Positions 1 through 64,000 of a stretch of DNA of 64,000 nucleotides are shown one piece after another. The first letter of the stretch is position 1; each line of letters starts with the position of its first letter. This stretch comes from a virus, in the IMG/VR virus record IMGVR_UViG_3300020176_000011, positions 1 through 64,000 of that record. One strand, 5' to 3'. The notes under the pieces are model-generated. The model was given only the letters and a program-made list of their open reading frames with translations, made no database searches and had not been told where the DNA came from. Position numbers and translations under genes: made by a program.

Positions 1-6
1 CACCAG

Positions 7-357
7 ATGGGTGCGTTCGGTGAAGACCGCGCTGGTGGCCATCTGGTCGCGGCGAAGTTCAACTATGCGCGCGACGTGAACGACATCCGCATCGGCGACG
101 CGGTTGTCATCAACACGCAGGGTGCGACCAGGGTTAGCGTCGGCACCTGTATCGAATACGGCATGGCCTGTCTGGCGAACAAGCCAACCCTGGCCCTGCT
201 CGATCCGCTGCACGACCATCTGTTCTTCCGCGAGGGACCGGCGGTGATCGTGCAGAACGAAGTCGAGCTGTACGTGTCGACCCTGTCGATGCTGAACGTG
301 GAGATCAAGCCCGCGTTCGTCATGGGCTTGGAAAGGATGATCCGCGATGCAAACTAA
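7..357 (+). CDS. Nucleoside 2-deoxyribosyltransferase / Rcl-like N-glycosidase (probably 5'-truncated by window edge)
   Basis: RDxxDIxxxDAVVIN...SVGTCIEYGMA..NKP pattern typical of the NDT family, including the catalytic Glu. Confidence 0.6.
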   Translation: MGAFGEDRAGGHLVAAKFNYARDVNDIRIGDAVVINTQGATRVSVGTCIEYGMACLANKPTLALLDPLHDHLFFREGPAVIVQNEVELYVSTLSMLNVEIKPAFVMGLERMIRDAN

Positions 358-1681
358 CTGGTCGCCACAGCAGGAGGAACTCCTCCTCGACATCGAGCAG
401 TGGTGGAACAACGGCGCTCCCGAGCAGCAAGAATACATCTTGTTCGGCTACGCTGGTACCGGCAAGACCACGCTCGCCAAGACCTTCCCCGAGCTGTTCA
501 AGCTCCAGATGTTCGACGAGGTTCCCGATCCCGACTCCAAGTTCGGGAAGCAGAAGCCAGTCGAGCTGCAGGACGACAAGCTGGGCTTCATTCTCTACTG
601 CTCGTTCACCGGCAAGGCGGCGTCGGTGCTGCGTTCGAAGGGTCTGAACGCCTTCACTATCCACCAGTCGATCTATGGTGCGCCGATCATCGACGAGAAC
701 AAGATGACGGAACTGGTCGGCAAGATCGAGGAATACAAGAAGACCGGCGACCCCCGGCTCAGTCAGGTGAAGGCCGAGTTGAAGCGGACGCTGCAGCCAG
801 GCTTCGCTCTCAAGGAGACGAACGCCAAGGCGGCTCACTGCAAGCTGATCGTGGTCGACGAATGCTCGATGATCGACGAGAAGCTCTACCTCGACTTGCG
901 TCAGTTCGGCGTGCCCATCGTGTTCATGGGCGACCCTGCCCAGCTGCCTCCGGTTGGCAAGTCGGCGGGTCTGATCGAGCGTCGGCCGAATGTGATGCTG
1001 ACCGAGATCCATCGTCAGGCTCTCGACAACCCGATCCTGGAACTGGCCACCCTGCTCCGTGAGTCCTCGTTCCTGCCCAAGATCGCCGTGCCCGAACTGG
1101 TCGTGACGAACGAGCAGATCGATGTGAAGGCGATGTCGGAGTTCGATCAGGTGATCTGTGGCTATCACACCACCCGCCGTCGCACGAACAACAACTTCCG
1201 GCAGATGTACGGGTTCGATGAGATCCCGAACAGCAGCAAGGAAAAGCTGATCAACCTCAAGAACGATCATGGCCTCAAGATCATGAACGGTGAGATGGTC
1301 AGCCTCTGCGATAAGGACGACGACGATGTGTCGTCCAACGACTCTCACTACTTCTTCGGCACGCTAGCCGACTACTATTCCAAAAAGGCTTTGGGAGGTG
1401 TTCTTGCAACATCGCAGACCATCTACAACGGTTACTTCAAGGATACGGTCCGCTATGAAGATGATCGCATCAGCCGTGAGTGGAAGAAGCGCAAAGATGC
1501 TGTCGAGCTGGACTGGGGCTACGCCATCACATGCCACAAGTCGCAGGGATCAGAGTGGGACAGTATCTATATCCACGATGACGGCTTTGGCCGGACGGAG
1601 TTGGACCGCCGTCGTTGGCTCTATACGGCACTGACCCGCGCTCGTCAGAAGGCATTCATCTCGTCGAGGTTCGCAGTATGA
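347..1681 (+). CDS. SF1 helicase, Dda/RecD-like
   Basis: Walker A GYAGTGKT, IVVDECSM, GDPAQLPPV, LTEIHRQ, YAITCHKSQGSEW, LYTALTRA. Confidence 0.92.
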   Translation: MQTNWSPQQEELLLDIEQWWNNGAPEQQEYILFGYAGTGKTTLAKTFPELFKLQMFDEVPDPDSKFGKQKPVELQDDKLGFILYCSFTGKAASVLRSKGLNAFTIHQSIYGAPIIDENKMTELVGKIEEYKKTGDPRLSQVKAELKRTLQPGFALKETNAKAAHCKLIVVDECSMIDEKLYLDLRQFGVPIVFMGDPAQLPPVGKSAGLIERRPNVMLTEIHRQALDNPILELATLLRESSFLPKIAVPELVVTNEQIDVKAMSEFDQVICGYHTTRRRTNNNFRQMYGFDEIPNSSKEKLINLKNDHGLKIMNGEMVSLCDKDDDDVSSNDSHYFFGTLADYYSKKALGGVLATSQTIYNGYFKDTVRYEDDRISREWKKRKDAVELDWGYAITCHKSQGSEWDSIYIHDDGFGRTELDRRRWLYTALTRARQKAFISSRFAV

Positions 1682-4335
1682 CTACCCTCAAGAACGTCAC
1701 ACGTCTTCTCGTCGACCAACGCAGCCTTGGCCTGCTCGACGAGATTCCCAAGGTGCTGGCCTGCACCAACCTGGCGGGCCTCGACATCGAAACCGAGGAC
1801 AGCAACAAGCACGTCGGCCTCGTCGACGTGAAAGGTGATCCAATCGACTTCCAACGGTCGAACATCACCGGCTTGTCTATCTATCCGGATGATGCCGACT
1901 ACGCCTTCTATGTCAACCTGCGCCATGCCGACGTCCAGAACCGGCTTCCGTGGGAGACTGTGCAGAACGTCCTCGACTCCTACAAGGAGACGTGGGTGGC
2001 CCACAACGCTCCGTTCGAGCGGGCCATGTTCAAGATTGCGCAGAACTGGGAGATGAGAAACTACATCTGTTCGATGCAGCTGTGCGTCACGGCCTATAAC
2101 GAGGACGAGTATCCTCGCGAAGCGTTCATGGGGTCGGACCTCGGCGGTATCGTCAATCAGATGAACGCGATCTCCCGCACGTTCTCCGACTACGACCGAG
2201 AGAAGGGTCTGACCCATCAACAGGGCAAGCTCGTCGGCAAGATCCTCAGCAAGTCGACCCGTGGCAACGACAGCTTCAACGGCTACGTCAACTCGATCAA
2301 GTACGGTTACGGCCTCAAGCAGGCGGTCAAGTCGTGGTTCGGGTACGAGATGCAGACGTTCGAGCAGACGCTCAACGGCAAGGAACACATGGGCCAGCTG
2401 ACCGGCGATGAGGTGGTCAGCTATGGCGCGGACGACGCCATCTGGTGCATGCGTCTTTATCATCGGGTGATGAAGTATCTGTTGGAGCGCAATCCGGCCG
2501 TCATCCAGACGTTCTTCGAACAGGAACTCCCGATGTGCGAAGCCTACGCGGACCTCAAGGTTCGTGGCCTCCGCGTCGACAAGGAGCAGGTTCAGAAGCG
2601 TCGTGACGACGAGCGCGTCAACTACGCTGAGGAGCTTCGCAAGCTCAAGAAGACCATCCAGGCTGTGCTACCCTTCCCTCGCGACCCCATTGCCAAGATG
2701 ATGGATCGTGAAGATTGGTACGCCAAGAATTGGCAGCGGTACCGTGGCCGGATCGAGCAGTGGGCTGAGACGCCCGACAGCACTCGCGATCTCGACCAGT
2801 GCATTCAAGTCTCAAGCCCGGTCGGCAACGAGTGGATGACCGAACTGGCCAACGGCAAGAAGTACAAGTCGACCAAGATGAACCTCACCCACTACATGGT
2901 GACGCGCACCTTGTTCTACGATCTGCTCGAACTGCCGCTCGTCATGGACAAGGGCAAGCTCCAGTCCGATGCCGAAGCTCGTCAGTCGATGTACGAAGAT
3001 CTCATGGAGGAGTTTCGCCAGTGCGTAGACCCCGGTCTGAAAGCAGTCCTGCAGCGAAAGCTCGACGTGCTGAACAGCATCAACAGCCTGTCGTCAATCG
3101 ATCAGCGTATGAAGCTGTACTTGAATCCCTACATGCATTTGATCGACCCCGCTACCGGCCGGGTCTACCCGACCCTATCGAGTATGCTGAACTCGCGTCG
3201 TATGGCGACGCAATTTCCGAACCCGATGCAGCTGGCGAAGCGTGGCGCATCTACCTACGTTCGCGGCTTCTATCTTGCCGACCACGACGAGGACTTGACG
3301 GTGTCCTTGGACTGGAGCCAGGTTGAGCTAGTCGAGATCGGCGAGTTCTCCGGTGATCCGGAGTTTGCCAAAGCCTACGGGCAGACGCCTTACGAGGACT
3401 TGCATCTTGGAGCAGCCGCCGACTGTTTGTCGGTGATGGTCCCTGAGTTGACCATCGACGTCTACAAGTCGCTCAAGAACATGACCGAGGAGGAAGCGAA
3501 GGATCACAGCTATCTCGACTACCTGTTCCGGTCGACTTCGGGCGAAGTGCTGTCTCCTTCCAAGGCCTACAAGTATTGGCGCACCGAGGTCGGCAAGGGT
3601 GCCAACTTCAACTACTGGTACTCGGGTGCCCTGTCGACGGTGGGCGAGCGTCTCGGCTGGACCCCGACGCAGATGTGGGAAGCCACCGAGCGGTACCGCG
3701 AACGCTTCAAGGTCGCCGAGGAGTGGCGTGTTCAGACCATCCAGGACCTGCAGGCCAAGGGCTACGTGGAGTTGCCCGACCATCATCGCCGCACCCGGTT
3801 CGAGGCCACCCGCGAGTGGGAGGAAATGATCCGGGCTCGCTTCAACAAGTACGCCGACGCCGCCAACAGCGACGGCATCCGGAAGTTCGCTCAGTTCTTC
3901 ATCAACTCGGTGAAGCGCCGCGCTGGCAATCAGGGTGTCAACTCGATGATCCAAGGCTCGTCGGCGACGCTGGCCAAGCGGTCGGTGATCCGCATCATCA
4001 AGCGGATCGTCGAGGATCAGTTCCATCCTCGGACACGCTTCCTGATCCCGGTGCATGACGAGTTGGTCTTCAACGTCCACAAGACCGAGGTTTGGGACTT
4101 CATCCAGATGGCCAAACAGGTGATGACCAACCACCCCGACATCATCAAGAACCTCAAGCTGGACTGTACTGCCAGCGTCGGACGGACCTACGAGCCGTTC
4201 GACATGAAGAAAGTGCCCTTCGGTCAGGTCGAGATCGACGAGGCACCTCACCTTCCCTTCGTCCCGCAGGGAGAACGCGATGGTAAAATGTCGCGGGACA
4301 CTGTCGAAGCTCTCGTGCAATACCTCAGACCCTAA
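1678..4335 (+). CDS. Family A DNA polymerase with N-terminal 3'-5' exonuclease
   Basis: Exo motifs LDIETE, AHNAPFE, YGADDA; motif A LDWSQVEL, motif B R...KGANFNYWY, motif C VHDEL; ATG at 1678 overlaps the helicase stop (ATGA). Confidence 0.93.
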   Translation: MTTLKNVTRLLVDQRSLGLLDEIPKVLACTNLAGLDIETEDSNKHVGLVDVKGDPIDFQRSNITGLSIYPDDADYAFYVNLRHADVQNRLPWETVQNVLDSYKETWVAHNAPFERAMFKIAQNWEMRNYICSMQLCVTAYNEDEYPREAFMGSDLGGIVNQMNAISRTFSDYDREKGLTHQQGKLVGKILSKSTRGNDSFNGYVNSIKYGYGLKQAVKSWFGYEMQTFEQTLNGKEHMGQLTGDEVVSYGADDAIWCMRLYHRVMKYLLERNPAVIQTFFEQELPMCEAYADLKVRGLRVDKEQVQKRRDDERVNYAEELRKLKKTIQAVLPFPRDPIAKMMDREDWYAKNWQRYRGRIEQWAETPDSTRDLDQCIQVSSPVGNEWMTELANGKKYKSTKMNLTHYMVTRTLFYDLLELPLVMDKGKLQSDAEARQSMYEDLMEEFRQCVDPGLKAVLQRKLDVLNSINSLSSIDQRMKLYLNPYMHLIDPATGRVYPTLSSMLNSRRMATQFPNPMQLAKRGASTYVRGFYLADHDEDLTVSLDWSQVELVEIGEFSGDPEFAKAYGQTPYEDLHLGAAADCLSVMVPELTIDVYKSLKNMTEEEAKDHSYLDYLFRSTSGEVLSPSKAYKYWRTEVGKGANFNYWYSGALSTVGERLGWTPTQMWEATERYRERFKVAEEWRVQTIQDLQAKGYVELPDHHRRTRFEATREWEEMIRARFNKYADAANSDGIRKFAQFFINSVKRRAGNQGVNSMIQGSSATLAKRSVIRIIKRIVEDQFHPRTRFLIPVHDELVFNVHKTEVWDFIQMAKQVMTNHPDIIKNLKLDCTASVGRTYEPFDMKKVPFGQVEIDEAPHLPFVPQGERDGKMSRDTVEALVQYLRP

Positions 4336-4347
4336 AGGAGTGCCCAC

Positions 4348-4830
4348 ATGGCCCGCAAGTTGAAGAAGAAGTCGAAGAAGGTCGTCGTCAAGCGCAAAGT
4401 GCGCCGCTACAAGGAGCCGGAAGTCGTGTTCGAGCCGGGCACCTGGCTCAGTTCCGACCTGTTCGTCCCCAACAACGTGCCGATCCTGAACGCCTTCGCC
4501 GGGCGCTGCCACATCGCCAACCACAAGTGGTGGCATGACCCGAAGACCGGCAAGCGTCTCGAACGCAATCCCGGCGAGCTGATCGCGCTGATCCACAGCG
4601 AGGCCAGCGAGATGCTGGAGGGCGTCCGCAAGGATAAGATGGACGACCACCTTCCCAATCGGAAGGCCGAGGAAGTCGAAGCCGCCGATCTGCTGATCCG
4701 TCTGTTCGACTACGCGGGCGGCCGTGGCCTCGACCTCCATGGTGCGTTCATGGAAAAGATGGCCTACAACGCCATCCGCGCCGACCACAAGCACAAGAAC
4801 CGCGTGAAGCGCGGCGGCAAGAAGTTCTAG
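4348..4830 (+). CDS. MazG-like nucleotide pyrophosphohydrolase
   Basis: IALIHSEASEMLEGVRK...EEVEAADLLIRLFD all-alpha NTP-PPase signature; SD AAGGAG. Confidence 0.8.
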   Translation: MARKLKKKSKKVVVKRKVRRYKEPEVVFEPGTWLSSDLFVPNNVPILNAFAGRCHIANHKWWHDPKTGKRLERNPGELIALIHSEASEMLEGVRKDKMDDHLPNRKAEEVEAADLLIRLFDYAGGRGLDLHGAFMEKMAYNAIRADHKHKNRVKRGGKKF

Positions 4831-4833
4831 GCC

Positions 4834-5304
4834 ATGCGCAACACTGGTAAGCCCGCTGAGTCGTTCTTCGAAGAGGTGTGGCGCAGCTTTGGAAAGGCTG
4901 TTGTCGTCCACCGCTTCGAAGACACTCACGCGCTTACCAGTGCCAAGGCCAGCCGAACTGGTGAGTCGTTCAGAAAATCTATGGTCTTTGCCTCAGAACA
5001 ACCGGCGGATTACTTGATCGTGTCTCGACACGAGGGAGTGTTCTTTGCGGAAGTTAAGAGCATCAGCAAGATGACCTTTCCTTTCTCCATGTTCAAAGCT
5101 GGTCAGCTGAGCATGGGGAAGAGAGCTTCCACGGCCCGAGAAGGTTCCTACATCGTGTTCATCCGGTGCGAGCTGGACATGCGGTGGTGGCGTATCGATT
5201 GGCGATTCATTCAATCGCTGATGGATCAAGGGTTAAAATCGTTTAGGCTTCAGGACCTTCCCCCGGAGTACCTATGGAGAGCAGGCAATGACTACGAAGC
5301 GTAA
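4834..5304 (+). CDS. RecU-like Holliday junction resolvase (PD-(D/E)xK nuclease)
   Basis: N-terminal GKPAESFFE, PADYLIV, FAEVKS. Confidence 0.7.
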   Translation: MRNTGKPAESFFEEVWRSFGKAVVVHRFEDTHALTSAKASRTGESFRKSMVFASEQPADYLIVSRHEGVFFAEVKSISKMTFPFSMFKAGQLSMGKRASTAREGSYIVFIRCELDMRWWRIDWRFIQSLMDQGLKSFRLQDLPPEYLWRAGNDYEA

Positions 5305-5851
5305 ATACACGGACGTGATGGTCGACATCGAGACGACGGGTGTGAATCCCGACGAGAACGCGATGATCCAGCTGGCCGCCGTCCGGTTCAATCTGATCAC
5401 GGAGGAAGTCGATGGTGACGATATGTTCAATCGCTCACTCGCTATCCCGGCGAAACGCTTTTGGGACGAAGGGACTCGGGAGTGGTGGGGCAAACGTCTC
5501 GACACGTATCGTGGCATCATGGCTCGGATGGAACCCGTGGAGCGGGTCCTTCGGGACTTCACAACGTGGGCCGCGAAGGACCAGGACGGTGAGAAGCTTC
5601 GCTTCTGGTCCAAGCCTTCGCACTTCGACTTCATGTTCATCCAGTCCTACTACAAGCAGTTTCCTGTCGCGAGCTTTCCTTTCGACTTTCGCGAGGCTCA
5701 GGACATGCGGTCATTTCTTCGGGGGCTCTATTTCCCCAATGACCTTCCGGAGTCGACTGTGAAGCTGGAAGGCGTCGCCCACGATGCCATCTTCGACGTC
5801 CTGCATCAGATCCAGGTGCTGCAGGACTACGTCAAGAAGTGCGTGAGCTGA
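5288..5851 (+). CDS. DEDDh 3'-5' exonuclease
   Basis: VMVDIETTG, SHFDFMF, AHDAIFD. Confidence 0.85.
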   Translation: MTTKRKYTDVMVDIETTGVNPDENAMIQLAAVRFNLITEEVDGDDMFNRSLAIPAKRFWDEGTREWWGKRLDTYRGIMARMEPVERVLRDFTTWAAKDQDGEKLRFWSKPSHFDFMFIQSYYKQFPVASFPFDFREAQDMRSFLRGLYFPNDLPESTVKLEGVAHDAIFDVLHQIQVLQDYVKKCVS

Positions 5852-6846
5852 ACATGCGCATCAAACTCGCTGGCAAGTCCATCGAGCTGATCGGCGATCC
5901 CCACCTCGGACGCAAGTTCGAGGTGGGTGTTCCGCTCTCTCGTCGTGGAGAACGTGAGGAAGCCGTGATGGCGGACTTCCAAGAACGGATGCAACGAGCC
6001 GCAGACTTCACGATCTGCATGGGAGACATCTTCGACAAGTTCGTGGTGGCTCCTGAGATCGAGCTGTTTGCTGCCGACCAATTCAATACGGGCGAAGGCG
6101 TCCTTCGCTACTGCCTACGTGGCAATCATGATGCGAGCCGTGACACAGCAAAGGCTTCGTCATTCGATGTGTTCTCTGAGCTGCTCGACTCCGAGCGAGA
6201 AGCCCATGCAGTCAAGGACGAGCCTCACTTTCAGCCGCTCAAGCTCGACCACTGGATCGTGATGATCCCTTGGCACCCGTTCCGCAATGCTGCACAGATG
6301 GCAGCTGACGCGCTGGAGCAGTGGGTGAAGATGGGCAAGCCCAAGGTTCATGCAGCGTTCGGCCACTGGGACACCGAGGACTTCTCCGAGTTCGGCGGCA
6401 ACACCGACAACCTGGTGCCGCTGGCGCAACTGCGTCAGATGACTGACACGATCTACACCGGCCATGTCCACACTCCCGGCGTGAAACAGATCGGTCACAT
6501 CCAGCTGATCTCGGTCGGCTCAATGCAGCCCTACACCCATGGTGAAGACCCGGATGGCGAAGTCTACGAGACGCTCACCTTGAAGGAACTCGAGTCGCGT
6601 GATCCTGCCAGCCTCAAGAACAAGTGCATTCGCATCGAGCTTGAGGAAGGTGAAGAAGCACCGGCCGACATCGACGCTTTGCAGGTGACTATCAAGCGGA
6701 AGAAGGACAAGATCGAGAAGGGCGACGAGGTTCGTGTCGACGCCTTCGACCTCGACCGGCTCTACAAGGAGTCGATGGAGAAGCACAAGGTTCCGAAGGA
6801 GATCTCGGAACGGATCAACGTCAAGTTTCAGGAGTTGAGCAAATGA
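5839..6846 (+). CDS. sbcD: SbcD/Mre11-like metallophosphoesterase nuclease
   Basis: GDPHLG, MGDIFD, RGNHD, FGHWD, TGHVH; lies upstream of the Rad50-like ATPase. Confidence 0.82.
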   Translation: MRELNMRIKLAGKSIELIGDPHLGRKFEVGVPLSRRGEREEAVMADFQERMQRAADFTICMGDIFDKFVVAPEIELFAADQFNTGEGVLRYCLRGNHDASRDTAKASSFDVFSELLDSEREAHAVKDEPHFQPLKLDHWIVMIPWHPFRNAAQMAADALEQWVKMGKPKVHAAFGHWDTEDFSEFGGNTDNLVPLAQLRQMTDTIYTGHVHTPGVKQIGHIQLISVGSMQPYTHGEDPDGEVYETLTLKELESRDPASLKNKCIRIELEEGEEAPADIDALQVTIKRKKDKIEKGDEVRVDAFDLDRLYKESMEKHKVPKEISERINVKFQELSK

Positions 6847-7262
6847 GCGCAGAAGAAGAGAAGCCGCGTTACCGTATGGAACTCGCCACGGGAGCGGCTC
6901 CCGTCATTGCTGGCTTGCCCAGCATGGAAGAGATCAAGGAACAGGACGCCATCACCGACAAGCTGCCGCAGCTGATGGACCGTCTCGGCCTGCCTGCTGG
7001 TGCCAGCATGGCCGGTGCGACCAAGTACCTTCAGACGAGGGAAGGACGGTTCTGGGACATCTTCCTGATCGCCCATCGTGTTCTCGATCTGCTGGAGCAG
7101 GCTCTGGTTCGTGGGCAGACTGCGTTGACCCACAGCCAGGAAATGCAAAAGGCTTACCAGCATCAGCAGCAGATGATTCTGCAGATGGCTGTCCGTGTCA
7201 CCGAACTGGAGAAGCTGGTCCCCGGCTCTACTCCTCTCGCCGACCGCATCAACAAGGAATAG
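6843..7262 (+). CDS. Hypothetical protein, C-terminal coiled coil
   Basis: Coupled ORF (ATGA overlap) with SD, phage-like codon usage. Confidence 0.6.
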   Translation: MSAEEEKPRYRMELATGAAPVIAGLPSMEEIKEQDAITDKLPQLMDRLGLPAGASMAGATKYLQTREGRFWDIFLIAHRVLDLLEQALVRGQTALTHSQEMQKAYQHQQQMILQMAVRVTELEKLVPGSTPLADRINKE

Positions 7263-7266
7263 TCCC

Positions 7267-9165
7267 GTGCTTCGCTCGCTCCACATCAAGAATGGCTTTC
7301 GCCACCTCGACTCTACGTTCAACTTCCAGAAAGGGCTGACTTCGATAACCGGACCGAACGAGTCCGGCAAGTCGCTGATCATGGAGTTCTTCCGTTACAG
7401 TCTGTGGGGGACGGCCGCTCTGCGTGGAGCGAGCGCAGATTACAAGAAGCTGGAAGTCACATCGGTGTTCGATGTGAAGGGTCAGACCTACAAGAGCTAC
7501 CGTGGTAAGGGACAGGCACGTCTCTACCAGAAGAACGGTGACGACTGGGAAGATCTCGCCACTGGTACCATCCCTGTGAACGGTGCCATCAAGACCATCT
7601 TCGGCTACGACATGCTCGTCTTCGACATTGCCAACTGCTGTCTGCAGGGCAAGGTCGAGGAGCTTGGGAACATGAAGCCTGCCGACCGGAAGAAGATGGT
7701 CGATCAGACCATCGGTCTGCAGTTCATCGACAAGGTGATCGAGTGGACGGGGGCCGAAGCCACGGCTGCTAAACGCTCCGCTGAGTCGCTGGAGTTCGCG
7801 TGCCAGCGGGTGCCTACGCCGCCCGAGCCCTTCTCCATGGAGCCGCCGCTTCCGCCCCAGGAACAGACCCTGCCGTCCTTGGCCGAGCTGAAGCAGCGTC
7901 AGATGAAGCTGCGTCAGGAACAGGCCGAGAGGCAGCAGCTGGAAGGGAAGCTCAGTGCCAGCTTGCCTTCCGAGCCGAAGGCACCGGAAGACCCCGAGGT
8001 CGACACCGAGGCCGATCTGCTGGCTCACGAACAGCATCGGCAGGGTCTGATGCAGACGGTCCACAACCTGCTCGTCAAGCGCGATGCGGTTCAGTGTTCA
8101 CCATACACGAAGGAAGAACTGGAGCGGTTCAACCAGACGCTGATCGACAACGCCGGGGTGCTGCAGAAGAGGCAGCTGCTCGCTGCAGGACACCTGACAT
8201 GCCCAAGCTGCGCGCACACTTGGCCGCTGCGTGCCGACGCTCTGGCCAAGTTCGCGCATCTGCCGGACGAGCCGACGCCGTTGCCGAGCGGTGTGAATTC
8301 CTCTTCCATTATCCGATGGGAAGGCGTACTAGACGGTCCCGAGCGCAAGGCCGCGCTCGAAAAGGAGATCGTCAATGCTCAGGCGAAATTGGATGCTTGC
8401 CCTGATCTCTCTGACAACCTGCGCGTTCGCCGTACTTACGATTCCGCTCTTCGGTCTTACCAAACCCTCGCCAAAAACTATCAAGACGCCGTCCGGCTTC
8501 GTGAAGCTCACGAGCAACGGCTCGCCACTCTGCGCCCGACCTCAGACGTGGATCGTGAATTCGACGACGTGCAAGCCACCATCCAGGCAGTCGTCGAAGC
8601 AGAGTCAAAGGCCGCCGCCTACGCGACTGCTCTGAACGTCTATCACCAGCAGAAGAAAGCACACGAAGCACTCACCGCGAAGTACGCGGCAGACGTCAAG
8701 GCCTACAACGAGATCGTCGAGAAGGCCGCTGCAGAACGACAGACCGCTGACGGTATGGCAGCTGGTGTCGTCGCCCTCAAAGACCTCAAGGTCGAAATCA
8801 AGAAGTTTCTCGTTCCCTCGCTAAATAAAGTTGCCTCGCACCTCATTTTCCAAATGACAGGTGGCAAGCGTTCGTCGATAAGCGTCGACGAAGACTTCAA
8901 CATCCAGGTGGATGGGCAGGAACTTTCGGTCCTCTCTGGCTCTGGCAAGGCGGTAGCGAACCTCGCGATCCGCATCGGCCTCGGCCAAGTGCTAACCAAC
9001 AAGATCTTTCCAGTCTTCATGGCTGACGAGTTCGACGCTGCGATGGATGCTGAACGGGCGGAACACACAGCGGAGTGTCTCGCCAATCTTTCCAAGGAGA
9101 TCGGTCAGGTCATCTTGATCTCGCACAAGAAGCCCGAAGCCGATCACCACATTGAGTTGAGGTAG
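7267..9165 (+). CDS. sbcC: SbcC/Rad50-like ABC ATPase
   Basis: Walker A GPNESGKS, central CPSC zinc hook within coiled coils, signature LSGSGK, Walker B MADEFD, ISH; GTG start at 7267. Confidence 0.88.
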   Translation: MLRSLHIKNGFRHLDSTFNFQKGLTSITGPNESGKSLIMEFFRYSLWGTAALRGASADYKKLEVTSVFDVKGQTYKSYRGKGQARLYQKNGDDWEDLATGTIPVNGAIKTIFGYDMLVFDIANCCLQGKVEELGNMKPADRKKMVDQTIGLQFIDKVIEWTGAEATAAKRSAESLEFACQRVPTPPEPFSMEPPLPPQEQTLPSLAELKQRQMKLRQEQAERQQLEGKLSASLPSEPKAPEDPEVDTEADLLAHEQHRQGLMQTVHNLLVKRDAVQCSPYTKEELERFNQTLIDNAGVLQKRQLLAAGHLTCPSCAHTWPLRADALAKFAHLPDEPTPLPSGVNSSSIIRWEGVLDGPERKAALEKEIVNAQAKLDACPDLSDNLRVRRTYDSALRSYQTLAKNYQDAVRLREAHEQRLATLRPTSDVDREFDDVQATIQAVVEAESKAAAYATALNVYHQQKKAHEALTAKYAADVKAYNEIVEKAAAERQTADGMAAGVVALKDLKVEIKKFLVPSLNKVASHLIFQMTGGKRSSISVDEDFNIQVDGQELSVLSGSGKAVANLAIRIGLGQVLTNKIFPVFMADEFDAAMDAERAEHTAECLANLSKEIGQVILISHKKPEADHHIELR

Positions 9166-9167
9166 CT

Positions 9168-9575
9168 ATGTCACAGATTACCACCATGCAGGGCCATCTG
9201 ATCCGCCAAGCGGGTGCCGAGGTGTCTGCTCAGACCATCGCGAAGAACTTCGGCCTTCCGTTGCAGGATGTGAAGCGCATCCTGCGTGGCGACCCTCCGC
9301 TGGGTGGCTATCACGTCCCCAAGACGGTCGATGACCGTTTCGAGACGGAAGGTCGTGCCGACATTCGTCGGTATCTGATCGCGCGCAAGAGTGCATTGTC
9401 GATGTCCTCATGGGGCACCGATCCCGTCATTCAGCGCGCCAAGGCACAGTACGACGCTGGCGAGATCGACATGGCTCAGGGCCGCAGCGAATCGTACATC
9501 TTTCTCTATGCCTTTCCCCGCAAGGTGAAGGACGAGAGCCGTCAACCCTACTTCAGCAAGATCGTTCAGGAGTGA
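9168..9575 (+). CDS. Hypothetical protein with possible N-terminal HTH
   Basis: SAQTIAKNFGLPLQDVKRIL resembles a helix-turn-helix; SD GAGG. Confidence 0.5.
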   Translation: MSQITTMQGHLIRQAGAEVSAQTIAKNFGLPLQDVKRILRGDPPLGGYHVPKTVDDRFETEGRADIRRYLIARKSALSMSSWGTDPVIQRAKAQYDAGEIDMAQGRSESYIFLYAFPRKVKDESRQPYFSKIVQE

Positions 9576-9577
9576 CT

Positions 9578-10306
9578 ATGACGAAGGTTATCTATGAGCC
9601 CATGTCGGCTCTTCGCATTCAGTACATGGGCGGCGACGTGGATGTCGTGAACGCTGCTCGTGTCTCCTTCAAGAAGGAGGTCCAGGTCTTCAGCGACAAG
9701 GACGAGAAGCTGATCGCGTATCTCGGCAAGCACAATCACTGGTCGCCGTTCGCCCACGTCATGGTGAAGCTGCGCGTGAAGATGCCGATCTTCGTCAAGA
9801 ACCAGATGTGGAAGTCCCACATCGGGGCGAACGTCGCCGAGGCGTGGAACGAGGTGAGTCGTCGCTATGTCGATGACGTGCCGACCTTCTGGCGTCCCAA
9901 CGAGTGGCGTGGCCGTCCGGTCAATGCCAAGCAGGGTTCGTCCGACACCTTCGTCGAGGACATCGCCGTGCAGGAGAACGCTGCCATCCTGGGCGAAGGC
10001 TACGAGGACACCACGCAGAAGGTGGCGGTCTACGCCCATCACACCACCCAGGTGGCGCTGGACTGCTACATGGACATGATCGCCGGGGGTGTCGCACCCG
10101 AGATGGCTCGCACCGTCCTGCCGCTTTCCATGCACACCGAGTGGATCTGGACCGGCTCGCTGCTGTTCTGGTCGCGTATCGTGAAGCAGCGTATCGACAA
10201 CCACGCTCAGCAGGAGTCGCAGGAAGTCGCCGCCATGATCCGCGACGCCGTCGCACCCATTGCGCCTGTCAGCTGGCAGGCCCTGATGTCAACCAAGGAG
10301 CAATAG
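9578..10306 (+). CDS. thyX: Flavin-dependent thymidylate synthase
   Basis: VVNAARVSF, HNHWSPF, WNEVSRRY, APEMARTVLP, HAQQE. Confidence 0.93.
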   Translation: MTKVIYEPMSALRIQYMGGDVDVVNAARVSFKKEVQVFSDKDEKLIAYLGKHNHWSPFAHVMVKLRVKMPIFVKNQMWKSHIGANVAEAWNEVSRRYVDDVPTFWRPNEWRGRPVNAKQGSSDTFVEDIAVQENAAILGEGYEDTTQKVAVYAHHTTQVALDCYMDMIAGGVAPEMARTVLPLSMHTEWIWTGSLLFWSRIVKQRIDNHAQQESQEVAAMIRDAVAPIAPVSWQALMSTKEQ

Positions 10307-10308
10307 TC

Positions 10309-10653
10309 ATGAATCGTTTGGACGCAATGGGCTACGTGCCCACCGAGAAGGGTCGTCGCACCAATCTCAGCGGGGTGCTTCGCATCCTGATGAACACCGA
10401 GGACAAGGAAACGCGCATTGTCCTCAACAACTTCATCCGCCGGGCGACCAGCCGTGGCGACATGGGCTTCGGCCGTCGCGGTGGTACGCCTCCGCGCCGC
10501 AAGACGCGGTGGCGTCTGGAGATGCAGGCTGCGAAGGGCTGCACCGGCGCTGCCAAGCGGATGATCAAGTACGACATCGCCAACGGCAAGTTCTACGCTG
10601 ACGGTCATCCGACCAAGAAGCACACGGCCGGTCGGACGGAGATGTACTCGTGA
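10309..10653 (+). CDS. Hypothetical basic protein
   Basis: SD AAGGAG then ATG; fills the gap between thyX and the kinase. Confidence 0.55.
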   Translation: MNRLDAMGYVPTEKGRRTNLSGVLRILMNTEDKETRIVLNNFIRRATSRGDMGFGRRGGTPPRRKTRWRLEMQAAKGCTGAAKRMIKYDIANGKFYADGHPTKKHTAGRTEMYS

Positions 10654-11216
10654 ACATCCTGAAACGTCTGATCGGCATCACCGGTCCGAAGGGCAGTGGC
10701 AAGGATACCTCTATCCAGCCACTGCTCAACGACGGCTTCGTCGTCGTGAAGTTCGCCGATGGTCTGAAGAACATGCTTCGCACCTATCTGCGTGACTATG
10801 GTGTGGAGCATGGAACCATCGAGCGTATGCTGGAGGGTGATCTCAAGGAGGTACCTCACGAGGCCTTCTGTGGTCGCACTCCGCGTCATGCCATGCAGAC
10901 CCTCGGCACCGAGTGGGGTCGCATGATGATCGGTCCGAAGATGTGGACCAATCTCTTCCGCAAGATGGCTGGTCGTCACGAGAAGGTCGCCACCACAGAT
11001 CTTCGTTTCCTCAACGAGGGCGAGGTGCTGGAGGAGATCAAGGCAGAGGGCGTCGCCGTGGACAAGGTGCGTATCGTTCCGCGCAGCAACGCGGGCAAAC
11101 TCGATCTGCACCCGAGCGAGGTCGAGCTGTATTCCATCGGTGTGAACCATGTGGTTCAGAACGATGGGACGGTGCAGGAGCTTCAGCAGAAGCTTGTTGC
11201 CATCGCCAAGCAATAA
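10650..11216 (+). CDS. Deoxynucleoside monophosphate kinase
   Basis: GITGPKGSGKDT, KFADGLK, TPRHAMQTLGTEWGR, DLRFLNE, HPSE. Confidence 0.9.
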   Translation: MNILKRLIGITGPKGSGKDTSIQPLLNDGFVVVKFADGLKNMLRTYLRDYGVEHGTIERMLEGDLKEVPHEAFCGRTPRHAMQTLGTEWGRMMIGPKMWTNLFRKMAGRHEKVATTDLRFLNEGEVLEEIKAEGVAVDKVRIVPRSNAGKLDLHPSEVELYSIGVNHVVQNDGTVQELQQKLVAIAKQ

Positions 11217-11233
11217 GAACCAACAGGACAAAC

Positions 11234-11268
11234 AGGGCGGACCGGAGTAAGGTCCGCCCTCCTTTTTT
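11234..11268 (+). terminator. Intrinsic terminator
   Basis: 10-bp stem AGGGCGGACC/GGTCCGCCCT followed by CCTTTTTT. Confidence 0.75.
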
Positions 11269-11288
11269 GATCAGAGTAAGGAACGACC

Positions 11289-13208
11289 ATGTCTACGAAT
11301 TCGCTTCCCACGGCCTATCAGGAATTCATCGCACTCTCGCGCTACGCGCGCTGGGACGACAGTCTCAATCGACGAGAGACGTGGGACGAAACGGTGGACC
11401 GCTACATCAACTTCTTCGACAGCAAGGCCGCGTCCTCGCGCATCATCAGCCACATCGGCAAGACCAATCTGCGTGACGCCATCATGGACCTCCGCGTGAT
11501 GCCGAGCATGCGCGCGCTGATGACGGCAGGGCCTGCCCTCGACCGCTGCCACATCGCTGGCTACAACTGTGCCTACCTCCCGATCAACAACCCGATCTGC
11601 TTCGACGAGGCGTTCTACATCCTGCTCTGCGGGACCGGCGTCGGCTACAGCGTCGAGCGGCAGGAGGTGGCTCACCTCCCCGTGATCTCCGAGCGCATGC
11701 AGACGACCTCCTCCACCATCATCGTCGAGGACAGCAAGGAAGGTTGGGCACTCGCGCTGCGCCAGCTCCTGGCCCAGCTCTACGCCGGGTTCATCCCGAA
11801 GATCGACACAAGCCTCGTGCGCCCGGCCGGGTCGCGTCTGATGACGTTCGGTGGGCGCGCCTCGGGGCCAGGACCGCTGGAGGAGCTGTTCAAGTTCGCG
11901 ATCAGCCTGTTCAAGCAGGCGGCCGGTCGTAAGCTGACCAGCATCGAGTGCCATGACCTCATGTGCAAGATCGCCGAGATCGTCGTCGTCGGCGGGGTGC
12001 GACGTGCTGCGCTGATCTGTTTCTCGAACCTGTCGGACGAGCGCATGCGCGACGCCAAGGCCGGTCAGTGGTGGGAACTGAACCCGCAGCGGGCTCTGGC
12101 CAACAACTCCTACGCGGCCACCGAGCGACCCGACGTCGGCGTGTTCATGGACGAGTGGACCTCGCTCTACAAATCCAAGTCGGGTGAGCGTGGCATCTTC
12201 AATCGCGAGGCGGCTCGGAAACAAGTCGCCAAGTATGGTCGCCGCGATCCCGATCATGAATGGGGCAGCAACCCCTGCTGCGAGATCATCCTCCGTCCTT
12301 TCCAGTTCTGCAATCTCACCGAGATTGTCGCTCGGGAATTCGACAACTTCAACACGCTGTCGGAGAAGGCGGAAATCGCAGCGGCGCTCGGCACCATGCA
12401 GGCCACGCTGACCCACTTCCCCTACCTCCGCGACATCTGGTCGAAGAACACGAAGGAGGAGGCCCTCCTGGGCGTGTCCATGACGGGCATCATGGACTGC
12501 CGCTGGCTCCACACGGAGGCCACTCCCGAGGCTCTGAACGGCCTCCGCGAGGTCGTTCTGGTGGCCAACAAGGAGTGTGCCGAACTCGCCGGGATCAACC
12601 AGTCGGCCGCCAACACCTGCGTGAAGCCCTCGGGCACGGTCAGCCAGCTGGTGGACAGTGCCTCGGGCATCCATGGTCGCTACGCGCCCTTCTACATTCG
12701 CCGGGTGCGTGGTGACATCAAGGATCCGATGACGACTTTCATGAAGCAGATCGGCATCCCCAACGAACCCTGCGTGAACAAGCCGAAGGATACGGTCGTG
12801 TTCTCCTTCCCCATGAAAGCTCCGGTCGGTTCGATCTTCACTTCCGACCTGACGGCGATCCAACATCTCGAGTTCTGGAAGAAGATCCAGGACAACTGGT
12901 GCGAACACAAGCCGTCGATCACGGTCGAGGTGAAGGAACACGAATGGCCGACCATCGGTGCGTGGGTCTGGCAGAACTTCGACCAGGTGTCGGGTATCTC
13001 GTTCCTTCCGGCGGCCGGTGGGCACACCTACCGGCAGGCTCCCTACGAGGAGATCGACGAGGCCACCTACCTCGAATTGTCGAAGAACATGCCGAGGAAC
13101 ATCGACTGGACCCAGCTGGCCGAGTTCGAGAAGACCGACAACACGGTCAGCTCGCAGACGCTGGCCTGCACGGGCGGTGCCTGTGAGATCGTGGACATCC
13201 AGTCGTGA
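11289..13208 (+). CDS. nrdJ: Class II (adenosylcobalamin-dependent) ribonucleotide reductase
   Basis: MPSMRALMTAG, YNC, NPCCEI, TCVKPSGTVSQL, C-terminal ACTGGACE; no small subunit adjacent. Confidence 0.92.
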   Translation: MSTNSLPTAYQEFIALSRYARWDDSLNRRETWDETVDRYINFFDSKAASSRIISHIGKTNLRDAIMDLRVMPSMRALMTAGPALDRCHIAGYNCAYLPINNPICFDEAFYILLCGTGVGYSVERQEVAHLPVISERMQTTSSTIIVEDSKEGWALALRQLLAQLYAGFIPKIDTSLVRPAGSRLMTFGGRASGPGPLEELFKFAISLFKQAAGRKLTSIECHDLMCKIAEIVVVGGVRRAALICFSNLSDERMRDAKAGQWWELNPQRALANNSYAATERPDVGVFMDEWTSLYKSKSGERGIFNREAARKQVAKYGRRDPDHEWGSNPCCEIILRPFQFCNLTEIVAREFDNFNTLSEKAEIAAALGTMQATLTHFPYLRDIWSKNTKEEALLGVSMTGIMDCRWLHTEATPEALNGLREVVLVANKECAELAGINQSAANTCVKPSGTVSQLVDSASGIHGRYAPFYIRRVRGDIKDPMTTFMKQIGIPNEPCVNKPKDTVVFSFPMKAPVGSIFTSDLTAIQHLEFWKKIQDNWCEHKPSITVEVKEHEWPTIGAWVWQNFDQVSGISFLPAAGGHTYRQAPYEEIDEATYLELSKNMPRNIDWTQLAEFEKTDNTVSSQTLACTGGACEIVDIQS

Positions 13209-13474
13209 TCAAAGGAGCAGACATCGTGTATCGGCCGAACATTCCGGCCGATGCCATGGTGGTTCGAGGGACGGCGTATTATCGCCGTCCCGATGGGTCA
13301 GAGTTTGCACACGACTTCGCGTTCTACGATGACCCGATCCTCAGTCACACGAACCGATACCTGCTCGATATTGCACGCGATCAGGAGCTTGAGTTCTTGA
13401 ACATGAAGCTGCACACCACAGCTAAGCTGTGGAACGAACACGACATGAAGCAGCTCTACTTCACTGTCCAGTGA
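13205..13474 (+). CDS. Hypothetical protein
   Basis: GTGA overlap with the nrdJ stop; last gene of the rightward block. Confidence 0.45.
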   Translation: MIKGADIVYRPNIPADAMVVRGTAYYRRPDGSEFAHDFAFYDDPILSHTNRYLLDIARDQELEFLNMKLHTTAKLWNEHDMKQLYFTVQ

Positions 13475-13757
13475 AGTCCTCGGGATAGTGCAGCTTGTAT
13501 TGAGCCCGCAGCTTCCCACGGCAGTCGGCACCAGCCAGACGCCACGACTCTCCCAGTCGCCACCCATCGGTGTCCACCCGCATTGAGCCAGCGGGTGGCA
13601 CCTTCTCTTCGTCCTTGCACATGAGATCGGCTCGCGACGGACGCGGCTTAACGACTTCCGGCACCGTCAGCACGGTCGGCTTGTTCTCGCCGCACGCGCT
13701 CAAAATACTCGCGGCCAGCAGTAGACAGAGGGACAGCTTTGCCGTCGCGCTCGGCAT
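13461..13757 (-). CDS. o-spanin (Rz1-like lipoprotein)
   Basis: Signal peptide with lipobox ILSAC, Pro-rich, overlaps the i-spanin. Confidence 0.8.
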   Translation of the reverse strand: MPSATAKLSLCLLLAASILSACGENKPTVLTVPEVVKPRPSRADLMCKDEEKVPPAGSMRVDTDGWRLGESWRLAGADCRGKLRAQYKLHYPEDFTGQ

Positions 13758-14043
13758 CCAGGAGCTGTTGGATTTGGTCGGCATACTGCTTCTCCCGTAG
13801 GATCTGGGCCGTCAGGGCTTCGCCACGGACCGTTTCGAGTTCGTCGTTGTACTGGGCAAGCTCTTTACGAGCAGACTCCGAACGCGCAAAAGCGTCAAGA
13901 GCTGTCTGCTTGTCCTTGTTGGCCAGCTCGACATTCTTCTTCTCGACGTCGAGCCGTAGGGTTTGGATGGTGAGGGCAGTTCCGAGTGAGAGGACAAGGA
14001 CGGCTCCACCGATAGCCAACCACTTCGTGATTGGGTTCAGCAT
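13648..14043 (-). CDS. i-spanin (Rz-like)
   Basis: N-terminal TM helix then coiled coil, directly after the endolysin. Confidence 0.8.
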   Translation of the reverse strand: MLNPITKWLAIGGAVLVLSLGTALTIQTLRLDVEKKNVELANKDKQTALDAFARSESARKELAQYNDELETVRGEALTAQILREKQYADQIQQLLDAERDGKAVPLSTAGREYFERVRREQADRADGAGSR

Positions 14044-14951
14044 CAGAACACCTTTGCAGCACGGAGCTTCTTGTAGAAGCGAATGCCGAAGTAGATGATC
14101 GCTGCCAGGGCCACGCCCGAGCCGATGAGCGCCACCATCTGCAGATTGCCGATGGAGTGCAGGCCCGTCGCGGCGATCTGAGCCGTTCCGGCAGTCGCAG
14201 TGGCCACGGTGTTGGCCGCCTGCGTCACCTGAGCCGCCGTGTTCATCGTGTCGACGATGCTGGCCGTGGTCGTCACAGCCGTCGCGCCGGTCGCCACGGC
14301 AGCCACAGCCGCCGTCTGGAGCGTCTTGCTGTCGACGGCAGCCTTCACCGGACCCTTCTCATCGCTCAGCACGACCTGCGGCATCGGCAGCTCAGGCGGC
14401 ATCTCGACCGGCGGGAGAGGCTCGGGCGGCGGCAGAACCTTGTTCAGGTCGGTGACGACCGGCGTGGCGAAGAGGGTCTGCTCTTCCTTGCGACGCACGA
14501 CCAGGCCCGGCACGACCTCGGAATCCTCGATCTTGCCATTGCCGTTCAGGTCCGCCTTGTTCCACAGGGCAAAGGCGCGCATCGCACCCGCATCGTCCCC
14601 AGCATTGAACAGACGCAGCACGGTGCTGCCCGCAAACCCGGCGAGGCCGATGTTGTAGGTGAGAGACACCATCGCGCCGAACTGGTTGTCGTTGGCCGGA
14701 CGCTTGAGCAGGCTTTCGACACCCAACTCGAACTTGTCGAGATCGGAGCGAAGGAAATCGAGCGCCATCTGGGCGCTGATCGGCGGATCGTTCGGGCCGA
14801 CGCGCTTGCCGCCCATGTACCACGACGGATAGATCGTGGTGCCATAGCCGATGGTCCAGACCTTTGCCGGGCACAGGTACGGGGAAAGGACCAAGCCCTC
14901 TTTGCGCTTGATCAGGTTCTCGGTTTCGACGTTTACGTTCCGGACGGTCAT
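14043..14951 (-). CDS. Endolysin, GH24 lysozyme with C-terminal hydrophobic extension
   Basis: IKRKEGLVLSPYLCPAKVWTIGYG, NQFGAMVSLTYNIG, GLVVRRKEE; ATG at 14951. Confidence 0.9.
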   Translation of the reverse strand: MTVRNVNVETENLIKRKEGLVLSPYLCPAKVWTIGYGTTIYPSWYMGGKRVGPNDPPISAQMALDFLRSDLDKFELGVESLLKRPANDNQFGAMVSLTYNIGLAGFAGSTVLRLFNAGDDAGAMRAFALWNKADLNGNGKIEDSEVVPGLVVRRKEEQTLFATPVVTDLNKVLPPPEPLPPVEMPPELPMPQVVLSDEKGPVKAAVDSKTLQTAAVAAVATGATAVTTTASIVDTMNTAAQVTQAANTVATATAGTAQIAATGLHSIGNLQMVALIGSGVALAAIIYFGIRFYKKLRAAKVF

Positions 14952-15343
14952 GAGTGACGGCGCTCCAGGGCCTTGTGAAGATGGTGGACAGAATACACCA
15001 TGGAGAGCGAAAGGCAAATGTAGACCAGCCACTCGGGCACATGGGAGCGTCCCATTCCGAGAAGCACTCCTAGGATAAACCAGCCGCCTGCCGACAGGAC
15101 CGCTGCGATGATTCGTCCTTCTCGACCGAAGGCACAGGTGTGGGCTTGAAGGGAGATCATCTGGAACAGTGCCAACATGATTGCCGTCGCGCCGTAGCGC
15201 CATTCGGTCGTGATCAAGTTCACGTATCGATAGCGCGGGAAGTCAGGGAAGCTGTCGAACGGCAATACAACAAAGATGCCGAACACCAACATTGTCCACG
15301 CTGACATCCACTCAAGGGATTGCGTGTGTTTGTAATGGTTCAT
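14948..15343 (-). CDS. Multi-TM membrane protein, holin candidate
   Basis: About 4 hydrophobic segments, coupled upstream of the endolysin. Confidence 0.6.
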   Translation of the reverse strand: MNHYKHTQSLEWMSAWTMLVFGIFVVLPFDSFPDFPRYRYVNLITTEWRYGATAIMLALFQMISLQAHTCAFGREGRIIAAVLSAGGWFILGVLLGMGRSHVPEWLVYICLSLSMVYSVHHLHKALERRHS

Positions 15344-15675
15344 GACTTGCCCCAGATCTTGGCAAAGTTTTCCCACGGAACTTTTACGATTAAGCCACCA
15401 ATTGAGATACAGAGTGCGCCAAAAGCCAGCAACACCTTCCAGCCACCCTTCGTGTAGATCATTGCGTCACGAACTTCTCGGACGTCCGAACGCATGCTGT
15501 TGTGACTGGACTTTAGCTCATCGAACTTCTTGTCCATGTTCGCTCGGTACTGCTCAAACTCACGCTTGATGTCATTCACGGCGTCACGACGTTCCTGCTG
15601 GATGATTTCCATCCGCTGTACGGCCATCAGCACCCGAGTGAAATCGGTGATGGGTTCGGGTGCTTTGTCATCCAT
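15340..15675 (-). CDS. Coiled-coil protein with C-terminal TM (holin/antiholin-like)
   Basis: Coiled coil then GGWKVLLAFGALCISIGGLIV; within the lysis cassette. Confidence 0.55.
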   Translation of the reverse strand: MDDKAPEPITDFTRVLMAVQRMEIIQQERRDAVNDIKREFEQYRANMDKKFDELKSSHNSMRSDVREVRDAMIYTKGGWKVLLAFGALCISIGGLIVKVPWENFAKIWGKS

Positions 15676-15678
15676 GTC

Positions 15679-16161
15679 TCACCGCCAAAGAAGGATGCCG
15701 AGGCTCGGCGTCACTCCTTTTAGCACGACAGAATTTGAATCTTCCACCACTAAAGTGCCAGGCTTGACGGCCGGGTCGATCTGCCCGATGCAGTGCAAGT
15801 AGGCCTGTTTCGGAGGCAGGGTGTGGACCTGGTCCTGGCCCAGTTCCAGCTTGCAGCAGTCGAACGAGGCCTTGGATTGGACACAGATCCACCGGCTCCC
15901 GTTCTCTGTAGCTGTCAGGAGATACTTCCCACGCTTGATCAGGTCCGGTCGGTCCTCGCTGAACGTGCCCGGTGGGCGCTCGGCAATTACCTGACCGCTC
16001 GGATCGGTGATGGTGAAGTGACCCGAGACATACATAGCGCAGCTGTCGATCTGGACGTAGCGAGACGTGTCACCGTCGAAGATGTACTCTCGAGTCTCAC
16101 CCTTCGACAGCATGAAGTCGGTGATCGTGAATGCGGCCTTGTGGGTGATTTTGACACGCAT
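15679..16161 (-). CDS. Hypothetical beta-rich protein coupled to the desaturase
   Basis: ATG at 16161 just after the desaturase stop. Confidence 0.6.
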   Translation of the reverse strand: MRVKITHKAAFTITDFMLSKGETREYIFDGDTSRYVQIDSCAMYVSGHFTITDPSGQVIAERPPGTFSEDRPDLIKRGKYLLTATENGSRWICVQSKASFDCCKLELGQDQVHTLPPKQAYLHCIGQIDPAVKPGTLVVEDSNSVVLKGVTPSLGILLWR

Positions 16162-16162
16162 A

Positions 16163-16873
16163 TCACTTCTTCCTAATGAGACGGATGAAGAGAGAACTGG
16201 GATTGAACGGACCCATATCCCACCGAGACGGATGATCATGGTGGAATTTGTGACGCCACTCACCAACGCTCACCGGAATCATCCACCACACGTCTCGCGG
16301 CTGACGACCCCAATGCGCGACGATATTGTGGATTCCACCCATGATCAAGAGCATTCCGACCGGCAGGACATACCCGTAGAAGCCGAGTTCCCAGTTGATC
16401 AAGGTCAGGGCCAGGAGCGTGAGCATGTTCACGAGCCAGTAGTGGCGGTGAAACCACATGTGCCACGGGTCATGCTTCATCAGCTGACGAGCGCACTTCC
16501 AGCTGTATTTCGGATAGTGGTAGTTGATCAGCCAAGCTGACTTCCAACTTTTCACATTGTGTGGATCCTGATCGGTATCCGAATACATGTGATGGGCAGT
16601 GTGGGCGGCGCACCATTGCAAGGAGCTTCCCGAACAGGAAAGTGTTCCAAGGTAGAGCATCACTCGTTCGACCCATCGATATGTCCGATAGGAGTTGTGT
16701 GTGAATTTGAAATGGAAACCTGCACTCACGCTCAACCCGACGACCACGTAAGTGAAGAGAGTGGCCCACAGCCACTCGGTCGGTCCAAGAAGTACAGCAG
16801 TCACGATGGCAATCACGCCAACGACTTGGACCAGACCCGAGTGGTGCCCTCGGTGCATGAGGAGGTGGGTCAC
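16163..16873 (-). CDS. Membrane fatty-acid desaturase, Delta9 (DesC/OLE1)-type
   Basis: His boxes HFKFTH, HTAHH followed by SDTDQDPH, NIVAH, GEWRHKFHH; TM segments. Confidence 0.88.
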   Translation of the reverse strand: MTHLLMHRGHHSGLVQVVGVIAIVTAVLLGPTEWLWATLFTYVVVGLSVSAGFHFKFTHNSYRTYRWVERVMLYLGTLSCSGSSLQWCAAHTAHHMYSDTDQDPHNVKSWKSAWLINYHYPKYSWKCARQLMKHDPWHMWFHRHYWLVNMLTLLALTLINWELGFYGYVLPVGMLLIMGGIHNIVAHWGRQPRDVWWMIPVSVGEWRHKFHHDHPSRWDMGPFNPSSLFIRLIRKK

Positions 16874-16876
16874 GAC

Positions 16877-17164
16877 CTACTCCACCTTCGGCTCTTCGAA
16901 CAGACGCGGCTGAGCGTCGTCATTATCGGTGACGACCGGAGCTTGCGGCTGGTACTCGCCCGGCTTGTTGATCGGCGCATCTTTGCGGAGGAGGCGGACC
17001 TCTTCCTCGGGAAGGACCGGCGCGTTGGAGAGAGCCGCGTAGTTCTGTCGAGCGATGATCGGAGCAACCCATCGGCTGTCCTTCAGCTGCTCCACTTCCA
17101 GTCCTTCGGCACCGAAGTCGATGGCCTCGGCAGAGGTCAGTACGATCTTGTCATTGACGTTCAT
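16877..17164 (-). CDS. Hypothetical protein (tail-fibre associated)
   Basis: SD AGGAG, ATG at 17164. Confidence 0.6.
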   Translation of the reverse strand: MNVNDKIVLTSAEAIDFGAEGLEVEQLKDSRWVAPIIARQNYAALSNAPVLPEEEVRLLRKDAPINKPGEYQPQAPVVTDNDDAQPRLFEEPKVE

Positions 17165-17178
17165 GATGTTCTCCTGGG

Positions 17179-17412
17179 TTAAGCGATGAGTGCGTCGACT
17201 TCTTCTTGGGTCATCCTCGGCAATGCTGCGAAGACCCCCCACCGGTCTTCATATGCCGGACTTTCGAGACAATTGGAACTGATGAAGTAGGTGCCATCGG
17301 TCAGCACAACCGGCTCCAAGAAATCGATTGAAGCATACTCAGGGATGCGAGACGGACCACGATGTTCGTCTCGCTGAGCCGGTGTCAGCCTCAGATAGGG
17401 TGTATCGGTCAT
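17179..17412 (-). CDS. Hypothetical protein (tail-fibre associated, possible chaperone)
   Basis: ATGA-coupled to the tail fibre stop. Confidence 0.6.
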   Translation of the reverse strand: MTDTPYLRLTPAQRDEHRGPSRIPEYASIDFLEPVVLTDGTYFISSNCLESPAYEDRWGVFAALPRMTQEEVDALIA

Positions 17413-20400
17413 AGCGCAACTCCGCGTGCAGTAAGCATAGCTTGAATGGTGTTGTAGAGACTCAACTGTTTGGCTGCACTCATCGACTTCACAACCATCG
17501 CTATGCTCATCGCAGTATTACGAGCATTATTTCGATTGCCGTTGTCGTTTCGACCACCCAGTATGATTTCGATGTTAGGTAGAACAGTTCCATTTGTACC
17601 CAACGAAGTGGTCGCAAACAGATTACCATTACGCCAATGTTCCAATACAGACGCTCCAGGAGCGCGAGTGATACCATGAAATCCAACAGAGCTGGGAGTG
17701 AGTGTGGCAGTCTGAACAATAGCATTGTTCAGACTGCCATACATTCGATTAGCACCACTTCGTGGCGCAAATTCCATGTTCTGAGTATCAGAAATATAGA
17801 CGCCAAGAGAATCACCCGGAGGACCACCATTTACCTCCTGACGTTCATACCACATCAAGCCAAGATCATCTCCCGCAATTAGGGTGCCGTGAACACTGGG
17901 AATGTATCCGGTTCGAATGTGCATTGCCGAATTAAATGTAGTTCCAGTAGCTGCGTAAGCCGGAGAATTAAGTCCGGTACCTACTACTCCCTTTTTACCA
18001 CTAACCAATACCTGTTGAGCTACGACGTCCAGAGTCGTACCCCACCAGAAATCGTCGATGTAATTCCACAGATCATTCGTAACCAAGTCGGCGTAGAATT
18101 TGCTACGGAAAGCAAACTCTGCATCGGTCATTCGTCCACCAGCTGCCACAACGTTGGCACGGTTCTGAACCGCATACGGATGCCACATCTGGACGTTGGA
18201 GACGAATGCGCTGATCGGTTCGACGACCTGATGAGCAATCGGAATCGGCAACGAACCGGCGACGGTCGTCGATAGAGAAGCGGGGCTCGACGGATCATTC
18301 ATCGTCGCGTAGCTGTAGCCAGTCGACGGCGTGACCGTGCTGCCAGCCAAGACTGGCCAACCCGCAAAGTGGTTCATGTGAGCGTGGACCGGGATAATGA
18401 ACGTGCCCCACGGCTGAGCATTCACTGCCGCGACGAGTGCTGTGTTCACCGCTTGTAGTGCAGTCCACAGAGTGTTGCCACGCTCGGACAGGCCAGCCAG
18501 ATTGGTCACAACGCCGATCTTCACGCCGGGGCACGCCGCTCGGATGTTCGACAGAATGAACGGCACAATCAGATTGATGTCGGCAACGGCTTCGGCCGTC
18601 GTGGTCCGCTCCAGGATGTCTTCCAATCCCAGATTGAGGATCACGATGTCCGGGTCGGCGAAGCTGAACCGATTGAGGTAGTGACGGAAGTCGAAGATGT
18701 AACCACCGGCCGTCGTGTAGGTCAGAGAGTCGCCACCCGTGGCCAGACGAAGGAACGGGTTCTGCGCATATTTGTTCGTCTTCGACAGCGCATTGTAAGT
18801 CGCTTCGGTTCCGAGGGCGAATGGAGCGGGTGTGTCACCATCGGCCACCAGACCGCTCAGATCTCCCCAGCCCTGCGAGAATCGATACTCGCCGACCGGA
18901 CCACCAGTGCTGTTCCAGGACGCGCTGATGCTGCCAGGAATCGTACCGACAGCGACCGGCGTAAGACCCATGGTCTGAAGCTTGGTAAACAGCTGGCTCG
19001 ACAACTGGTTCAGCGTCGTGTCGCCGATGATCATGACGCGGGGACTACCAGTCAGACCCGAGCTGGCGGCGATGTGAACATCCAAGTCCATGACGTAGCG
19101 ACGATTGATGTCGCTGTAGGACATGAGAGCGAGCTGGCACGTCGAACCCATCAGGTTCGGATCGATACGAAGAGTGTCCTCGCTCGACATGACGTAGGGA
19201 TAGTTGTTGTTCGACGTCTGAACGGAGGCAATGCCACCATAGTAGAGGTCTTCCATCGTCTGCATCGGCATCAAGTTGCGCAGGTGCAATGGCATGACAC
19301 GACCCGTGTTCAACCACAGGTCCTTGCCCATGATCGGTGCAGCACTGAACCAGCGCGGGTAGTCGGCGCGCATGATCCAGTTTGCCGGGGAGTTTCGCTG
19401 GACGCACAGCTGCGCACCACCAACCGTCACCGTTCCACTTGCCGACGCAGCGCCCAGATGCGCGCGAGTTGCACCTGCCGATGCCGAACTGAGAACACCC
19501 GCGACGGAGTAAATGGCAGCGTTCGCCGACAGCTGCTTCTCCAACGTCATGGTGAACGACTGAAGACTGACAACACCACCGGTCTTTGTGGTCTGTCGGA
19601 AAATCAGAGTACGACCAGTGCCAAACGTATTCGCGATTGTCGTCTCGATGTAGATGCGACCAAAGAAATACTCGTTACCCATCAAAGGTTCGGGGAAGAC
19701 CATACCCTGATAGTTGTTGGTTGTTCCCTTCACACCCTTCGTGATCCCGAGAGCGAGGATCGCCGAGTCGGTGAACGGAGTCACGACTTCGGATGCGAGC
19801 GGAACCGACTGCTCGGGGAACAGACTGTCGAGAAACATGTTCTCGCTGACACCCGCGCTATCGCCGATGAAGTTGTAGCGACTGGTCACGTTACCGAAGT
19901 TCGAGACGCAGATCTCGGGCTCCTGATACATGTTGGTGGTGACGCGCGTGACATTCGTCTCGCTCTTGATCGCACCCTGGGGATCGGTCGGGTTGGCGAT
20001 GTGATACGCGCGGTCGTACCAGACGCGGGTGATGCTGGTCTTCGACGTCGAGAGTGGAGCCGTGAAGTAGCGGGTCTGGTTCGGAGCTGCAGCATTCGGC
20101 GTCACGAGGATCATGCCTTCGCGACCATCGACGTAGTAGAACTCCGGAATGAGAACCTCGGTCTTCTCCACAATGCCGACGTCGCGCATCATGATGAAGC
20201 TGGTCTGCTCCGAGAGACGGTCGTAGAGAACCGGGTCCGTACCGATGGTGCCGGAAGCGCCGCCGACCCAGTTCCAGACCGTGCGAGCGTATTTGGTACC
20301 TTGCTTGATCGAGACGAGCGATCCCACCATCATAGCGAAGGTTGCGATGCTGGGCTCTCGAACGGCACCACCCGCCTGCACCTTGTAAAAGCCACCCTGC

Positions 20401-20657
20401 GACGGCGTCGTCGTTCGATAGGGAACAAACGCCACCATATTGGCAGTGAGGGTCACGCCGTCGATCACAGCTCCAGGAACCAAGAGAGGCGTGAAGCTGG
20501 TGGCGTTACCGTCATAGCAGAAGTCGGCGATGATCAGCGTCGTCGGTCCGGCAGGACCCTGCACACCCTGCGGTCCCGTTCCACCCTGCAAGCCGGTATA
20601 GATCTCGATGATGATCGGATCCATCTCCTGCGGGACTACGGTGATGATATCGGGCAT
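17409..20657 (-). CDS. Tail fibre / receptor-binding protein with short collagen-like repeat, SGNH-like domain and C-terminal lectin-like module
   Basis: GPQGVQGPAGP; IDGVTL..FVP..GFY fibre N-domain; VMIIGDT and PDIVILNLG SGNH-like blocks; position after the tail tip. Confidence 0.75.
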   Translation of the reverse strand: MPDIITVVPQEMDPIIIEIYTGLQGGTGPQGVQGPAGPTTLIIADFCYDGNATSFTPLLVPGAVIDGVTLTANMVAFVPYRTTTPSQGGFYKVQAGGAVREPSIATFAMMVGSLVSIKQGTKYARTVWNWVGGASGTIGTDPVLYDRLSEQTSFIMMRDVGIVEKTEVLIPEFYYVDGREGMILVTPNAAAPNQTRYFTAPLSTSKTSITRVWYDRAYHIANPTDPQGAIKSETNVTRVTTNMYQEPEICVSNFGNVTSRYNFIGDSAGVSENMFLDSLFPEQSVPLASEVVTPFTDSAILALGITKGVKGTTNNYQGMVFPEPLMGNEYFFGRIYIETTIANTFGTGRTLIFRQTTKTGGVVSLQSFTMTLEKQLSANAAIYSVAGVLSSASAGATRAHLGAASASGTVTVGGAQLCVQRNSPANWIMRADYPRWFSAAPIMGKDLWLNTGRVMPLHLRNLMPMQTMEDLYYGGIASVQTSNNNYPYVMSSEDTLRIDPNLMGSTCQLALMSYSDINRRYVMDLDVHIAASSGLTGSPRVMIIGDTTLNQLSSQLFTKLQTMGLTPVAVGTIPGSISASWNSTGGPVGEYRFSQGWGDLSGLVADGDTPAPFALGTEATYNALSKTNKYAQNPFLRLATGGDSLTYTTAGGYIFDFRHYLNRFSFADPDIVILNLGLEDILERTTTAEAVADINLIVPFILSNIRAACPGVKIGVVTNLAGLSERGNTLWTALQAVNTALVAAVNAQPWGTFIIPVHAHMNHFAGWPVLAGSTVTPSTGYSYATMNDPSSPASLSTTVAGSLPIPIAHQVVEPISAFVSNVQMWHPYAVQNRANVVAAGGRMTDAEFAFRSKFYADLVTNDLWNYIDDFWWGTTLDVVAQQVLVSGKKGVVGTGLNSPAYAATGTTFNSAMHIRTGYIPSVHGTLIAGDDLGLMWYERQEVNGGPPGDSLGVYISDTQNMEFAPRSGANRMYGSLNNAIVQTATLTPSSVGFHGITRAPGASVLEHWRNGNLFATTSLGTNGTVLPNIEIILGGRNDNGNRNNARNTAMSIAMVVKSMSAAKQLSLYNTIQAMLTARGVAL

Positions 20658-20658
20658 C

Positions 20659-20997
20659 TTAAACTCCTGGACGAACTTGGAAGACACCAGTCAGAAGCTC
20701 GACGACGGTCACTCCATCGGCCAGCAGTATCTTGATGTCATAGACGTATTTCTGCGCGGCGAGGCCCGCCGTCTGGGCCGCTGTCAGCCCAATGCGGATC
20801 ACGCCGGTCAGTGGCGTGATACTGGTGCTGAGATTGATCGTTGCGGTCGGCGCGTCGTAGCTCGTCTTGAGACGCGCCGAAGACACGGTGACGCCCGTCA
20901 GGTTCATCACCGTAGTCGGGTTCGACTTCAGCACAAGGTCCCGGCTGAACGTCGCACCTTGGTCGACGATGAAATCGAAACGAGTGGCGGGCATCAC
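20659..20997 (-). CDS. Tail-fibre adaptor-like protein
   Basis: DQGATF...LTAAQTAGL..KYVYDI...G.F.V.P pattern common in fibre-attachment proteins. Confidence 0.6.
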   Translation of the reverse strand: MMPATRFDFIVDQGATFSRDLVLKSNPTTVMNLTGVTVSSARLKTSYDAPTATINLSTSITPLTGVIRIGLTAAQTAGLAAQKYVYDIKILLADGVTVVELLTGVFQVRPGV

Positions 20998-21209
20998 TTA
21001 AACCTTTCCTGCATGGGACTCGGGTCCACAGGGTTCTGCTCTTTTACAGCAGCGATCCTATCCAGCCAAGCGATAGTTTCCTCGGGTAGCTGAAAACCTT
21101 GCTGCCTGAGAGCTTGAAAGCCCTTGTAGATGGCATCAAGCTGATTCCCAATTGGTGGGTAATTCTGCAGCCGTCGAACGGCTGGTTCTTTCGATCCTTT
21201 AATACGCAT
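20994..21209 (-). CDS. Small tail-associated protein
   Basis: YPPIGNQLDAIYK...W..RIAAVKEQNP motif seen in phage tail-module proteins. Confidence 0.6.
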   Translation of the reverse strand: MRIKGSKEPAVRRLQNYPPIGNQLDAIYKGFQALRQQGFQLPEETIAWLDRIAAVKEQNPVDPSPMQERFK

Positions 21210-21600
21210 GGATCACTCCCCGCCAAGTCACCATCTTGAGATTCTTGAGTTCGATCTTGAATACACCAGCGTGTTCCGGTTCAAACTCAATAGTGCCGTC
21301 CTCGATCACCACTGGTGCGTTTCCATCGACACGCATCGTTGTGCCTGGAGGGACCACGCCGGTCGTAACTTCTCCGACTGCAACGTCCTCGTCACTGAAG
21401 CCAGCAAACTCGACGCGCCGAACAGGCGTCACCGTCTCCAGATCGAGATACCAGAGTTCGGGATCGTAGTCTCCACCAATGATCCAACAGCCCGGCTCCT
21501 GCTGATGCTGGAGATCACGGAATGAGCAGCCTCTGACACAAACGACTTCACCAGTCAGCTTGTTGAAAGCAGTAAACTTGACATGATCGCCGGGGTTCAT
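21199..21600 (-). CDS. Hypothetical tail-associated protein
   Basis: Coupled ORF in the tail operon. Confidence 0.55.
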   Translation of the reverse strand: MNPGDHVKFTAFNKLTGEVVCVRGCSFRDLQHQQEPGCWIIGGDYDPELWYLDLETVTPVRRVEFAGFSDEDVAVGEVTTGVVPPGTTMRVDGNAPVVIEDGTIEFEPEHAGVFKIELKNLKMVTWRGVIHAY

Positions 21601-21872
21601 CGTTTTAACTCCAGAGCTTGCAACAACGTTCGAGTCGTGTGACCGCTTGTATGACTGCCCATGAACTTCAATTTGAAAGTGTGGGTACCAGCTGAGGGTG
21701 TCGCGGAAAGGAAGATTGTCGACAAACCATTATCGATCTTGAAACTCGTGACCAAAACGTCGTCAATATACACTCCAACTTCACAGGTGTAAGTTGGATA
21801 TGAGTTGACCCAATGGGCAGTATTGGTCCATGTCGGACCACTCGGGCCTGGATCAGGAGGATTGTAACCCAT
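21597..21872 (-). CDS. Small protein resembling the distal half of the tail-tip C-terminal beta-sandwich
   Basis: SD GGAG directly after the J stop; TPSAGTHTFKLK...LQALELKR ending. Confidence 0.6.
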   Translation of the reverse strand: MGYNPPDPGPSGPTWTNTAHWVNSYPTYTCEVGVYIDDVLVTSFKIDNGLSTIFLSATPSAGTHTFKLKFMGSHTSGHTTRTLLQALELKR

Positions 21873-21882
21873 ATCTTACTCC

Positions 21883-24800
21883 TTACCAGTAAGCGTAGAT
21901 GTCAGTGTAGACCGTGTAAGCGAACTGCAGGTAGCCAGTGATATTCACAATTCCACCTTGCGTCGTCATCGTCACAGTCGCGATTGTCGTGCCCGGAGTT
22001 CCATCATAGATGTCCGACGTGCTGTAGTAACTACCGGCGTTCGTCACAGCACCCGGATCGATGCGGTCAGTTGTCACACCACCGATGGTGATGCGGTCAG
22101 CAGTGATCGTGCCAGCCGTGATGCGTGCAGCATCCATGGTACCGGTGGTGATCTTGGCAGCGTCGAGAGAGGCAATCTTGGCCGAGGTGATCGTGCCGGT
22201 CGCGATCTGAGCATCAGTGATCGTAGCCGCCGTGATCATCGCACCGTTGACGCCACCCGCGTCCATGATCGTCGTGCCAGCCGCGTCCGAGACGCGGATG
22301 CCATAGCCACCACCTGACAGGGCACCAAGCTGAACGCGCGTCCCGCCGAGCGCGTCCTTGATCGTCATGCGCTGCAGGGTACCATCGATCACGAATTTGC
22401 TGTCGACCAGAGTGATGGTCTGCGCACCAATGGTGCCCGAGGTCAGCTTGCCGACGCTGAGATCTGCGACCTTGGCGTTCGTGATGATCGCGTCCTTAAT
22501 CTGCGCCGTCAGCGAGATCACCTCACCCGCCCACAGTCGGTCGCCCGTGATCGTGCCGGTAACGATGTCCGAACCATCGACGATGGTGCGACCGTAGTTC
22601 ACGACCAAATCAGAACCACCGCGATAGGTCGCGATGATGATTGTGTTCGGCGAATAGGCGTCGTTGATGTTGGTAGTCAGATCGAGGTTTCCAACACCCT
22701 TGTTCCAACACAGGTAAACGACACCGCTCGACCAAGTGTTTGATCCACCCGTAACAGCGACGGTTGTTGCTGTGCCAGCGTCGTTCACGTAGGTGATGTT
22801 GCCAGCAGTCCACGACATGATGTTCGTCGTCGGGATAGCCTGAACTTCAATACCTTGAATGTCGATGCCGCGAGCGCCAAGAGTGATCTTGTTCGCCGAG
22901 ATCGTGTTTGCCGCGATACTTCCGCCCTCGATCTTCGTCGCGTCAGTTCCATTGCGCCAGTTTGCCAGCGAGACTCCACCCGAGATGAGAATCTTGCCGG
23001 GGTCGATCTGCGTCGAGCCAGCGTTGATACGGGTGCCGGGGTCGCTGGCACCGAGGGCGGCGTTCGACAGGATCGTCGAGAGCGTCGGGCCGCCCGATCC
23101 CACCAAGATCGTACCGGCGAGAATCGATCCAGCCGTGATCTTGCCAGCGTCCAGTGTGTTCGTCTGAATGCGGTCGCCGTTCAGGGTGTTGACCGTGATG
23201 TGGGCAGTCGTGATGACGCCGTTCGCGATCTGCGTGCCGCTGTTGATGTTGAGCGTCGTGCCCGACGTGCCAGCGGTCGAGCTGACCGGGAAGTAGCCAC
23301 TGGTGTTGGCCGAGGTGTCGACAGCCCGGAGCCAGTAGTAGCGCGTGCTGCCACCAGCCAGACCCTGCTTGATGAAGCTGGTCCCGGTCGGCTTACCGAT
23401 CAGGGTCGCCAGACTGCGGTCGTTGACAGTGGCCTCCCACACCTCGACGTAGGCGAGGTCCGCGTCAGTCGGGTTGGTCCAGTTCAGCCAGAGGTTCTCG
23501 AACCCGGCCAGCACGGTGAAGCCGCTCACGCTGCCCGGAGCCACAGTGTCCTTGGCCGTCGTGTGGTTCGCCTCGGTAGAGAACAGACCCTTTTGGAGCG
23601 CGATGTCAGCCGCACGAACCTTCACGTAGTAGGTCGTGTTTGGCTTGACGATCCATTTGAAGACGTTCGTGTCGCTCTGGAACTGGCTGGAGTTGCCAGT
23701 CGCTTCCCTGATCTCGATGTCGTACCGAAGGAAGTCAGCTTCCGGCGCAGCGGTCCACGTCGCCGACAAGGTCGTCTGAGTGGTGCCATCCGGCATGATT
23801 GCAGCTGCCGACGACAGGGACAAGCCAGTGATCTGAGCCGGTGCGCCCGGCACAGTGTCGAGCGTCGGCAGCGGAACGGCAATGCCGTTCACCGGACCCA
23901 CGTAGTTGCCGAAGTTGCCCGAGTAGTCGTAGGCACGTAGCCAGAACCAACGCTGTGCGCTGAGGGGCAGACCCGTCATCACGTAGCTGTTTTTGTTGCC
24001 AGTGTCGGTCGGGCTCGCCGGACGAGTGCTGGTCAGACCAACATAAATCTCGACACCAGCGAAGTCTTCGTCGAGCGGGTTCTTCCAGTCGAAGTACAGG
24101 GACTCGTATCCGCCCTTCACGACCAGTCCGGTCGGATCGCCAGGACCAGTGGTGTCGTCGGTGAAGTTGCAGTTGACGATGGACGACCAGTCGGAGTCGA
24201 TAGACGCGCGCGATACAGCCTTGACCCGCATCTGGTAGGCGTCGCTCATCGGCGCGCTGTACCGAATGTCGGTCAGCATCACTTCCTTGGTGACGTAGTC
24301 TTTCCAGTCTGCGCTCGGCCCAGTGCGGATTTGAACGACGTAATGGTCCGTCAGCTCGGGCGTCGTAGAGGGCGTCCACGTCGCAGTGATCACCGTCTTG
24401 GCGCTGACATCGCCGATCTTCTTTCGAACAGCCGAGATGTTCGGGTTCGTCGGAGCATTCGGAACACCACTGATGATCGCGATCTCTTCACTCGGGATCA
24501 GATTGCGACCGAACTGATCGTTGTGCGCCAGATGGATGAAGTAGTTCTTCGACCGATCCAGTTCGGGCACGAGGATCGGATTACCCGACAGGATGTAGGT
24601 CGGCGTATCCAAGCTGGTCCAGCTGTGATCGGTGTCGACCCACACATGCGTGTTCAGCCAGTCAGCGTCAGTCGGCGTATCAAACTCGAGACGCAGTCCA
24701 CCTTCTACCCACGTAGGAACCACCCGGCGCGGCGCGGCAGGTGCCGGGTTGTGCGCCAGGAAGGACACGCCTGGAGACGCTTGAGGTACGCTGTTGATGT

Positions 24801-27561
24801 CGTAGTTGTTAGTGACCGCCCGGATAGCAACCAGTACAGCACGAGCAGCAGTGCCGCCGTTATCGACCGCATTCATCACTCCTGTGTATTCGAACCGCTC
24901 TTCCGTCGTCTCGACCGTGCGCAGCGTCACACCAGTCGACGGATTACGGAACTTCACTTCGTAATGGGAGAAGTTGGCCGGGCTGCTTCGATCCCAGATC
25001 AGGGTCATGTCCTGACCCAGCCACGCTCCACCTTCGAAACGGATGTTCGAGACGTCGGCCACGCCGCTCGGGTTTGCTACGGCCGGATCGGTGAGATCGA
25101 CGCGATAGCCAACGACCGGGCTCTTGTCTCCGTTCATGCCCGTGGCACGGACCCAGAATGAATAGGCACCGACCGGCTGGTTGACCAGCTGGAACTCGGT
25201 TGCGCCACTGCTGCTCAGCTGCTGCGGAACTCCACCGTTGAAGGACATCTCCAAGGTGTAAGCCTTGATCAGCTGGTTGTTCACTCGATCCCACTGCACA
25301 TCCAGATCGACCACGTCGTCGTGATAGGTCGGAATGACACGAAGATTGGTCGGAGACGAAACAGTCCGCAGCTGAAGGTTGCTGTACTCAATGACACCTT
25401 CAGCCTTCAGATTGTCGATCTGATACCACTTGTTGCGGTTGATCTCGATGGCCTCGACGCTGATCTCGTCGGGATTATCCTGCGATGTCTCCACGTTGAG
25501 AATGCGGAACGGCTTCGGCAGACCGATGCCGAGGCTGTTGTACTGCTCCAGAGAGAAGGCCGCCTTCTCGGGAAGAGCAGGCAACGGCTCATTGAAGTTG
25601 AGAGTGTAGACGTCACCAGTCGTGCCGCTGACCACCGTGCGGTTGATCATCAGGAACTTGAACGTCGAGTTGTCGGGATACGCCGGGTTCGGGATCGAGA
25701 AGCGGGCGGTGTAGACGATGCCCGCTTCCAGATAGACCGGATCGCGCAACGTCGCACTGCGCCTGTCAGTCGACACATCCTTGAGACGACCGCTGAGGCC
25801 GTAGCCGAGATCGGGGTCGGCGAGCAGCGCAACGTCGAACGGCTGCAGGTACTGGCCCAGTCGCGGCAGCTTGAACTTGACGACCAGGTTCTCGGTCGTG
25901 GCCGTGATCAGGCGATACATCGCACGACGCATTGCCTCCTGCGCATTGTTCGCGCCAACCGCAATGATGTCCGTCGAGATGGTGCCATACTCGGAGATAT
26001 GTTCCGGAATAGTCAGCGTCCGGAAGTCCGTCGTGTAGAGCAGATCCTCGTTCGTGAACGACACCGTGATGTAGTTGTACCGGGTCGACACGTCAGTATA
26101 GCTGTACTCGAACGTTCCGTTGACCGTGTTCTCGGGAACGATCAAGTGAGTGGCAGGATCATCCTTGTCGACGCGCAGGTACGCGGTGCCATTACCGTCA
26201 TCGAGCAAGACGCCGTTGAAGCTACCAGCAATGTAGCGAGCCATGTCCATGGCAGGACGCGGTTCGCTGATCACCGTGTTGAGCGTGTAGCGCGGCTGAG
26301 TTCCACCCTTGCCATCCGGCACCATGGTGTCGCACCACTTCGCGACCTCATAGCAATCGAACTTGTCCATCGTCATCGGATTGAACGAGCTGAGGCCCCA
26401 GTCATCGTTCGTCACGACTTCGTACAGACACCACACCGGGTTGTTGGTGTAGGCGATCTTGAAGGTACCGTCCCAAGTGCCGCTGTAGGTTCGAGCTTCC
26501 GGATCGTAGTTCACCGGGACGCGCACCATCATACAGTCGTAGATGCCCGAGAAATCGGGCAGCGACGAGAACTGATCGGTGGCTTGAGCTGTGGCATGCA
26601 CGAAAGCCAGATCGTCCAGACGGAGAGCGGCCGAGGTGATTTCCTGGAAGCTCTCCAGGTTGATGATCGCCTTGTTGACCTGATCGCCGTTGGTGTACTC
26701 GGTGTCCGACAGCATCGTGACGCGGATCACATACGGCACATTCGACGGCTGCACCGGCACTCGATAGACCTTGGACGCCTGCTGCTGTGTCTTGCCGTAG
26801 AACTGGATCGTGTCGACGATGCCCGGCGAGGACGGAGCCGGTTCGTCAATAGAACCGCCGCCGATCTTTCGGGTCATCAACGTACCCGCCGAATTCCGAT
26901 AGAACGCAGGAACGTAGGCCGAGTCCGGCTGGTCCGACCGCTTGATCTCAACCTTCACGTCAGCGGAATGATTGTAATTGCCGCTCTTGTTCTGGCTGTA
27001 CAGCTGCGAGATGATGAAGCGGAACTGCAGGAAGTTGACGTAGGGATTGTTCGTCCGACGCCATCCCTTGTCCGTCCACAACCAATAGCCGTTTGCCCGA
27101 GTCGTACCAGCGTTGGCGACATAGTAGACTTCGCCAATGAAGTTGCCTTGGGTCGGCAGATCGTCGACATGAACAACGTTCGCACTGACAGTACCCTGTC
27201 GAACAACCGGCAGGTTCTTCGACAGGTTGACGTTCACCTGATGCGAAATAGCAGCGCCGGTCTGCGACAGCACGACGGTGTTGTTGATACCGTCGCCATC
27301 ATAGAGATCGAGATTGAAGTTGTTGAAGTTCGGAACACCGTCCGGAGACATGAGCGGAGTGTCGCCGACATAGAAGTTCTTGGCACTCTTGTCCTTGAGG
27401 CCCTTGAAACGTCCCTGGCCCAAGCCCAGCACGAACTCAAGATGGTCCGTCGACCGGATGTTGTCCGGCGTGTTGGTGATCTGCTGCTGCTGGTACTGCT
27501 GCTGTTGCTGGGGTTCACCACCACCAAAGCCGCGTCCAGAGATTTTCGGGAGCTTTTTCAC
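21883..27561 (-). CDS. Central tail fibre / tip attachment protein J with FnIII domains
   Basis: VRVPVNYDPEARTYSGTWDGTFKIAYTNNPVW, PRYTLN, repeated FnIII (Y..RVRA.D), ITADKI-like repeats. Confidence 0.9.
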   Translation of the reverse strand: MKKLPKISGRGFGGGEPQQQQQYQQQQITNTPDNIRSTDHLEFVLGLGQGRFKGLKDKSAKNFYVGDTPLMSPDGVPNFNNFNLDLYDGDGINNTVVLSQTGAAISHQVNVNLSKNLPVVRQGTVSANVVHVDDLPTQGNFIGEVYYVANAGTTRANGYWLWTDKGWRRTNNPYVNFLQFRFIISQLYSQNKSGNYNHSADVKVEIKRSDQPDSAYVPAFYRNSAGTLMTRKIGGGSIDEPAPSSPGIVDTIQFYGKTQQQASKVYRVPVQPSNVPYVIRVTMLSDTEYTNGDQVNKAIINLESFQEITSAALRLDDLAFVHATAQATDQFSSLPDFSGIYDCMMVRVPVNYDPEARTYSGTWDGTFKIAYTNNPVWCLYEVVTNDDWGLSSFNPMTMDKFDCYEVAKWCDTMVPDGKGGTQPRYTLNTVISEPRPAMDMARYIAGSFNGVLLDDGNGTAYLRVDKDDPATHLIVPENTVNGTFEYSYTDVSTRYNYITVSFTNEDLLYTTDFRTLTIPEHISEYGTISTDIIAVGANNAQEAMRRAMYRLITATTENLVVKFKLPRLGQYLQPFDVALLADPDLGYGLSGRLKDVSTDRRSATLRDPVYLEAGIVYTARFSIPNPAYPDNSTFKFLMINRTVVSGTTGDVYTLNFNEPLPALPEKAAFSLEQYNSLGIGLPKPFRILNVETSQDNPDEISVEAIEINRNKWYQIDNLKAEGVIEYSNLQLRTVSSPTNLRVIPTYHDDVVDLDVQWDRVNNQLIKAYTLEMSFNGGVPQQLSSSGATEFQLVNQPVGAYSFWVRATGMNGDKSPVVGYRVDLTDPAVANPSGVADVSNIRFEGGAWLGQDMTLIWDRSSPANFSHYEVKFRNPSTGVTLRTVETTEERFEYTGVMNAVDNGGTAARAVLVAIRAVTNNYDINSVPQASPGVSFLAHNPAPAAPRRVVPTWVEGGLRLEFDTPTDADWLNTHVWVDTDHSWTSLDTPTYILSGNPILVPELDRSKNYFIHLAHNDQFGRNLIPSEEIAIISGVPNAPTNPNISAVRKKIGDVSAKTVITATWTPSTTPELTDHYVVQIRTGPSADWKDYVTKEVMLTDIRYSAPMSDAYQMRVKAVSRASIDSDWSSIVNCNFTDDTTGPGDPTGLVVKGGYESLYFDWKNPLDEDFAGVEIYVGLTSTRPASPTDTGNKNSYVMTGLPLSAQRWFWLRAYDYSGNFGNYVGPVNGIAVPLPTLDTVPGAPAQITGLSLSSAAAIMPDGTTQTTLSATWTAAPEADFLRYDIEIREATGNSSQFQSDTNVFKWIVKPNTTYYVKVRAADIALQKGLFSTEANHTTAKDTVAPGSVSGFTVLAGFENLWLNWTNPTDADLAYVEVWEATVNDRSLATLIGKPTGTSFIKQGLAGGSTRYYWLRAVDTSANTSGYFPVSSTAGTSGTTLNINSGTQIANGVITTAHITVNTLNGDRIQTNTLDAGKITAGSILAGTILVGSGGPTLSTILSNAALGASDPGTRINAGSTQIDPGKILISGGVSLANWRNGTDATKIEGGSIAANTISANKITLGARGIDIQGIEVQAIPTTNIMSWTAGNITYVNDAGTATTVAVTGGSNTWSSGVVYLCWNKGVGNLDLTTNINDAYSPNTIIIATYRGGSDLVVNYGRTIVDGSDIVTGTITGDRLWAGEVISLTAQIKDAIITNAKVADLSVGKLTSGTIGAQTITLVDSKFVIDGTLQRMTIKDALGGTRVQLGALSGGGYGIRVSDAAGTTIMDAGGVNGAMITAATITDAQIATGTITSAKIASLDAAKITTGTMDAARITAGTITADRITIGGVTTDRIDPGAVTNAGSYYSTSDIYDGTPGTTIATVTMTTQGGIVNITGYLQFAYTVYTDIYAYW

Positions 27562-28265
27562 GGGTAACTCTCAGACGGAACGTTGGCGGCGGAACCGTCC
27601 TCGGGAATATCCGGGTCGGTGGTGACGACGACAGGAGTCAAGGCAGTGTCGACACCATCGGTGGAGTCGATGTTGAACGAGAGGTAGTGACCGGAGATCT
27701 TGTTCTGACCGAACGCGATGTTGACACGGGTGCCAGACTTCACGGTATTCTTGGGAGAGCCAAGGTATCGCGAGGAACTCGGGTCCGCAGTCGTCGTGAA
27801 CGTCGTGTCCTGATTGGCCGTGTTGTCCGGTGCGGGTGCTGCGATCAGCGATAGTAAGCCGCCCAAGATTAGGGCCGCTCCCATTCCGTAGAGCATACCG
27901 GCCATCTGCGTAGCGATCAGCGAGGCACCGGCCGCCGCGCCGAAGCCAGTCCACCACGTCACAGCGATGATCAGGATGCCGACGACGATCATCAGGATCG
28001 ACATCAGGCCGCCCTTGCCGCCGCCACCCAAGATGGACGGAACGAGATGCACCTCGACGTCGTCCTCACGGATCTTGAGCAGATCGTCCGGAGTGCGCGC
28101 GTTCGTGCCGCTGTAAACGATGCGGTCCTGGCCCGGAATCGGTCGGAGAACATGCTTCATCTGATTGCTGAATGCCTTGATGGCTTCAGCAACCGTCTCG
28201 ACGGCGAACGACAACGGCCCCGGAACGAGGTGCGCTTGCGGTCCATGGAGATGAATGGTGATCAT
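27558..28265 (-). CDS. Tail assembly protein I-like
   Basis: TIHLHG, TVAEAIKA, VHLVPSILGGGG, hydrophobic Gly/Ala segment. Confidence 0.8.
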   Translation of the reverse strand: MITIHLHGPQAHLVPGPLSFAVETVAEAIKAFSNQMKHVLRPIPGQDRIVYSGTNARTPDDLLKIREDDVEVHLVPSILGGGGKGGLMSILMIVVGILIIAVTWWTGFGAAAGASLIATQMAGMLYGMGAALILGGLLSLIAAPAPDNTANQDTTFTTTADPSSSRYLGSPKNTVKSGTRVNIAFGQNKISGHYLSFNIDSTDGVDTALTPVVVTTDPDIPEDGSAANVPSESYP

Positions 28266-28582
28266 ATGTCTTCGACAACCCGTTTGCCGTCGAGCTTGTA
28301 GCACTTCACACCGTCACTGCCAACGATGTAATGCTTCAGATGAGGCCAGTTCTGGAAGCAGACGTAGTCGGCACCGCTGGGATAGGACGTGGTGTCGACG
28401 TGCGTGTGCCAGGTTGCAGCCATGGTATCGAGGTGCGTGATGATGTCCTGTGCATCAATGTCGAAAGCTGCTTCAGGTCGAGGACTTTGGTTCTTCACCT
28501 CGACTATCGTCCCGTCCTTCAGGATGAACCCGCACCGCTCCTCTGGCCCCTGCCTCTTCTCCGTGAGTTCGCTGATATTCAT
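28262..28582 (-). CDS. JAB/MPN domain tail protein (lambda K N-domain-like)
   Basis: EERCGFIL, WHTH...PSGAD. Confidence 0.8.
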   Translation of the reverse strand: MNISELTEKRQGPEERCGFILKDGTIVEVKNQSPRPEAAFDIDAQDIITHLDTMAATWHTHVDTTSYPSGADYVCFQNWPHLKHYIVGSDGVKCYKLDGKRVVEDI

Positions 28583-29051
28583 TGTAGATCCTCTTGAAAT
28601 GCGGCGGCAGCAGGGTACCAATATCAACCTTCTCTTCGTATTGCTTCAGGTTTTCGACTACCTGCGGATGACGAAGTGTCGCGACCGTGTACTTCTTCCA
28701 GATACCCTTGTAGGGCTCGGTGATCGACAGACGTCCCTGGGGATGATGGAAGATCTCATTGCCACCGACATAGACCGCTGCGTGCGTCGCGACCGACGAC
28801 TGGATGCTGATGAGGAAGCCGTCGCCTACTTTTAGGTCATGCATCGGCACATCATCGAGAAGGCGGAATCCTTCTCGATGAAAATTCTGCATGTATAGAT
28901 CGACACCGACCTCGCCATGGTCAACCGGCCGGATGTAGTTGGGCAGAATGATCCCACCCACATCCCGGTACCAATCCTGCATCGCGGTGTAGCAGTCGGC
29001 CGTCTCCCACTTATAGGGACGGCCCTCCAGATGGGCGTGACGCGATTTCAT
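28473..29051 (-). CDS. NlpC/P60 tail protein (lambda K C-domain-like)
   Basis: GRPY..ADCY, HAAVYVG..IFHH, LRH. Confidence 0.8.
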   Translation of the reverse strand: MKSRHAHLEGRPYKWETADCYTAMQDWYRDVGGIILPNYIRPVDHGEVGVDLYMQNFHREGFRLLDDVPMHDLKVGDGFLISIQSSVATHAAVYVGGNEIFHHPQGRLSITEPYKGIWKKYTVATLRHPQVVENLKQYEEKVDIGTLLPPHFKRIYNEYQRTHGEEAGARGAVRVHPEGRDDSRGEEPKSST

Positions 29052-29536
29052 TGCAGGGACACCGTGGGGAAGTCGGGCGGAACGTACTGACGACGTGGCA
29101 TGGTGAAGTTGGGTCCGTCAAGCAAATTACGCAGCTCGACGGTCAGCGTGCCTCGCAGGAACGAGGTGACGCGACCAATGTACCACGTCTTCTGTTCGAA
29201 GATCGGCAGATCGGCGTCGAGGTTTGCCTTGAGGATTCGCTTCCGCTTCACGATGGATTTCTCCAGGATGCGGGTGACCACGAACGAGGCAAAGACGTTC
29301 TCGGGATTGAAGATCGTCAGCGGAGGACGCGACACTTCTTCATCCGAACTCTGCTTCTCGGCACCGAGAAGAATCGGAGTGGCGTCGTAGCTGTGGCCCT
29401 GCCAGGTCACGTTCATGGTCGACGAGAGGTAGATGGTCCCTTGGTTCTTTCGCAGGACCACTTCCCACAGATCGACTTGAGCGTCGGCCGTGAGTAGCTG
29501 GGCGTCTTTCAGATGCTCAATAGGAACAGTGGTCAC
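29048..29536 (-). CDS. Minor tail protein L-like
   Basis: VTWQGHSY..PI, RPPLTI.N, ELRN..D..MPRR; synteny. Confidence 0.75.
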   Translation of the reverse strand: MTTVPIEHLKDAQLLTADAQVDLWEVVLRKNQGTIYLSSTMNVTWQGHSYDATPILLGAEKQSSDEEVSRPPLTIFNPENVFASFVVTRILEKSIVKRKRILKANLDADLPIFEQKTWYIGRVTSFLRGTLTVELRNLLDGPNFTMPRRQYVPPDFPTVSLQ

Positions 29537-29919
29537 GATATCACCTCGATCAAGTTGACCTCGAACGGCTTCACCGAACCATTACCACCAACGTGCCCAT
29601 CCGGCCACTTGAAAGGATCGGCAAATCGAACTTCCTTGTTGCCTTCCAGTTCATGTGGATAAATGAACACCTCGTGGGTGCCATGGTCCCGGTAGAACTT
29701 GTCGAGCAGCAAGAAGTTGATCACCGGCATGGTGATCAAGTCGGCTGTCCCATCCGTGTTCTGGAAGATCTTCATCGACTCGAACGACAGGATGAACTTG
29801 CGCTGGAACGGACCCGTTGGGCGTGATGCGAACACGTAGCTCTTACCGAGCTGAATGTTCGGAGCAGTCGGCGGATACTCGACGCGCATACGATGGTAGG
29901 GGAAGTTGAAGGTGTCCAT
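29533..29919 (-). CDS. Distal tail protein (lambda M-like)
   Basis: Follows the tape measure; FYRDHG..F.Y motif. Confidence 0.65.
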   Translation of the reverse strand: MDTFNFPYHRMRVEYPPTAPNIQLGKSYVFASRPTGPFQRKFILSFESMKIFQNTDGTADLITMPVINFLLLDKFYRDHGTHEVFIYPHELEGNKEVRFADPFKWPDGHVGGNGSVKPFEVNLIEVIS

Positions 29920-32900
29920 TAGCCACGTCCATTCACAACAGACTTGATCAGTACACGAGTCTGACCACCGCGCACAATGTCGCTGTTCACGATGGCGATG
30001 ATGTCCTTCGCACTCGGAGGCGGCGGCTGCTGACCCTGCGGCACGATCCAGACGTTCGTGACGTTCTGCTCACCGTCCTTCTTCTGCATCCGGTCAGCAG
30101 TACGCTGGTCAGCCATTTCGTTGCCGAAGTCGCCCACCGCGCTCATCGGCTCGCTGATCCGGCGGTTACCCAGGCTGTTGATCTCGTCCAAGGTACGACG
30201 ACCGATAGCCCGAGCAGCTGCACGACGCAGCACGTACTCACCCGGCATCAGCGTGGCCGGAACCATGTCTCGGTTCTGACCACCGCCAGCAAACCGCTTG
30301 CGACGGACGCTGCCACCCGACTTGTAGGTTTCACCGGTACCCGAGCCGACACCATCGCCAGTCGTGACCGAACCACCGCCCGACATCATCGAGCCGAAGC
30401 CCGGCAGCAGGAACCGCATAGCCATCTTGAGGGCCATCATCGCGACCATCTGCACCATCATCTGGAGCAGGGAACGAATGACCGACCGCGCCATGTCGCC
30501 GAACGCCTGACCGACCGACTTCGTGCCATCGATCAGCGACATGAAGGCATCAGTGAAACCGCTGGAGACGGTGTTCAGCATCTGAGGCACGCGCTCAGCG
30601 ATCTGCGTCAGGCCATCCTGGAACAGCTTGTTCTGGATTTCCCAAGCCTTCACACCCGTGCTGAGCTGTTCGAAGAACGTCGGCTTGGGCTTCGGCTGGG
30701 TCTGAGCATCCTGTTCGATCTTCAGCTTCTGAAGAGAGGTAGCCGTGCTATCAATCTGCTGACGGTACTTCTCCATCTCGCCATCGGCGCTCTGAAGCTG
30801 CTGCTTGATCGCAGCCAAAGCATTGCTGTTCACCGTGTTGCCACCAGCAACACCTTCCAGAGCAGCCTTCTCCTTCGTCAGAGCAGCGACCAGCTCTTCC
30901 GCCTTCTGCAGACCCATCTGCTGATTGACCAGCAGGGTCTGAGCAGCCTCGATCTTCAGCTGACGAACAGCGTTCTCGACGTTCGCAGCCTTCTCGAACT
31001 GATCGACTTCCTTGTAGGCGGTCGTGAAGCTGTTGCGATTGACCGGTGCGTCGTAGGCCTTGACGCTCTGGTCGAACCGGAACTGGATGTTCTCCGCTTC
31101 CTGATTGGCGTTGGCAAACGCCTTCTCGATCTGGCGGAAGTTCTGAGCCAACTTCTTCAGCTCGACTTGGAAGTCAGCGAGCATCTGCTTCATCTCGCGG
31201 GACAGTTCTTCCTGACCAGCGGACATACCCTTTGCGTCGATGCGATTACGGAAGCCCTTGAGAGCCTCACGACCAGAGGTCGTGACAGCATCCATCTGCC
31301 CCTGCATCTGCTTGATGATTTCAGGGTCATCCAAGTTCTGACCACTCGCGGTGAAGGACGCGATGATCATACGAATCTGCATGCTGATCAGCTGCTCGGT
31401 CAGCGTCGCGATCTGATCGAAGATCTTTTCGCGCTGCTCCTTGCTCATCGTCCGGCCGAGCATACCCGTCAGCGCACTCATGTTCGAGTTGATCTGCGCA
31501 TGAATGCTGTCGATCATCACCTTGGAGGTTTCCAACTCCATACGGATGATGTCCTGCGACGCCTTCTTCCGACGCTCGAACGCCTCCTCAGCGAACTTCG
31601 CACGGTCGGCCTCAAGCTCAGCTTCCTGCTGAACGATCAGATCCTTCTTCTCGTCAGCCTGCTGCGCCGTCTTGAGTGCATCACGATCCTTCTGGAACAG
31701 CTTCTCCTTCGTCTCGTAATACTTGGCCTGCAGACGCTCCAGCTCCTGGTTCGACTGCTCGATACGGCCAACGTCGCTGTACTGCTTGGCGCGACGCTTC
31801 TCCGTCTCGATCTGAACCTGAATGGTCTTCATCTCGCTCTGGAGACGAGCCTTCTGAACCTTGTCCACTTCCTCGCGCGCAGTGTTCAAATCACCGGTCA
31901 CCAGACCAGTGGTTTCGTTCATGCCGCGCTCGATGTTCTTCTTGTAGGCTAGTTCGGCGACACGCTTCTGCTCACCCGACAGCGTCGAGAGATACTGCTG
32001 GAACATACCGTCGATGAAGTTGCGAACCTCATTGACTTCCTTCTGCATCTCATCGGCGATGCCCTTCTTCTCACCGACCGGTGCGCTCTTCAGCTTGTCG
32101 CGCATTTCGGTGATGTGAACTCGAGACGCATTAACCGCATTCTCCATCGTCGAGTAGATGGTCTTCTGCAGTTCGATCAGTTCATCACGCTGGCCAGTGG
32201 TGCTTTCGAGATCGCGACCCTTCGACCGCTTCTCCAGTTCGTTGGCCGCCCACTCGCGTGCCCGCTTGAGGATCAGGTTGCCAAGGTTGCGGTTGTCCTC
32301 GTTCGTGAACGTATCGCCAGGATTGGCGACGTCCGAATCCTTCAGCTTCTTCAGACGGTCGATAGCGTCCTGAGCCTTTGCAATCTGAGCAATGGTCTTA
32401 TCGAGATCGTTACCGATCATCGAATCCATCAGCGACTTCGTCTCGGGCATCACACCCTTGATGTTGTCGAGAGCGCCACGAGCCTGGCTGTCCTGAGAAC
32501 CTTCCTTGAAGCGGTTCATCTGGAACTGACGCGACATCTCGCGACGCACAGCAGCCGGGGTTTTGCTGTCATTCTGGATCAGCGTGTTGAGGCTGTTCTC
32601 GCTCGACAGTTCAGCCGCACGCTTCTCGAACGCTTCACGTTCAGCCTTGAGTGCGCCAATCTTATCGTTCAGCGACAGGGTCTGCAGACCGCGCGAAGTG
32701 CTGCGCAGCTTCTCCAAAGCCGACACGAGTTCATTCACATTCGTGACGGTCTTCGGAAGCTCCAGACCAAGATCAGCAAAGCGCGTCTTGAGGTTCAGCG
32801 TCTCGGTGGCGAGCGCGCCGCTGTTCTCGTTCAAGCTGCTGTACTTCGACAGCAGATCGTTGATGGCCTTGTCGATGGCCATCTGAGTATCGACCTGCTT

Positions 32901-35501
32901 CGTGTTCGCCTGAGTTGCCTCGTTCGTCTTCTGCTTCAGCTTCTCCATCGCATCGGAGAACTTGTTGGCGTTGCGAGCATTCATCTCCATGATCAGGGAG
33001 ACAGCTTCAAAGCCGATGAAGGCAAGAGCAAGCGGACCCACGCCACGCATCAGGCTCATAGCACTGCTGAAACGACCAGCAGCGGCGGTGGTCCGACCGA
33101 TGGCGGCTCCAAAGACATCCGTCTGCACAGCAGCCGCTCGGCTGGCCGTCGTGTAGGTCAGCAGAGCAGCACTGACGGAACCGATCACCGGTAGGAGTCG
33201 AGCAAACTGAGTGGCCAGAATGTAGACGACCGCAGTACCACCAACCGTCGTACCGAGCGACACGATGGTCTGGATCAAACCACCGAACGACGAGATGAGG
33301 TCAGCCGTCGTGTTCATGACGGCGACGGCCTTCGGCTTGAAGTCCTCGCCCATCTTGTCGGCCATGATGCCGAAGTTCGCCTTCACTCGATCAGAGGCCG
33401 CCGCGATGCTGTCCATCGCCACTCGGCTGCCAGTCATGGCCGCTTGGCTGGTGATGTTGGCCTGTGTCAGCTGCTGGAGTCCGTCCACCTGGCTCAGCAG
33501 ACCGAGGTACGCACGAGCGCCACGAAGCTCCAGACCCTCGAACGCCTGAGAGGCACCGAAGCCAGCGTTGGCCATCTTCTCCAAGGTCGGCGTCAGACCC
33601 TTGCTACGGATGTCCACGTCGGCGATGGTCAGACCAACGTTGCCGAGAACTTCCTTCAGCTTCTCAGTCGGGTTGAGCAGATCGGAGATCAGCTGGGTAA
33701 CGCCGGTACCGAGCGTCGACCCCGACCGAACACCAGTGTTGGACAGAGCGGACAGGACACCAGTCAGTTCCGCGAACGACACATTCGCCTGTGCGGCGGT
33801 GTTACCGGAATACTGGATGCCGAGAGCCAGCTTCTCCATGTCGAGCTTGGAGGTGTTCAGCGCGCCAGCCATGATATTGACGATCTGACCAGTCTCTTCG
33901 GCCCGATAGTTGAACGCACCCAGCACCGAGGTCACGACGTCGACCGAGGTTTTCAGCTCAGACCCAGTAGCCTGCGCCAGCATCGTGATCGGCTTGAGAG
34001 CCGCTCCGATCTGCTGCGTGGACAGACCAGCTTGGGCCAGTACGACTGCGGCCTGCGTCACTGCCGTGGCGGTGTAGCGCGAACCTTCGGCGACGCCGAT
34101 GATGACCTCCTTGAGGTCTTTCATCTCACCCTTGGTCGAACCACTGATGGCCTGCAACTGATGCAGAGCCTCATCGAACTCGACGACCGACCGAACGCCG
34201 TAGCTGATTGCGCCGAAGAAGCTCGTCAGTACCTTGTAGTTCAGCATCAGACGAGACTGGATCTCAAGCAGGAACTGACCACCGTCTCCGAACAGACGAA
34301 GGCGCTGGATGTCCTGCTGCGACTTGGCAACCGCAGCTTGATAGGCGTTCTGTGCTTCGGCGGCAGCGCGCGACAGTTCAGCCGTCTTGCTGGGATCGAA
34401 GTTGTTCTGCTGGTTGCGACGAGCAGTGATCAGCGCGATCTTTGCATCGGCCACAGCAGCGGCAGCCGTCGAGATCTCAACCTTCTTATCGGACAGCTTC
34501 TGATAGTAGTCCTTGAGGTTCTGCATCGCCTTGGCATCATCGGGCAGCTTCGTGATGCCAGTGGTCTGCTCAATCGTCTCCTGCGTGCTGATGCGGGCAG
34601 CACGATAGATATGGTTCTTCGCCAGATATGCGGCGACCTTATCGCGCGACTTCTGGATGATTTCAGCCTGCTTCTGCGCCAAGTTGTCGTAGAAGACACG
34701 CATGTTCGCCATCGTCTTGTCGACGTCGGGACGAACGAGGCCAGTCGTCTGTTCGATAGTCTCCTGCACACTCAGACGCGCGGCCGGGATGATCGAACGT
34801 CGAACGGCAGCCATGGCGCGCCGATTGGCGGCAGCCTCAGCATTGGCAGCGAGACGCTCTTGCTTCTGCATCTCGGCACTCTGCTTTTCGAGCATCGCCT
34901 GAGTAGCAGCCAGCAGTTGCAGTTCACGGCTTCGCTTGCTGACCAGCTTGTCCAGCGAGCCATCAGCGTTGCGGGCATTCTGTTCCTCAGCCGCAGCCAG
35001 CAGCATCTCAGCGGCACGAATGCGGGTCTTCAGCTCGAGCCGCTTCTGATCACTCGGATCGGGGCCGAGGTTGCTCACAAAGCGACGAGCGCCCTTGTTC
35101 TCACTCTCAAGGAACTTGAGCAGGGTCGAATTCTTGATCTGGCGCTCGGCATCCTTGAAGGTGTTGAGCGTGGCATCGGAAAGCTGACGTCCGAACGACG
35201 TCATGTTGGCCTTGATGCTCTTCGTCATTCCGTCGACGAGCGCCTTGGTGATCGAGGCACCAGGGTTCTCGTTCTGGACGAGGGTCACCAGATTGCGGAA
35301 GTTGGCCAGCAGCTCCTTCTGAGTCTTGTCGAAGTTGCTGCTGGTAACGATGCCGACCTTCGTATCACGAAGGAGTTCCATCTGCGTGCGCAGAGTGGTC
35401 GTCGCCTTGATGATGGAGTCCAGCTTCTTCTGCAGCTTCTCCATCTCGGCGACGGGCTGGTTCAGATTGGCCTCAATACCGATCTCTTTGTCATCAGCCA
35501 T
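29919..35501 (-). CDS. Tape measure protein
   Basis: About 1860 aa, helical and Ala-rich, TP901-like core (LAQAGLS..QI, GVRSGSTLGTG), C-terminal MPGEYVLR. Confidence 0.92.
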   Translation of the reverse strand: MADDKEIGIEANLNQPVAEMEKLQKKLDSIIKATTTLRTQMELLRDTKVGIVTSSNFDKTQKELLANFRNLVTLVQNENPGASITKALVDGMTKSIKANMTSFGRQLSDATLNTFKDAERQIKNSTLLKFLESENKGARRFVSNLGPDPSDQKRLELKTRIRAAEMLLAAAEEQNARNADGSLDKLVSKRSRELQLLAATQAMLEKQSAEMQKQERLAANAEAAANRRAMAAVRRSIIPAARLSVQETIEQTTGLVRPDVDKTMANMRVFYDNLAQKQAEIIQKSRDKVAAYLAKNHIYRAARISTQETIEQTTGITKLPDDAKAMQNLKDYYQKLSDKKVEISTAAAAVADAKIALITARRNQQNNFDPSKTAELSRAAAEAQNAYQAAVAKSQQDIQRLRLFGDGGQFLLEIQSRLMLNYKVLTSFFGAISYGVRSVVEFDEALHQLQAISGSTKGEMKDLKEVIIGVAEGSRYTATAVTQAAVVLAQAGLSTQQIGAALKPITMLAQATGSELKTSVDVVTSVLGAFNYRAEETGQIVNIMAGALNTSKLDMEKLALGIQYSGNTAAQANVSFAELTGVLSALSNTGVRSGSTLGTGVTQLISDLLNPTEKLKEVLGNVGLTIADVDIRSKGLTPTLEKMANAGFGASQAFEGLELRGARAYLGLLSQVDGLQQLTQANITSQAAMTGSRVAMDSIAAASDRVKANFGIMADKMGEDFKPKAVAVMNTTADLISSFGGLIQTIVSLGTTVGGTAVVYILATQFARLLPVIGSVSAALLTYTTASRAAAVQTDVFGAAIGRTTAAAGRFSSAMSLMRGVGPLALAFIGFEAVSLIMEMNARNANKFSDAMEKLKQKTNEATQANTKQVDTQMAIDKAINDLLSKYSSLNENSGALATETLNLKTRFADLGLELPKTVTNVNELVSALEKLRSTSRGLQTLSLNDKIGALKAEREAFEKRAAELSSENSLNTLIQNDSKTPAAVRREMSRQFQMNRFKEGSQDSQARGALDNIKGVMPETKSLMDSMIGNDLDKTIAQIAKAQDAIDRLKKLKDSDVANPGDTFTNEDNRNLGNLILKRAREWAANELEKRSKGRDLESTTGQRDELIELQKTIYSTMENAVNASRVHITEMRDKLKSAPVGEKKGIADEMQKEVNEVRNFIDGMFQQYLSTLSGEQKRVAELAYKKNIERGMNETTGLVTGDLNTAREEVDKVQKARLQSEMKTIQVQIETEKRRAKQYSDVGRIEQSNQELERLQAKYYETKEKLFQKDRDALKTAQQADEKKDLIVQQEAELEADRAKFAEEAFERRKKASQDIIRMELETSKVMIDSIHAQINSNMSALTGMLGRTMSKEQREKIFDQIATLTEQLISMQIRMIIASFTASGQNLDDPEIIKQMQGQMDAVTTSGREALKGFRNRIDAKGMSAGQEELSREMKQMLADFQVELKKLAQNFRQIEKAFANANQEAENIQFRFDQSVKAYDAPVNRNSFTTAYKEVDQFEKAANVENAVRQLKIEAAQTLLVNQQMGLQKAEELVAALTKEKAALEGVAGGNTVNSNALAAIKQQLQSADGEMEKYRQQIDSTATSLQKLKIEQDAQTQPKPKPTFFEQLSTGVKAWEIQNKLFQDGLTQIAERVPQMLNTVSSGFTDAFMSLIDGTKSVGQAFGDMARSVIRSLLQMMVQMVAMMALKMAMRFLLPGFGSMMSGGGSVTTGDGVGSGTGETYKSGGSVRRKRFAGGGQNRDMVPATLMPGEYVLRRAAARAIGRRTLDEINSLGNRRISEPMSAVGDFGNEMADQRTADRMQKKDGEQNVTNVWIVPQGQQPPPPSAKDIIAIVNSDIVRGGQTRVLIKSVVNGRG

Positions 35502-35949
35502 CTGTACCACCCGTCATGGTCGCTTTGGCGTGGCTCATAAACTTCATGATGGTAGACTCGGACGGAGGGGGCTTCTTCATCATCTCCTGCATTTCTTGAG
35601 GAGACACCCCTTCCGACTTGTTCCCACCGAGAGCTGCAGCCAAGATCAAAGCGAAATTCTGAAAGTCCTGCAGCACTTTAACCTGTTCGTACTGCACTCT
35701 CAACTGAACCTTGTGACGTAGGTCGAACCACGTCTTCCGTTCGTAGAGGTCGTCGATCTCACTAGGTGAGATGTCGAAGGCCAGACAGATGCTATCCGTC
35801 CAGGTTAGCTGGCTGAGCCAGTGGTCAACGACGTCTGGACTTCCTGCAGTGCCCGCGTCTTGTCGCCCATTTTGTCGACCGTGGCCAGCATACCCTCCAT
35901 CAGCGGCTCGGAACTCTCGTTGAAGTTCGAGCCCAGCTTGATGAAAAAA
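35494..35949 (-). CDS. Tail assembly chaperone GT extension (-1 frameshift product)
   Basis: Start-less -1 frame ORF between TAC and TMP; slippery T TTT TTC at 35949-35943. Confidence 0.6.
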   Translation of the reverse strand, partial: FFHQAGLELQREFRAADGGYAGHGRQNGRQDAGTAGSPDVVDHWLSQLTWTDSICLAFDISPSEIDDLYERKTWFDLRHKVQLRVQYEQVKVLQDFQNFALILAAALGGNKSEGVSPQEMQEMMKKPPPSESTIMKFMSHAKATMTGGTDG

Positions 35950-36245
35950 TCGAGGATATGGGTTCCCGCCCAAGCGAGGATCTTGGACACCTCTTCCGGA
36001 GTGATCTCCAGTTCGTCGATCTCGATCTGGTTCTTCTTCGTCGACAGAAGCTGGACCAGCATCTGCTCGGCGATCTCGGGCTCCTCGATCATGCGGCCGA
36101 CGTCGTTCATGTTGCCGATGAGCTTGCAGAGACGATTGAGTCGGCCGAACGTCATCACGACGGTCTGGGTCTTGTCGCCGATCTTCAGGTCGAAGCTCGG
36201 GGCGAGTTCGGACTGAATGAGGGTGGGCTTGGGCGCGTCGGACAT
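35805..36245 (-). CDS. Tail assembly chaperone (G-like)
   Basis: Between major tail and TMP genes; SD AAGGAG. Confidence 0.75.
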   Translation of the reverse strand: MSDAPKPTLIQSELAPSFDLKIGDKTQTVVMTFGRLNRLCKLIGNMNDVGRMIEEPEIAEQMLVQLLSTKKNQIEIDELEITPEEVSKILAWAGTHILDFFIKLGSNFNESSEPLMEGMLATVDKMGDKTRALQEVQTSLTTGSAS

Positions 36246-36261
36246 AGGGCTCTCCTTGAAC

Positions 36262-36295
36262 CAAAAAGAATCGCCCCGGTTCTAACCGGGGCGAT
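36262..36295 (-). terminator. Intrinsic terminator after the major tail gene
   Basis: Stem ATCGCCCCGGT/ACCGGGGCGAT followed by TCTTTTT on the minus strand. Confidence 0.75.
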
Positions 36296-36318
36296 CTTCA
36301 ATGGCAAGTCCGTTCTGC

Positions 36319-37092
36319 TTACGGCAGCAGGAGGATGCGCGACTGGTCGCCCGCGAACTGGGCGTAGTGCGGATCGCCCGGCACCTGGTCGTAGATCGTC
36401 AGTTCGAACGGCAGGTTTCCGTAGTTGTCGGTCGTGAAGTTCAGATCCAGACCCTTCGTGACGCGGCACTTCGGGATCATGATCATCGCCTCTTCACCAC
36501 CGGCCAGGTTGCCGACGACCATCGCCGCGAGGTACGGCTGCTCGACCTTCTTGCCGACCGACACGGTGCCGAACTTCTTGACCACCGCACCGGACGGCAC
36601 GGTAATACCGGCCGGGGTGGCGCGGGTGACCGTGACGTTGAGGGCCGCGATGGACAGCACCTGGCGGACGAGGACCTGGTCATCCGAGCCGTACTGGATC
36701 AGGATGTAGTCGTTGGCGGCGAGGCCGGTGACCGACGTGCAGGGAATAACCGAGGCACCGGCCGCGACCGAACCGGTCGTGGTCGTCACGAGGCCGGTCG
36801 TGGTGATCGCCGAGCCGTCGAGGCCGAGCGCGAAGTTGAGGTTCTGGAGCGTGTACTCGTAGGCTTCGAAGGACGCCGTGACGGCGTTCTTGTTCATCAC
36901 CGAGTAGACGACCGTGTTCTTCACGCCCTGCGTCAGCTCGACGTAGCCCGGTTCCATGTTGGTCTTGAAGTTCTTGACCAGACCGATGCCGTTGGCAGCG
37001 GGCGTGAAGTCGAACATCGTGGCCGGGGGACCGAGCATGACCGAGGCCGTGCCGAGCATGAAGCGCGAAGTCTTAGCGAGGCCGTTGGCCAT
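36319..37092 (-). CDS. Major tail tube protein
   Basis: Strongly biased codons, synteny, LNFTTDNYGNLPFELT ending. Confidence 0.8.
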   Translation of the reverse strand: MANGLAKTSRFMLGTASVMLGPPATMFDFTPAANGIGLVKNFKTNMEPGYVELTQGVKNTVVYSVMNKNAVTASFEAYEYTLQNLNFALGLDGSAITTTGLVTTTTGSVAAGASVIPCTSVTGLAANDYILIQYGSDDQVLVRQVLSIAALNVTVTRATPAGITVPSGAVVKKFGTVSVGKKVEQPYLAAMVVGNLAGGEEAMIMIPKCRVTKGLDLNFTTDNYGNLPFELTIYDQVPGDPHYAQFAGDQSRILLLP

Positions 37093-37184
37093 GGGAATCT
37101 CCTGTAACTTTCCAAAGAAGGTTCTTGCGTTATCCGATGGTTCGACAGATAAGACAAGAGATTTTTTCTGAACCGGAGTGAACC

Positions 37185-37433
37185 ATGAAAACGAAGGATA
37201 TGGTGGCCATGACCGTCCGGATGCCGCCGGACTTTGCCGACCAGATCACGACCCGCGCCAGGCTCACTCGACGGAGCCGAAGCGCAGAGCTGATCCATCT
37301 GGCCAGTCAGACCCTCGACCGACAGGCTGCCGTCCTCAAGGCTGAGCAGCAGCGCGTGACGGAGCGTAACCAAGGGATACTGCAAGATATTGGTACGACC
37401 GAACCTCAGTTGTCACTAGGGGAAGAGCAGTAG
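37185..37433 (+). CDS. Arc/CopG-like ribbon-helix-helix DNA-binding protein
   Basis: AMTVRMPPDFADQITTRARLTRRSRSAELIHL; SD GGAG. Confidence 0.75.
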   Translation: MKTKDMVAMTVRMPPDFADQITTRARLTRRSRSAELIHLASQTLDRQAAVLKAEQQRVTERNQGILQDIGTTEPQLSLGEEQ

Positions 37434-37803
37434 TCCCCTTCATGAATTTCATCTGACCCAGGAGATTGCCCGTCTCCGCGTCGAGCAGCTCGACCATCTT
37501 GCCGGTCAAACAGGCGTTGAACAGCACGTTGGTCAAGCTGCGAAGATGAAACAGGTTCTGATCACCCACAGTCGATAGACCGATCCTTGCAGCGACAGTG
37601 AAGTTTCCTTCCTCGTCGGTGATCGAGTAGTCCTCCAGGCCCATGATGTCGAGCAGGTTTGACAGTTCCTTCTCGTCGGCGATGCCGTCGAAGTCGACGA
37701 CGGTCGGCTGCGCACGACCCGAGGCCGTGAACACCGGATCGTTCGTGATGACCTTGCCGATGAAGCGGATGAGCGAGGCCTTGCAGTCTTGATACGGGTT
37801 CAT
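37336..37803 (-). CDS. Tail terminator/completion protein (putative)
   Basis: Synteny before the major tail gene; ATG at 37803. Confidence 0.55.
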   Translation of the reverse strand: MNPYQDCKASLIRFIGKVITNDPVFTASGRAQPTVVDFDGIADEKELSNLLDIMGLEDYSITDEEGNFTVAARIGLSTVGDQNLFHLRSLTNVLFNACLTGKMVELLDAETGNLLGQMKFMKGTTALPLVTTEVRSYQYLAVSLGYAPSRAAAQP

Positions 37804-38390
37804 TTCAGTCTCCGAACGACGGACGGGGTGATGACGTACTTCACCCACCAGTTGAGGTAGGGCTCGACCAACGGTCGGGTGATCCGGCCCTTGAAGGCCG
37901 AGAGCTTCATGGACCGCTGGAAGGTACCACTGTTGATCTGCTCCAGCAGCTGAATTCCGCGCTTGTTGCGCATTGCGGGTGCGGGTTCGACGACCATGCG
38001 GAACGCCTCACCACGCTTCACGGCGCGCGGCAGCTTCACGAGAGTGACCTTGGGCTTGCCCAGCAGGCCACCCTTGGCCTGTCGGAGCGACGTCCGCAGC
38101 TTGCCACTGGCCTTGAAGAAGCCCGAGCCTGGGTACTTCTTCTCTTTCCACTTGGCGTAGTTGCGTTTGAGTGGCTTCCAGTTTGGGGTGAACTCTTGAA
38201 GCCCCGGCGGTCCGGCCACGTCGATCCCAGATCGGACCAGCGTCGAGAAGAAGGACGCATTGATGACGGCCACTTCCTGCTCGATCTTGGCCTTGACCTT
38301 GTTGACGTAAACCGTCGTCGTGCGGAGGATCTTGGCCTCGACGTCACGAACGAACTTTTTGTAGGCTCCGAAGCTAACTGACCTCGCCAT
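37800..38390 (-). CDS. Virion morphogenesis/neck protein (basic)
   Basis: WKPLK..Y..WK...F...SGKLRTSL pattern; synteny. Confidence 0.55.
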   Translation of the reverse strand: MARSVSFGAYKKFVRDVEAKILRTTTVYVNKVKAKIEQEVAVINASFFSTLVRSGIDVAGPPGLQEFTPNWKPLKRNYAKWKEKKYPGSGFFKASGKLRTSLRQAKGGLLGKPKVTLVKLPRAVKRGEAFRMVVEPAPAMRNKRGIQLLEQINSGTFQRSMKLSAFKGRITRPLVEPYLNWWVKYVITPSVVRRLK

Positions 38391-38889
38391 AGGTGATCCC
38401 CTGAACCTTCTGGACAAACTTGACGACCTTGCCGTCGAGCATATCACCCAGCTGGAGATCGACACTCGTCAGGACCCGATACTTAGAGCCCGACTGGTTC
38501 TCGTTGTCACCCTGGAGCTGCATCAGCTCCCAGACCACCTCTATCGAGCCCAGCGCGCTCTTCTCGTAGGCTCGACTGAGTCCCGTGACCAGATCAGTCG
38601 ACTTCACTTCTCGCGTCCACACGGCGGTGTGGGTGACCTCAGCAAGGCTGAAGACTCGAGTCATGTTCCGGGTCTTCTCGGCTCGGTCGATCAACAGGTA
38701 CTTCCGCAGACCGTCCTTGATCACCATGCCGGGGCGCGCCGGGGAAGTGCTGCTGGTGAGCATCTGCCGACGCGGGAGGACGAAGTCGCGGATCGTCGCG
38801 TTGTCCTTGATGTCCATCATCTGACCTTCCAGCAGGAGGCCCGTGGTGGTTCGGATCGGTCGGAAGAAGGCTCGGGACGGAGCGCGCAT
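38374..38889 (-). CDS. Head closure protein (putative)
   Basis: Synteny. Confidence 0.5.
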   Translation of the reverse strand: MRAPSRAFFRPIRTTTGLLLEGQMMDIKDNATIRDFVLPRRQMLTSSTSPARPGMVIKDGLRKYLLIDRAEKTRNMTRVFSLAEVTHTAVWTREVKSTDLVTGLSRAYEKSALGSIEVVWELMQLQGDNENQSGSKYRVLTSVDLQLGDMLDGKVVKFVQKVQGITYGEVS

Positions 38890-38890
38890 T

Positions 38891-39598
38891 TTAGGCTCCG
38901 GTGATCGGATCGGTCGGGGTAGCCACGTCGAAGAAGAAGGCCGTGTCTTCGGTCACACCGAACAGGTCGGTTGCGCCGCCGACGATCATGGCGTTGATCT
39001 TGGGCAGGAAGCTGTCGAGATCGAGCTTGGAGAAACGAGCGTACTTCTCTTGGTCGGACGACTCCGACTGCATCAGACGGATCTTGAGGACCTGGACGAG
39101 CGGCAGGGCGGCGAAGCCGAGGATCATGTCGTTGGCGATCCGCATGGTGCCGGTGTCGGACAGCGCCTGATCGAACTCCACCTTGTCGTAGGTGGCGACT
39201 GCCGTGTAGTAGGCGTCTTCGATCCGAATGAAGCTGTCGGGAAGCTCGTCGGCATTCACGCCGAAGAAGACCCGCACGTCGTCGGGTGTCACGCTGGTGT
39301 TGATCCAGGGTGCGACAAAATAGCTGATGGTGGTTTTGTAGGTGGCCCCGGCCACCTTGTAGCTCACGATCAGGGTGCGCTTCTCGCGCTCCGAGGCCGT
39401 GTTGGCAGTTCCGTCGACCTCGATCACCACGGTGTTCAGCCCGGCGTGGTCGATGGCCTTCGGATCCCAGCCCGTGACCAGAGCGCCGCTCTGGTCACGA
39501 AGCTGAGCCGTCACCGAGTTCGTGTCGGGGATGACGAGTTCATCTCCGACACGAAATTCGATAGGGAAAGACTGGGCATCCCCACTGGTGACGTACAT
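38891..39598 (-). CDS. Head-tail adaptor (putative)
   Basis: VTPDDVRVFFGV..DELPD helix motif; synteny. Confidence 0.55.
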   Translation of the reverse strand: MYVTSGDAQSFPIEFRVGDELVIPDTNSVTAQLRDQSGALVTGWDPKAIDHAGLNTVVIEVDGTANTASEREKRTLIVSYKVAGATYKTTISYFVAPWINTSVTPDDVRVFFGVNADELPDSFIRIEDAYYTAVATYDKVEFDQALSDTGTMRIANDMILGFAALPLVQVLKIRLMQSESSDQEKYARFSKLDLDSFLPKINAMIVGGATDLFGVTEDTAFFFDVATPTDPITGA

Positions 39599-39609
39599 GG
39601 TCCGACTCC

Positions 39610-40041
39610 TTACTTACGCGGAGCCTTGAGGATCTTCTCCTCCAGGGCAGCGACGAGCTTCTCCTGCTCGGCCAGCTCGTCCGCCGACGCCTTGCTGTCT
39701 TTCTCGCGCATGGCGAGCAGCTGGTTCTTGGCGTCGATCAGCTCCTGCTCCACGGTCGGAGCCTCCTCGACCTTCTTGCTCGGGTCGAACTTGTGCTGCT
39801 TGACGAAGCCCTCGACGGCCGAGTCGCGCTTCTTCTCGCCAGCGTCGGCGATGACCTTCTGCAGCATGGCGTCGGTGACGTTGTCGTTCACCCGGCCATG
39901 GATGGTCAGCTGACCGGCGTTCGCCTTGCTGTCCCAGAAGTGGTCGGCCGAGACGACGTTGACCTGATCGGCCTCGACGACCTCGCCCTTGACGCCGCCC
40001 CAGAGCATGAAATTGCCGGTGGTTTCCGCAACGAGCTTCAT
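39610..40041 (-). CDS. Hypothetical protein after the capsid gene
   Basis: SD AGGAG, biased codons. Confidence 0.6.
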   Translation of the reverse strand: MKLVAETTGNFMLWGGVKGEVVEADQVNVVSADHFWDSKANAGQLTIHGRVNDNVTDAMLQKVIADAGEKKRDSAVEGFVKQHKFDPSKKVEEAPTVEQELIDAKNQLLAMREKDSKASADELAEQEKLVAALEEKILKAPRK

Positions 40042-40066
40042 AGAAGTCTCCTGATAGTGTGGTTGA

Positions 40067-40110
40067 GAAAGAGGAAAGGCCCAGCCACTTTCGTGGATGG
40101 GCCTTCCTTT
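40067..40110 (-). terminator. Intrinsic terminator after the major capsid gene
   Basis: Minus strand GGAAGGCCCA-TCCAC-GAAA-GTGGC-TGGGCCTTTCC followed by TCTTTCT. Confidence 0.65.
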
Positions 40111-40127
40111 GTCCAGCTGAACTTCGC

Positions 40128-41312
40128 TTAGGCGGCGAAGTTCAGGATGGAGCGGGTGTCCGCGAACGCCAGCTTGTAGCCGGTGTTCTCGGTACGAACG
40201 TAGGTGATCACCTGGTTCTGGATCGACGCCTCGGACTCCGAGATGTTGGAACCGGCCTCGACCAGTTCCTCCAGCGTCTCGCCCTTGCTGATGCCGATCA
40301 GCTTGCCGGTCGGAGCCTGCGAGCTGATGGCGAAGGACACGTTCTGGTCGAAGCCGAACTTGGAGAAGTTGAACTTCGGACCGATGCCGCGCTGCGCCGC
40401 GAAGTCCGCCACGTTCGGGCCGATGGCAGTCACCGGCATGAACAGGAAGAGGAACTCCAGGTAGGCAGCGAAGTTGCCGACCACCGTGTCGACGGGCACG
40501 CCCGCCTGCGCGCGAGAGATCAGCCAGGACAGCATCGGCTTGTACTGCAGCTTGCCGGACTGGCCCGAGTCGTAGCCCGTGAGCGTCGACTGGGCGACCA
40601 CCGGAGCAGCGGCATTCACGCCGTCGCCGTTGATCAGGATGCCGGTGGCAGCCGACATCTTGGACATCTCCAGCTCGCGCGCCACGCGATTGGCGAACGG
40701 GGTCAGGATGTCCAGACGGACCCGACGATTGAACTCGTAGGTCGTCCGGTAGCCCGAACCGTGCTTGAAGATGCCGACCGAGGTCTGCGAGGTGCGCAGC
40801 GACCGGACCGGGATGCGAGCGCCTTCCGCGATGGTGTAGGTACCACGGTCGCCGCTGTCATCCAGCACCACGGTGCTGATCAGCTCGGTGCCGTTGATCG
40901 TGCGGCTGACCGCGACGATGTCGGACACCTTCTCGATGTTCTGCTGGCGGTTGTTCCAGCGGAGCATGTCGTCGATCACCTCGGGGAACATGGCGCGGGT
41001 GCCGGGGAAACGCTGGAACGTCTCGCCAGCGGCCTGCAGGATCACGCCCTCCTCGTAGGCATTCTTGAACGGCAGGTTGAGGTAGGCGAGAGCCGCCTCG
41101 TAGCCGTTCAGGCCGACGAACTTCTGGTCGCCCTCGTTCGGATTGATCGCGAGGGTGAGGTAGTCGCGGACGGACACGCCGAACTCGGCGGCCGTCTTGA
41201 CCAGGCGCTTGCCCGCTTCCTTCGAAGCCCCATCGGACTCCGCGCGCAGCGGATCGAGGATCGTGGCGGCCGATACCCGCTTGATCTCGGTCAGTGAACG
41301 AATATCGGTCAT
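40128..41312 (-). CDS. Major capsid protein
   Basis: 394 aa, strongest codon bias, IAEGARIP/KHG..Y..TYE HK97-like pattern, synteny. Confidence 0.85.
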   Translation of the reverse strand: MTDIRSLTEIKRVSAATILDPLRAESDGASKEAGKRLVKTAAEFGVSVRDYLTLAINPNEGDQKFVGLNGYEAALAYLNLPFKNAYEEGVILQAAGETFQRFPGTRAMFPEVIDDMLRWNNRQQNIEKVSDIVAVSRTINGTELISTVVLDDSGDRGTYTIAEGARIPVRSLRTSQTSVGIFKHGSGYRTTYEFNRRVRLDILTPFANRVARELEMSKMSAATGILINGDGVNAAAPVVAQSTLTGYDSGQSGKLQYKPMLSWLISRAQAGVPVDTVVGNFAAYLEFLFLFMPVTAIGPNVADFAAQRGIGPKFNFSKFGFDQNVSFAISSQAPTGKLIGISKGETLEELVEAGSNISESEASIQNQVITYVRTENTGYKLAFADTRSILNFAA

Positions 41313-41354
41313 AACAATCTCCCTGAGAAAACGCTGTGCGTGTTGAGTTGAGGG

Positions 41355-41768
41355 TTACTGAACCTTGAGGGCGATGGCCTTGGTGCCGACCACCTCCATG
41401 ACTCGCACGACCGGGACACCGGCCACGGGAGCCACGTTCTTGACTTCGCCGCTGCCCGCGCCGACGAGGGTCGAGCCGACCGCGACGACGAAGGTCGACG
41501 TCAGGCCCGCCTTGATCGGCAGTTCATTGGCGAAGTGGAACGCTGCGGTACCGACCACGACACCTTCCTGGACGCGGTTCTCGAACGTTTCGAGGCGCGC
41601 GTGGATGGGGTCGCCGTCACCGGCCAGCTTGAAGGTGTTGGCCGCCGTCGTATCCTGCGTGAGGGCCTTGCCCACATCCGCAGCCGTGACAGAACCGGAG
41701 AGGAGTACCGTGAACTGGTACGCCTCCATGAAGTAGCCCTTGAAAGTGACGCCCTGACCGATCGGCAT
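41355..41768 (-). CDS. Head decoration protein
   Basis: Small beta-rich protein between protease and capsid genes. Confidence 0.6.
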   Translation of the reverse strand: MPIGQGVTFKGYFMEAYQFTVLLSGSVTAADVGKALTQDTTAANTFKLAGDGDPIHARLETFENRVQEGVVVGTAAFHFANELPIKAGLTSTFVVAVGSTLVGAGSGEVKNVAPVAGVPVVRVMEVVGTKAIALKVQ

Positions 41769-41807
41769 GGTAGCCTCCTATTTCGAGTGTTTGACTTGCT
41801 GCAGGAC

Positions 41808-42962
41808 TTACTTCGACGTCTTGAAGGCGTCGAGGCGAGCCTGCGTCTGAGCCTGCGTCTGGCCCTGGTTGGCGACACCGCCCGCCGGGATCAGCTTGTG
41901 GACCGAGTCGGTCGTGGCCTTGAGAGCAGCCACCAGACCCTTGACGTCGGCCGGGATGTCCTTGTCTTCCAGCGGCTTGCCGAGGGCGACGGAGGCCGCC
42001 TTCAGCTGCTCGGTCAGGAACACCTTCGTCTCGTCGACCTCGGCGGTGAGCGCCGTGTTGGCGGCGGTCAGCGTCTCGACCTGCTTGGCCGGACCCGTCT
42101 GGGCCGCTTCCAGTTCCTTGACGCGGGCCTCGGACGCCGTCAGGCGGGCCGTGAGGTCCGTGTTGGTCGCCGTCAGGCTGGTGTTGGCCGCCTTCAGGGT
42201 CGCATTCTCGGAGGCCGAAGCGGTGAGATCGGTGACCAGCTTGTTGAAATCGGGGACAGACATGGCTTCATCCTTCACAGTAGCAAATAGGGTGGTCGCA
42301 TCCGGCACTTTTCCGGTGGCTGCCAACTTCTGATAGTCGTCGGCACCGAGTAGAGCCTTTGTACGACCGACGATCTTGGGCTTATCGGCTGCACCAGCGG
42401 AAACTAGACTAAGCTCCATCCAGCGGTCAAGGCCTTTTAGTTGAACATGCACGCCATCCTTGCCGATGGTGTGGTCGTTCTCACAGACCTGATCGAAGAA
42501 GTTCATCATCGTCGCTTTGTCACTCGCGTAGTCGAAGCCACACGCGGAACAAAGGATGTGCTTGGGACGGACTCCAACGGACACTTCGTCGATCACACCC
42601 GTGTCCAGCTTGGAAATCAGGTCGACCTCGGTGAGCGGCAGATAGAACTGAGCCCGCAGCTCGGGCTGGCCCATCTCGTCGGCAGTGATACCGGCGTAGA
42701 AGGTCTTGCCGACCGGATGTTCCATGCCCTGAAGGTGCATGTTGTGGAGCGGCACGCCGCCCTTGGCCGGAACACCGGCCATCTCGGCGAGCAGGCTCGC
42801 GTCGATCACACCCTTGTGGAAGATCGAACCACGCTTGCTGAGCGGACGAGTATTGGCGGCGATGGTTTCGAACACCGCGATCTTCGTCACATCGATCTCG
42901 GACCCGGCCGCCGCATGAATGCGAGCCTGGATCTCATCGGTCATTTCGAGACGCTTTGCCAT
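41808..42962 (-). CDS. Prohead protease with C-terminal scaffold
   Basis: H..G, EVSVG, CSAC, ELSLVSAGA; C-terminal coiled coil. Confidence 0.8.
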   Translation of the reverse strand: MAKRLEMTDEIQARIHAAAGSEIDVTKIAVFETIAANTRPLSKRGSIFHKGVIDASLLAEMAGVPAKGGVPLHNMHLQGMEHPVGKTFYAGITADEMGQPELRAQFYLPLTEVDLISKLDTGVIDEVSVGVRPKHILCSACGFDYASDKATMMNFFDQVCENDHTIGKDGVHVQLKGLDRWMELSLVSAGAADKPKIVGRTKALLGADDYQKLAATGKVPDATTLFATVKDEAMSVPDFNKLVTDLTASASENATLKAANTSLTATNTDLTARLTASEARVKELEAAQTGPAKQVETLTAANTALTAEVDETKVFLTEQLKAASVALGKPLEDKDIPADVKGLVAALKATTDSVHKLIPAGGVANQGQTQAQTQARLDAFKTSK

Positions 42963-42971
42963 GATGACCTC

Positions 42972-44477
42972 TTACTTGGCTTTGTCGGTGCGTGCAACAT
43001 TTGGTTTCGGAGTGGACTTGCTCTTCGCCGCTTTGCTGCTGGAGTTCGGAGTGACGGCTCGACCCATCGGATCGGCGTTGGGACTTGCATTGCTGGCGGT
43101 CGAGCTGCCCGATCCAGCCGTCATGAAGCCGGTGCCCGACAGTTCGTCGATCCCGTCCGGCTTCGGTCGACCGAACATTTCCAGGTGGAACTCATTGTCC
43201 GTGATCGCACCGATGGACAGGAGTTCGAGCAGACGCTGCTGCTTCATCAGACGCTGGGGTTCGAGTTCGAGTTCCGAGCGCAGCTCGACCTTCTCAAACT
43301 CGACGTCGACGTATCCGTTGAAGCCCTGAAGCCGCATCATCAGCGTGAGGATGTTGCCGTACAACTCGGCGATGGGCTCGTTCAGACTATCTGCATTGAA
43401 GGCGAAGATAGTCGCCTCGACCGAGGCGGTGTTCACGCCACTGTCGCCACGACCGATCAGGGTGGCCATGACCTTCAGGGCCGCTTGGTTCTGACCATTC
43501 AGCACCTCGATCACGCTGTCGATGTTGATCGACATGCCCGGCGCGTCGGCATTCAGCGTCGTGGCCTCGACCGCGTCCGTGCTGACGAAGCTCTCGTCGA
43601 CCCGCAGTCCGGCGATCTTGGCGCGAATTTCGCTGAACCGGTCGTTGACGTAGGTCTTCAGCTTGGCGTTGTCGATCTTCACATCGGGCGGGGCCGACTT
43701 GATGATGACCTCTTCCAGCACCTTAATATGCAGGCGCGGATAGCCCGAAACCTGCATGATCCGGTAGAGATCATTCACGATCTGCGTGCGCGCGGCGACC
43801 GTGTTGATCACCGATACGAACGGCGAGTAGGTGTAGATGTTGGTCGGGTCCTTGCGGAACCACGTCATGAAGAAGGTCGGGATGTCCAGGCTGATGCTCT
43901 GCTGACTGCCCGGCACGGCCTGTGCAGGCTTGTACTGGCCCGGCGTACTCTCGACCCACTCCAGCGACTTCGGATCCACCAGACGGATCTCGGTCGGCAG
44001 CAGGTTCTTGTTGACCACCAGTTCCGCGCCGCACCCGCCGCGCATCAGGATCATGTAGCGAATCTGCTCGCTCAGACCGTACAGGCTCTGGTTGATCTGG
44101 AAGCCCAAGGTGTAGTCATTGCGGCCAGTCATGAACTGCAGGAGCTGCATCAGCTGGGTCTGGCCCTTGGAGTCGAGCTGACCCTTCTGGTCATAGACCA
44201 GCATCTTGAGCTTCTGGTTCGCGACCGTGAGGTAGGAGTTCACGGCGGCCGAGACGTCCGGATCGAACTTGATCAGCTTCTGCAGCAAGTCTTGGCTGCT
44301 GGCAGTTGACCGCTCGGTCAGGAGGTCTTCAATATGGTCCCGGTAGGCGGGCGCGGAGAGGACTTGACCGGCGTTCGAGGGGTTGAACGTTCCGGTAGCC
44401 GACACGCCAGTAGGATTGCCCTTACCCTTCGGTAGGACAAAGCCTAGGACGTCGGTGAGTTTGGAAAGGGCGGCCAT
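42972..44477 (-). CDS. Portal protein
   Basis: 501 aa between terminase and protease; GYPR motif. Confidence 0.8.
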   Translation of the reverse strand: MAALSKLTDVLGFVLPKGKGNPTGVSATGTFNPSNAGQVLSAPAYRDHIEDLLTERSTASSQDLLQKLIKFDPDVSAAVNSYLTVANQKLKMLVYDQKGQLDSKGQTQLMQLLQFMTGRNDYTLGFQINQSLYGLSEQIRYMILMRGGCGAELVVNKNLLPTEIRLVDPKSLEWVESTPGQYKPAQAVPGSQQSISLDIPTFFMTWFRKDPTNIYTYSPFVSVINTVAARTQIVNDLYRIMQVSGYPRLHIKVLEEVIIKSAPPDVKIDNAKLKTYVNDRFSEIRAKIAGLRVDESFVSTDAVEATTLNADAPGMSINIDSVIEVLNGQNQAALKVMATLIGRGDSGVNTASVEATIFAFNADSLNEPIAELYGNILTLMMRLQGFNGYVDVEFEKVELRSELELEPQRLMKQQRLLELLSIGAITDNEFHLEMFGRPKPDGIDELSGTGFMTAGSGSSTASNASPNADPMGRAVTPNSSSKAAKSKSTPKPNVARTDKAK

Positions 44478-45010
44478 CTATCATCCCGAATGTCTGAGTC
44501 GTTGTAACCGTTTTGCACGAGCTTCGGCAACGGCTTTGTTTCCGGGCACTTGTTGCTCTTCTCCAAATTGGCCCTGCGAGGAAGGATTTGTAGATTAGCC
44601 GTTACGTGAAGTCCACAACTCTTCTTTCCTTTCAACGGGTAAACATGGTCAACCTGATGTTTGACCTTTGTGTTCTTCGAAATGATTCGAGCCAGCCAGT
44701 AGAAGGCGAGAATGCCCTCGCGCTCTTGCCAGCCGTCTACGCCTCTCCTCGCGCGCATCGCCGCTCGGCGTTCGGCCGCCCAGATTACGGCGTCAGGGTT
44801 CTTCGCCAGCCAGCGTTGACCTCTCGCGCGATGTTTTGCGACGTGCAACTTATCGTAGGCTGTTCTGTTGTTTGAAAGACACACGACACAAGTGCTGTTT
44901 GAAACCATGCGGGCAGCAACATGTCCCCTAACGCAGGGTTTGCCGGTGTAGTATGTCTTCAATCCTTGAGCTAAGGCTTCCTTCTTGGATACCTTAGCCG
45001 AGTGGTCCAT
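44444..45010 (-). mobile_element. Free-standing HNH homing endonuclease
   Basis: YYTGKPCVRGH..R..CVVC, HQVDHVYPL..CGLHVTANLQIL..NLEKSN; AT-richer codons; overlaps both neighbours. Confidence 0.8.
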
Positions 45011-46730
45011 TTGATGCGTTCTTCTTCGGCTTGTTGAACTGAATCATTTGGTGTTGAGCCATTTCAGCAGATCCAAACAGAATGTTCGAGCGCAGGTCTT
45101 GATCTTCGGCGAGGTCGACGATCTCCCGCACACGCGGTGCAATCAGCACATACGCGATAGCATGGAAGAAGTGATCCGATCCAGAGAGCTTCTTCCAGAC
45201 CGCCGCCTTCTCGGGCTCTTCCTCACGCACCATGTCGCGCAGATGCTCGATCAGGGTGTAGTCGTAGGTCGTGTAGCCGCTGATTGTCAGCTCCTGGCGC
45301 TTGATGCTGCCGAAGACGCGGTCGAGCGCCATGGTGCGGTCGATCTGGCAGTGGTCGGCATGGGTCTTCTCGGGCACCTTGACGACGCTGATTTCCTTCG
45401 TGCCAGTGTACTGGACCGGCATGATCCGACCCTTCGTGACGTCCCGCATCTCGTCGGCGGTCGGCGTATAGGGCAGTCGGTCGATGCAGCCGCCGACGAT
45501 GTTGAACTCGGACATGAACCGCTCAACCGTCTCGCGCAGTCGGACGTAGGGCACGACGGCGCAGTGGAAGATCTGCAGGTTCGAGTAGCTGGAGCCGGTG
45601 GCCAGTACGATGTGGCAGGCGATGCCGACGTCGATTCCGATCCAGACCTGAGACGACTTCGTCACGTTCGGCTGGCCCGGTGACTTGAGGACACGCTTGA
45701 TCTGCTCGACCGTCAGGCGCTCGTCCGCTCCCGTGAAGGCCTGTCCCAGCACGGTGTTGTGGAAGCGACGGATGGCCTCACGGCGTCGGTAGTTCAGCAG
45801 CTGCGTGACGATGTAGCTCGGTGGCAGCCGGTTGGTGGAGAAGGGCGTGATCCGGTAGCCGCGTGCGTGAGCCCGGCTCGGGAACTTGGACACCCACTGT
45901 CGATTGTCCTCGCGACCGAGGTCGAGCGGGTTCTCGCATCGCTCGCACATCACGAAGGCGTTCACGATGTCGAGGCTCTGAGCGATCTTGTCGTCGATCT
46001 CGGTGAGGTCTTCGATATGGTCGGGCAGACCCGGCAGGTTGATCCACTTCCGCTCGAACATCGGCGACTGCCAGTGGCCGCAGGAGTCGCATTTGACCAG
46101 GAACTCGTGCTGGTCGGACTGCTCGTAGGACAGATCGATGCCATAGCTGTGGAAGGTCGGAGTCGAGAAACGCTGGTTGATCTTATAGGACGAGTTCTGC
46201 AGGCGCGAGTTGAACAGCGCCAGCATCTCCTGGTCGGTGAGGTCGACCTCGTCGTTCATGACCATGTCGGCTGAGATCGAGGTGGCGTCACCTTCCGACG
46301 CGCCGGTCAGGTAGAGCCAGCTGTCGCGCAGCTGCACGATGTCTCGGCTGCGGACCATCTTCTCACCCTTGCGAGGGAAGAAGACCTGGTCCTTCTGGAT
46401 GATCGGCTGCACGCGGCCCTGCGAGACGCGCTTGAACATGTCGTCGTCCGGCATGGTGTAGATCGCCGTCATGCCATTATTTCGCATGAGCCATGCCAGA
46501 ATCTTCCGGATTTGGATCTCGGTCATGCCCACCTGGGACGGTTTGATCACGTCCATGTTCGGGTGCATGTCGTCGGCGATAGCGCGCTGGAACGGGTAGC
46601 GAGCGAAGGAGAATGGGCGGCCATTGAGCTTGGTGTTGGCGACGATCCAATCGCTCACGCTCATCTCTGCCTTGTCATGGGCATATCGATTCTGCAGCAG
46701 AGCCAGGAATTCCGCACTGTACTTGTTCAC
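44994..46730 (-). CDS. Terminase large subunit (lambda gpA-like)
   Basis: YPFQ, KPSQVGMTE Walker A-like, NDEVD Walker B, FSTPT, Zn-finger CDSC/CERC, IGIDVG, DHFFHA. Confidence 0.88.
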   Translation of the reverse strand: MNKYSAEFLALLQNRYAHDKAEMSVSDWIVANTKLNGRPFSFARYPFQRAIADDMHPNMDVIKPSQVGMTEIQIRKILAWLMRNNGMTAIYTMPDDDMFKRVSQGRVQPIIQKDQVFFPRKGEKMVRSRDIVQLRDSWLYLTGASEGDATSISADMVMNDEVDLTDQEMLALFNSRLQNSSYKINQRFSTPTFHSYGIDLSYEQSDQHEFLVKCDSCGHWQSPMFERKWINLPGLPDHIEDLTEIDDKIAQSLDIVNAFVMCERCENPLDLGREDNRQWVSKFPSRAHARGYRITPFSTNRLPPSYIVTQLLNYRRREAIRRFHNTVLGQAFTGADERLTVEQIKRVLKSPGQPNVTKSSQVWIGIDVGIACHIVLATGSSYSNLQIFHCAVVPYVRLRETVERFMSEFNIVGGCIDRLPYTPTADEMRDVTKGRIMPVQYTGTKEISVVKVPEKTHADHCQIDRTMALDRVFGSIKRQELTISGYTTYDYTLIEHLRDMVREEEPEKAAVWKKLSGSDHFFHAIAYVLIAPRVREIVDLAEDQDLRSNILFGSAEMAQHQMIQFNKPKKNASNGPLG

Positions 46731-46748
46731 GCTGTACCCCTTGGCATT

Positions 46749-46780
46749 GGGCGGCGAACTGCCGGACCAGTTCGCCGCCC
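46749..46780. repeat. 13-bp perfect inverted repeat in the terL leader
   Basis: GGGCGGCGAACTG-ccggac-CAGTTCGCCGCCC. Confidence 0.85.
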
Positions 46781-46929
46781 TGCCGCCCCTGCCTCACACC
46801 CACGGCGCTTTCTACGGCGCGACTGCGATAAAAGCAAGCGACCAAGCGCCTTTCAATTTTTCACTTTGTCCTTGCAATAGTTTTCTACAGTGTATAAAAG
46901 TTCGCTCCCAACGCAATTCGAGGCACCCG

Positions 46930-47495
46930 TGGATTACCATTTTCCCAGTATTCCCAATGACATAGCAGGCCAATTCGGCCTCATGTTGATGATCGCCAAG
47001 GACAAGCCGGACTACTTCGACGCGCCGAACTGTCCGTATCCCGACGCTCTCAAGACGCTCCTCAAGGAGCTGACGGCCCCGAAGCCGGTCGCGCCCCCGG
47101 CCATCGTGAGCGTCGATCCGGTCCTTCCCGAGGACAAGTGGGTCACTCTGGAGCGGGAAGCGAAGAAGGTCTTCGACGATCTGAAGGCCTCCTACCCCGA
47201 CATTCAGGTCCAGGACGTCGCCGAACGCATGTCGTTCTTCCGCACTGCGACGTCCTTGCTGGAGAAGCTGGTCGGCCTCCAGGAACGTGCGGTCGGTTTG
47301 AAGCAGATGTCGGAGTTCCAGAACACCATCATCCAGTTCTTGGACGAGATCTGCGACAACAATCAGAAGACCATTCTCATGGAACGAATCAAGGCCCTAC
47401 AGTTGAGCGAAGGAGCGAACCGTGTCATCCAAGAAGACAAACCTGTGGTCAAAGCTAAGTCGGCATCTCAAGATCGTGGTGGCGAACCCGACTGA
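46930..47495 (+). CDS. Hypothetical helical protein, terminase small subunit candidate
   Basis: SD GAGG plus GTG at 46930; divergent from terL; helical oligomerisation-like C-half. Confidence 0.45.
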
Positions 47496-47976
47496 CTTTG
47501 AGCCCAGTCAGTTCTTCGCACTCGGACTGCTCGAATTCTCCGAGTGGCCGCAGGAGCTTCTGGTCGCCCACTGGTTCTGGGACGGCAGCGGCAGCGAGGA
47601 ACACCCGACCGTCCGCGTCGGCAAGGAGATCCACACGGTCCGCCGGGTTCTCTACTGCCTGACGGCCAACGATCCCGAGCCTCGGAAGGGCGTCTACTTC
47701 AAGGTCCACTGCAACGCAGTCGGCTGCGTGAACCCCAGCCACTTCCATCCGGAAGCAAAGAAGGGTTTCACACTCAATCCGGACACTCCCGTCTACAAGG
47801 AAGCCGTGGTTGAGCCGAACGATCTGGAGGATTTGGCTCAGGAGTTGATGGGTATCGTCGCAATGCGAGAGCCCGAGAGCTTCAAAGAGCTGATGAGTCG
47901 AGATTTCGTCAAGGAATTCACCGAAGATCAGGTTCGAGCAGCTCTCAAGTTCGCCGAACTCCCCGTACCCGCCTAG
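47422..47976 (+). CDS. His-Me finger (HNH-like) protein, start uncertain
   Basis: HWFWDG...TVRRVLY...HCNAVGCVNPSH. Confidence 0.55.
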   Translation: MSSKKTNLWSKLSRHLKIVVANPTDFEPSQFFALGLLEFSEWPQELLVAHWFWDGSGSEEHPTVRVGKEIHTVRRVLYCLTANDPEPRKGVYFKVHCNAVGCVNPSHFHPEAKKGFTLNPDTPVYKEAVVEPNDLEDLAQELMGIVAMREPESFKELMSRDFVKEFTEDQVRAALKFAELPVPA

Positions 47977-47986
47977 GACAATCATC

Positions 47987-50527
47987 ATGAGTATCATGGA
48001 CCAATTCATGTCTGGTAAGGCCGAAATCCTGCCGGAACACGACAAAGAAACGGGCGAAATCGTCGAAAAAGTCGTCGAAAACACCGAAAATCCGCTCGAA
48101 TTGAGCAAAATTCAGCATATTTTCGCTGAAACAGCGCCGTTTTACTTCGCTGCTGGCCTTCCGGTGATCCCGCTTGCACAGAGCAGCAAGCGCGCCATCC
48201 TGGACAACTGGGCCGCTTACCACGACCACATGCCGGACGAGGAGACGCGGGCGACGTGGCTCAAGAACTATGCCGATGGCAACATCGGACTGGTTCTAGG
48301 CTCGGCTTCCGGCGTTTCGATGATCGACATCGACACCGAGGACACGGAACTGGCCCAGGCCCTCATCGCCGTGCTGCCCGAGAGCCCGTGGTGCAAGATC
48401 GGCAAGAAGGGTGTCACCCTGGCGTACCGCTACAACGGCACGCGCTCGTTCCGCATCCGTGGCAAGGTCGGCGGAATGATCATCGAGCATCTGTCGTCGA
48501 AGACGCAGACCGTGATGCCGCCGTCGATCCATCCCGACACGATGCGTCCCTACGTGTCGAACTGCAATCTCTGGGAAGTGAAGTCGCAGCTTCCCTCGTT
48601 GCCGCTCGACATTGAGGAACAGCTTCGCACCATGCTGACGAAGCGTGGCATCGAGCTGTCGGCCCACGGCTACACCAAGCTGTCCGACAAGGTGTCGGTT
48701 GGCTCGCGGGACATCTCGATCACGCAGCGCGCGGGCATGTATGCCACGTTCGTCATGCGTGGTGAGAAGTCCCTGATCGACGCCGCCAATGAGCTACGCA
48801 CGAACATCTCGATGATGGTCGAGGATGTGGCTGGTGACCCGGTGGATCCCGAGAAGCACGTCCGCAACATGATCATGTTCATGAAGCGCGACGTGTTGGA
48901 GAAGAAGAAGCGCCTGCCGAAGGGTTGGGATACTGGCCTAACCGACGAGCAGAAGACCGAACTGGGTCTGGACTTCGGCCAGAACGAGGTCGAGTGGTCG
49001 GCGACTGAGATGATCGCCTACCTGAAGAACGAGTTCGAGACGAACCCGATTGAGGGCGAGGGCCGTATGCAGGCCATCGACCGTATCCTCGATCAGATGA
49101 AGAACACGAAGTCGCTCAACGACATCGACCAGGATCGGGTGTTGACCTACATCACCAACACCTCGAACATGAACATCAAGATCGGCACCCTGCGGAAGTC
49201 TCTGCGGGAGCGTCGGCAGGGCGAGATCACCGGTACGACTCACGGTCAGATCGCCGAGTGCTTGATCGAGGACTACAACAAGATCAGTCCCCTCCGCTAC
49301 TGGAACGACAAATTCTGGCGTTGGGGTGGATCGCACTGGGAGCGCGTGGAGAAGAACGAGATCCTCTCCAAGATCGTGAAGGACTACGGCGAGCTTCCCG
49401 CTGCGAAGCGGTGGTCCGACCACAACGGCATCTACGGCACGATGTCGGCTCTGTCTTCGGGCCAGCTGGCCGAGACTCGAGAGTTTGGCGTCAACTTCGC
49501 CAACGGGTTCCTGCTGCGGAACATGAAGCTAGTCGAACATTCACCCAGCCACGGCATGCTCTACACGCTGCCCTACCGCTATATGCCCGAGGACAGCCAT
49601 CGCTGCACCAAGTGGCTCGCGTTCCTGGAGAAGATCTGGGGAGAAGACGAGGACTATCTGGAGAAGGTGGAGTGTCTGCGCGACGTGATGTGCATCACGA
49701 TGTTCGGCCTCGGGACGTCGATGCAACGCGCCGTGTTGCTCTACGGCATCCCACACTCAGGCAAGTCGCAGATCATGGGCGTGATGGAGGGACTGATGGA
49801 CCCGTCCACCGTGTCGATGGTGTCTCCGAAGATGTGGGGCGACAAGTTCTCTCCCATCGGCATGCTGGACAAGCTCCTGAACGTGTGCGGTGAGTTGGGT
49901 ACGTCGCAGAAGATTGACGGTCCCAGCTTCAAGACCATCATCGCCGGTGAGCCGCTGGAAGTTCAGTACAAGGGCAAGCAGAACTTCGGTGCCCGCTTCA
50001 TCGCCACCCACTGGTTCGCCTCCAATCATGTGCCTCGGTCGGACGACGACACGGGTGGCTTCGTCCGTCGCTGGATCACGCTCACTTTCAACAAGAAGAT
50101 CACGGCGACCGAGAAGATCGACCGGTACTCGGAGATGTTGCTGGCCGAGGAGCGCGAAGCGATCTGCGCGTGGGTGATGGAGTCCGCGCACAAGTTCCAG
50201 AAGACGACGAACCCGACGTTCCCGAAGTCGCATCAGGCGTTCGTCCACGAGATGTTCAACATGCACAACTCGGTTCGGATGTTCTTCATGGATTCAGGCC
50301 TGGCTGTGGGCAAGTCTGAAGGCGAGATCGACGAACATTCCCTGCATCAGCGGTATTGGTCCTATTGCGTGCAGACGGGCCTGGCCCGGCCGGTGTCACA
50401 GTCGTTCTTCCGCAAGAAGGCTCGGGAGTTCGAGATGGACATCGGGTTCAAGATCGTGATGCGACCGAACAAGGACACCGGCACGGAGGAAGCCTTCTAC
50501 TCGGGCCTGTCGATGCGTCGGAAGTAA
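47987..50527 (+). CDS. Bifunctional primase-polymerase / D5-like SF3 helicase
   Basis: VIPL, NIGLVLG, IDID, TVMPPSIHPDT; VNFANG; Walker A GIPHSGKS; FKTIIAGE, ASNHVP, RRW. Confidence 0.9.
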   Translation: MSIMDQFMSGKAEILPEHDKETGEIVEKVVENTENPLELSKIQHIFAETAPFYFAAGLPVIPLAQSSKRAILDNWAAYHDHMPDEETRATWLKNYADGNIGLVLGSASGVSMIDIDTEDTELAQALIAVLPESPWCKIGKKGVTLAYRYNGTRSFRIRGKVGGMIIEHLSSKTQTVMPPSIHPDTMRPYVSNCNLWEVKSQLPSLPLDIEEQLRTMLTKRGIELSAHGYTKLSDKVSVGSRDISITQRAGMYATFVMRGEKSLIDAANELRTNISMMVEDVAGDPVDPEKHVRNMIMFMKRDVLEKKKRLPKGWDTGLTDEQKTELGLDFGQNEVEWSATEMIAYLKNEFETNPIEGEGRMQAIDRILDQMKNTKSLNDIDQDRVLTYITNTSNMNIKIGTLRKSLRERRQGEITGTTHGQIAECLIEDYNKISPLRYWNDKFWRWGGSHWERVEKNEILSKIVKDYGELPAAKRWSDHNGIYGTMSALSSGQLAETREFGVNFANGFLLRNMKLVEHSPSHGMLYTLPYRYMPEDSHRCTKWLAFLEKIWGEDEDYLEKVECLRDVMCITMFGLGTSMQRAVLLYGIPHSGKSQIMGVMEGLMDPSTVSMVSPKMWGDKFSPIGMLDKLLNVCGELGTSQKIDGPSFKTIIAGEPLEVQYKGKQNFGARFIATHWFASNHVPRSDDDTGGFVRRWITLTFNKKITATEKIDRYSEMLLAEEREAICAWVMESAHKFQKTTNPTFPKSHQAFVHEMFNMHNSVRMFFMDSGLAVGKSEGEIDEHSLHQRYWSYCVQTGLARPVSQSFFRKKAREFEMDIGFKIVMRPNKDTGTEEAFYSGLSMRRK

Positions 50528-51027
50528 GTGTGGCAAAAATGACACACTCAGGGCCTGTGGCAGAAATGTCACAGGCCTTTTGCTTGAACCGTTTTGGTTC
50601 AACTGAAATCCTCAAAATTTTCCCTAGTGAGTTTCGACCCTATCAAACTCCCTGGGTCCGTGACCCTAGAAAAAGTATACCCTCCTTCCTGAGCCTTAGT
50701 TTTATTGTAGGTCAGCCTTAGTATTGGTCGCCCTTCAAAGTCGCGTTTCATGTCGATTATTGTTGTCTCAATATATCCAAGGTGTATTGTCTCCCTATGT
50801 TCACTTCTTACTTTCCTCTCGCTACTTCCTCCCAGGGCCTCGCGGGGCCTGTGGGAGAGGTGCGTCCGGATTTTGGGATGCGGAACATGGTCGGCGCTGC
50901 CAAATTTGGCAGCGCCGTCCACTGCCAAATTGGCAGTGCGGACGGCACGCATGGTGCGGCCGGTACCGCTCACGTCCACTGCCAAATTGGCAGCGGGCAA
51001 GGCAACGCAAACGGAAAGGCTAATCAA

Positions 51028-51774
51028 ATGACTGCCACCACGCAGGAAGCGGGCAAGGTCAACGCGAGCAACGTGACCCTTAACCCGGTCAAGGTCTACA
51101 GCGACGAGCAAGAGGTTTCGTTCCGCGCGGCCGACGCCGCTGCCAATTTGGCAGCGAACGGCGCTCCCATCGCTTTCGTGGCGGCGCTGCTCGTCGCGGA
51201 CAATTACGCAAGCGGCGTCATCTTGGAGCCGCGCGGCAAAGACCCGGTCCGGGTCGCGCGGCTCGCCAAGGCCAAGGAAGCCTTTGGCAATGAGCGGACG
51301 CCGTTCCGGTTCTGGGCCACGGCGCTGGCCTATCGCATCAAGGCCAGCACGGACGTCGAAACGGCCGTTTCGATGGCCACGAAAGACGACAAGGGCAAGC
51401 CCATCAAGACGGTAGAGGCCCAAGTCGCCCGCGCGACCGGCCTTCTGGTCCGCATGATGGCCTCGCGCGGCTATCACACCATGCACGGCCTGTCCATCGG
51501 CCTTGGCCTGTCCAAAGACCCGGCCGACGGCAAGGGCAAGGGCAAGGGCAAGGCCGATAACTCGCCCAAGTCGGGCGAGGGGGAAGGCGCGGCGGACGGC
51601 GGCAAGGTCAAGGTCGCGGACGCGGCGGCGGACGTGCGGACGGCGCTGATCTGTGAAGCCCTCAAGGCTGGCGGTTTCTCGCCCGAACAGCACGCCCTCA
51701 TCGCGGCGGCGGTTCTGGCTGCCAAGCCGGCGGATGTGACGGCCGACGCGGAACCGGAAAAGGTCGCGGCCTAA
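51028..51774 (+). CDS. Orphan Ala/Lys-rich protein, probably first early gene
   Basis: GGAAAGG SD then ATG at 51028; good GC3 bias; GKGKGKGK low-complexity segment. Confidence 0.65.
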   Translation: MTATTQEAGKVNASNVTLNPVKVYSDEQEVSFRAADAAANLAANGAPIAFVAALLVADNYASGVILEPRGKDPVRVARLAKAKEAFGNERTPFRFWATALAYRIKASTDVETAVSMATKDDKGKPIKTVEAQVARATGLLVRMMASRGYHTMHGLSIGLGLSKDPADGKGKGKGKADNSPKSGEGEGAADGGKVKVADAAADVRTALICEALKAGGFSPEQHALIAAAVLAAKPADVTADAEPEKVAA

Positions 51775-51869
51775 CGCGGCACGGCAAGCCCACTGCCAAA
51801 TTGGCAGTGGGCTTGCCCCTCGCATAATCGCCCGGCAATCCGGCCGGACGATTATCAGAGGGAAACGCT

Positions 51870-52034
51870 ATGGACGCGATGACGGTTTTATTCGGGCTTC
51901 TGGCCCTGTCCATCCTATTCCTGCCGGTTTGCTTCTGGCTCGATAGCCGGGCGAGCCGGTCGCGGCGACAAATGCGCGCCCATCGTGCCCGCCAGCGTCG
52001 CGCGGCTGCCTTCTACCGGCGGGTCTGGTCATGA
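51870..52034 (+). CDS. Small membrane protein with basic tail (not in ORF track)
   Basis: SD GAGGG; MDAMTVLFGLLALSILFLPVCFWL... Confidence 0.5.
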   Translation: MDAMTVLFGLLALSILFLPVCFWLDSRASRSRRQMRAHRARQRRAAAFYRRVWS

Positions 52035-52189
52035 GCCGGGAAAGGCGCTTCTACAGCGACCTTTGCCGGACGTTCCTCGCCTATTGTCGCGAGGCCCGGA
52101 AAGTCGCGCCCGATGACGTGGACTTGCTCAAGGTCCATCAATCGAGGCTGGCCAAAGCCCGGTCAAACCGGAACCGGGCCACCGCCTGA
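52031..52189 (+). CDS. Small hypothetical protein (not in ORF track)
   Basis: ATGA-coupled to the previous ORF. Confidence 0.4.
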   Translation: MSRERRFYSDLCRTFLAYCREARKVAPDDVDLLKVHQSRLAKARSNRNRATA

Positions 52190-52359
52190 CCCAGGATCTG
52201 GCCCACGGGCCAGGGCCTGCGCCCGGATCGGGCGCAGGCGCGTCTATGTGTCATTTCTGCAACAGTCCCCAGGCGCAGGCCCTGGCCCAGGGACTGTTGC
52301 AGAAATGTCACATTATTGGACCCGGCCTCTCCGGGTTTCGAAACTTTTGGAGGTGAATT

Positions 52360-52872
52360 ATGGCTAGGCCCAAATTCAGGCGTGGTAAATCCCGACAGGT
52401 CCCCGCCATACCCGTCTACAAGCCCCTCCGGAGGCCCGCACAGCTGCAAGAGGACCGTCTGGCTCCTGTGGTGGCCGACGGCATCCACAGGCCTCTCAGC
52501 GAGGCCGGAATGGGCACTGGCGGCGGTGAATGGGGCTTCCATGCCGCGAACGGTCGGAGGCCCAAGCCGATCCGCCATCTGATGGCCTATGAGGATCAGG
52601 CCCGGCGTGAGCTTCAGCTGATCGAGCTGGAAGGCTGGATCAGGGATTGTCTGATCACGTCGGTCGAACCGGGCATGGGTCGCGAGCTGCCCCACGTTCG
52701 GATTTACCATCAGGGTGCCGTCGTGGGTCGTCGCCCGCGTGTGTTCCCCGAGCGGGAGGTCCGTAGGGCCAAGCCCGAGGTCGCCAAGGTGGCACCGGTC
52801 CGGAGGCAGCCCCGCGTGCTGCGGGCCATCGCCAGGGATGTGACCATGGGCGGGACCGTGTACTCGATCTGA
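52360..52872 (+). CDS. Hypothetical basic protein
   Basis: Strong SD GGAGGT. Confidence 0.55.
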   Translation: MARPKFRRGKSRQVPAIPVYKPLRRPAQLQEDRLAPVVADGIHRPLSEAGMGTGGGEWGFHAANGRRPKPIRHLMAYEDQARRELQLIELEGWIRDCLITSVEPGMGRELPHVRIYHQGAVVGRRPRVFPEREVRRAKPEVAKVAPVRRQPRVLRAIARDVTMGGTVYSI

Positions 52873-53525
52873 GTCCCATGGTAGGGCTGTGGGCGCAGGC
52901 CCTGGCCCGACCAACACAACATCTAGTGAGCGGGCCGTATAAAACTTTTCTTACTTGAACACGTAAGAAAAACAGAGGGGTATACACATTAAATGTGGGG
53001 TTATGTGGTAAAAATGTCACAGTACCCAAAAACTATTTTCTATACGTATTAAGTTAAAAAAGTTTTATACAGTCCGCGCCACCACCATTCATGGTGTGTT
53101 GCGCAAATGTCACGCCATATCTGGTGACAGCGGACCAAGCGCCTTTTGAAATTGTTGTCGCTCACGTAGCGCATCTTCCAGCACTCGGCTCGACCGAGTG
53201 CTGAAACATGCACTATAGGTGTGTCTTTCTCGATCTGGAGGTCGTCTCGAACAACTTGCTGGCCTACTGCCAAATTGGCAGTAACGCTCCAGCGACCCAC
53301 TAGGTATAGAGATAGGACAGCAACACTGACCAATTCGGGCCAGTGCCTACCGCTGGGCCAAATGGCCCTGAACCACTGCCAATTTGGCAGTAAAGCCAAG
53401 CGGCTGGCACCGGCCCACGGATACGGCCACGGCCACGAAGCTGAGACAAATGCTGGGTGTAAACGTCGCCAACACCCCGGATTTGGAACCGACCCGGCGA
53501 CAACAGCAGACGAAAGGAACCGACT

Positions 53526-53762
53526 ATGGCTCAGATCAACCGAGTGAACCTCGTGGGGATTTCCCGCACGATCCCGTGGACCAATTCCAAGGGCACGCCT
53601 CTCCCGAGGGTCGGCGGCGAGGTCATCAGCCTGTACGAGAACCTGACCGAGGAACAGGCCCTGATCCGGTGCGAAGAGCTGAACAGGGAGCATCGTTCGA
53701 CCGATTTCACGGCGACGATCATCCCCCAGGTCGAGTACCCCTCGTACTACTACACCAACTGA
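53526..53762 (+). CDS. Hypothetical protein
   Basis: SD AAAGGA. Confidence 0.6.
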   Translation: MAQINRVNLVGISRTIPWTNSKGTPLPRVGGEVISLYENLTEEQALIRCEELNREHRSTDFTATIIPQVEYPSYYYTN

Positions 53763-53908
53763 TGAGCAGGACCGACTCCAACACCGAGAGCGCAAGCTGA
53801 AGCTGCGAAACCTCCGTGTCCAAACTCAGGATGTGAAGCCTGCGTCAAAAGCAGACTACACATTCATGCGTCGCGACGAATTCTTCAACCCCGACAATTG
53901 AGGCACCC

Positions 53909-54118
53909 ATGTTGACCCTCAACCCGAAACAGCTGCGTCGTGCCCGCGACGGCGCTGCTGCCAAATTGGCAGTAGCTCAACTGGCCCTCACAAACGCTGA
54001 AAAGCGGCTGGCCATTTCCAAGTCCGCCTCGGCTCGTGAGGAATACGACGAGGCCAACCGACAGGTGATCGCCGCGACCACCGTCAAGCGGCTGATCGAA
54101 ATCGATGCGCGCTCTTAG
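53909..54118 (+). CDS. Hypothetical coiled-coil protein (contains a palindrome copy)
   Basis: SD GAGG. Confidence 0.55.
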   Translation: MLTLNPKQLRRARDGAAAKLAVAQLALTNAEKRLAISKSASAREEYDEANRQVIAATTVKRLIEIDARS

Positions 54119-54323
54119 CAGCATCGCCCTCGCCATCATCGCACCCTTCATTGGGTGGGATGCTGCCATCTACTGGCATGATCTCGTCTTCAGCTACACA
54201 GGCCATGGAGTGTATGCTGAGCTGATGACGTTCTTCGCCATCATCGCCATGCTGGCGACCTTCGTGGTCGCTCAGTGCAGGTTGTGGAAACCGGAACTGC
54301 ATCGGTTCTTAAACCCGACCTAA
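54105..54323 (+). CDS. Small two-TM membrane protein
   Basis: Two hydrophobic segments. Confidence 0.45.
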   Translation: MRALSSIALAIIAPFIGWDAAIYWHDLVFSYTGHGVYAELMTFFAIIAMLATFVVAQCRLWKPELHRFLNPT

Positions 54324-54508
54324 TTCTCTTTCCCGAGTTGTCGTAATTCCCGGTCCTGCGCCGCCCTCAAAAGCCACAGACTACTGGGTATAGTCGGCCA
54401 GCGGAAAGAGATACGCCCACACCTCGCACAACCTAGACCTCCGTGGTGCCTATCCACAGGTCACACATCATCGTGCTTGGTGTGGGCGTACTTTATTTGG
54501 AGGTAATC

Positions 54509-54694
54509 ATGTCCCATTACGAGCGTCACATTCGCCGGATGGACACTTGGCGTCTTTGTGCTGAGCATGTCTACTATGTGGACCTTGTTCGCCGTGATCG
54601 TCGTGTATTCGGCATGATGGACCATCTCAGCAGCGCACGGGCTGCAGCCTGTTGGCGTGAAATCGTTCGTCGTTCAAACGGAGGCTTGTCATGA
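54509..54694 (+). CDS. Hypothetical protein
   Basis: SD GGAGGT. Confidence 0.5.
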   Translation: MSHYERHIRRMDTWRLCAEHVYYVDLVRRDRRVFGMMDHLSSARAAACWREIVRRSNGGLS

Positions 54695-55020
54695 AGACCG
54701 ATTTGTATTTCGAGGTCCACATCACCCTCGATCCGATCATGCCCGAGTCCGAGATGGGCATTCTTCTGCGCTCGCTTACGGTCCATCACGGGTTCCGTGT
54801 GGCCAAGTTCGTGATGAACGAACAGGACAGCTTCCTGACCACGCGTGGCACCGATTACGACGATGTCGTGCGTCGGACGAAGAACATGATCGAGAGCCTT
54901 CGTCTGTTCAACTTCCCGATCCGGCGCTACAAGCTGGAGAACACGATCCTGGACACCAAGGCCACGAACACCGATCCGCTCGGGTGCCTGACGTCCAGTA
55001 TGCCCGTCGGCGGCAACTGA
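54691..55020 (+). CDS. Hypothetical protein
   Basis: Coupled ORF; YFEVHIT...RRYKLE. Confidence 0.6.
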   Translation: MKTDLYFEVHITLDPIMPESEMGILLRSLTVHHGFRVAKFVMNEQDSFLTTRGTDYDDVVRRTKNMIESLRLFNFPIRRYKLENTILDTKATNTDPLGCLTSSMPVGGN

Positions 55021-55466
55021 TGCGCCAGATCGCGGACGATCAAAGCCTGGGTCCCTTTAGTAGAGGCGAACACGCTACGATCACCGAGGTCTTCAACCAA
55101 TACAGGCTCTCCACGCGAGGTCGCAAAGCCGCGTGGAAAGTTATCAGCCTCGACTGGTATCTAGGTCGAACAGGCAGGTTCTACGCCTATCTTCGGGCGC
55201 ATGAATTCGGTTCGGCTGAGAAACCCGGCAAATATGTGTGGGTGACAATCACCTACATGAACAACAGTCGTGACTCGATTGCTCAACCCAACATGGTTGA
55301 AGCCACCAAGTATGCGATGAGCAACATCAGCTACAGCGGTGGCAAGGTGCGTCGGGTCGAAATCGAAACCGAGAAGGACAGCAAACGTGCTGTATGGGAT
55401 GCATCATGGCCAGAAGTCGTGGGTACTGGAAGCGCAAGGATAGCAGGCGAGCCCGCCGCATCCTGA
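55020..55466 (+). CDS. Hypothetical protein
   Basis: TGATG coupling. Confidence 0.5.
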   Translation: MRQIADDQSLGPFSRGEHATITEVFNQYRLSTRGRKAAWKVISLDWYLGRTGRFYAYLRAHEFGSAEKPGKYVWVTITYMNNSRDSIAQPNMVEATKYAMSNISYSGGKVRRVEIETEKDSKRAVWDASWPEVVGTGSARIAGEPAAS

Positions 55467-55798
55467 ACCGTTCGCTCGATGTCATCACCCAGATCGGTAC
55501 TGCCAAATTGGCAGTGCTGATGACGGAAAACATGTCGGGCTCGTCGCTGATCGGCAACCGTCGCGAGTTGAGCCGGATCGACAAGATGACCCAGGAAATC
55601 CTGGCGCGTGATGCCCGTCAACAGCAAGAGCTGGATGATTACTTCGATGCTCTCTACGAGCAGGAAGCTGCCCTTTACAAGGAAGAGGCAGCTCAAGAAT
55701 ACCGGCAGTACCTGAGCGAACTGCAGGACGATTATGGCGATGAGGTGTGGGACAGTCGCTATGATGAACTCGAATCCCACTATGATTGGAACTACTGA
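55406..55798 (+). CDS. Hypothetical protein, basic N-terminus and acidic Tyr-rich C-terminus (contains a palindrome copy)
   Basis: Fills the gap between neighbouring early genes. Confidence 0.5.
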   Translation: MARSRGYWKRKDSRRARRILNRSLDVITQIGTAKLAVLMTENMSGSSLIGNRRELSRIDKMTQEILARDARQQQELDDYFDALYEQEAALYKEEAAQEYRQYLSELQDDYGDEVWDSRYDELESHYDWNY

Positions 55799-55799
55799 C

Positions 55800-56237
55800 A
55801 TGACACGAGACGAACTGGTCAGGGTCCTTGAGACTACCTTGAGCATGGGTGGGCACAATATCGCCCTCCGTGCTGAGGTCGTCCGACAGATCCTGGAGGT
55901 GCTGAAGCTGCCGGTGTTTCCGGCGACGCTCACTCCCGAGCTGAATGATGTGATCAGGAGCGCTCGGGCGAACACCAACTATCGGCAGAACGAGGGGCTG
56001 CATCGGGACATCCTGAAGCACCTGATGCCCAAGCCGCTCACGATGTTCGTGTTCTACGCGACGCAGATGAACAGCTACAACCAGCCCAACGTGCCGAAAA
56101 TCTTTCGGCACAAGACCAAGGAAGGTGCCGACAAGAACCGCGACGCTGCGATCAGGTTGTCGCCGGACTGCTACATCAACGTCAGCGAGGTGATCGAAGT
56201 GCCCCGCGACGTCAACGATCCGCCGCTCGGCTCATGA
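55800..56237 (+). CDS. Paralog family member 1
   Basis: Shares P..M..(F/Y/W)YA...NVS...EVP with the next two ORFs. Confidence 0.65.
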   Translation: MTRDELVRVLETTLSMGGHNIALRAEVVRQILEVLKLPVFPATLTPELNDVIRSARANTNYRQNEGLHRDILKHLMPKPLTMFVFYATQMNSYNQPNVPKIFRHKTKEGADKNRDAAIRLSPDCYINVSEVIEVPRDVNDPPLGS

Positions 56238-56668
56238 GCAAGCTGATCGCCAATCTGGACGCCATCATCCAGAGCGCCAAGAATGATGGGCGAACGACAT
56301 CGTTCGTCACCATCGAACTGCTGGAGCAGATTCGGGTGAAGCTGCTCGATCCCACAATGCCGATGGCGATGCCTGTCGAGCTGCACGAGCATATCCACAC
56401 GGCTCGTCGCAATTCGATGACCGACCCGGCGGGTTCGAGGCTTCTGTACAGCACCATTCGTCAGGCTCTGATGCAGCCTGTGACGATGTTCATCTACTAC
56501 GCGACCCTCAAGCACTCGGGTCAGATGAAGATCTACAAATATCTCAAGAAGGAAAGTGCCGAATCGGCTGCACAGTCCTGTCGCGATGCCACCAACACAT
56601 GGTCCAACGTGAGCCCTGTGATGGAAGTCCCGTTCGAGAATTCGGACAATCACGTCAACAAGCACTGA
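56234..56668 (+). CDS. Paralog family member 2
   Basis: PVTMFIYYA...NVSPVMEVP. Confidence 0.65.
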   Translation: MSKLIANLDAIIQSAKNDGRTTSFVTIELLEQIRVKLLDPTMPMAMPVELHEHIHTARRNSMTDPAGSRLLYSTIRQALMQPVTMFIYYATLKHSGQMKIYKYLKKESAESAAQSCRDATNTWSNVSPVMEVPFENSDNHVNKH

Positions 56669-56679
56669 GGAACATCATC

Positions 56680-57132
56680 ATGGAAAAGCGTGAAATCGTC
56701 GTCGAACTCGGCCGCAAGATCAAGGATGCCGAATCCCGTGGTCGCTCCGAGCTGAGCATCTGCGTCGAAGGTGCGAAGTCCGGCCTGAAGCTGCTGTCCG
56801 AGCCGACGCTCGGCGTGCTGCCCAAGGTGCCGACGTCCGAGATGCGCCAGGTCATCCGCGAGGCGATGCAGTCCGGCACCAGCATGGACATCTACAACGC
56901 CATCTACAAGGAGCTGAACAAGCCGAAGCCGATGTGGGCGTGGTACGCCGAGGTCAATCCGACCGGCCGGACGTCGCCGACGTGGGAAGTGCGGATGTTC
57001 CGCTACGACAACAAGGGCGATGCCGAGAGCAACCGCACCGGCGCCATCGGCATCACGCACAGCTATCGCAACGTCAGCCCGCTGCTGGAAGTCCCCAGCG
57101 ACGGCAAGGAAGGCCAGAACCAGTACGCGTAG
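56680..57132 (+). CDS. Paralog family member 3
   Basis: PKPMWAWYA...NVSPLLEVP. Confidence 0.65.
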   Translation: MEKREIVVELGRKIKDAESRGRSELSICVEGAKSGLKLLSEPTLGVLPKVPTSEMRQVIREAMQSGTSMDIYNAIYKELNKPKPMWAWYAEVNPTGRTSPTWEVRMFRYDNKGDAESNRTGAIGITHSYRNVSPLLEVPSDGKEGQNQYA

Positions 57133-57159
57133 GGTTCCCATCAACCGAAGGAGATTGTC

Positions 57160-57360
57160 ATGAACCACTTCACTGCTGCGAACGAAGCGTTCGAGCGGAA
57201 GCTCAAGATCACCCGCAAGGGAGGCGACAAGAAGAAGATCGCCGAACTCATCGCGGGCCGAAACGAGTTCGTTCGCAAGTACGCGGACAGTTTGCGTCTC
57301 GCCGACAAGCGTGACGCCGCCGTGCGCATCCTCCAGCAGGACTGCCACCATGTGGCATAG
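57160..57360 (+). CDS. Hypothetical protein
   Basis: SD AAGGAG. Confidence 0.55.
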   Translation: MNHFTAANEAFERKLKITRKGGDKKKIAELIAGRNEFVRKYADSLRLADKRDAAVRILQQDCHHVA

Positions 57361-57601
57361 TGGCATGGAAGCCTTCTTCGGCTGGACCCTCGTGGTCCTG
57401 ATGTGCATCGCTGGGCTCCACTGGATCTACGAGTTCGTCTGGAAACTCTGGTCGCTCCTCGTCCAGATCTGGTTCTGGTCGGACTTCAACAAGACCCAGC
57501 AGTACGAGTTCGAGCAGTCGCTGGAGAAGCGCAACAGCTGGTTCTTCATGTGGACCGTCGTGCTGTTCGCGATGGTGTGGATCGTCAGGAACTTCATCTG
57601 A
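57350..57601 (+). CDS. Small Trp-rich membrane protein
   Basis: Two hydrophobic helices. Confidence 0.55.
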   Translation: MWHSGMEAFFGWTLVVLMCIAGLHWIYEFVWKLWSLLVQIWFWSDFNKTQQYEFEQSLEKRNSWFFMWTVVLFAMVWIVRNFI

Positions 57602-57668
57602 CGCTTCGTTAGACCACAGGGCTACTGCCAAATTGGCAGTAGCCCTGACCTGTAACGAGGAGATCAAC

Positions 57669-58238
57669 ATGAACATGAATATGGACGAGCTGATCGCAAA
57701 CAGCTTCATGGATTTCCATCAGAAGGATTTCCATTATCTCTGCGTGCGTCGGTCGCCGACGATGACAGAGAAGTTCTACTTCTTCGACGGCGACGTGAGT
57801 AAGCTGCCCGAGGTGGTGGCTCCCCACGATCATCGCTACCAGTTTCTGACCAAAGCCGTGCGCGGCACGGTCGAGAACCGGGTCTACAGCCGCGACTATC
57901 TGCCCTATGCGGAGTGCGCGACGTTCCAGCGGTTCTCGTATATGACTCCGCTCAACGGCGGCAACGGTTTCACTTGGGCTGCCGAAGAGAAGCTCTACCT
58001 GCAGAGCAGCGAAAGGTATTGGAATAGGTCGTACTGGATGGCGGCCGACGACATTCACACGATCCAGATCATCGAACCGGGCACCATCCTCAAGCTGTAT
58101 CAGTTCGAGGACGTTGTGCCGATCAACAAACCTACCAGCACCTGGATGCTGGACCGCGAACCGCCGAACCTGTCGGGCCTGTACCGCAAGCCCACGCCCG
58201 ACGAGATCAATGGCTTGCTCAAGAGATTGGAGACGTGA
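57669..58238 (+). CDS. Cupin-like protein
   Basis: PHDHRYQF...RG..EN and IHTI metal-binding cupin pattern; SD GAGGAG. Confidence 0.55.
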   Translation: MNMNMDELIANSFMDFHQKDFHYLCVRRSPTMTEKFYFFDGDVSKLPEVVAPHDHRYQFLTKAVRGTVENRVYSRDYLPYAECATFQRFSYMTPLNGGNGFTWAAEEKLYLQSSERYWNRSYWMAADDIHTIQIIEPGTILKLYQFEDVVPINKPTSTWMLDREPPNLSGLYRKPTPDEINGLLKRLET

Positions 58239-58239
58239 C

Positions 58240-58488
58240 ATGGACCTCAATCACACCGACATCACCGGCAAGACCGGTCAGGAGTTCGTCTGCCTCATCG
58301 GCAAGACCTACCGTCACAATGCCCGCTCGAAATACTACAAGATCGTGGGCGTGGTGTATCTCGGCGAGATGGACCTGTGGGGCCTGAGCTATCGCGAGAA
58401 CAACAGCGAGGTCATGCACGTTCGCAGCCACGTCAACTTCTTCGGCACGCAGGCTGGCAGCGAAGACCTGCGCTTCGAACAGGTTTGA
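58240..58488 (+). CDS. DUF1653-like protein
   Basis: YRH...Y.IVG...E...Y...VR...FF...RF. Confidence 0.5.
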   Translation: MDLNHTDITGKTGQEFVCLIGKTYRHNARSKYYKIVGVVYLGEMDLWGLSYRENNSEVMHVRSHVNFFGTQAGSEDLRFEQV

Positions 58489-58490
58489 GT

Positions 58491-58937
58491 ATGGTGACCC
58501 GAGTGGACAACCAGGCCTACATGCAGATGACGCAGGCTCAGCGTGACGCCTATCACGACAAGCGTCGTCGCGAACAGAACGACGTGGATCGGAAGCGTCT
58601 GCTGAAGATCCCGATGTTCTTGACGCGCGAGTTCACCGACGCGCAAGGCCAGGTCCAGTTCCTGATCATCAAGCGGCACGTCAACAAGAGCTGCGCTGGA
58701 CTGTTCACCATTCACCAGAAGATTCCGAGCTTCTGGCAGCATCATTGGGCGCACTATCAAGCGCCCGGTGTACAGGGCAAATACGTCGGCTTCTATTTCG
58801 AGAAGGGTCACTACTGCGACGAGTACCCACCGACGATCCTCCAGGACCTGCACGACTACGCGCATGGTGACCTGAAGCCGTTGGAGGACCGCTACGGTGG
58901 TCAGTTCGACCAGTCGCGCTTTCAATGGGAGCTGTGA
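58491..58937 (+). CDS. Hypothetical protein
   Basis: In-operon ORF with phage codon usage. Confidence 0.55.
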   Translation: MVTRVDNQAYMQMTQAQRDAYHDKRRREQNDVDRKRLLKIPMFLTREFTDAQGQVQFLIIKRHVNKSCAGLFTIHQKIPSFWQHHWAHYQAPGVQGKYVGFYFEKGHYCDEYPPTILQDLHDYAHGDLKPLEDRYGGQFDQSRFQWEL

Positions 58938-58938
58938 A

Positions 58939-59262
58939 ATGTCGCTCGATGTGTGGCTGATGAAGACGCAGCCGACCGAGGTGTTCAGTGCGAACATCAC
59001 GCACAACCTCAACACGATGGCCGAGGAAGCTGGTGTCTACCAGCACCTGTGGCGGCCGGAAGAGATTGGCATCAGCAAAGCGGGTGACCTCATTCTTCCT
59101 CTGACCGAAGCGGTCAAGAAGATGGAGGAGAACCCGGTGCGTTTCCGTAAGCACAACGCACCGAATGGCTGGGGCACCTATGAAGGGCTGCTCAAGTTCA
59201 TCAAGAACTATCTGGCCGCCTGCATCGAGCATCCGGACGCTGAGATCGGAGTGTCGCGATGA
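58939..59262 (+). CDS. Conserved phage hypothetical protein
   Basis: MSLDV..ANITHNL..MA..AG.Y..LW.P...NGWGTY. Confidence 0.7.
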   Translation: MSLDVWLMKTQPTEVFSANITHNLNTMAEEAGVYQHLWRPEEIGISKAGDLILPLTEAVKKMEENPVRFRKHNAPNGWGTYEGLLKFIKNYLAACIEHPDAEIGVSR

Positions 59263-59498
59263 GTTGGCAACCGATGCACACGGCTCCCATCGCCAAGGAT
59301 GACGATGGTGAGCCACAATACATTCTCGCCGCCGACGAAGACGGCGTGGTCGAGAAAGTCTTTTGGGGCGATTGCGCCGAAGGCATGGGTGGCGATGATC
59401 CCTGCAATACGTGGTGCATCGCCCACAGTCTCAACGACGAGCGCGGTGGTTGGAGTACCCACCTCGCCGTCAAATGGCAACCGCTTCCGGAGGCGTAA
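59259..59498 (+). CDS. DUF551-like protein
   Basis: WQPMHTAP...WQPLPEA. Confidence 0.55.
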   Translation: MSWQPMHTAPIAKDDDGEPQYILAADEDGVVEKVFWGDCAEGMGGDDPCNTWCIAHSLNDERGGWSTHLAVKWQPLPEA

Positions 59499-59744
59499 AT
59501 GAGCATCGCATCTTGGTGGAAAGAGTTCACCAAACCTGATCCTGAGATCGAGATGCAAGTCGCTCGGTATCAGGTCCACAAAGGCGCGGGCTATCTGATC
59601 TCTGCCTACGACCACATGGTTCGCAGCGGTCGTAACATGCGCAACTTCATCGTGTCCGACTGGACGGTGAAGAGCCACACCGATGGATACTGGCAAGTTA
59701 GCCTGCATTTCATCGGACGCAGGATGATGGAGGGCGACCTGTGA
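59499..59744 (+). CDS. Hypothetical protein
   Basis: SD GGAGG, coupled. Confidence 0.5.
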   Translation: MSIASWWKEFTKPDPEIEMQVARYQVHKGAGYLISAYDHMVRSGRNMRNFIVSDWTVKSHTDGYWQVSLHFIGRRMMEGDL

Positions 59745-59983
59745 AGTGCCAGTGGGAACCCGCAGACATCTGGTGCGGTCGGGTCACCAAGTACAGCGAC
59801 GGTACGCAGGAGAAGTGGATGATCGGCTACGACGCCACCATTCGCGACAGTCGCAAGCACTACTGCCTGATCAGCCTCAACGACGGCATGATCATGCTCA
59901 AGAATTCGACGGCCGAAGAGGTGTGCAAGCATCTGACCGAGGCCAAGCTGGAGCCCGACGAGATCGTCAATAGGAGGAACTGA
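59741..59983 (+). CDS. Hypothetical protein
   Basis: GTGA-coupled, SD GGAGG. Confidence 0.5.
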   Translation: MKCQWEPADIWCGRVTKYSDGTQEKWMIGYDATIRDSRKHYCLISLNDGMIMLKNSTAEEVCKHLTEAKLEPDEIVNRRN

Positions 59984-60534
59984 TGGAAGAACCGTGGTCG
60001 ATCCGTCTCATTCACGAGACGTTGTGTGAGAGCGTGTTCACCGAACTCAAGCTGGTGATCCCGTTCGAGAAGCGTCCCGACGCTCCACGCTACGAGTGCT
60101 GGATGATGCGCGACACTCTCGCGCCCTACACCTACGGACGCAATCGTGGTGAGCGTACCTATCAGGCCAACGTCATGCCCGATCTGGTCAAGAAGATCGG
60201 CAAGTCGGTTCGTGAAATCCTGGGTGGCGACCGTGAGCCCGAGGGCTGCTTCGCCAACCTGTATCGCGATGCTCACGACCACCTCGGCTGGCATGCCGAC
60301 GCCAGCGACATGATCGACCACGAGTACCCGGTCGTCAGCGTCAGCTTCGGCGACCGTCGCCGCATTCAGTTCCGTCCGAACACCGAGCAGGACAAGGTTA
60401 CCGAGCTGTGGATGGAGCCCGGCAGCATCACCGTGATGCCCGCTGGCTTCCAGCACACGCATCAGCACCAGATCCCGAAAGAGGGACGCGTCATCGGCGA
60501 GCGCGTCAGTTTGACATATCGCTGGCTCAAGTAG
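59983..60534 (+). CDS. alkB: AlkB-family 2OG-Fe(II) dioxygenase (ALKBH2/3-like)
   Basis: NLYRDAHDHLGWHAD, SVSFG..R, M..GFQ..HQH.IPK, RVSLTYR. Confidence 0.88.
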   Translation: MEEPWSIRLIHETLCESVFTELKLVIPFEKRPDAPRYECWMMRDTLAPYTYGRNRGERTYQANVMPDLVKKIGKSVREILGGDREPEGCFANLYRDAHDHLGWHADASDMIDHEYPVVSVSFGDRRRIQFRPNTEQDKVTELWMEPGSITVMPAGFQHTHQHQIPKEGRVIGERVSLTYRWLK

Positions 60535-60543
60535 GAGACGACA

Positions 60544-61500
60544 ATGGCAATCCGGAAAAACGACATCGGCAAGCGGGTGAAGTTCATCAGCTCCATCGAC
60601 AGGACGACGACCAGGTTCGGTCGGCTGATCACCTATGGTGCGGGCCACTCGGCCGTCATGATCGAGAAGGACGGTCTGATGCCCGCCGAACGGTTCGAGG
60701 AACGCTCGCTGGTCGAGACGGCCAAGCTGAACCTCGCCGAAGTTCAGATCACGAAGACCGACATCGGCCAGACCTTCATGTGGAACCCGCCCGCCCCGGC
60801 GACCTCGTGCAAGGTGCAGCTGATCGAACTGCGCGTCCATCCGTCCGACGAACGCATCACGTCGGCGCTCGTGCAGGCCAACGGCCGCCAGTTCGTTGTC
60901 TGGGCCAAGCACCTCCAGAAGGAAGACGACGCCACCCCGGCGCTGCCAATTTGGCAGGACATCAGCACCGCCCCGAAGGATCGTCCGATCCTGCTGATCA
61001 ATGACAAGGGTCATATGTCCACCTGCGAATGGCGGAAGGATATCTATGGCCTCAATTGCTGGCAGATTGCCAGTAGCACCACCTACGCTCAGTTCTTCGG
61101 AGCCTACATGTGGTCTGAACTCTTGGCACCGCCGCCGAAGCCGAAGCCCAAGTCGCCGCGTGAAGTCGCCGAGGAGAAGCTGCTCGCCGCCTACAACGAC
61201 ACGATCAATGTCGCGAACAACACGGCCAGCATGATCCGCAAGGCGAAGCAGAACTACATCGCCGCGCAGAACGCCTACTTCGTCGAGGTCCAGAAGCAGA
61301 ACGGCAAGCCCGCCAACTGGCTGATCAAGGAAGGCAAGGTCTACCTCATGATCGACTCTCCGTTCAGCCACTTCTCCAGCGAGAAGCTGGCCGAGTGGGT
61401 GGTCAAGGACCCGGCCAAGTATGCGGCTGCCGCCGCCGACCGGATGCTCTGGCTGAGCCAGCAGCGTCACTACGAGCGGTTCAAGCAGGGCAACCTGTGA
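60544..61500 (+). CDS. Multidomain hypothetical protein with internal DUF551-like segment (contains a palindrome copy)
   Basis: WQDISTAPKDRPILL; SD AGGAG. Confidence 0.6.
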   Translation: MAIRKNDIGKRVKFISSIDRTTTRFGRLITYGAGHSAVMIEKDGLMPAERFEERSLVETAKLNLAEVQITKTDIGQTFMWNPPAPATSCKVQLIELRVHPSDERITSALVQANGRQFVVWAKHLQKEDDATPALPIWQDISTAPKDRPILLINDKGHMSTCEWRKDIYGLNCWQIASSTTYAQFFGAYMWSELLAPPPKPKPKSPREVAEEKLLAAYNDTINVANNTASMIRKAKQNYIAAQNAYFVEVQKQNGKPANWLIKEGKVYLMIDSPFSHFSSEKLAEWVVKDPAKYAAAAADRMLWLSQQRHYERFKQGNL

Positions 61501-61686
61501 TGCTGGTCGCCATGTTCTATATCCGACTCGCAGGGGCCTTGTGCCTCTGCGTGTTGGCCGGTGGGCTGATCGTCAGTGGTCAGCCCACCCTGGTCGTCTT
61601 CGGTGCGCTCTGCATCGCGGCGGCACTCTGCATGGTTCCGAGCCACAAACACACTCGGGACTACCAACCCATCTGAGGTCATCATC

Positions 61687-62097
61687 ATGCTCAAGAAATT
61701 TCTGATCGGCGCTGCTGCCCTCCTGCTGCTGGGCTGCAACGAAGACGCCAAGGTGGCCGGTGACAACCTCACCAAGGCCGCCGACAACTTCGAAATCACG
61801 AGACGCATTCTCTTCGTGAACACCATCACCGACAAGTACCTGCTGGAGATCGTCGGCCGGTGCAGTTTCGGACCGTCCGGTAGTACGCCGAAAACGGTCA
61901 ACGTCATCTGTAAGGTCGGTCCGACCGACTACAAGAAGCATTCCATGGTGATGGGCGACAACACCGTCGTCGTCGTGGAACACCTGAAGGCGACCAATGT
62001 CTCGGTCGACTTCTACCGCGTCACGTTCAAGCCGTCCGCCATCATCCCCGACATCGACATCCGAGGACCGGGGCTGGACCAGGAGAGCAAGAAATGA
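61687..62097 (+). CDS. Conserved phage lipoprotein
   Basis: Lipobox LLGC; ADNFEI.RRI.F.N.ITD.YLL.I.G.CS...YKKH...Y.V.FKP..IIPDID. Confidence 0.75.
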   Translation: MLKKFLIGAAALLLLGCNEDAKVAGDNLTKAADNFEITRRILFVNTITDKYLLEIVGRCSFGPSGSTPKTVNVICKVGPTDYKKHSMVMGDNTVVVVEHLKATNVSVDFYRVTFKPSAIIPDIDIRGPGLDQESKK

Positions 62098-62537
62098 GCA
62101 CCTACAACGCCGTCAGTATCGCGATCAACAACTTCAGGATCAACGGGAAGAAGCCGAGCGTCTACCTCGACCGAAACTACGAGAACCTCGACTTCACCAA
62201 CTTCGACATGAGCGACAGCAGCGTCGGCGACAGGGCCGTGTTCAGCACCCCGGCCGGTTCGGGTGTGATCGACCTCGGTCGGCCGTTCGGCTATCGCTTC
62301 CTCGTCTTCAAGAAGGTCGACGAGAAGAAGCGTGTCAGCTACCAGATCGTCACCGGCTGCCGTCGCTTCTCGCGCGAGGATGCACTGAAGCACCCGAACT
62401 GGAACTTCAACACGAAGCAGTACAGGCGTCGGGTTCGCGAAGAAGGTCACTGGGCGAAGCGCGTCGGCATCAAGGAACTGCTGGCCACCGTCGACCAGCT
62501 GGCCAAGTGCCATTGGGGCTACAAGATCCCCCGATGA
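62094..62537 (+). CDS. Hypothetical protein with the domain usually found after pentapeptide repeats
   Basis: GY.F...I.TGCR.FS..DA..H. Confidence 0.5.
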   Translation: MSTYNAVSIAINNFRINGKKPSVYLDRNYENLDFTNFDMSDSSVGDRAVFSTPAGSGVIDLGRPFGYRFLVFKKVDEKKRVSYQIVTGCRRFSREDALKHPNWNFNTKQYRRRVREEGHWAKRVGIKELLATVDQLAKCHWGYKIPR

Positions 62538-62899
62538 AGACGATCATCCACGTCAACCGTCAGCTCATTGCCTACAATCGAGCGACCGGAGCCGAGCTTC
62601 CCGTCTACACCATCAAGCGCGGAAAGCAGACGACCTACGGCTACGGCGTGGAGATCAAAGGCCCGAGCCAGATGGTAGACCCGCGCCACACGGCACCGTT
62701 GCCGTGTGGCGCACGAGCATGGATCGAAACCGAGGCACCAGTCATCATCGAAGGTGCCATGTCCTGGGCCGAGGTCCAGAGGAGGAAAGATGCCCACGAT
62801 TTTCCGTCTGCCCGTAAGAACGGTGATGGTACGCGCACAGTGCGAGTGCGGCGGCGAGATAAAGGCGGTTCAGGGCTACGACCTCCGTCGCCGGAATGA
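62534..62899 (+). CDS. Conserved phage hypothetical protein
   Basis: IHVNRQ.I..N...V.I.GPS...PL.CGARAWIET. Confidence 0.65.
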   Translation: MKTIIHVNRQLIAYNRATGAELPVYTIKRGKQTTYGYGVEIKGPSQMVDPRHTAPLPCGARAWIETEAPVIIEGAMSWAEVQRRKDAHDFPSARKNGDGTRTVRVRRRDKGGSGLRPPSPE

Positions 62900-63065
62900 G
62901 AAGGCTGAATGGGAGAGCATCTGCCACGGCAAGTGTGGGCAGACCTCCAAGCAGGATCGTGCGTACCCCTACGTCGACTACGAGCTGATCGACCACGCCG
63001 ATCCCTTCTATGAAGCTCGACAAGAACAGGAGCAAGCCAATGTCTCTGGAAATTCAATTCCCTAA
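62790..63065 (+). CDS. Small zinc-ribbon-like protein
   Basis: CECGG...CHGKCG; SD GGAGG. Confidence 0.5.
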   Translation: MPTIFRLPVRTVMVRAQCECGGEIKAVQGYDLRRRNEKAEWESICHGKCGQTSKQDRAYPYVDYELIDHADPFYEARQEQEQANVSGNSIP

Positions 63066-63282
63066 GTGTGATCGACTGACGACGCTGGGTAAGCTGAATG
63101 CAGGCGATCTGTTCACGCTGACGGATCAGCCGAAGCGTGTGTTGATGGTGGTCAGCCTCAACGGCCGGTTCAACGTCGCAGCTGGTGATTGGGGTGTTGT
63201 CTATCTCGACAGCGGACACTGCACCGTGATGACCACGCAGACCAGCGTTGTTCGTCAGAAGGCTAAGTTGGTGCTGGAATGA
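63040..63282 (+). CDS. Hypothetical small beta protein
   Basis: SD AGGAG. Confidence 0.55.
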   Translation: MSLEIQFPKCDRLTTLGKLNAGDLFTLTDQPKRVLMVVSLNGRFNVAAGDWGVVYLDSGHCTVMTTQTSVVRQKAKLVLE

Positions 63283-63578
63283 GTCGCCTCAACATCAAGG
63301 TGGAACCACCGGTTAAACCTCCGGTTACGATGCTACACGAAGCGAAGAAGGGGAGCGTCTTCTTCTTCAAGACCGCTTACGACCAGTTCGGACCAGAAGC
63401 GGAGCCGTACATGCGTCTCGACCATTCTCCCATCAACAGCTGGGGAGAAGTCGAGAACAACAAGATCGCCTGCGTCGACCTCGGCGATGGTGGCGTAGTG
63501 GTGCGTCATCGCACCACAGAGATCGTTCAGGTCAATGCTGATCTTCTGATCGGCGCAGTTCATGGAGCCGAAAAATGA
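63279..63578 (+). CDS. Hypothetical small beta protein, similar to the previous ORF
   Basis: Coupled ORF. Confidence 0.55.
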   Translation: MSRLNIKVEPPVKPPVTMLHEAKKGSVFFFKTAYDQFGPEAEPYMRLDHSPINSWGEVENNKIACVDLGDGGVVVRHRTTEIVQVNADLLIGAVHGAEK

Positions 63579-63952
63579 GCGAGAAGACGGTCGGGTACTA
63601 TCTCTCCAGCCTCATCGGCTATCGAGACGACACGGGCTACACAGAAGCCCACGCTATCGCCCGAGTGTGGATGGCGATCAACCCGAACCTCTTTCTCAGT
63701 CTGGCGCTGATCCCGAACCTCGCGCACCAGACCGGCCATGTCGTGCAGCTGAAGAGGCCCGTGTTCGGGCTGCATTCAGCTGCTATCGATGCGATGAAAG
63801 GTCGTCTCGAAAGCAGTGAAGAAGGTTGGATGGAGTTGTTGAACGGTCACTCGTTCCTCGTCCAGCCGCATCTTCTGAAAGAATTGTCGGCTCGTATCCG
63901 ACAGCACAAAGCGGAGTTGGTCGAATGCAATCCGTATTGTACCCGGTCATAG
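63575..63952 (+). CDS. Hypothetical protein
   Basis: ATGA-coupled, SD GGAG. Confidence 0.5.
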   Translation: MSEKTVGYYLSSLIGYRDDTGYTEAHAIARVWMAINPNLFLSLALIPNLAHQTGHVVQLKRPVFGLHSAAIDAMKGRLESSEEGWMELLNGHSFLVQPHLLKELSARIRQHKAELVECNPYCTRS

Positions 63953-64000
63953 GCTTCGCCATCGGTTACGCGATCTGCTGGTGGGCAAGTCGCAAGACTG

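Follow-up and report, generated by a model that had tools for sequence, protein, structure and literature searches.

In the Streptomyces phage phiC31, the CIRs consist of a 17-bp palindrome present at many places of the early region, and repressor c binds every copy. In KorB-OB and ParB-parS arrays, about a dozen perfect palindromes of 13-16 bp lie on one side of a replicon and are read by a dimer that silences at a distance. The Cluster O mycobacteriophages (Corndog and its relatives) carry a 17-bp palindrome, TGTTCGGNNNCCGAACA, for which the authors inferred a dimeric regulator (PMC4351075). The stoperators of Cluster A phages are asymmetric sites recognized by a monomeric two-domain repressor, the L5 gp71-type immunity repressor (PMC9283540), and this phage protein, once bound, blocks elongation as well as initiation (PMC9283540, PMC6550527).

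The genome considered here is that of a JWF/Seuss-like siphovirus (a tailed phage of about 80 kb) originating from salt-marsh metagenomes, and the window, i.e., the whole stretch analysed, comprises bases 1-64,000 of the 80,084-bp IMG/VR record. An exact scan of this 64-kb window for CTGCCAAWTTGGCAG returned 10 matches, from 50922 to 60943, to which are added a 16-bp variant, CTGCCAAATTTGGCAG, at 50897-50912 and, in the full-record scan, a twelfth copy shortly beyond the window at 65810-65824. Allowing up to two mismatches yielded nothing in addition to the exact matches, hence no degenerate copy, and dinucleotide shuffles gave an expectation of 0.00 exact matches. No copy lies outside 50897-65824 in the 80,084-bp record; all 12 are held in 14,928 bp (18.6% of the record), and the probability that the remaining 11 fall by chance within the same span is about 9e-9. 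They are situated within 15 kb 3' of the primase gene, amid ORFan early genes, in what we call the early arm from its gene content and its relatives. The gaps, counted from the primase end, are 25, 57, 161, 653, 1474, 109, 582, 1542, 2125, 3318, and 4867 bp, and thus grow with distance (Spearman rho 0.90). Both orientations of the centre occur (7 AAATT, 4 AATTT, and one AAATTT), and 7 of the 12 copies are intergenic, the other five being located within ORFs in differing frames (51140, 53958, 55500, 60943, and 65810). The original prediction had listed eleven coordinates (the ten exact matches and the variant), two centre orientations, a restriction to one arm, a density falling rightwards from its start, and a 15-mer not expected by chance; all of this is borne out by the scans.

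The arm opens directly 3' of the gene for a Prim-Pol/D5-type primase-helicase (47987-50527, + strand), a conserved landmark that adjoins the palindrome arm in all relatives. This gene is followed by a G+C-rich hairpin and TTTT (50549-50582, + strand), which reads by eye as an intrinsic terminator and was not listed by a scan of the region. The hairpin carries at its top one copy of another repeat, motif B (TGTGGCAGAAATGTCACA), 18 bp long and of imperfect symmetry, whose six copies (50529, 50556, 52247 in inverted orientation, 52295, 53004, and 53097) are confined to 50529-53114 within the record. The A+T-richer non-coding stretch that precedes the first site (50583-50896), in which similarity to the relative L141 ends at about 50688, should, if JWF, Seuss, Lumi, and EAb13 are a guide, contain the terminal-repeat boundary together with the promoter(s) of the first early-arm gene. 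The latter, hereafter gene A (51028-51774, + strand), encodes a helical ORFan protein of 248 residues and is bracketed by sites. Three of these lie in its leader: the variant at 50897-50912, whose flanks contribute 5 extra complementary pairs, and two copies with centre A at 50922-50936 and 50979-50993, the last one being 34 nt before the start codon and directly 5' of the ribosome-binding site. A copy with centre T lies within the gene (51140-51154), where it codes for A-A-N-L-A-A, and L141 has no site at the homologous position. The next one, 19 nt 3' of the stop codon (51793-51807), forms the tip of a longer hairpin with 10 additional complementary pairs; its right arm TTGGCA, together with CATAAT 16 nt further on, represents the top sigma-70-like match between 46.5 and 64 kb. 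Two copies, at 53267-53281 and 53376-53390 (centre T), occupy a 650-bp non-coding stretch 5' of the 53526 gene. Further downstream, copies are found within the ORFs 53909-54118 (53958-53972) and 55394-55798 (55500-55514, kept at the homologous L141 position 12834), in the gap separating the 57601 stop from the 57669 start (57625-57639, 29 nt before the ATG and at the tip of an imperfect hairpin, 57606-57658, with 26-nt arms), and within a 318-aa ORF, 60544-61500 (60943-60957, centre T, coding for L-P-I-W-Q). Across 17 lineages, no sigma-70 promoter was found at a consistent place before the first site, the mean best score being 7.97 compared to 7.28 +/- 1.1 in background windows.

At least 30 related lineages present their own perfect palindrome of 14-21 bp in the corresponding arm, including the cultured phages JWF and 2-1 (both GGTTCGT-N-ACGAACC), Seuss (TTTACCT-N-AGGTAAA), and Lumi (TTACT-N5-AGTAA), as well as at least 25 further IMG/VR lineages. 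In all these lineages the palindromes are limited to the DNA downstream of the primase gene, and the gaps widen in 9 of the 9 whole genomes tested (rho 0.60-1.00). Palindromes already differ between pairs with 79-84% primase identity, whereas L141, with a primase 94% identical to that of this phage, retains eight copies of the same palindrome, in DNA that has diverged past BLASTN detection around the sites; in both phages, tandem sites precede the same two genes. Symmetry extends to the centre in this phage, as it does in 18 of the 27 lineages compared, some of them with even-length palindromes such as AAAAGTGCAATTGCACTTTT, and the inner pairs are complementary in 52 of 85 cases compared to 25% by chance. 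In the cultured relatives, the early arm starts within a direct terminal repeat, which has been mapped and spans 1.4-2.3 kb with gene A and 2-4 sites; this agrees with the initial placement of the sites at the start of the early arm.

We consider that the palindromes form a multi-copy dsDNA operator array with a phage-encoded, two-fold symmetric (dimeric) protein as candidate reader, a reading to which we grant about an even chance. As the innermost pairs are unable to form in a hairpin, their symmetry indicates a duplex read by a dimer, and since host regulators are slow to change specificity while the palindromes switch, the gene for the reader probably belongs to the swapped module. Lineage pattern and central symmetry together point to duplex DNA and a phage-encoded symmetric reader rather than to a host factor or a hairpin in RNA. 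The copies are all perfect and none is degenerate, which fits an all-or-none reading of the sequence and not merely of a structure. Judging from sequence comparison, the binding partner is very probably encoded by the phage and not by the host, and the sites are most likely the targets of a fast-evolving candidate phage regulator. The binding site for a dimeric phage or host protein that had been proposed is supported as regards the dimer, by the symmetry reaching the centre here and in most lineages, and probably not as regards the host, given the switching of palindromes.

Protein binding at the palindromes would most plausibly serve the control of early transcription, with repression as the presumed effect. 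The array would mark a module of small, fast-evolving host-takeover genes starting directly after the primase gene; because this module starts inside the direct terminal repeat in the cultured relatives, it would be present at both genome ends. The transcription under control would be that made early by the host RNA polymerase. A binder at the leader sites would block gene A at its leader and promoter, and also the next unit, site 51793 overlapping a -35-like hexamer, while the sites between and inside the downstream early genes could act as roadblocks, so that this gene class would be shut off on a timed schedule. If gene A is itself the binder, it would be autoregulated.

Gene A appears to be the strongest candidate binder of the sites. 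The ORF that follows the first site encodes, in most lineages, a protein of 210-300 residues, with one site shortly before its start and another shortly after its stop, and here the sites are densest around gene A and sparser downstream. Its products are 56-98% identical between pairs with the same palindrome and 30-54% between pairs with different palindromes at similar core distance, a correlation that is confounded by physical linkage. A homodimer is predicted, with an ipSAE of 0.85 compared to 0.00 for the best of three controls, at least 68% of contacts shared between runs, and a partner pLDDT of at least 67; in calibration, 20 of 30 solved pairs attained the mark, as did 1 of 23 solved single chains, counts that apply only roughly to gene A because a custom 5-row alignment was used. 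The predicted structure is a bundle of helices with moderate confidence (mean pLDDT 61.5), for which a fold search gave no significant match and in which no HTH or RHH is recognizable. A weak language-model neighbour is the only link of gene A to the phiC31 repressor c, with a score (0.81) of a kind that the tool rates as often due to chance. With the palindrome constant, the protein nevertheless diverges rapidly, being 72% identical between L319 and L320 at 100% primase identity and 56% between this phage (G000) and L141 at 94%, which would equally fit an anti-host protein merely linked to the sites. Its C-terminus (...KVAA) ends in a conserved Ala-Ala tail, presumably comparable to ssrA-like ClpXP tags, which suggests a short-lived protein. 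When the early-arm proteins were compared to Pfam and PHROGs, none matched a DNA-binding family, and integrase and repressor families, including any homologous repressor, were not found among the ORFs scanned, mainly of the + arm. The sole recognizable sequence-specific DNA-binding protein is an Arc-like ribbon-helix-helix protein (37185-37433, + strand), encoded antisense within the structural module; it was weighed as a site binder and disfavoured as a poor candidate.

Alternatively, the palindrome could act in the polycistronic early mRNA, as a short hairpin immediately before the ribosome-binding site that a nuclease or RNA-binding protein specific to the phage would cut or bind; it would then serve as translational operator, processing site, or stabilizer, similarly to RegA/RegB-type control or to the RNase III sites of T7 early mRNA. 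The arm that contains the sites is transcribed co-directionally, those at 50979 and 57625 stand close before start codons, and flank complementarity extends far at 51793, 57625, 55500, and 50897. Moreover, about 80% of the sites of JWF, 2-1, Seuss, and Lumi are placed 2-35 nt 5' of a start codon, in the order stop-palindrome-SD-ATG, the right arm in Seuss providing the AGG of the ribosome-binding site and the centre in JWF often the TAA stop of the upstream gene. However, gaps between stop and ribosome-binding site are the natural room for any fixed 15-mer in a packed genome, and five sites here, out of 12, lie well inside ORFs and distant from starts. The central symmetry already mentioned, the near-chance mispairs of the flanks on the + strand (9 G-U and 22 A-C over 160 positions, hence no G-U excess), and an Rfam search without family match also make an RNA element rather unlikely. 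We attribute a similarly low probability to a function at the terminal repeat other than transcription, i.e., DNA entry, end protection, concatemer processing, or packaging, as in a stop-and-go or ratchet injection resembling T5 first-step transfer, or as loading sites of a terminase or partition-like system. The first site of the cultured relatives is 130-240 bp from the physical end, the density gradient runs from that end in nine genomes, and gene A, whose tail suggests a short-lived product, enters first whichever end leads. Yet the sites run 12-25 kb past the repeat, no small-terminase-like, ParB-like, or end-binding family was detected among the scanned proteins, and the physical ends, mapped in the cultured relatives, are placed in this phage by analogy. 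A packaging signal would, furthermore, normally occur once and be conserved along with the terminase; here the palindromes switch although the terminase is conserved.

The array also calls to mind PeSLs, repeated regulatory motifs that border ORFans (PMC2839356, PMC4122927), and identical palindromes could be substrates of illegitimate or short-homology recombination shuffling the ORFan early genes without any dedicated binder. The arm is indeed hypervariable: the small early genes have no BLAST-detectable homologues in JWF, Lumi, Seuss, or EAb13, no downstream family recurs in more than a few of 78 loci, sites mark the ends of some homology blocks shared by JWF and 2-1, and in a wastewater relative the DNA between 53267 and 53376 was exchanged for 22 other letters with both sites retained. 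On the contrary, PeSLs join a stem-loop of loose stem to a sigma-70 promoter, while here all copies are letter-perfect and one site in 12 has a promoter-like partner; recombination alone does not explain the two-fold symmetry, the lineage-specific sequence, or the polar gradient, and we regard this explanation as very unlikely. Titration or recruitment of a global regulator or some other host protein, or mimicry of a CRISPR repeat, seems extremely improbable. In the type I-F CRISPR repeat, the hairpin recognized by Cas6f likewise has CUGCC-N5-GGCAG as its stem; JWF and 2-1, which have a host species in common, share one palindrome; and CTGCCA-N3-TGGCAG recurs, many times over or in tandem clusters, in contigs of unrelated phages whose G+C is quite different. 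These phages, however, share no BLAST-detectable protein with this one, the palindromes of other lineages resemble neither one another nor the I-F repeat, and Rfam returned no CRISPR-DR or other match. Since close relatives switch palindromes and across 185,579 species genomes a scan found no more than scattered single matches (those of the 17-mer across bacterial phyla forming no multi-site locus), the decoy for a host protein that had been put forward as an option is disfavoured.

The putative operator array has several partial counterparts. Like the phiC31 CIRs, it places one palindrome at many positions of the early region, but no protein here matches PF25746 (Phage_Repressor_c). Unlike in KorB-OB and ParB-parS systems, no ParB/KorB-like domain was found among the proteins scanned (most + arm ORFs and some of the structural arm). 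With the T4-type PeSLs and the Cluster K SAS/ESAS, it shares short repeated motifs at the borders of small ORFan early genes or directly 5' of start codons, a lineage-specific consensus, and a role only partly known (PMC2839356, PMC4122927, PMC11373665). A bare, exact 15-bp palindrome nevertheless differs from PeSLs, which combine a stem-loop of variable stem with a -35/-10 promoter (PMC2839356, PMC4122927), and from the asymmetric SAS 13-mers, which include the ribosome-binding site (PMC11373665). The analogy with stoperators that was drawn initially stands for the distribution, i.e., many copies of a short site, often in short intergenic gaps, whose specificity diversifies across related phages; stoperators are, however, genome-wide sites of temperate phages, asymmetric and served by a monomeric repressor, whereas the present ones are perfect palindromes limited to one arm (PMC9283540, PMC6550527). 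As in Cluster O, invariant 7-bp inverted arms occur in tens of copies per genome, both intergenic and within ORFs, with a centre free of orientation bias and no occurrence in the host genome (PMC4351075). In Cluster O, however, the sites are genome-wide and five of five members share one sequence (PMC4351075), whereas here they occupy one arm in a polar gradient from the terminal-repeat end, bracket the first gene, and differ between lineages. It is this comparative pattern, a different palindrome in each lineage at the same genomic place, that is new here.

By its gene content the virus is a siphovirus, represented by an 80,084-bp IMG/VR record estimated to be 98% complete. Assembled contigs place it in salt-marsh metagenomes and in libraries labelled RNA; as one such contig is 40 kb long, DNA was present in these "RNA" libraries. 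The structural block (13.6 to 46.7 kb, minus strand) encodes the large terminase, portal, capsid, a 1860-aa tape-measure protein, a J-like tail fibre and lysis functions, and a plus-strand arm extends from 46.9 kb via the record end to 13.5 kb. This arm carries a Prim-Pol/D5 primase-helicase (47987-50527), followed by about 17 kb of small ORFans, then by RtcB, DNA ligase, SNF2 helicase, DNA polymerase A, Dda-like helicase, SbcCD, ThyX and ribonucleotide reductase, all on the plus strand. Within the middle-gene block, the RtcB RNA ligase adjoins an ATP-dependent DNA ligase (L142 8854-10962; record 70854-72962), a pairing that suggests repair of tRNA or RNA damage inflicted by the host. A 136-aa protein (61687-62097) matches Pfam Phage_VG64 (mycobacteriophage gp64 family, E 2e-43); its gene is the source of the only nucleotide-level matches to cultured phages, namely Cluster A mycobacteriophages, and the Cluster A counterpart is named RDF in some records.

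A pattern scan of the window with CTGCCAAWTTGGCAG returned 10 exact matches (50922, 50979, 51140, 51793, 53267, 53376, 53958, 55500, 57625 and 60943), to which tolerance of up to two mismatches added none, and dinucleotide shuffles returned no match. A 16-bp variant with one added central base lies at 50897, and one further copy is found past the window at 65810 and nowhere else in the whole record. The original prediction was thus right on the copies and their density gradient, the copy beyond the window edge being the only one missed, and confinement to the putative early arm held over the whole record. The twelve copies span 14.9 kb (chance for the eleven further copies ~9e-9), with gaps that grow the farther they lie from the first copy (Spearman rho 0.90). 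Seven copies have A as their centre base and four have T. Of the twelve, seven fall between genes and five within ORFs, in varied frames. The first palindrome stands 370 bp past the primase stop codon, from which it is separated by an A+T-richer non-coding stretch and by a G+C-rich hairpin with a T-run (seen by eye, not listed by the terminator scan), and the last one precedes the DNA-metabolism genes. None of the 12 sites was among 18 terminator-like matches, and no T-run was found in their flanks.

The same region holds other repeats. Motif B, an imperfectly symmetric 18-bp sequence (TGTGGCAGAAATGTCACA), occurs in six copies, all between 50.5 and 53.1 kb. Perfect 19-bp inverted repeats (52206-52224 and 52891-52909) bracket an arginine-rich 170-aa gene (52360-52872), upstream of which two inverted motif B copies make a hairpin with 29-nt arms (52246-52313); this might be either a small cassette able to move or invert, or a structured unit of regulation. 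Family matches are lacking for three tandem ORFs (55761-56237, 56234-56668 and 56680-57132); these have repeated DNA segments in common at a spacing of 428-464 bp and are therefore likely paralogues.

The expectation that the palindrome would recur in relatives proved correct for one close relative, while the cultured ones carry different palindromes. L141, a 13-kb contig with a primase 94% identical to that of our virus, has eight copies downstream of the primase gene in DNA that is otherwise past BLASTN alignment; both genomes present tandem palindromes before the same two genes, and the in-ORF site 55500 is kept. The closest cultured phages (primase 38-42% identical) are Achromobacter phages JWF and 2-1, Xylophilus phage Lumi and Caulobacter phage Seuss, Acinetobacter phages such as EAb13 being more distant. 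Cultured relatives have mapped or evident direct terminal repeats that start a few hundred bases past the primase gene, of 1466 bp in JWF, 1748 bp in Seuss (PMC4591317), 2298 bp in Lumi (PMC9959647) and 2177 bp in EAb13 (PMC10508131). Our palindrome was not found in JWF, 2-1, Lumi, Seuss or EAb13. JWF and 2-1 share GGTTCGT-N-ACGAACC, Seuss has TTTACCT-N-AGGTAAA and Lumi has TTACT-N5-AGTAA, each confined to the terminal repeat and adjoining early arm, and a 6-nt-arm scan of EAb13 gave no multi-copy palindrome. The open-access literature on Lumi, Seuss and TCUP2199 does not mention these repeats. In JWF (L154; at record 77578 and 71201, among others), the upstream gene often has its stop codon in the palindrome centre (GGTTCG-TAA-CGAACC), after which comes a conserved TTCAAGGATCAATCATG, so that the repeated unit is really stop-palindrome-SD-start.

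Scanning IMG/VR with a primase alignment yielded 78 related loci. De novo palindrome discovery resolved about 30 lineages among them, each with its own perfect palindrome of 14-21 bp in 3-12 copies, all downstream of the primase gene save for some stray calls (L339, L356). Nine whole genomes have their palindromes confined to the 12-25 kb that follow the primase gene, and in each of them the spacing increases with distance (rho 0.60-1.00).

Palindromes differ even between relatives whose primases are 79-84% identical (L309 versus L361 and L305; L321 versus L323). Because a host regulator would not switch specificity so fast, the reader of the palindrome is most likely phage-encoded, within a swapped module. 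A 17-mer search of 185,579 bacterial and archaeal genomes gave scattered single matches among the matches listed, which agrees with a phage-encoded rather than a host reader.

Searches of the early-arm ORFs against DNA-binding families (Pfam and PHROG scans) gave no match. Repressor, integrase and HTH families were not found in most plus-arm ORFs and some structural-arm proteins, although such profiles can miss a novel fold. A single protein, an Arc-like ribbon-helix-helix (RHH) protein (37185-37433) encoded antisense within the structural module, is recognisable as a sequence-specific DNA binder. Arc contacts bases through Q9/N11/R13; the aligned residues are A/T/R in our virus, JWF, 2-1, L305, L309, L351 and L361, that is, the same presumed contacts despite different palindromes. 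Searches of 17 near-complete relatives failed to detect the protein in 10, and no palindrome lies near its gene, so that, although the original prediction named it for binding assays, it makes a poor candidate.

The first early gene (gene A, 51028-51774, plus strand, a 248-aa ORFan) is a better candidate. Most lineages have an ORF of 210-300 aa after the first site, with another site just past its stop codon; the counterparts in cultured phages are JWF gp002/gp069, Seuss gp003 and Lumi_003. Its products are too diverged for BLAST across groups and have in common their position, size and a C-terminal Ala-Ala tail; in most of about 25 lineages the protein ends in ...KVAA, ...AVTA, ...AKAA, ...QIAA, ...LLAA or similar small non-polar residues. 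As ssrA-like ClpXP tags mark short-lived proteins, this tail suggests by analogy that the product of gene A may be short-lived. Gene A proteins are 56-98% identical in pairs with the same palindrome, compared with 30-54% in pairs with different palindromes at similar core distance; in L319/L320, gene A differs by 28% with primase and palindrome identical. Such a correlation could reflect linkage in a swapped module without binding. Homologue searches of 1.84 billion proteins recovered four by word search and six by profile search, and reached no named family. The AlphaFold model is helical (mean pLDDT 61.5); Foldseek against the PDB gave nothing at E <= 0.001 (best 0.6), and the best VIA wide score (Z 4.9, TetR-like helical bundles) was under the noise level for helical proteins. 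Two-copy prediction gave an ipSAE of 0.85 (the highest-scoring of three controls had 0.00), with at least 68% of contacts agreeing between runs and a partner pLDDT of at least 67. The calibration, in which the mark was reached by 20 out of 30 proteins solved as pairs and by one of 23 solved as single chains, applies only approximately here since a custom shallow alignment was used. The modelling supports a symmetric homodimer, a property necessary for a palindrome reader and far from sufficient. Net charge was uninformative (pI 4.9-9.4). For this orphan, which the original prediction had also named for binding assays, the bracketing sites and the predicted dimer speak in its favour, and the possible linkage weakens the identity argument; within an operator-array explanation, we put its role as binder at somewhat short of even.

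Site 51793 overlaps the best sigma-70-like promoter of the region (TTGGCA-16-CATAAT) and is the only palindrome so partnered; 17.5 kb held four promoter-like sites (5.2 expected). A search of 17 lineages before the first site gave no conserved sigma-70 promoter, there being no fixed position and only a marginal score excess. A sigma-54 reading of TTGGCAG was rejected: by eye, a TTGC is rightly spaced only at 51793, as a by-product of the long hairpin, and TGGCAY-N5-TTGC occurs in the whole record zero times forward and once in reverse. N4-type hairpin promoters were also discarded, the two giant virion proteins being the tape-measure protein and the J-like fibre; no RNA polymerase family was found in the scanned proteins.

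An operator array read by a phage-encoded dimer and controlling early transcription is our preferred explanation, at about even odds. Three leader palindromes precede gene A, and downstream palindromes would act as roadblocks. Simple repression does not specifically predict the polar gradient, and it is mainly the conservation of this gradient in nine genomes that keeps a function at genome ends or in DNA entry a serious rival, if an unlikely one; for T5-like first-step transfer, in which a long direct terminal repeat with pre-early genes goes with DNA entry in two steps, such a repeat is known from relatives only. A role at the RNA level stays alive through the stop-palindrome-SD-ATG placement, with about 80% of the sites in JWF, 2-1, Seuss and Lumi standing 2-35 nt before a start codon, a position that may simply be the room that dense gene packing leaves for a fixed 15-mer. 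The symmetry reaches the centre of the palindrome: the arms abut one central base in 12 lineages, six more have an even-length palindrome or complementary inner positions, and 52 of 85 inner pairs are complementary (25% expected). Because a hairpin cannot form its innermost pairs, selection for them points to duplex DNA that would be read by a two-fold symmetric protein. The flanks in our virus are weakly palindromic (YR...YR), with longer stems at four sites (50897, 51793, 55500 and 57625); G-U pairs are not in excess in the flanks, so that an RNA hairpin with plus-strand G-U pairs is unsupported, and we regard the RNA role as improbable.

That the sites act as decoys, for a host factor or of the Cas6f-hairpin kind, seems extremely unlikely. 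As for mimicry of a CRISPR repeat (a solitary repeat unit or RNA anti-CRISPR), the palindrome resembles the type I-F repeat only in the 5-bp stem CTGCC/GGCAG; no CRISPR-DR was among its Rfam matches at E <= 5, and related lineages have altogether different palindromes. The decoy of a host protein, raised in the original prediction, is disfavoured by the same fast switching between close relatives and by the scattered, single nature of the bacterial matches among those listed. Recombination cassettes would resemble PeSLs, which, like SAS/ESAS motifs, are found at ORFan boundaries or start codons (PMC2839356, PMC4122927, PMC11373665). Our sites share the boundary and start-codon association but differ in anatomy, and of the PeSL arrangement, a stem-loop followed directly by a sigma-70 promoter at each copy, only 51793 has a promoter-like counterpart; we hold the recombination reading to be very unlikely.

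The half-site also occurs outside the clade. No protein is common at E < 1e-4 to our virus and the unrelated phages with the same motif (G001-G005, L079, L145, L152). In other unrelated viral contigs (L079 4944-5013; L152 2141-2210; G004, also L132, record 23782-23983; L145 11136/11405), TACTGCCAWWWTGGCAGTA-like sites are tightly clustered in groups of 3-5 at distances of 22-78 bp, with the layout of an operator region, so that a widespread protein family, as yet unrecognised, may read the half-site. Three further unrelated contigs (L135-L140; IMG/VR 3300035670_000546, 3300034073_004006 and 3300036770_006768) have 41-45% G+C and no BLAST-detectable protein in common with our virus; being 15-29% complete, they would derive from genomes of about 140 kb. 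They carry 40-51 copies of CTGCCA-N3-TGGCAG, mostly in pairs exactly 29 bp apart, and 19-22 sigma-54-like TGGCAY-N5-TTGC sequences, as many as about ten of which precede a palindrome pair by 22-46 nt, and may be phages with many sigma-54-type promoters. Among the matches listed, several MAGs of Bacteroidota and Rhodothermota contain the 17-mer ACTGCCAAWTTGGCAGT: one Rhodothermales MAG contig (L180, L208, L251, L259) has it four times or more, and at least about 10 Paludibacteraceae MAG contigs also carry it. In these bacteria the 17-mer may represent a palindromic repeat family of the host, unrelated to ours.

An undescribed immunity-like specificity system in JWF/Seuss-like virulent siphoviruses would bring these elements together, a joint reading that we consider doubtful. 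Gene A would encode, in the terminal repeat, a short-lived, ClpXP-tagged pre-early protein of new fold. On the DNA that enters first, this protein would bind the lineage-specific palindromes in their polar array, and so time early-gene shut-off and/or stepwise genome entry. Gene A and its sites would co-diversify rapidly, driven by competition of co-infecting relatives in the form of cross-repression or exclusion of phages with the same palindrome.

Multi-copy palindromes are known from a few phage groups. The clade is an unusually clean natural experiment, with a conserved core and about 30 lineages that have different palindromes in the same arm with the same polarity, and with one candidate partner gene bracketed by sites in most of them. 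Four cultured members grow on tractable hosts (JWF and 2-1 on Achromobacter xylosoxidans, Seuss on Caulobacter crescentus and Lumi on Xylophilus), which makes the question of the reader and of the role directly testable, and related Acinetobacter phages have the same terminal-repeat layout. Should gene A prove to be the partner, it would define a DNA-binding fold that is new, together with a principle of regulation or exclusion for virulent phages with terminal repeats, a group of which some members are under consideration for therapy. The lineage-specific palindrome is also a practical marker for phage typing and for finding the early arm and genome ends in metagenomic contigs.

The closest described system is that of Cluster O mycobacteriophages, where a 17-bp palindrome is present in 34 copies, its function unknown and a dimeric regulator suspected (PMC4351075). 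Our array shares the invariant inverted arms, the many copies and the phage specificity; its presumed absence from the host rests on there being no multi-copy bacterial locus among the matches listed. Stoperators are asymmetric sites with a monomeric reader, the gp71-type immunity repressor of temperate phages (PMC9283540, PMC6550527). The analogy proposed in the original prediction holds for the logic of many sites and for diversifying specificity, and fails for the asymmetry and orientation tied to transcription, our sites being perfect palindromes with both centres. The CIRs of phiC31 are a palindromic precedent. A PF25746 match of the phiC31 repressor c type is absent from gene A and the scanned ORFs (Pfam, E <= 0.05), and the sole link of gene A to repressor c is a language-model neighbour (0.81). 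Systems of the ParB-parS or KorB-OB type find no ParBc match in the scanned ORFs of our virus. Against this background, four features appear to be new: one palindrome per lineage as a clade-wide pattern, confinement of the sites to the arm adjoining the terminal repeat, a density gradient conserved among genomes, and a first gene bracketed by palindromes.
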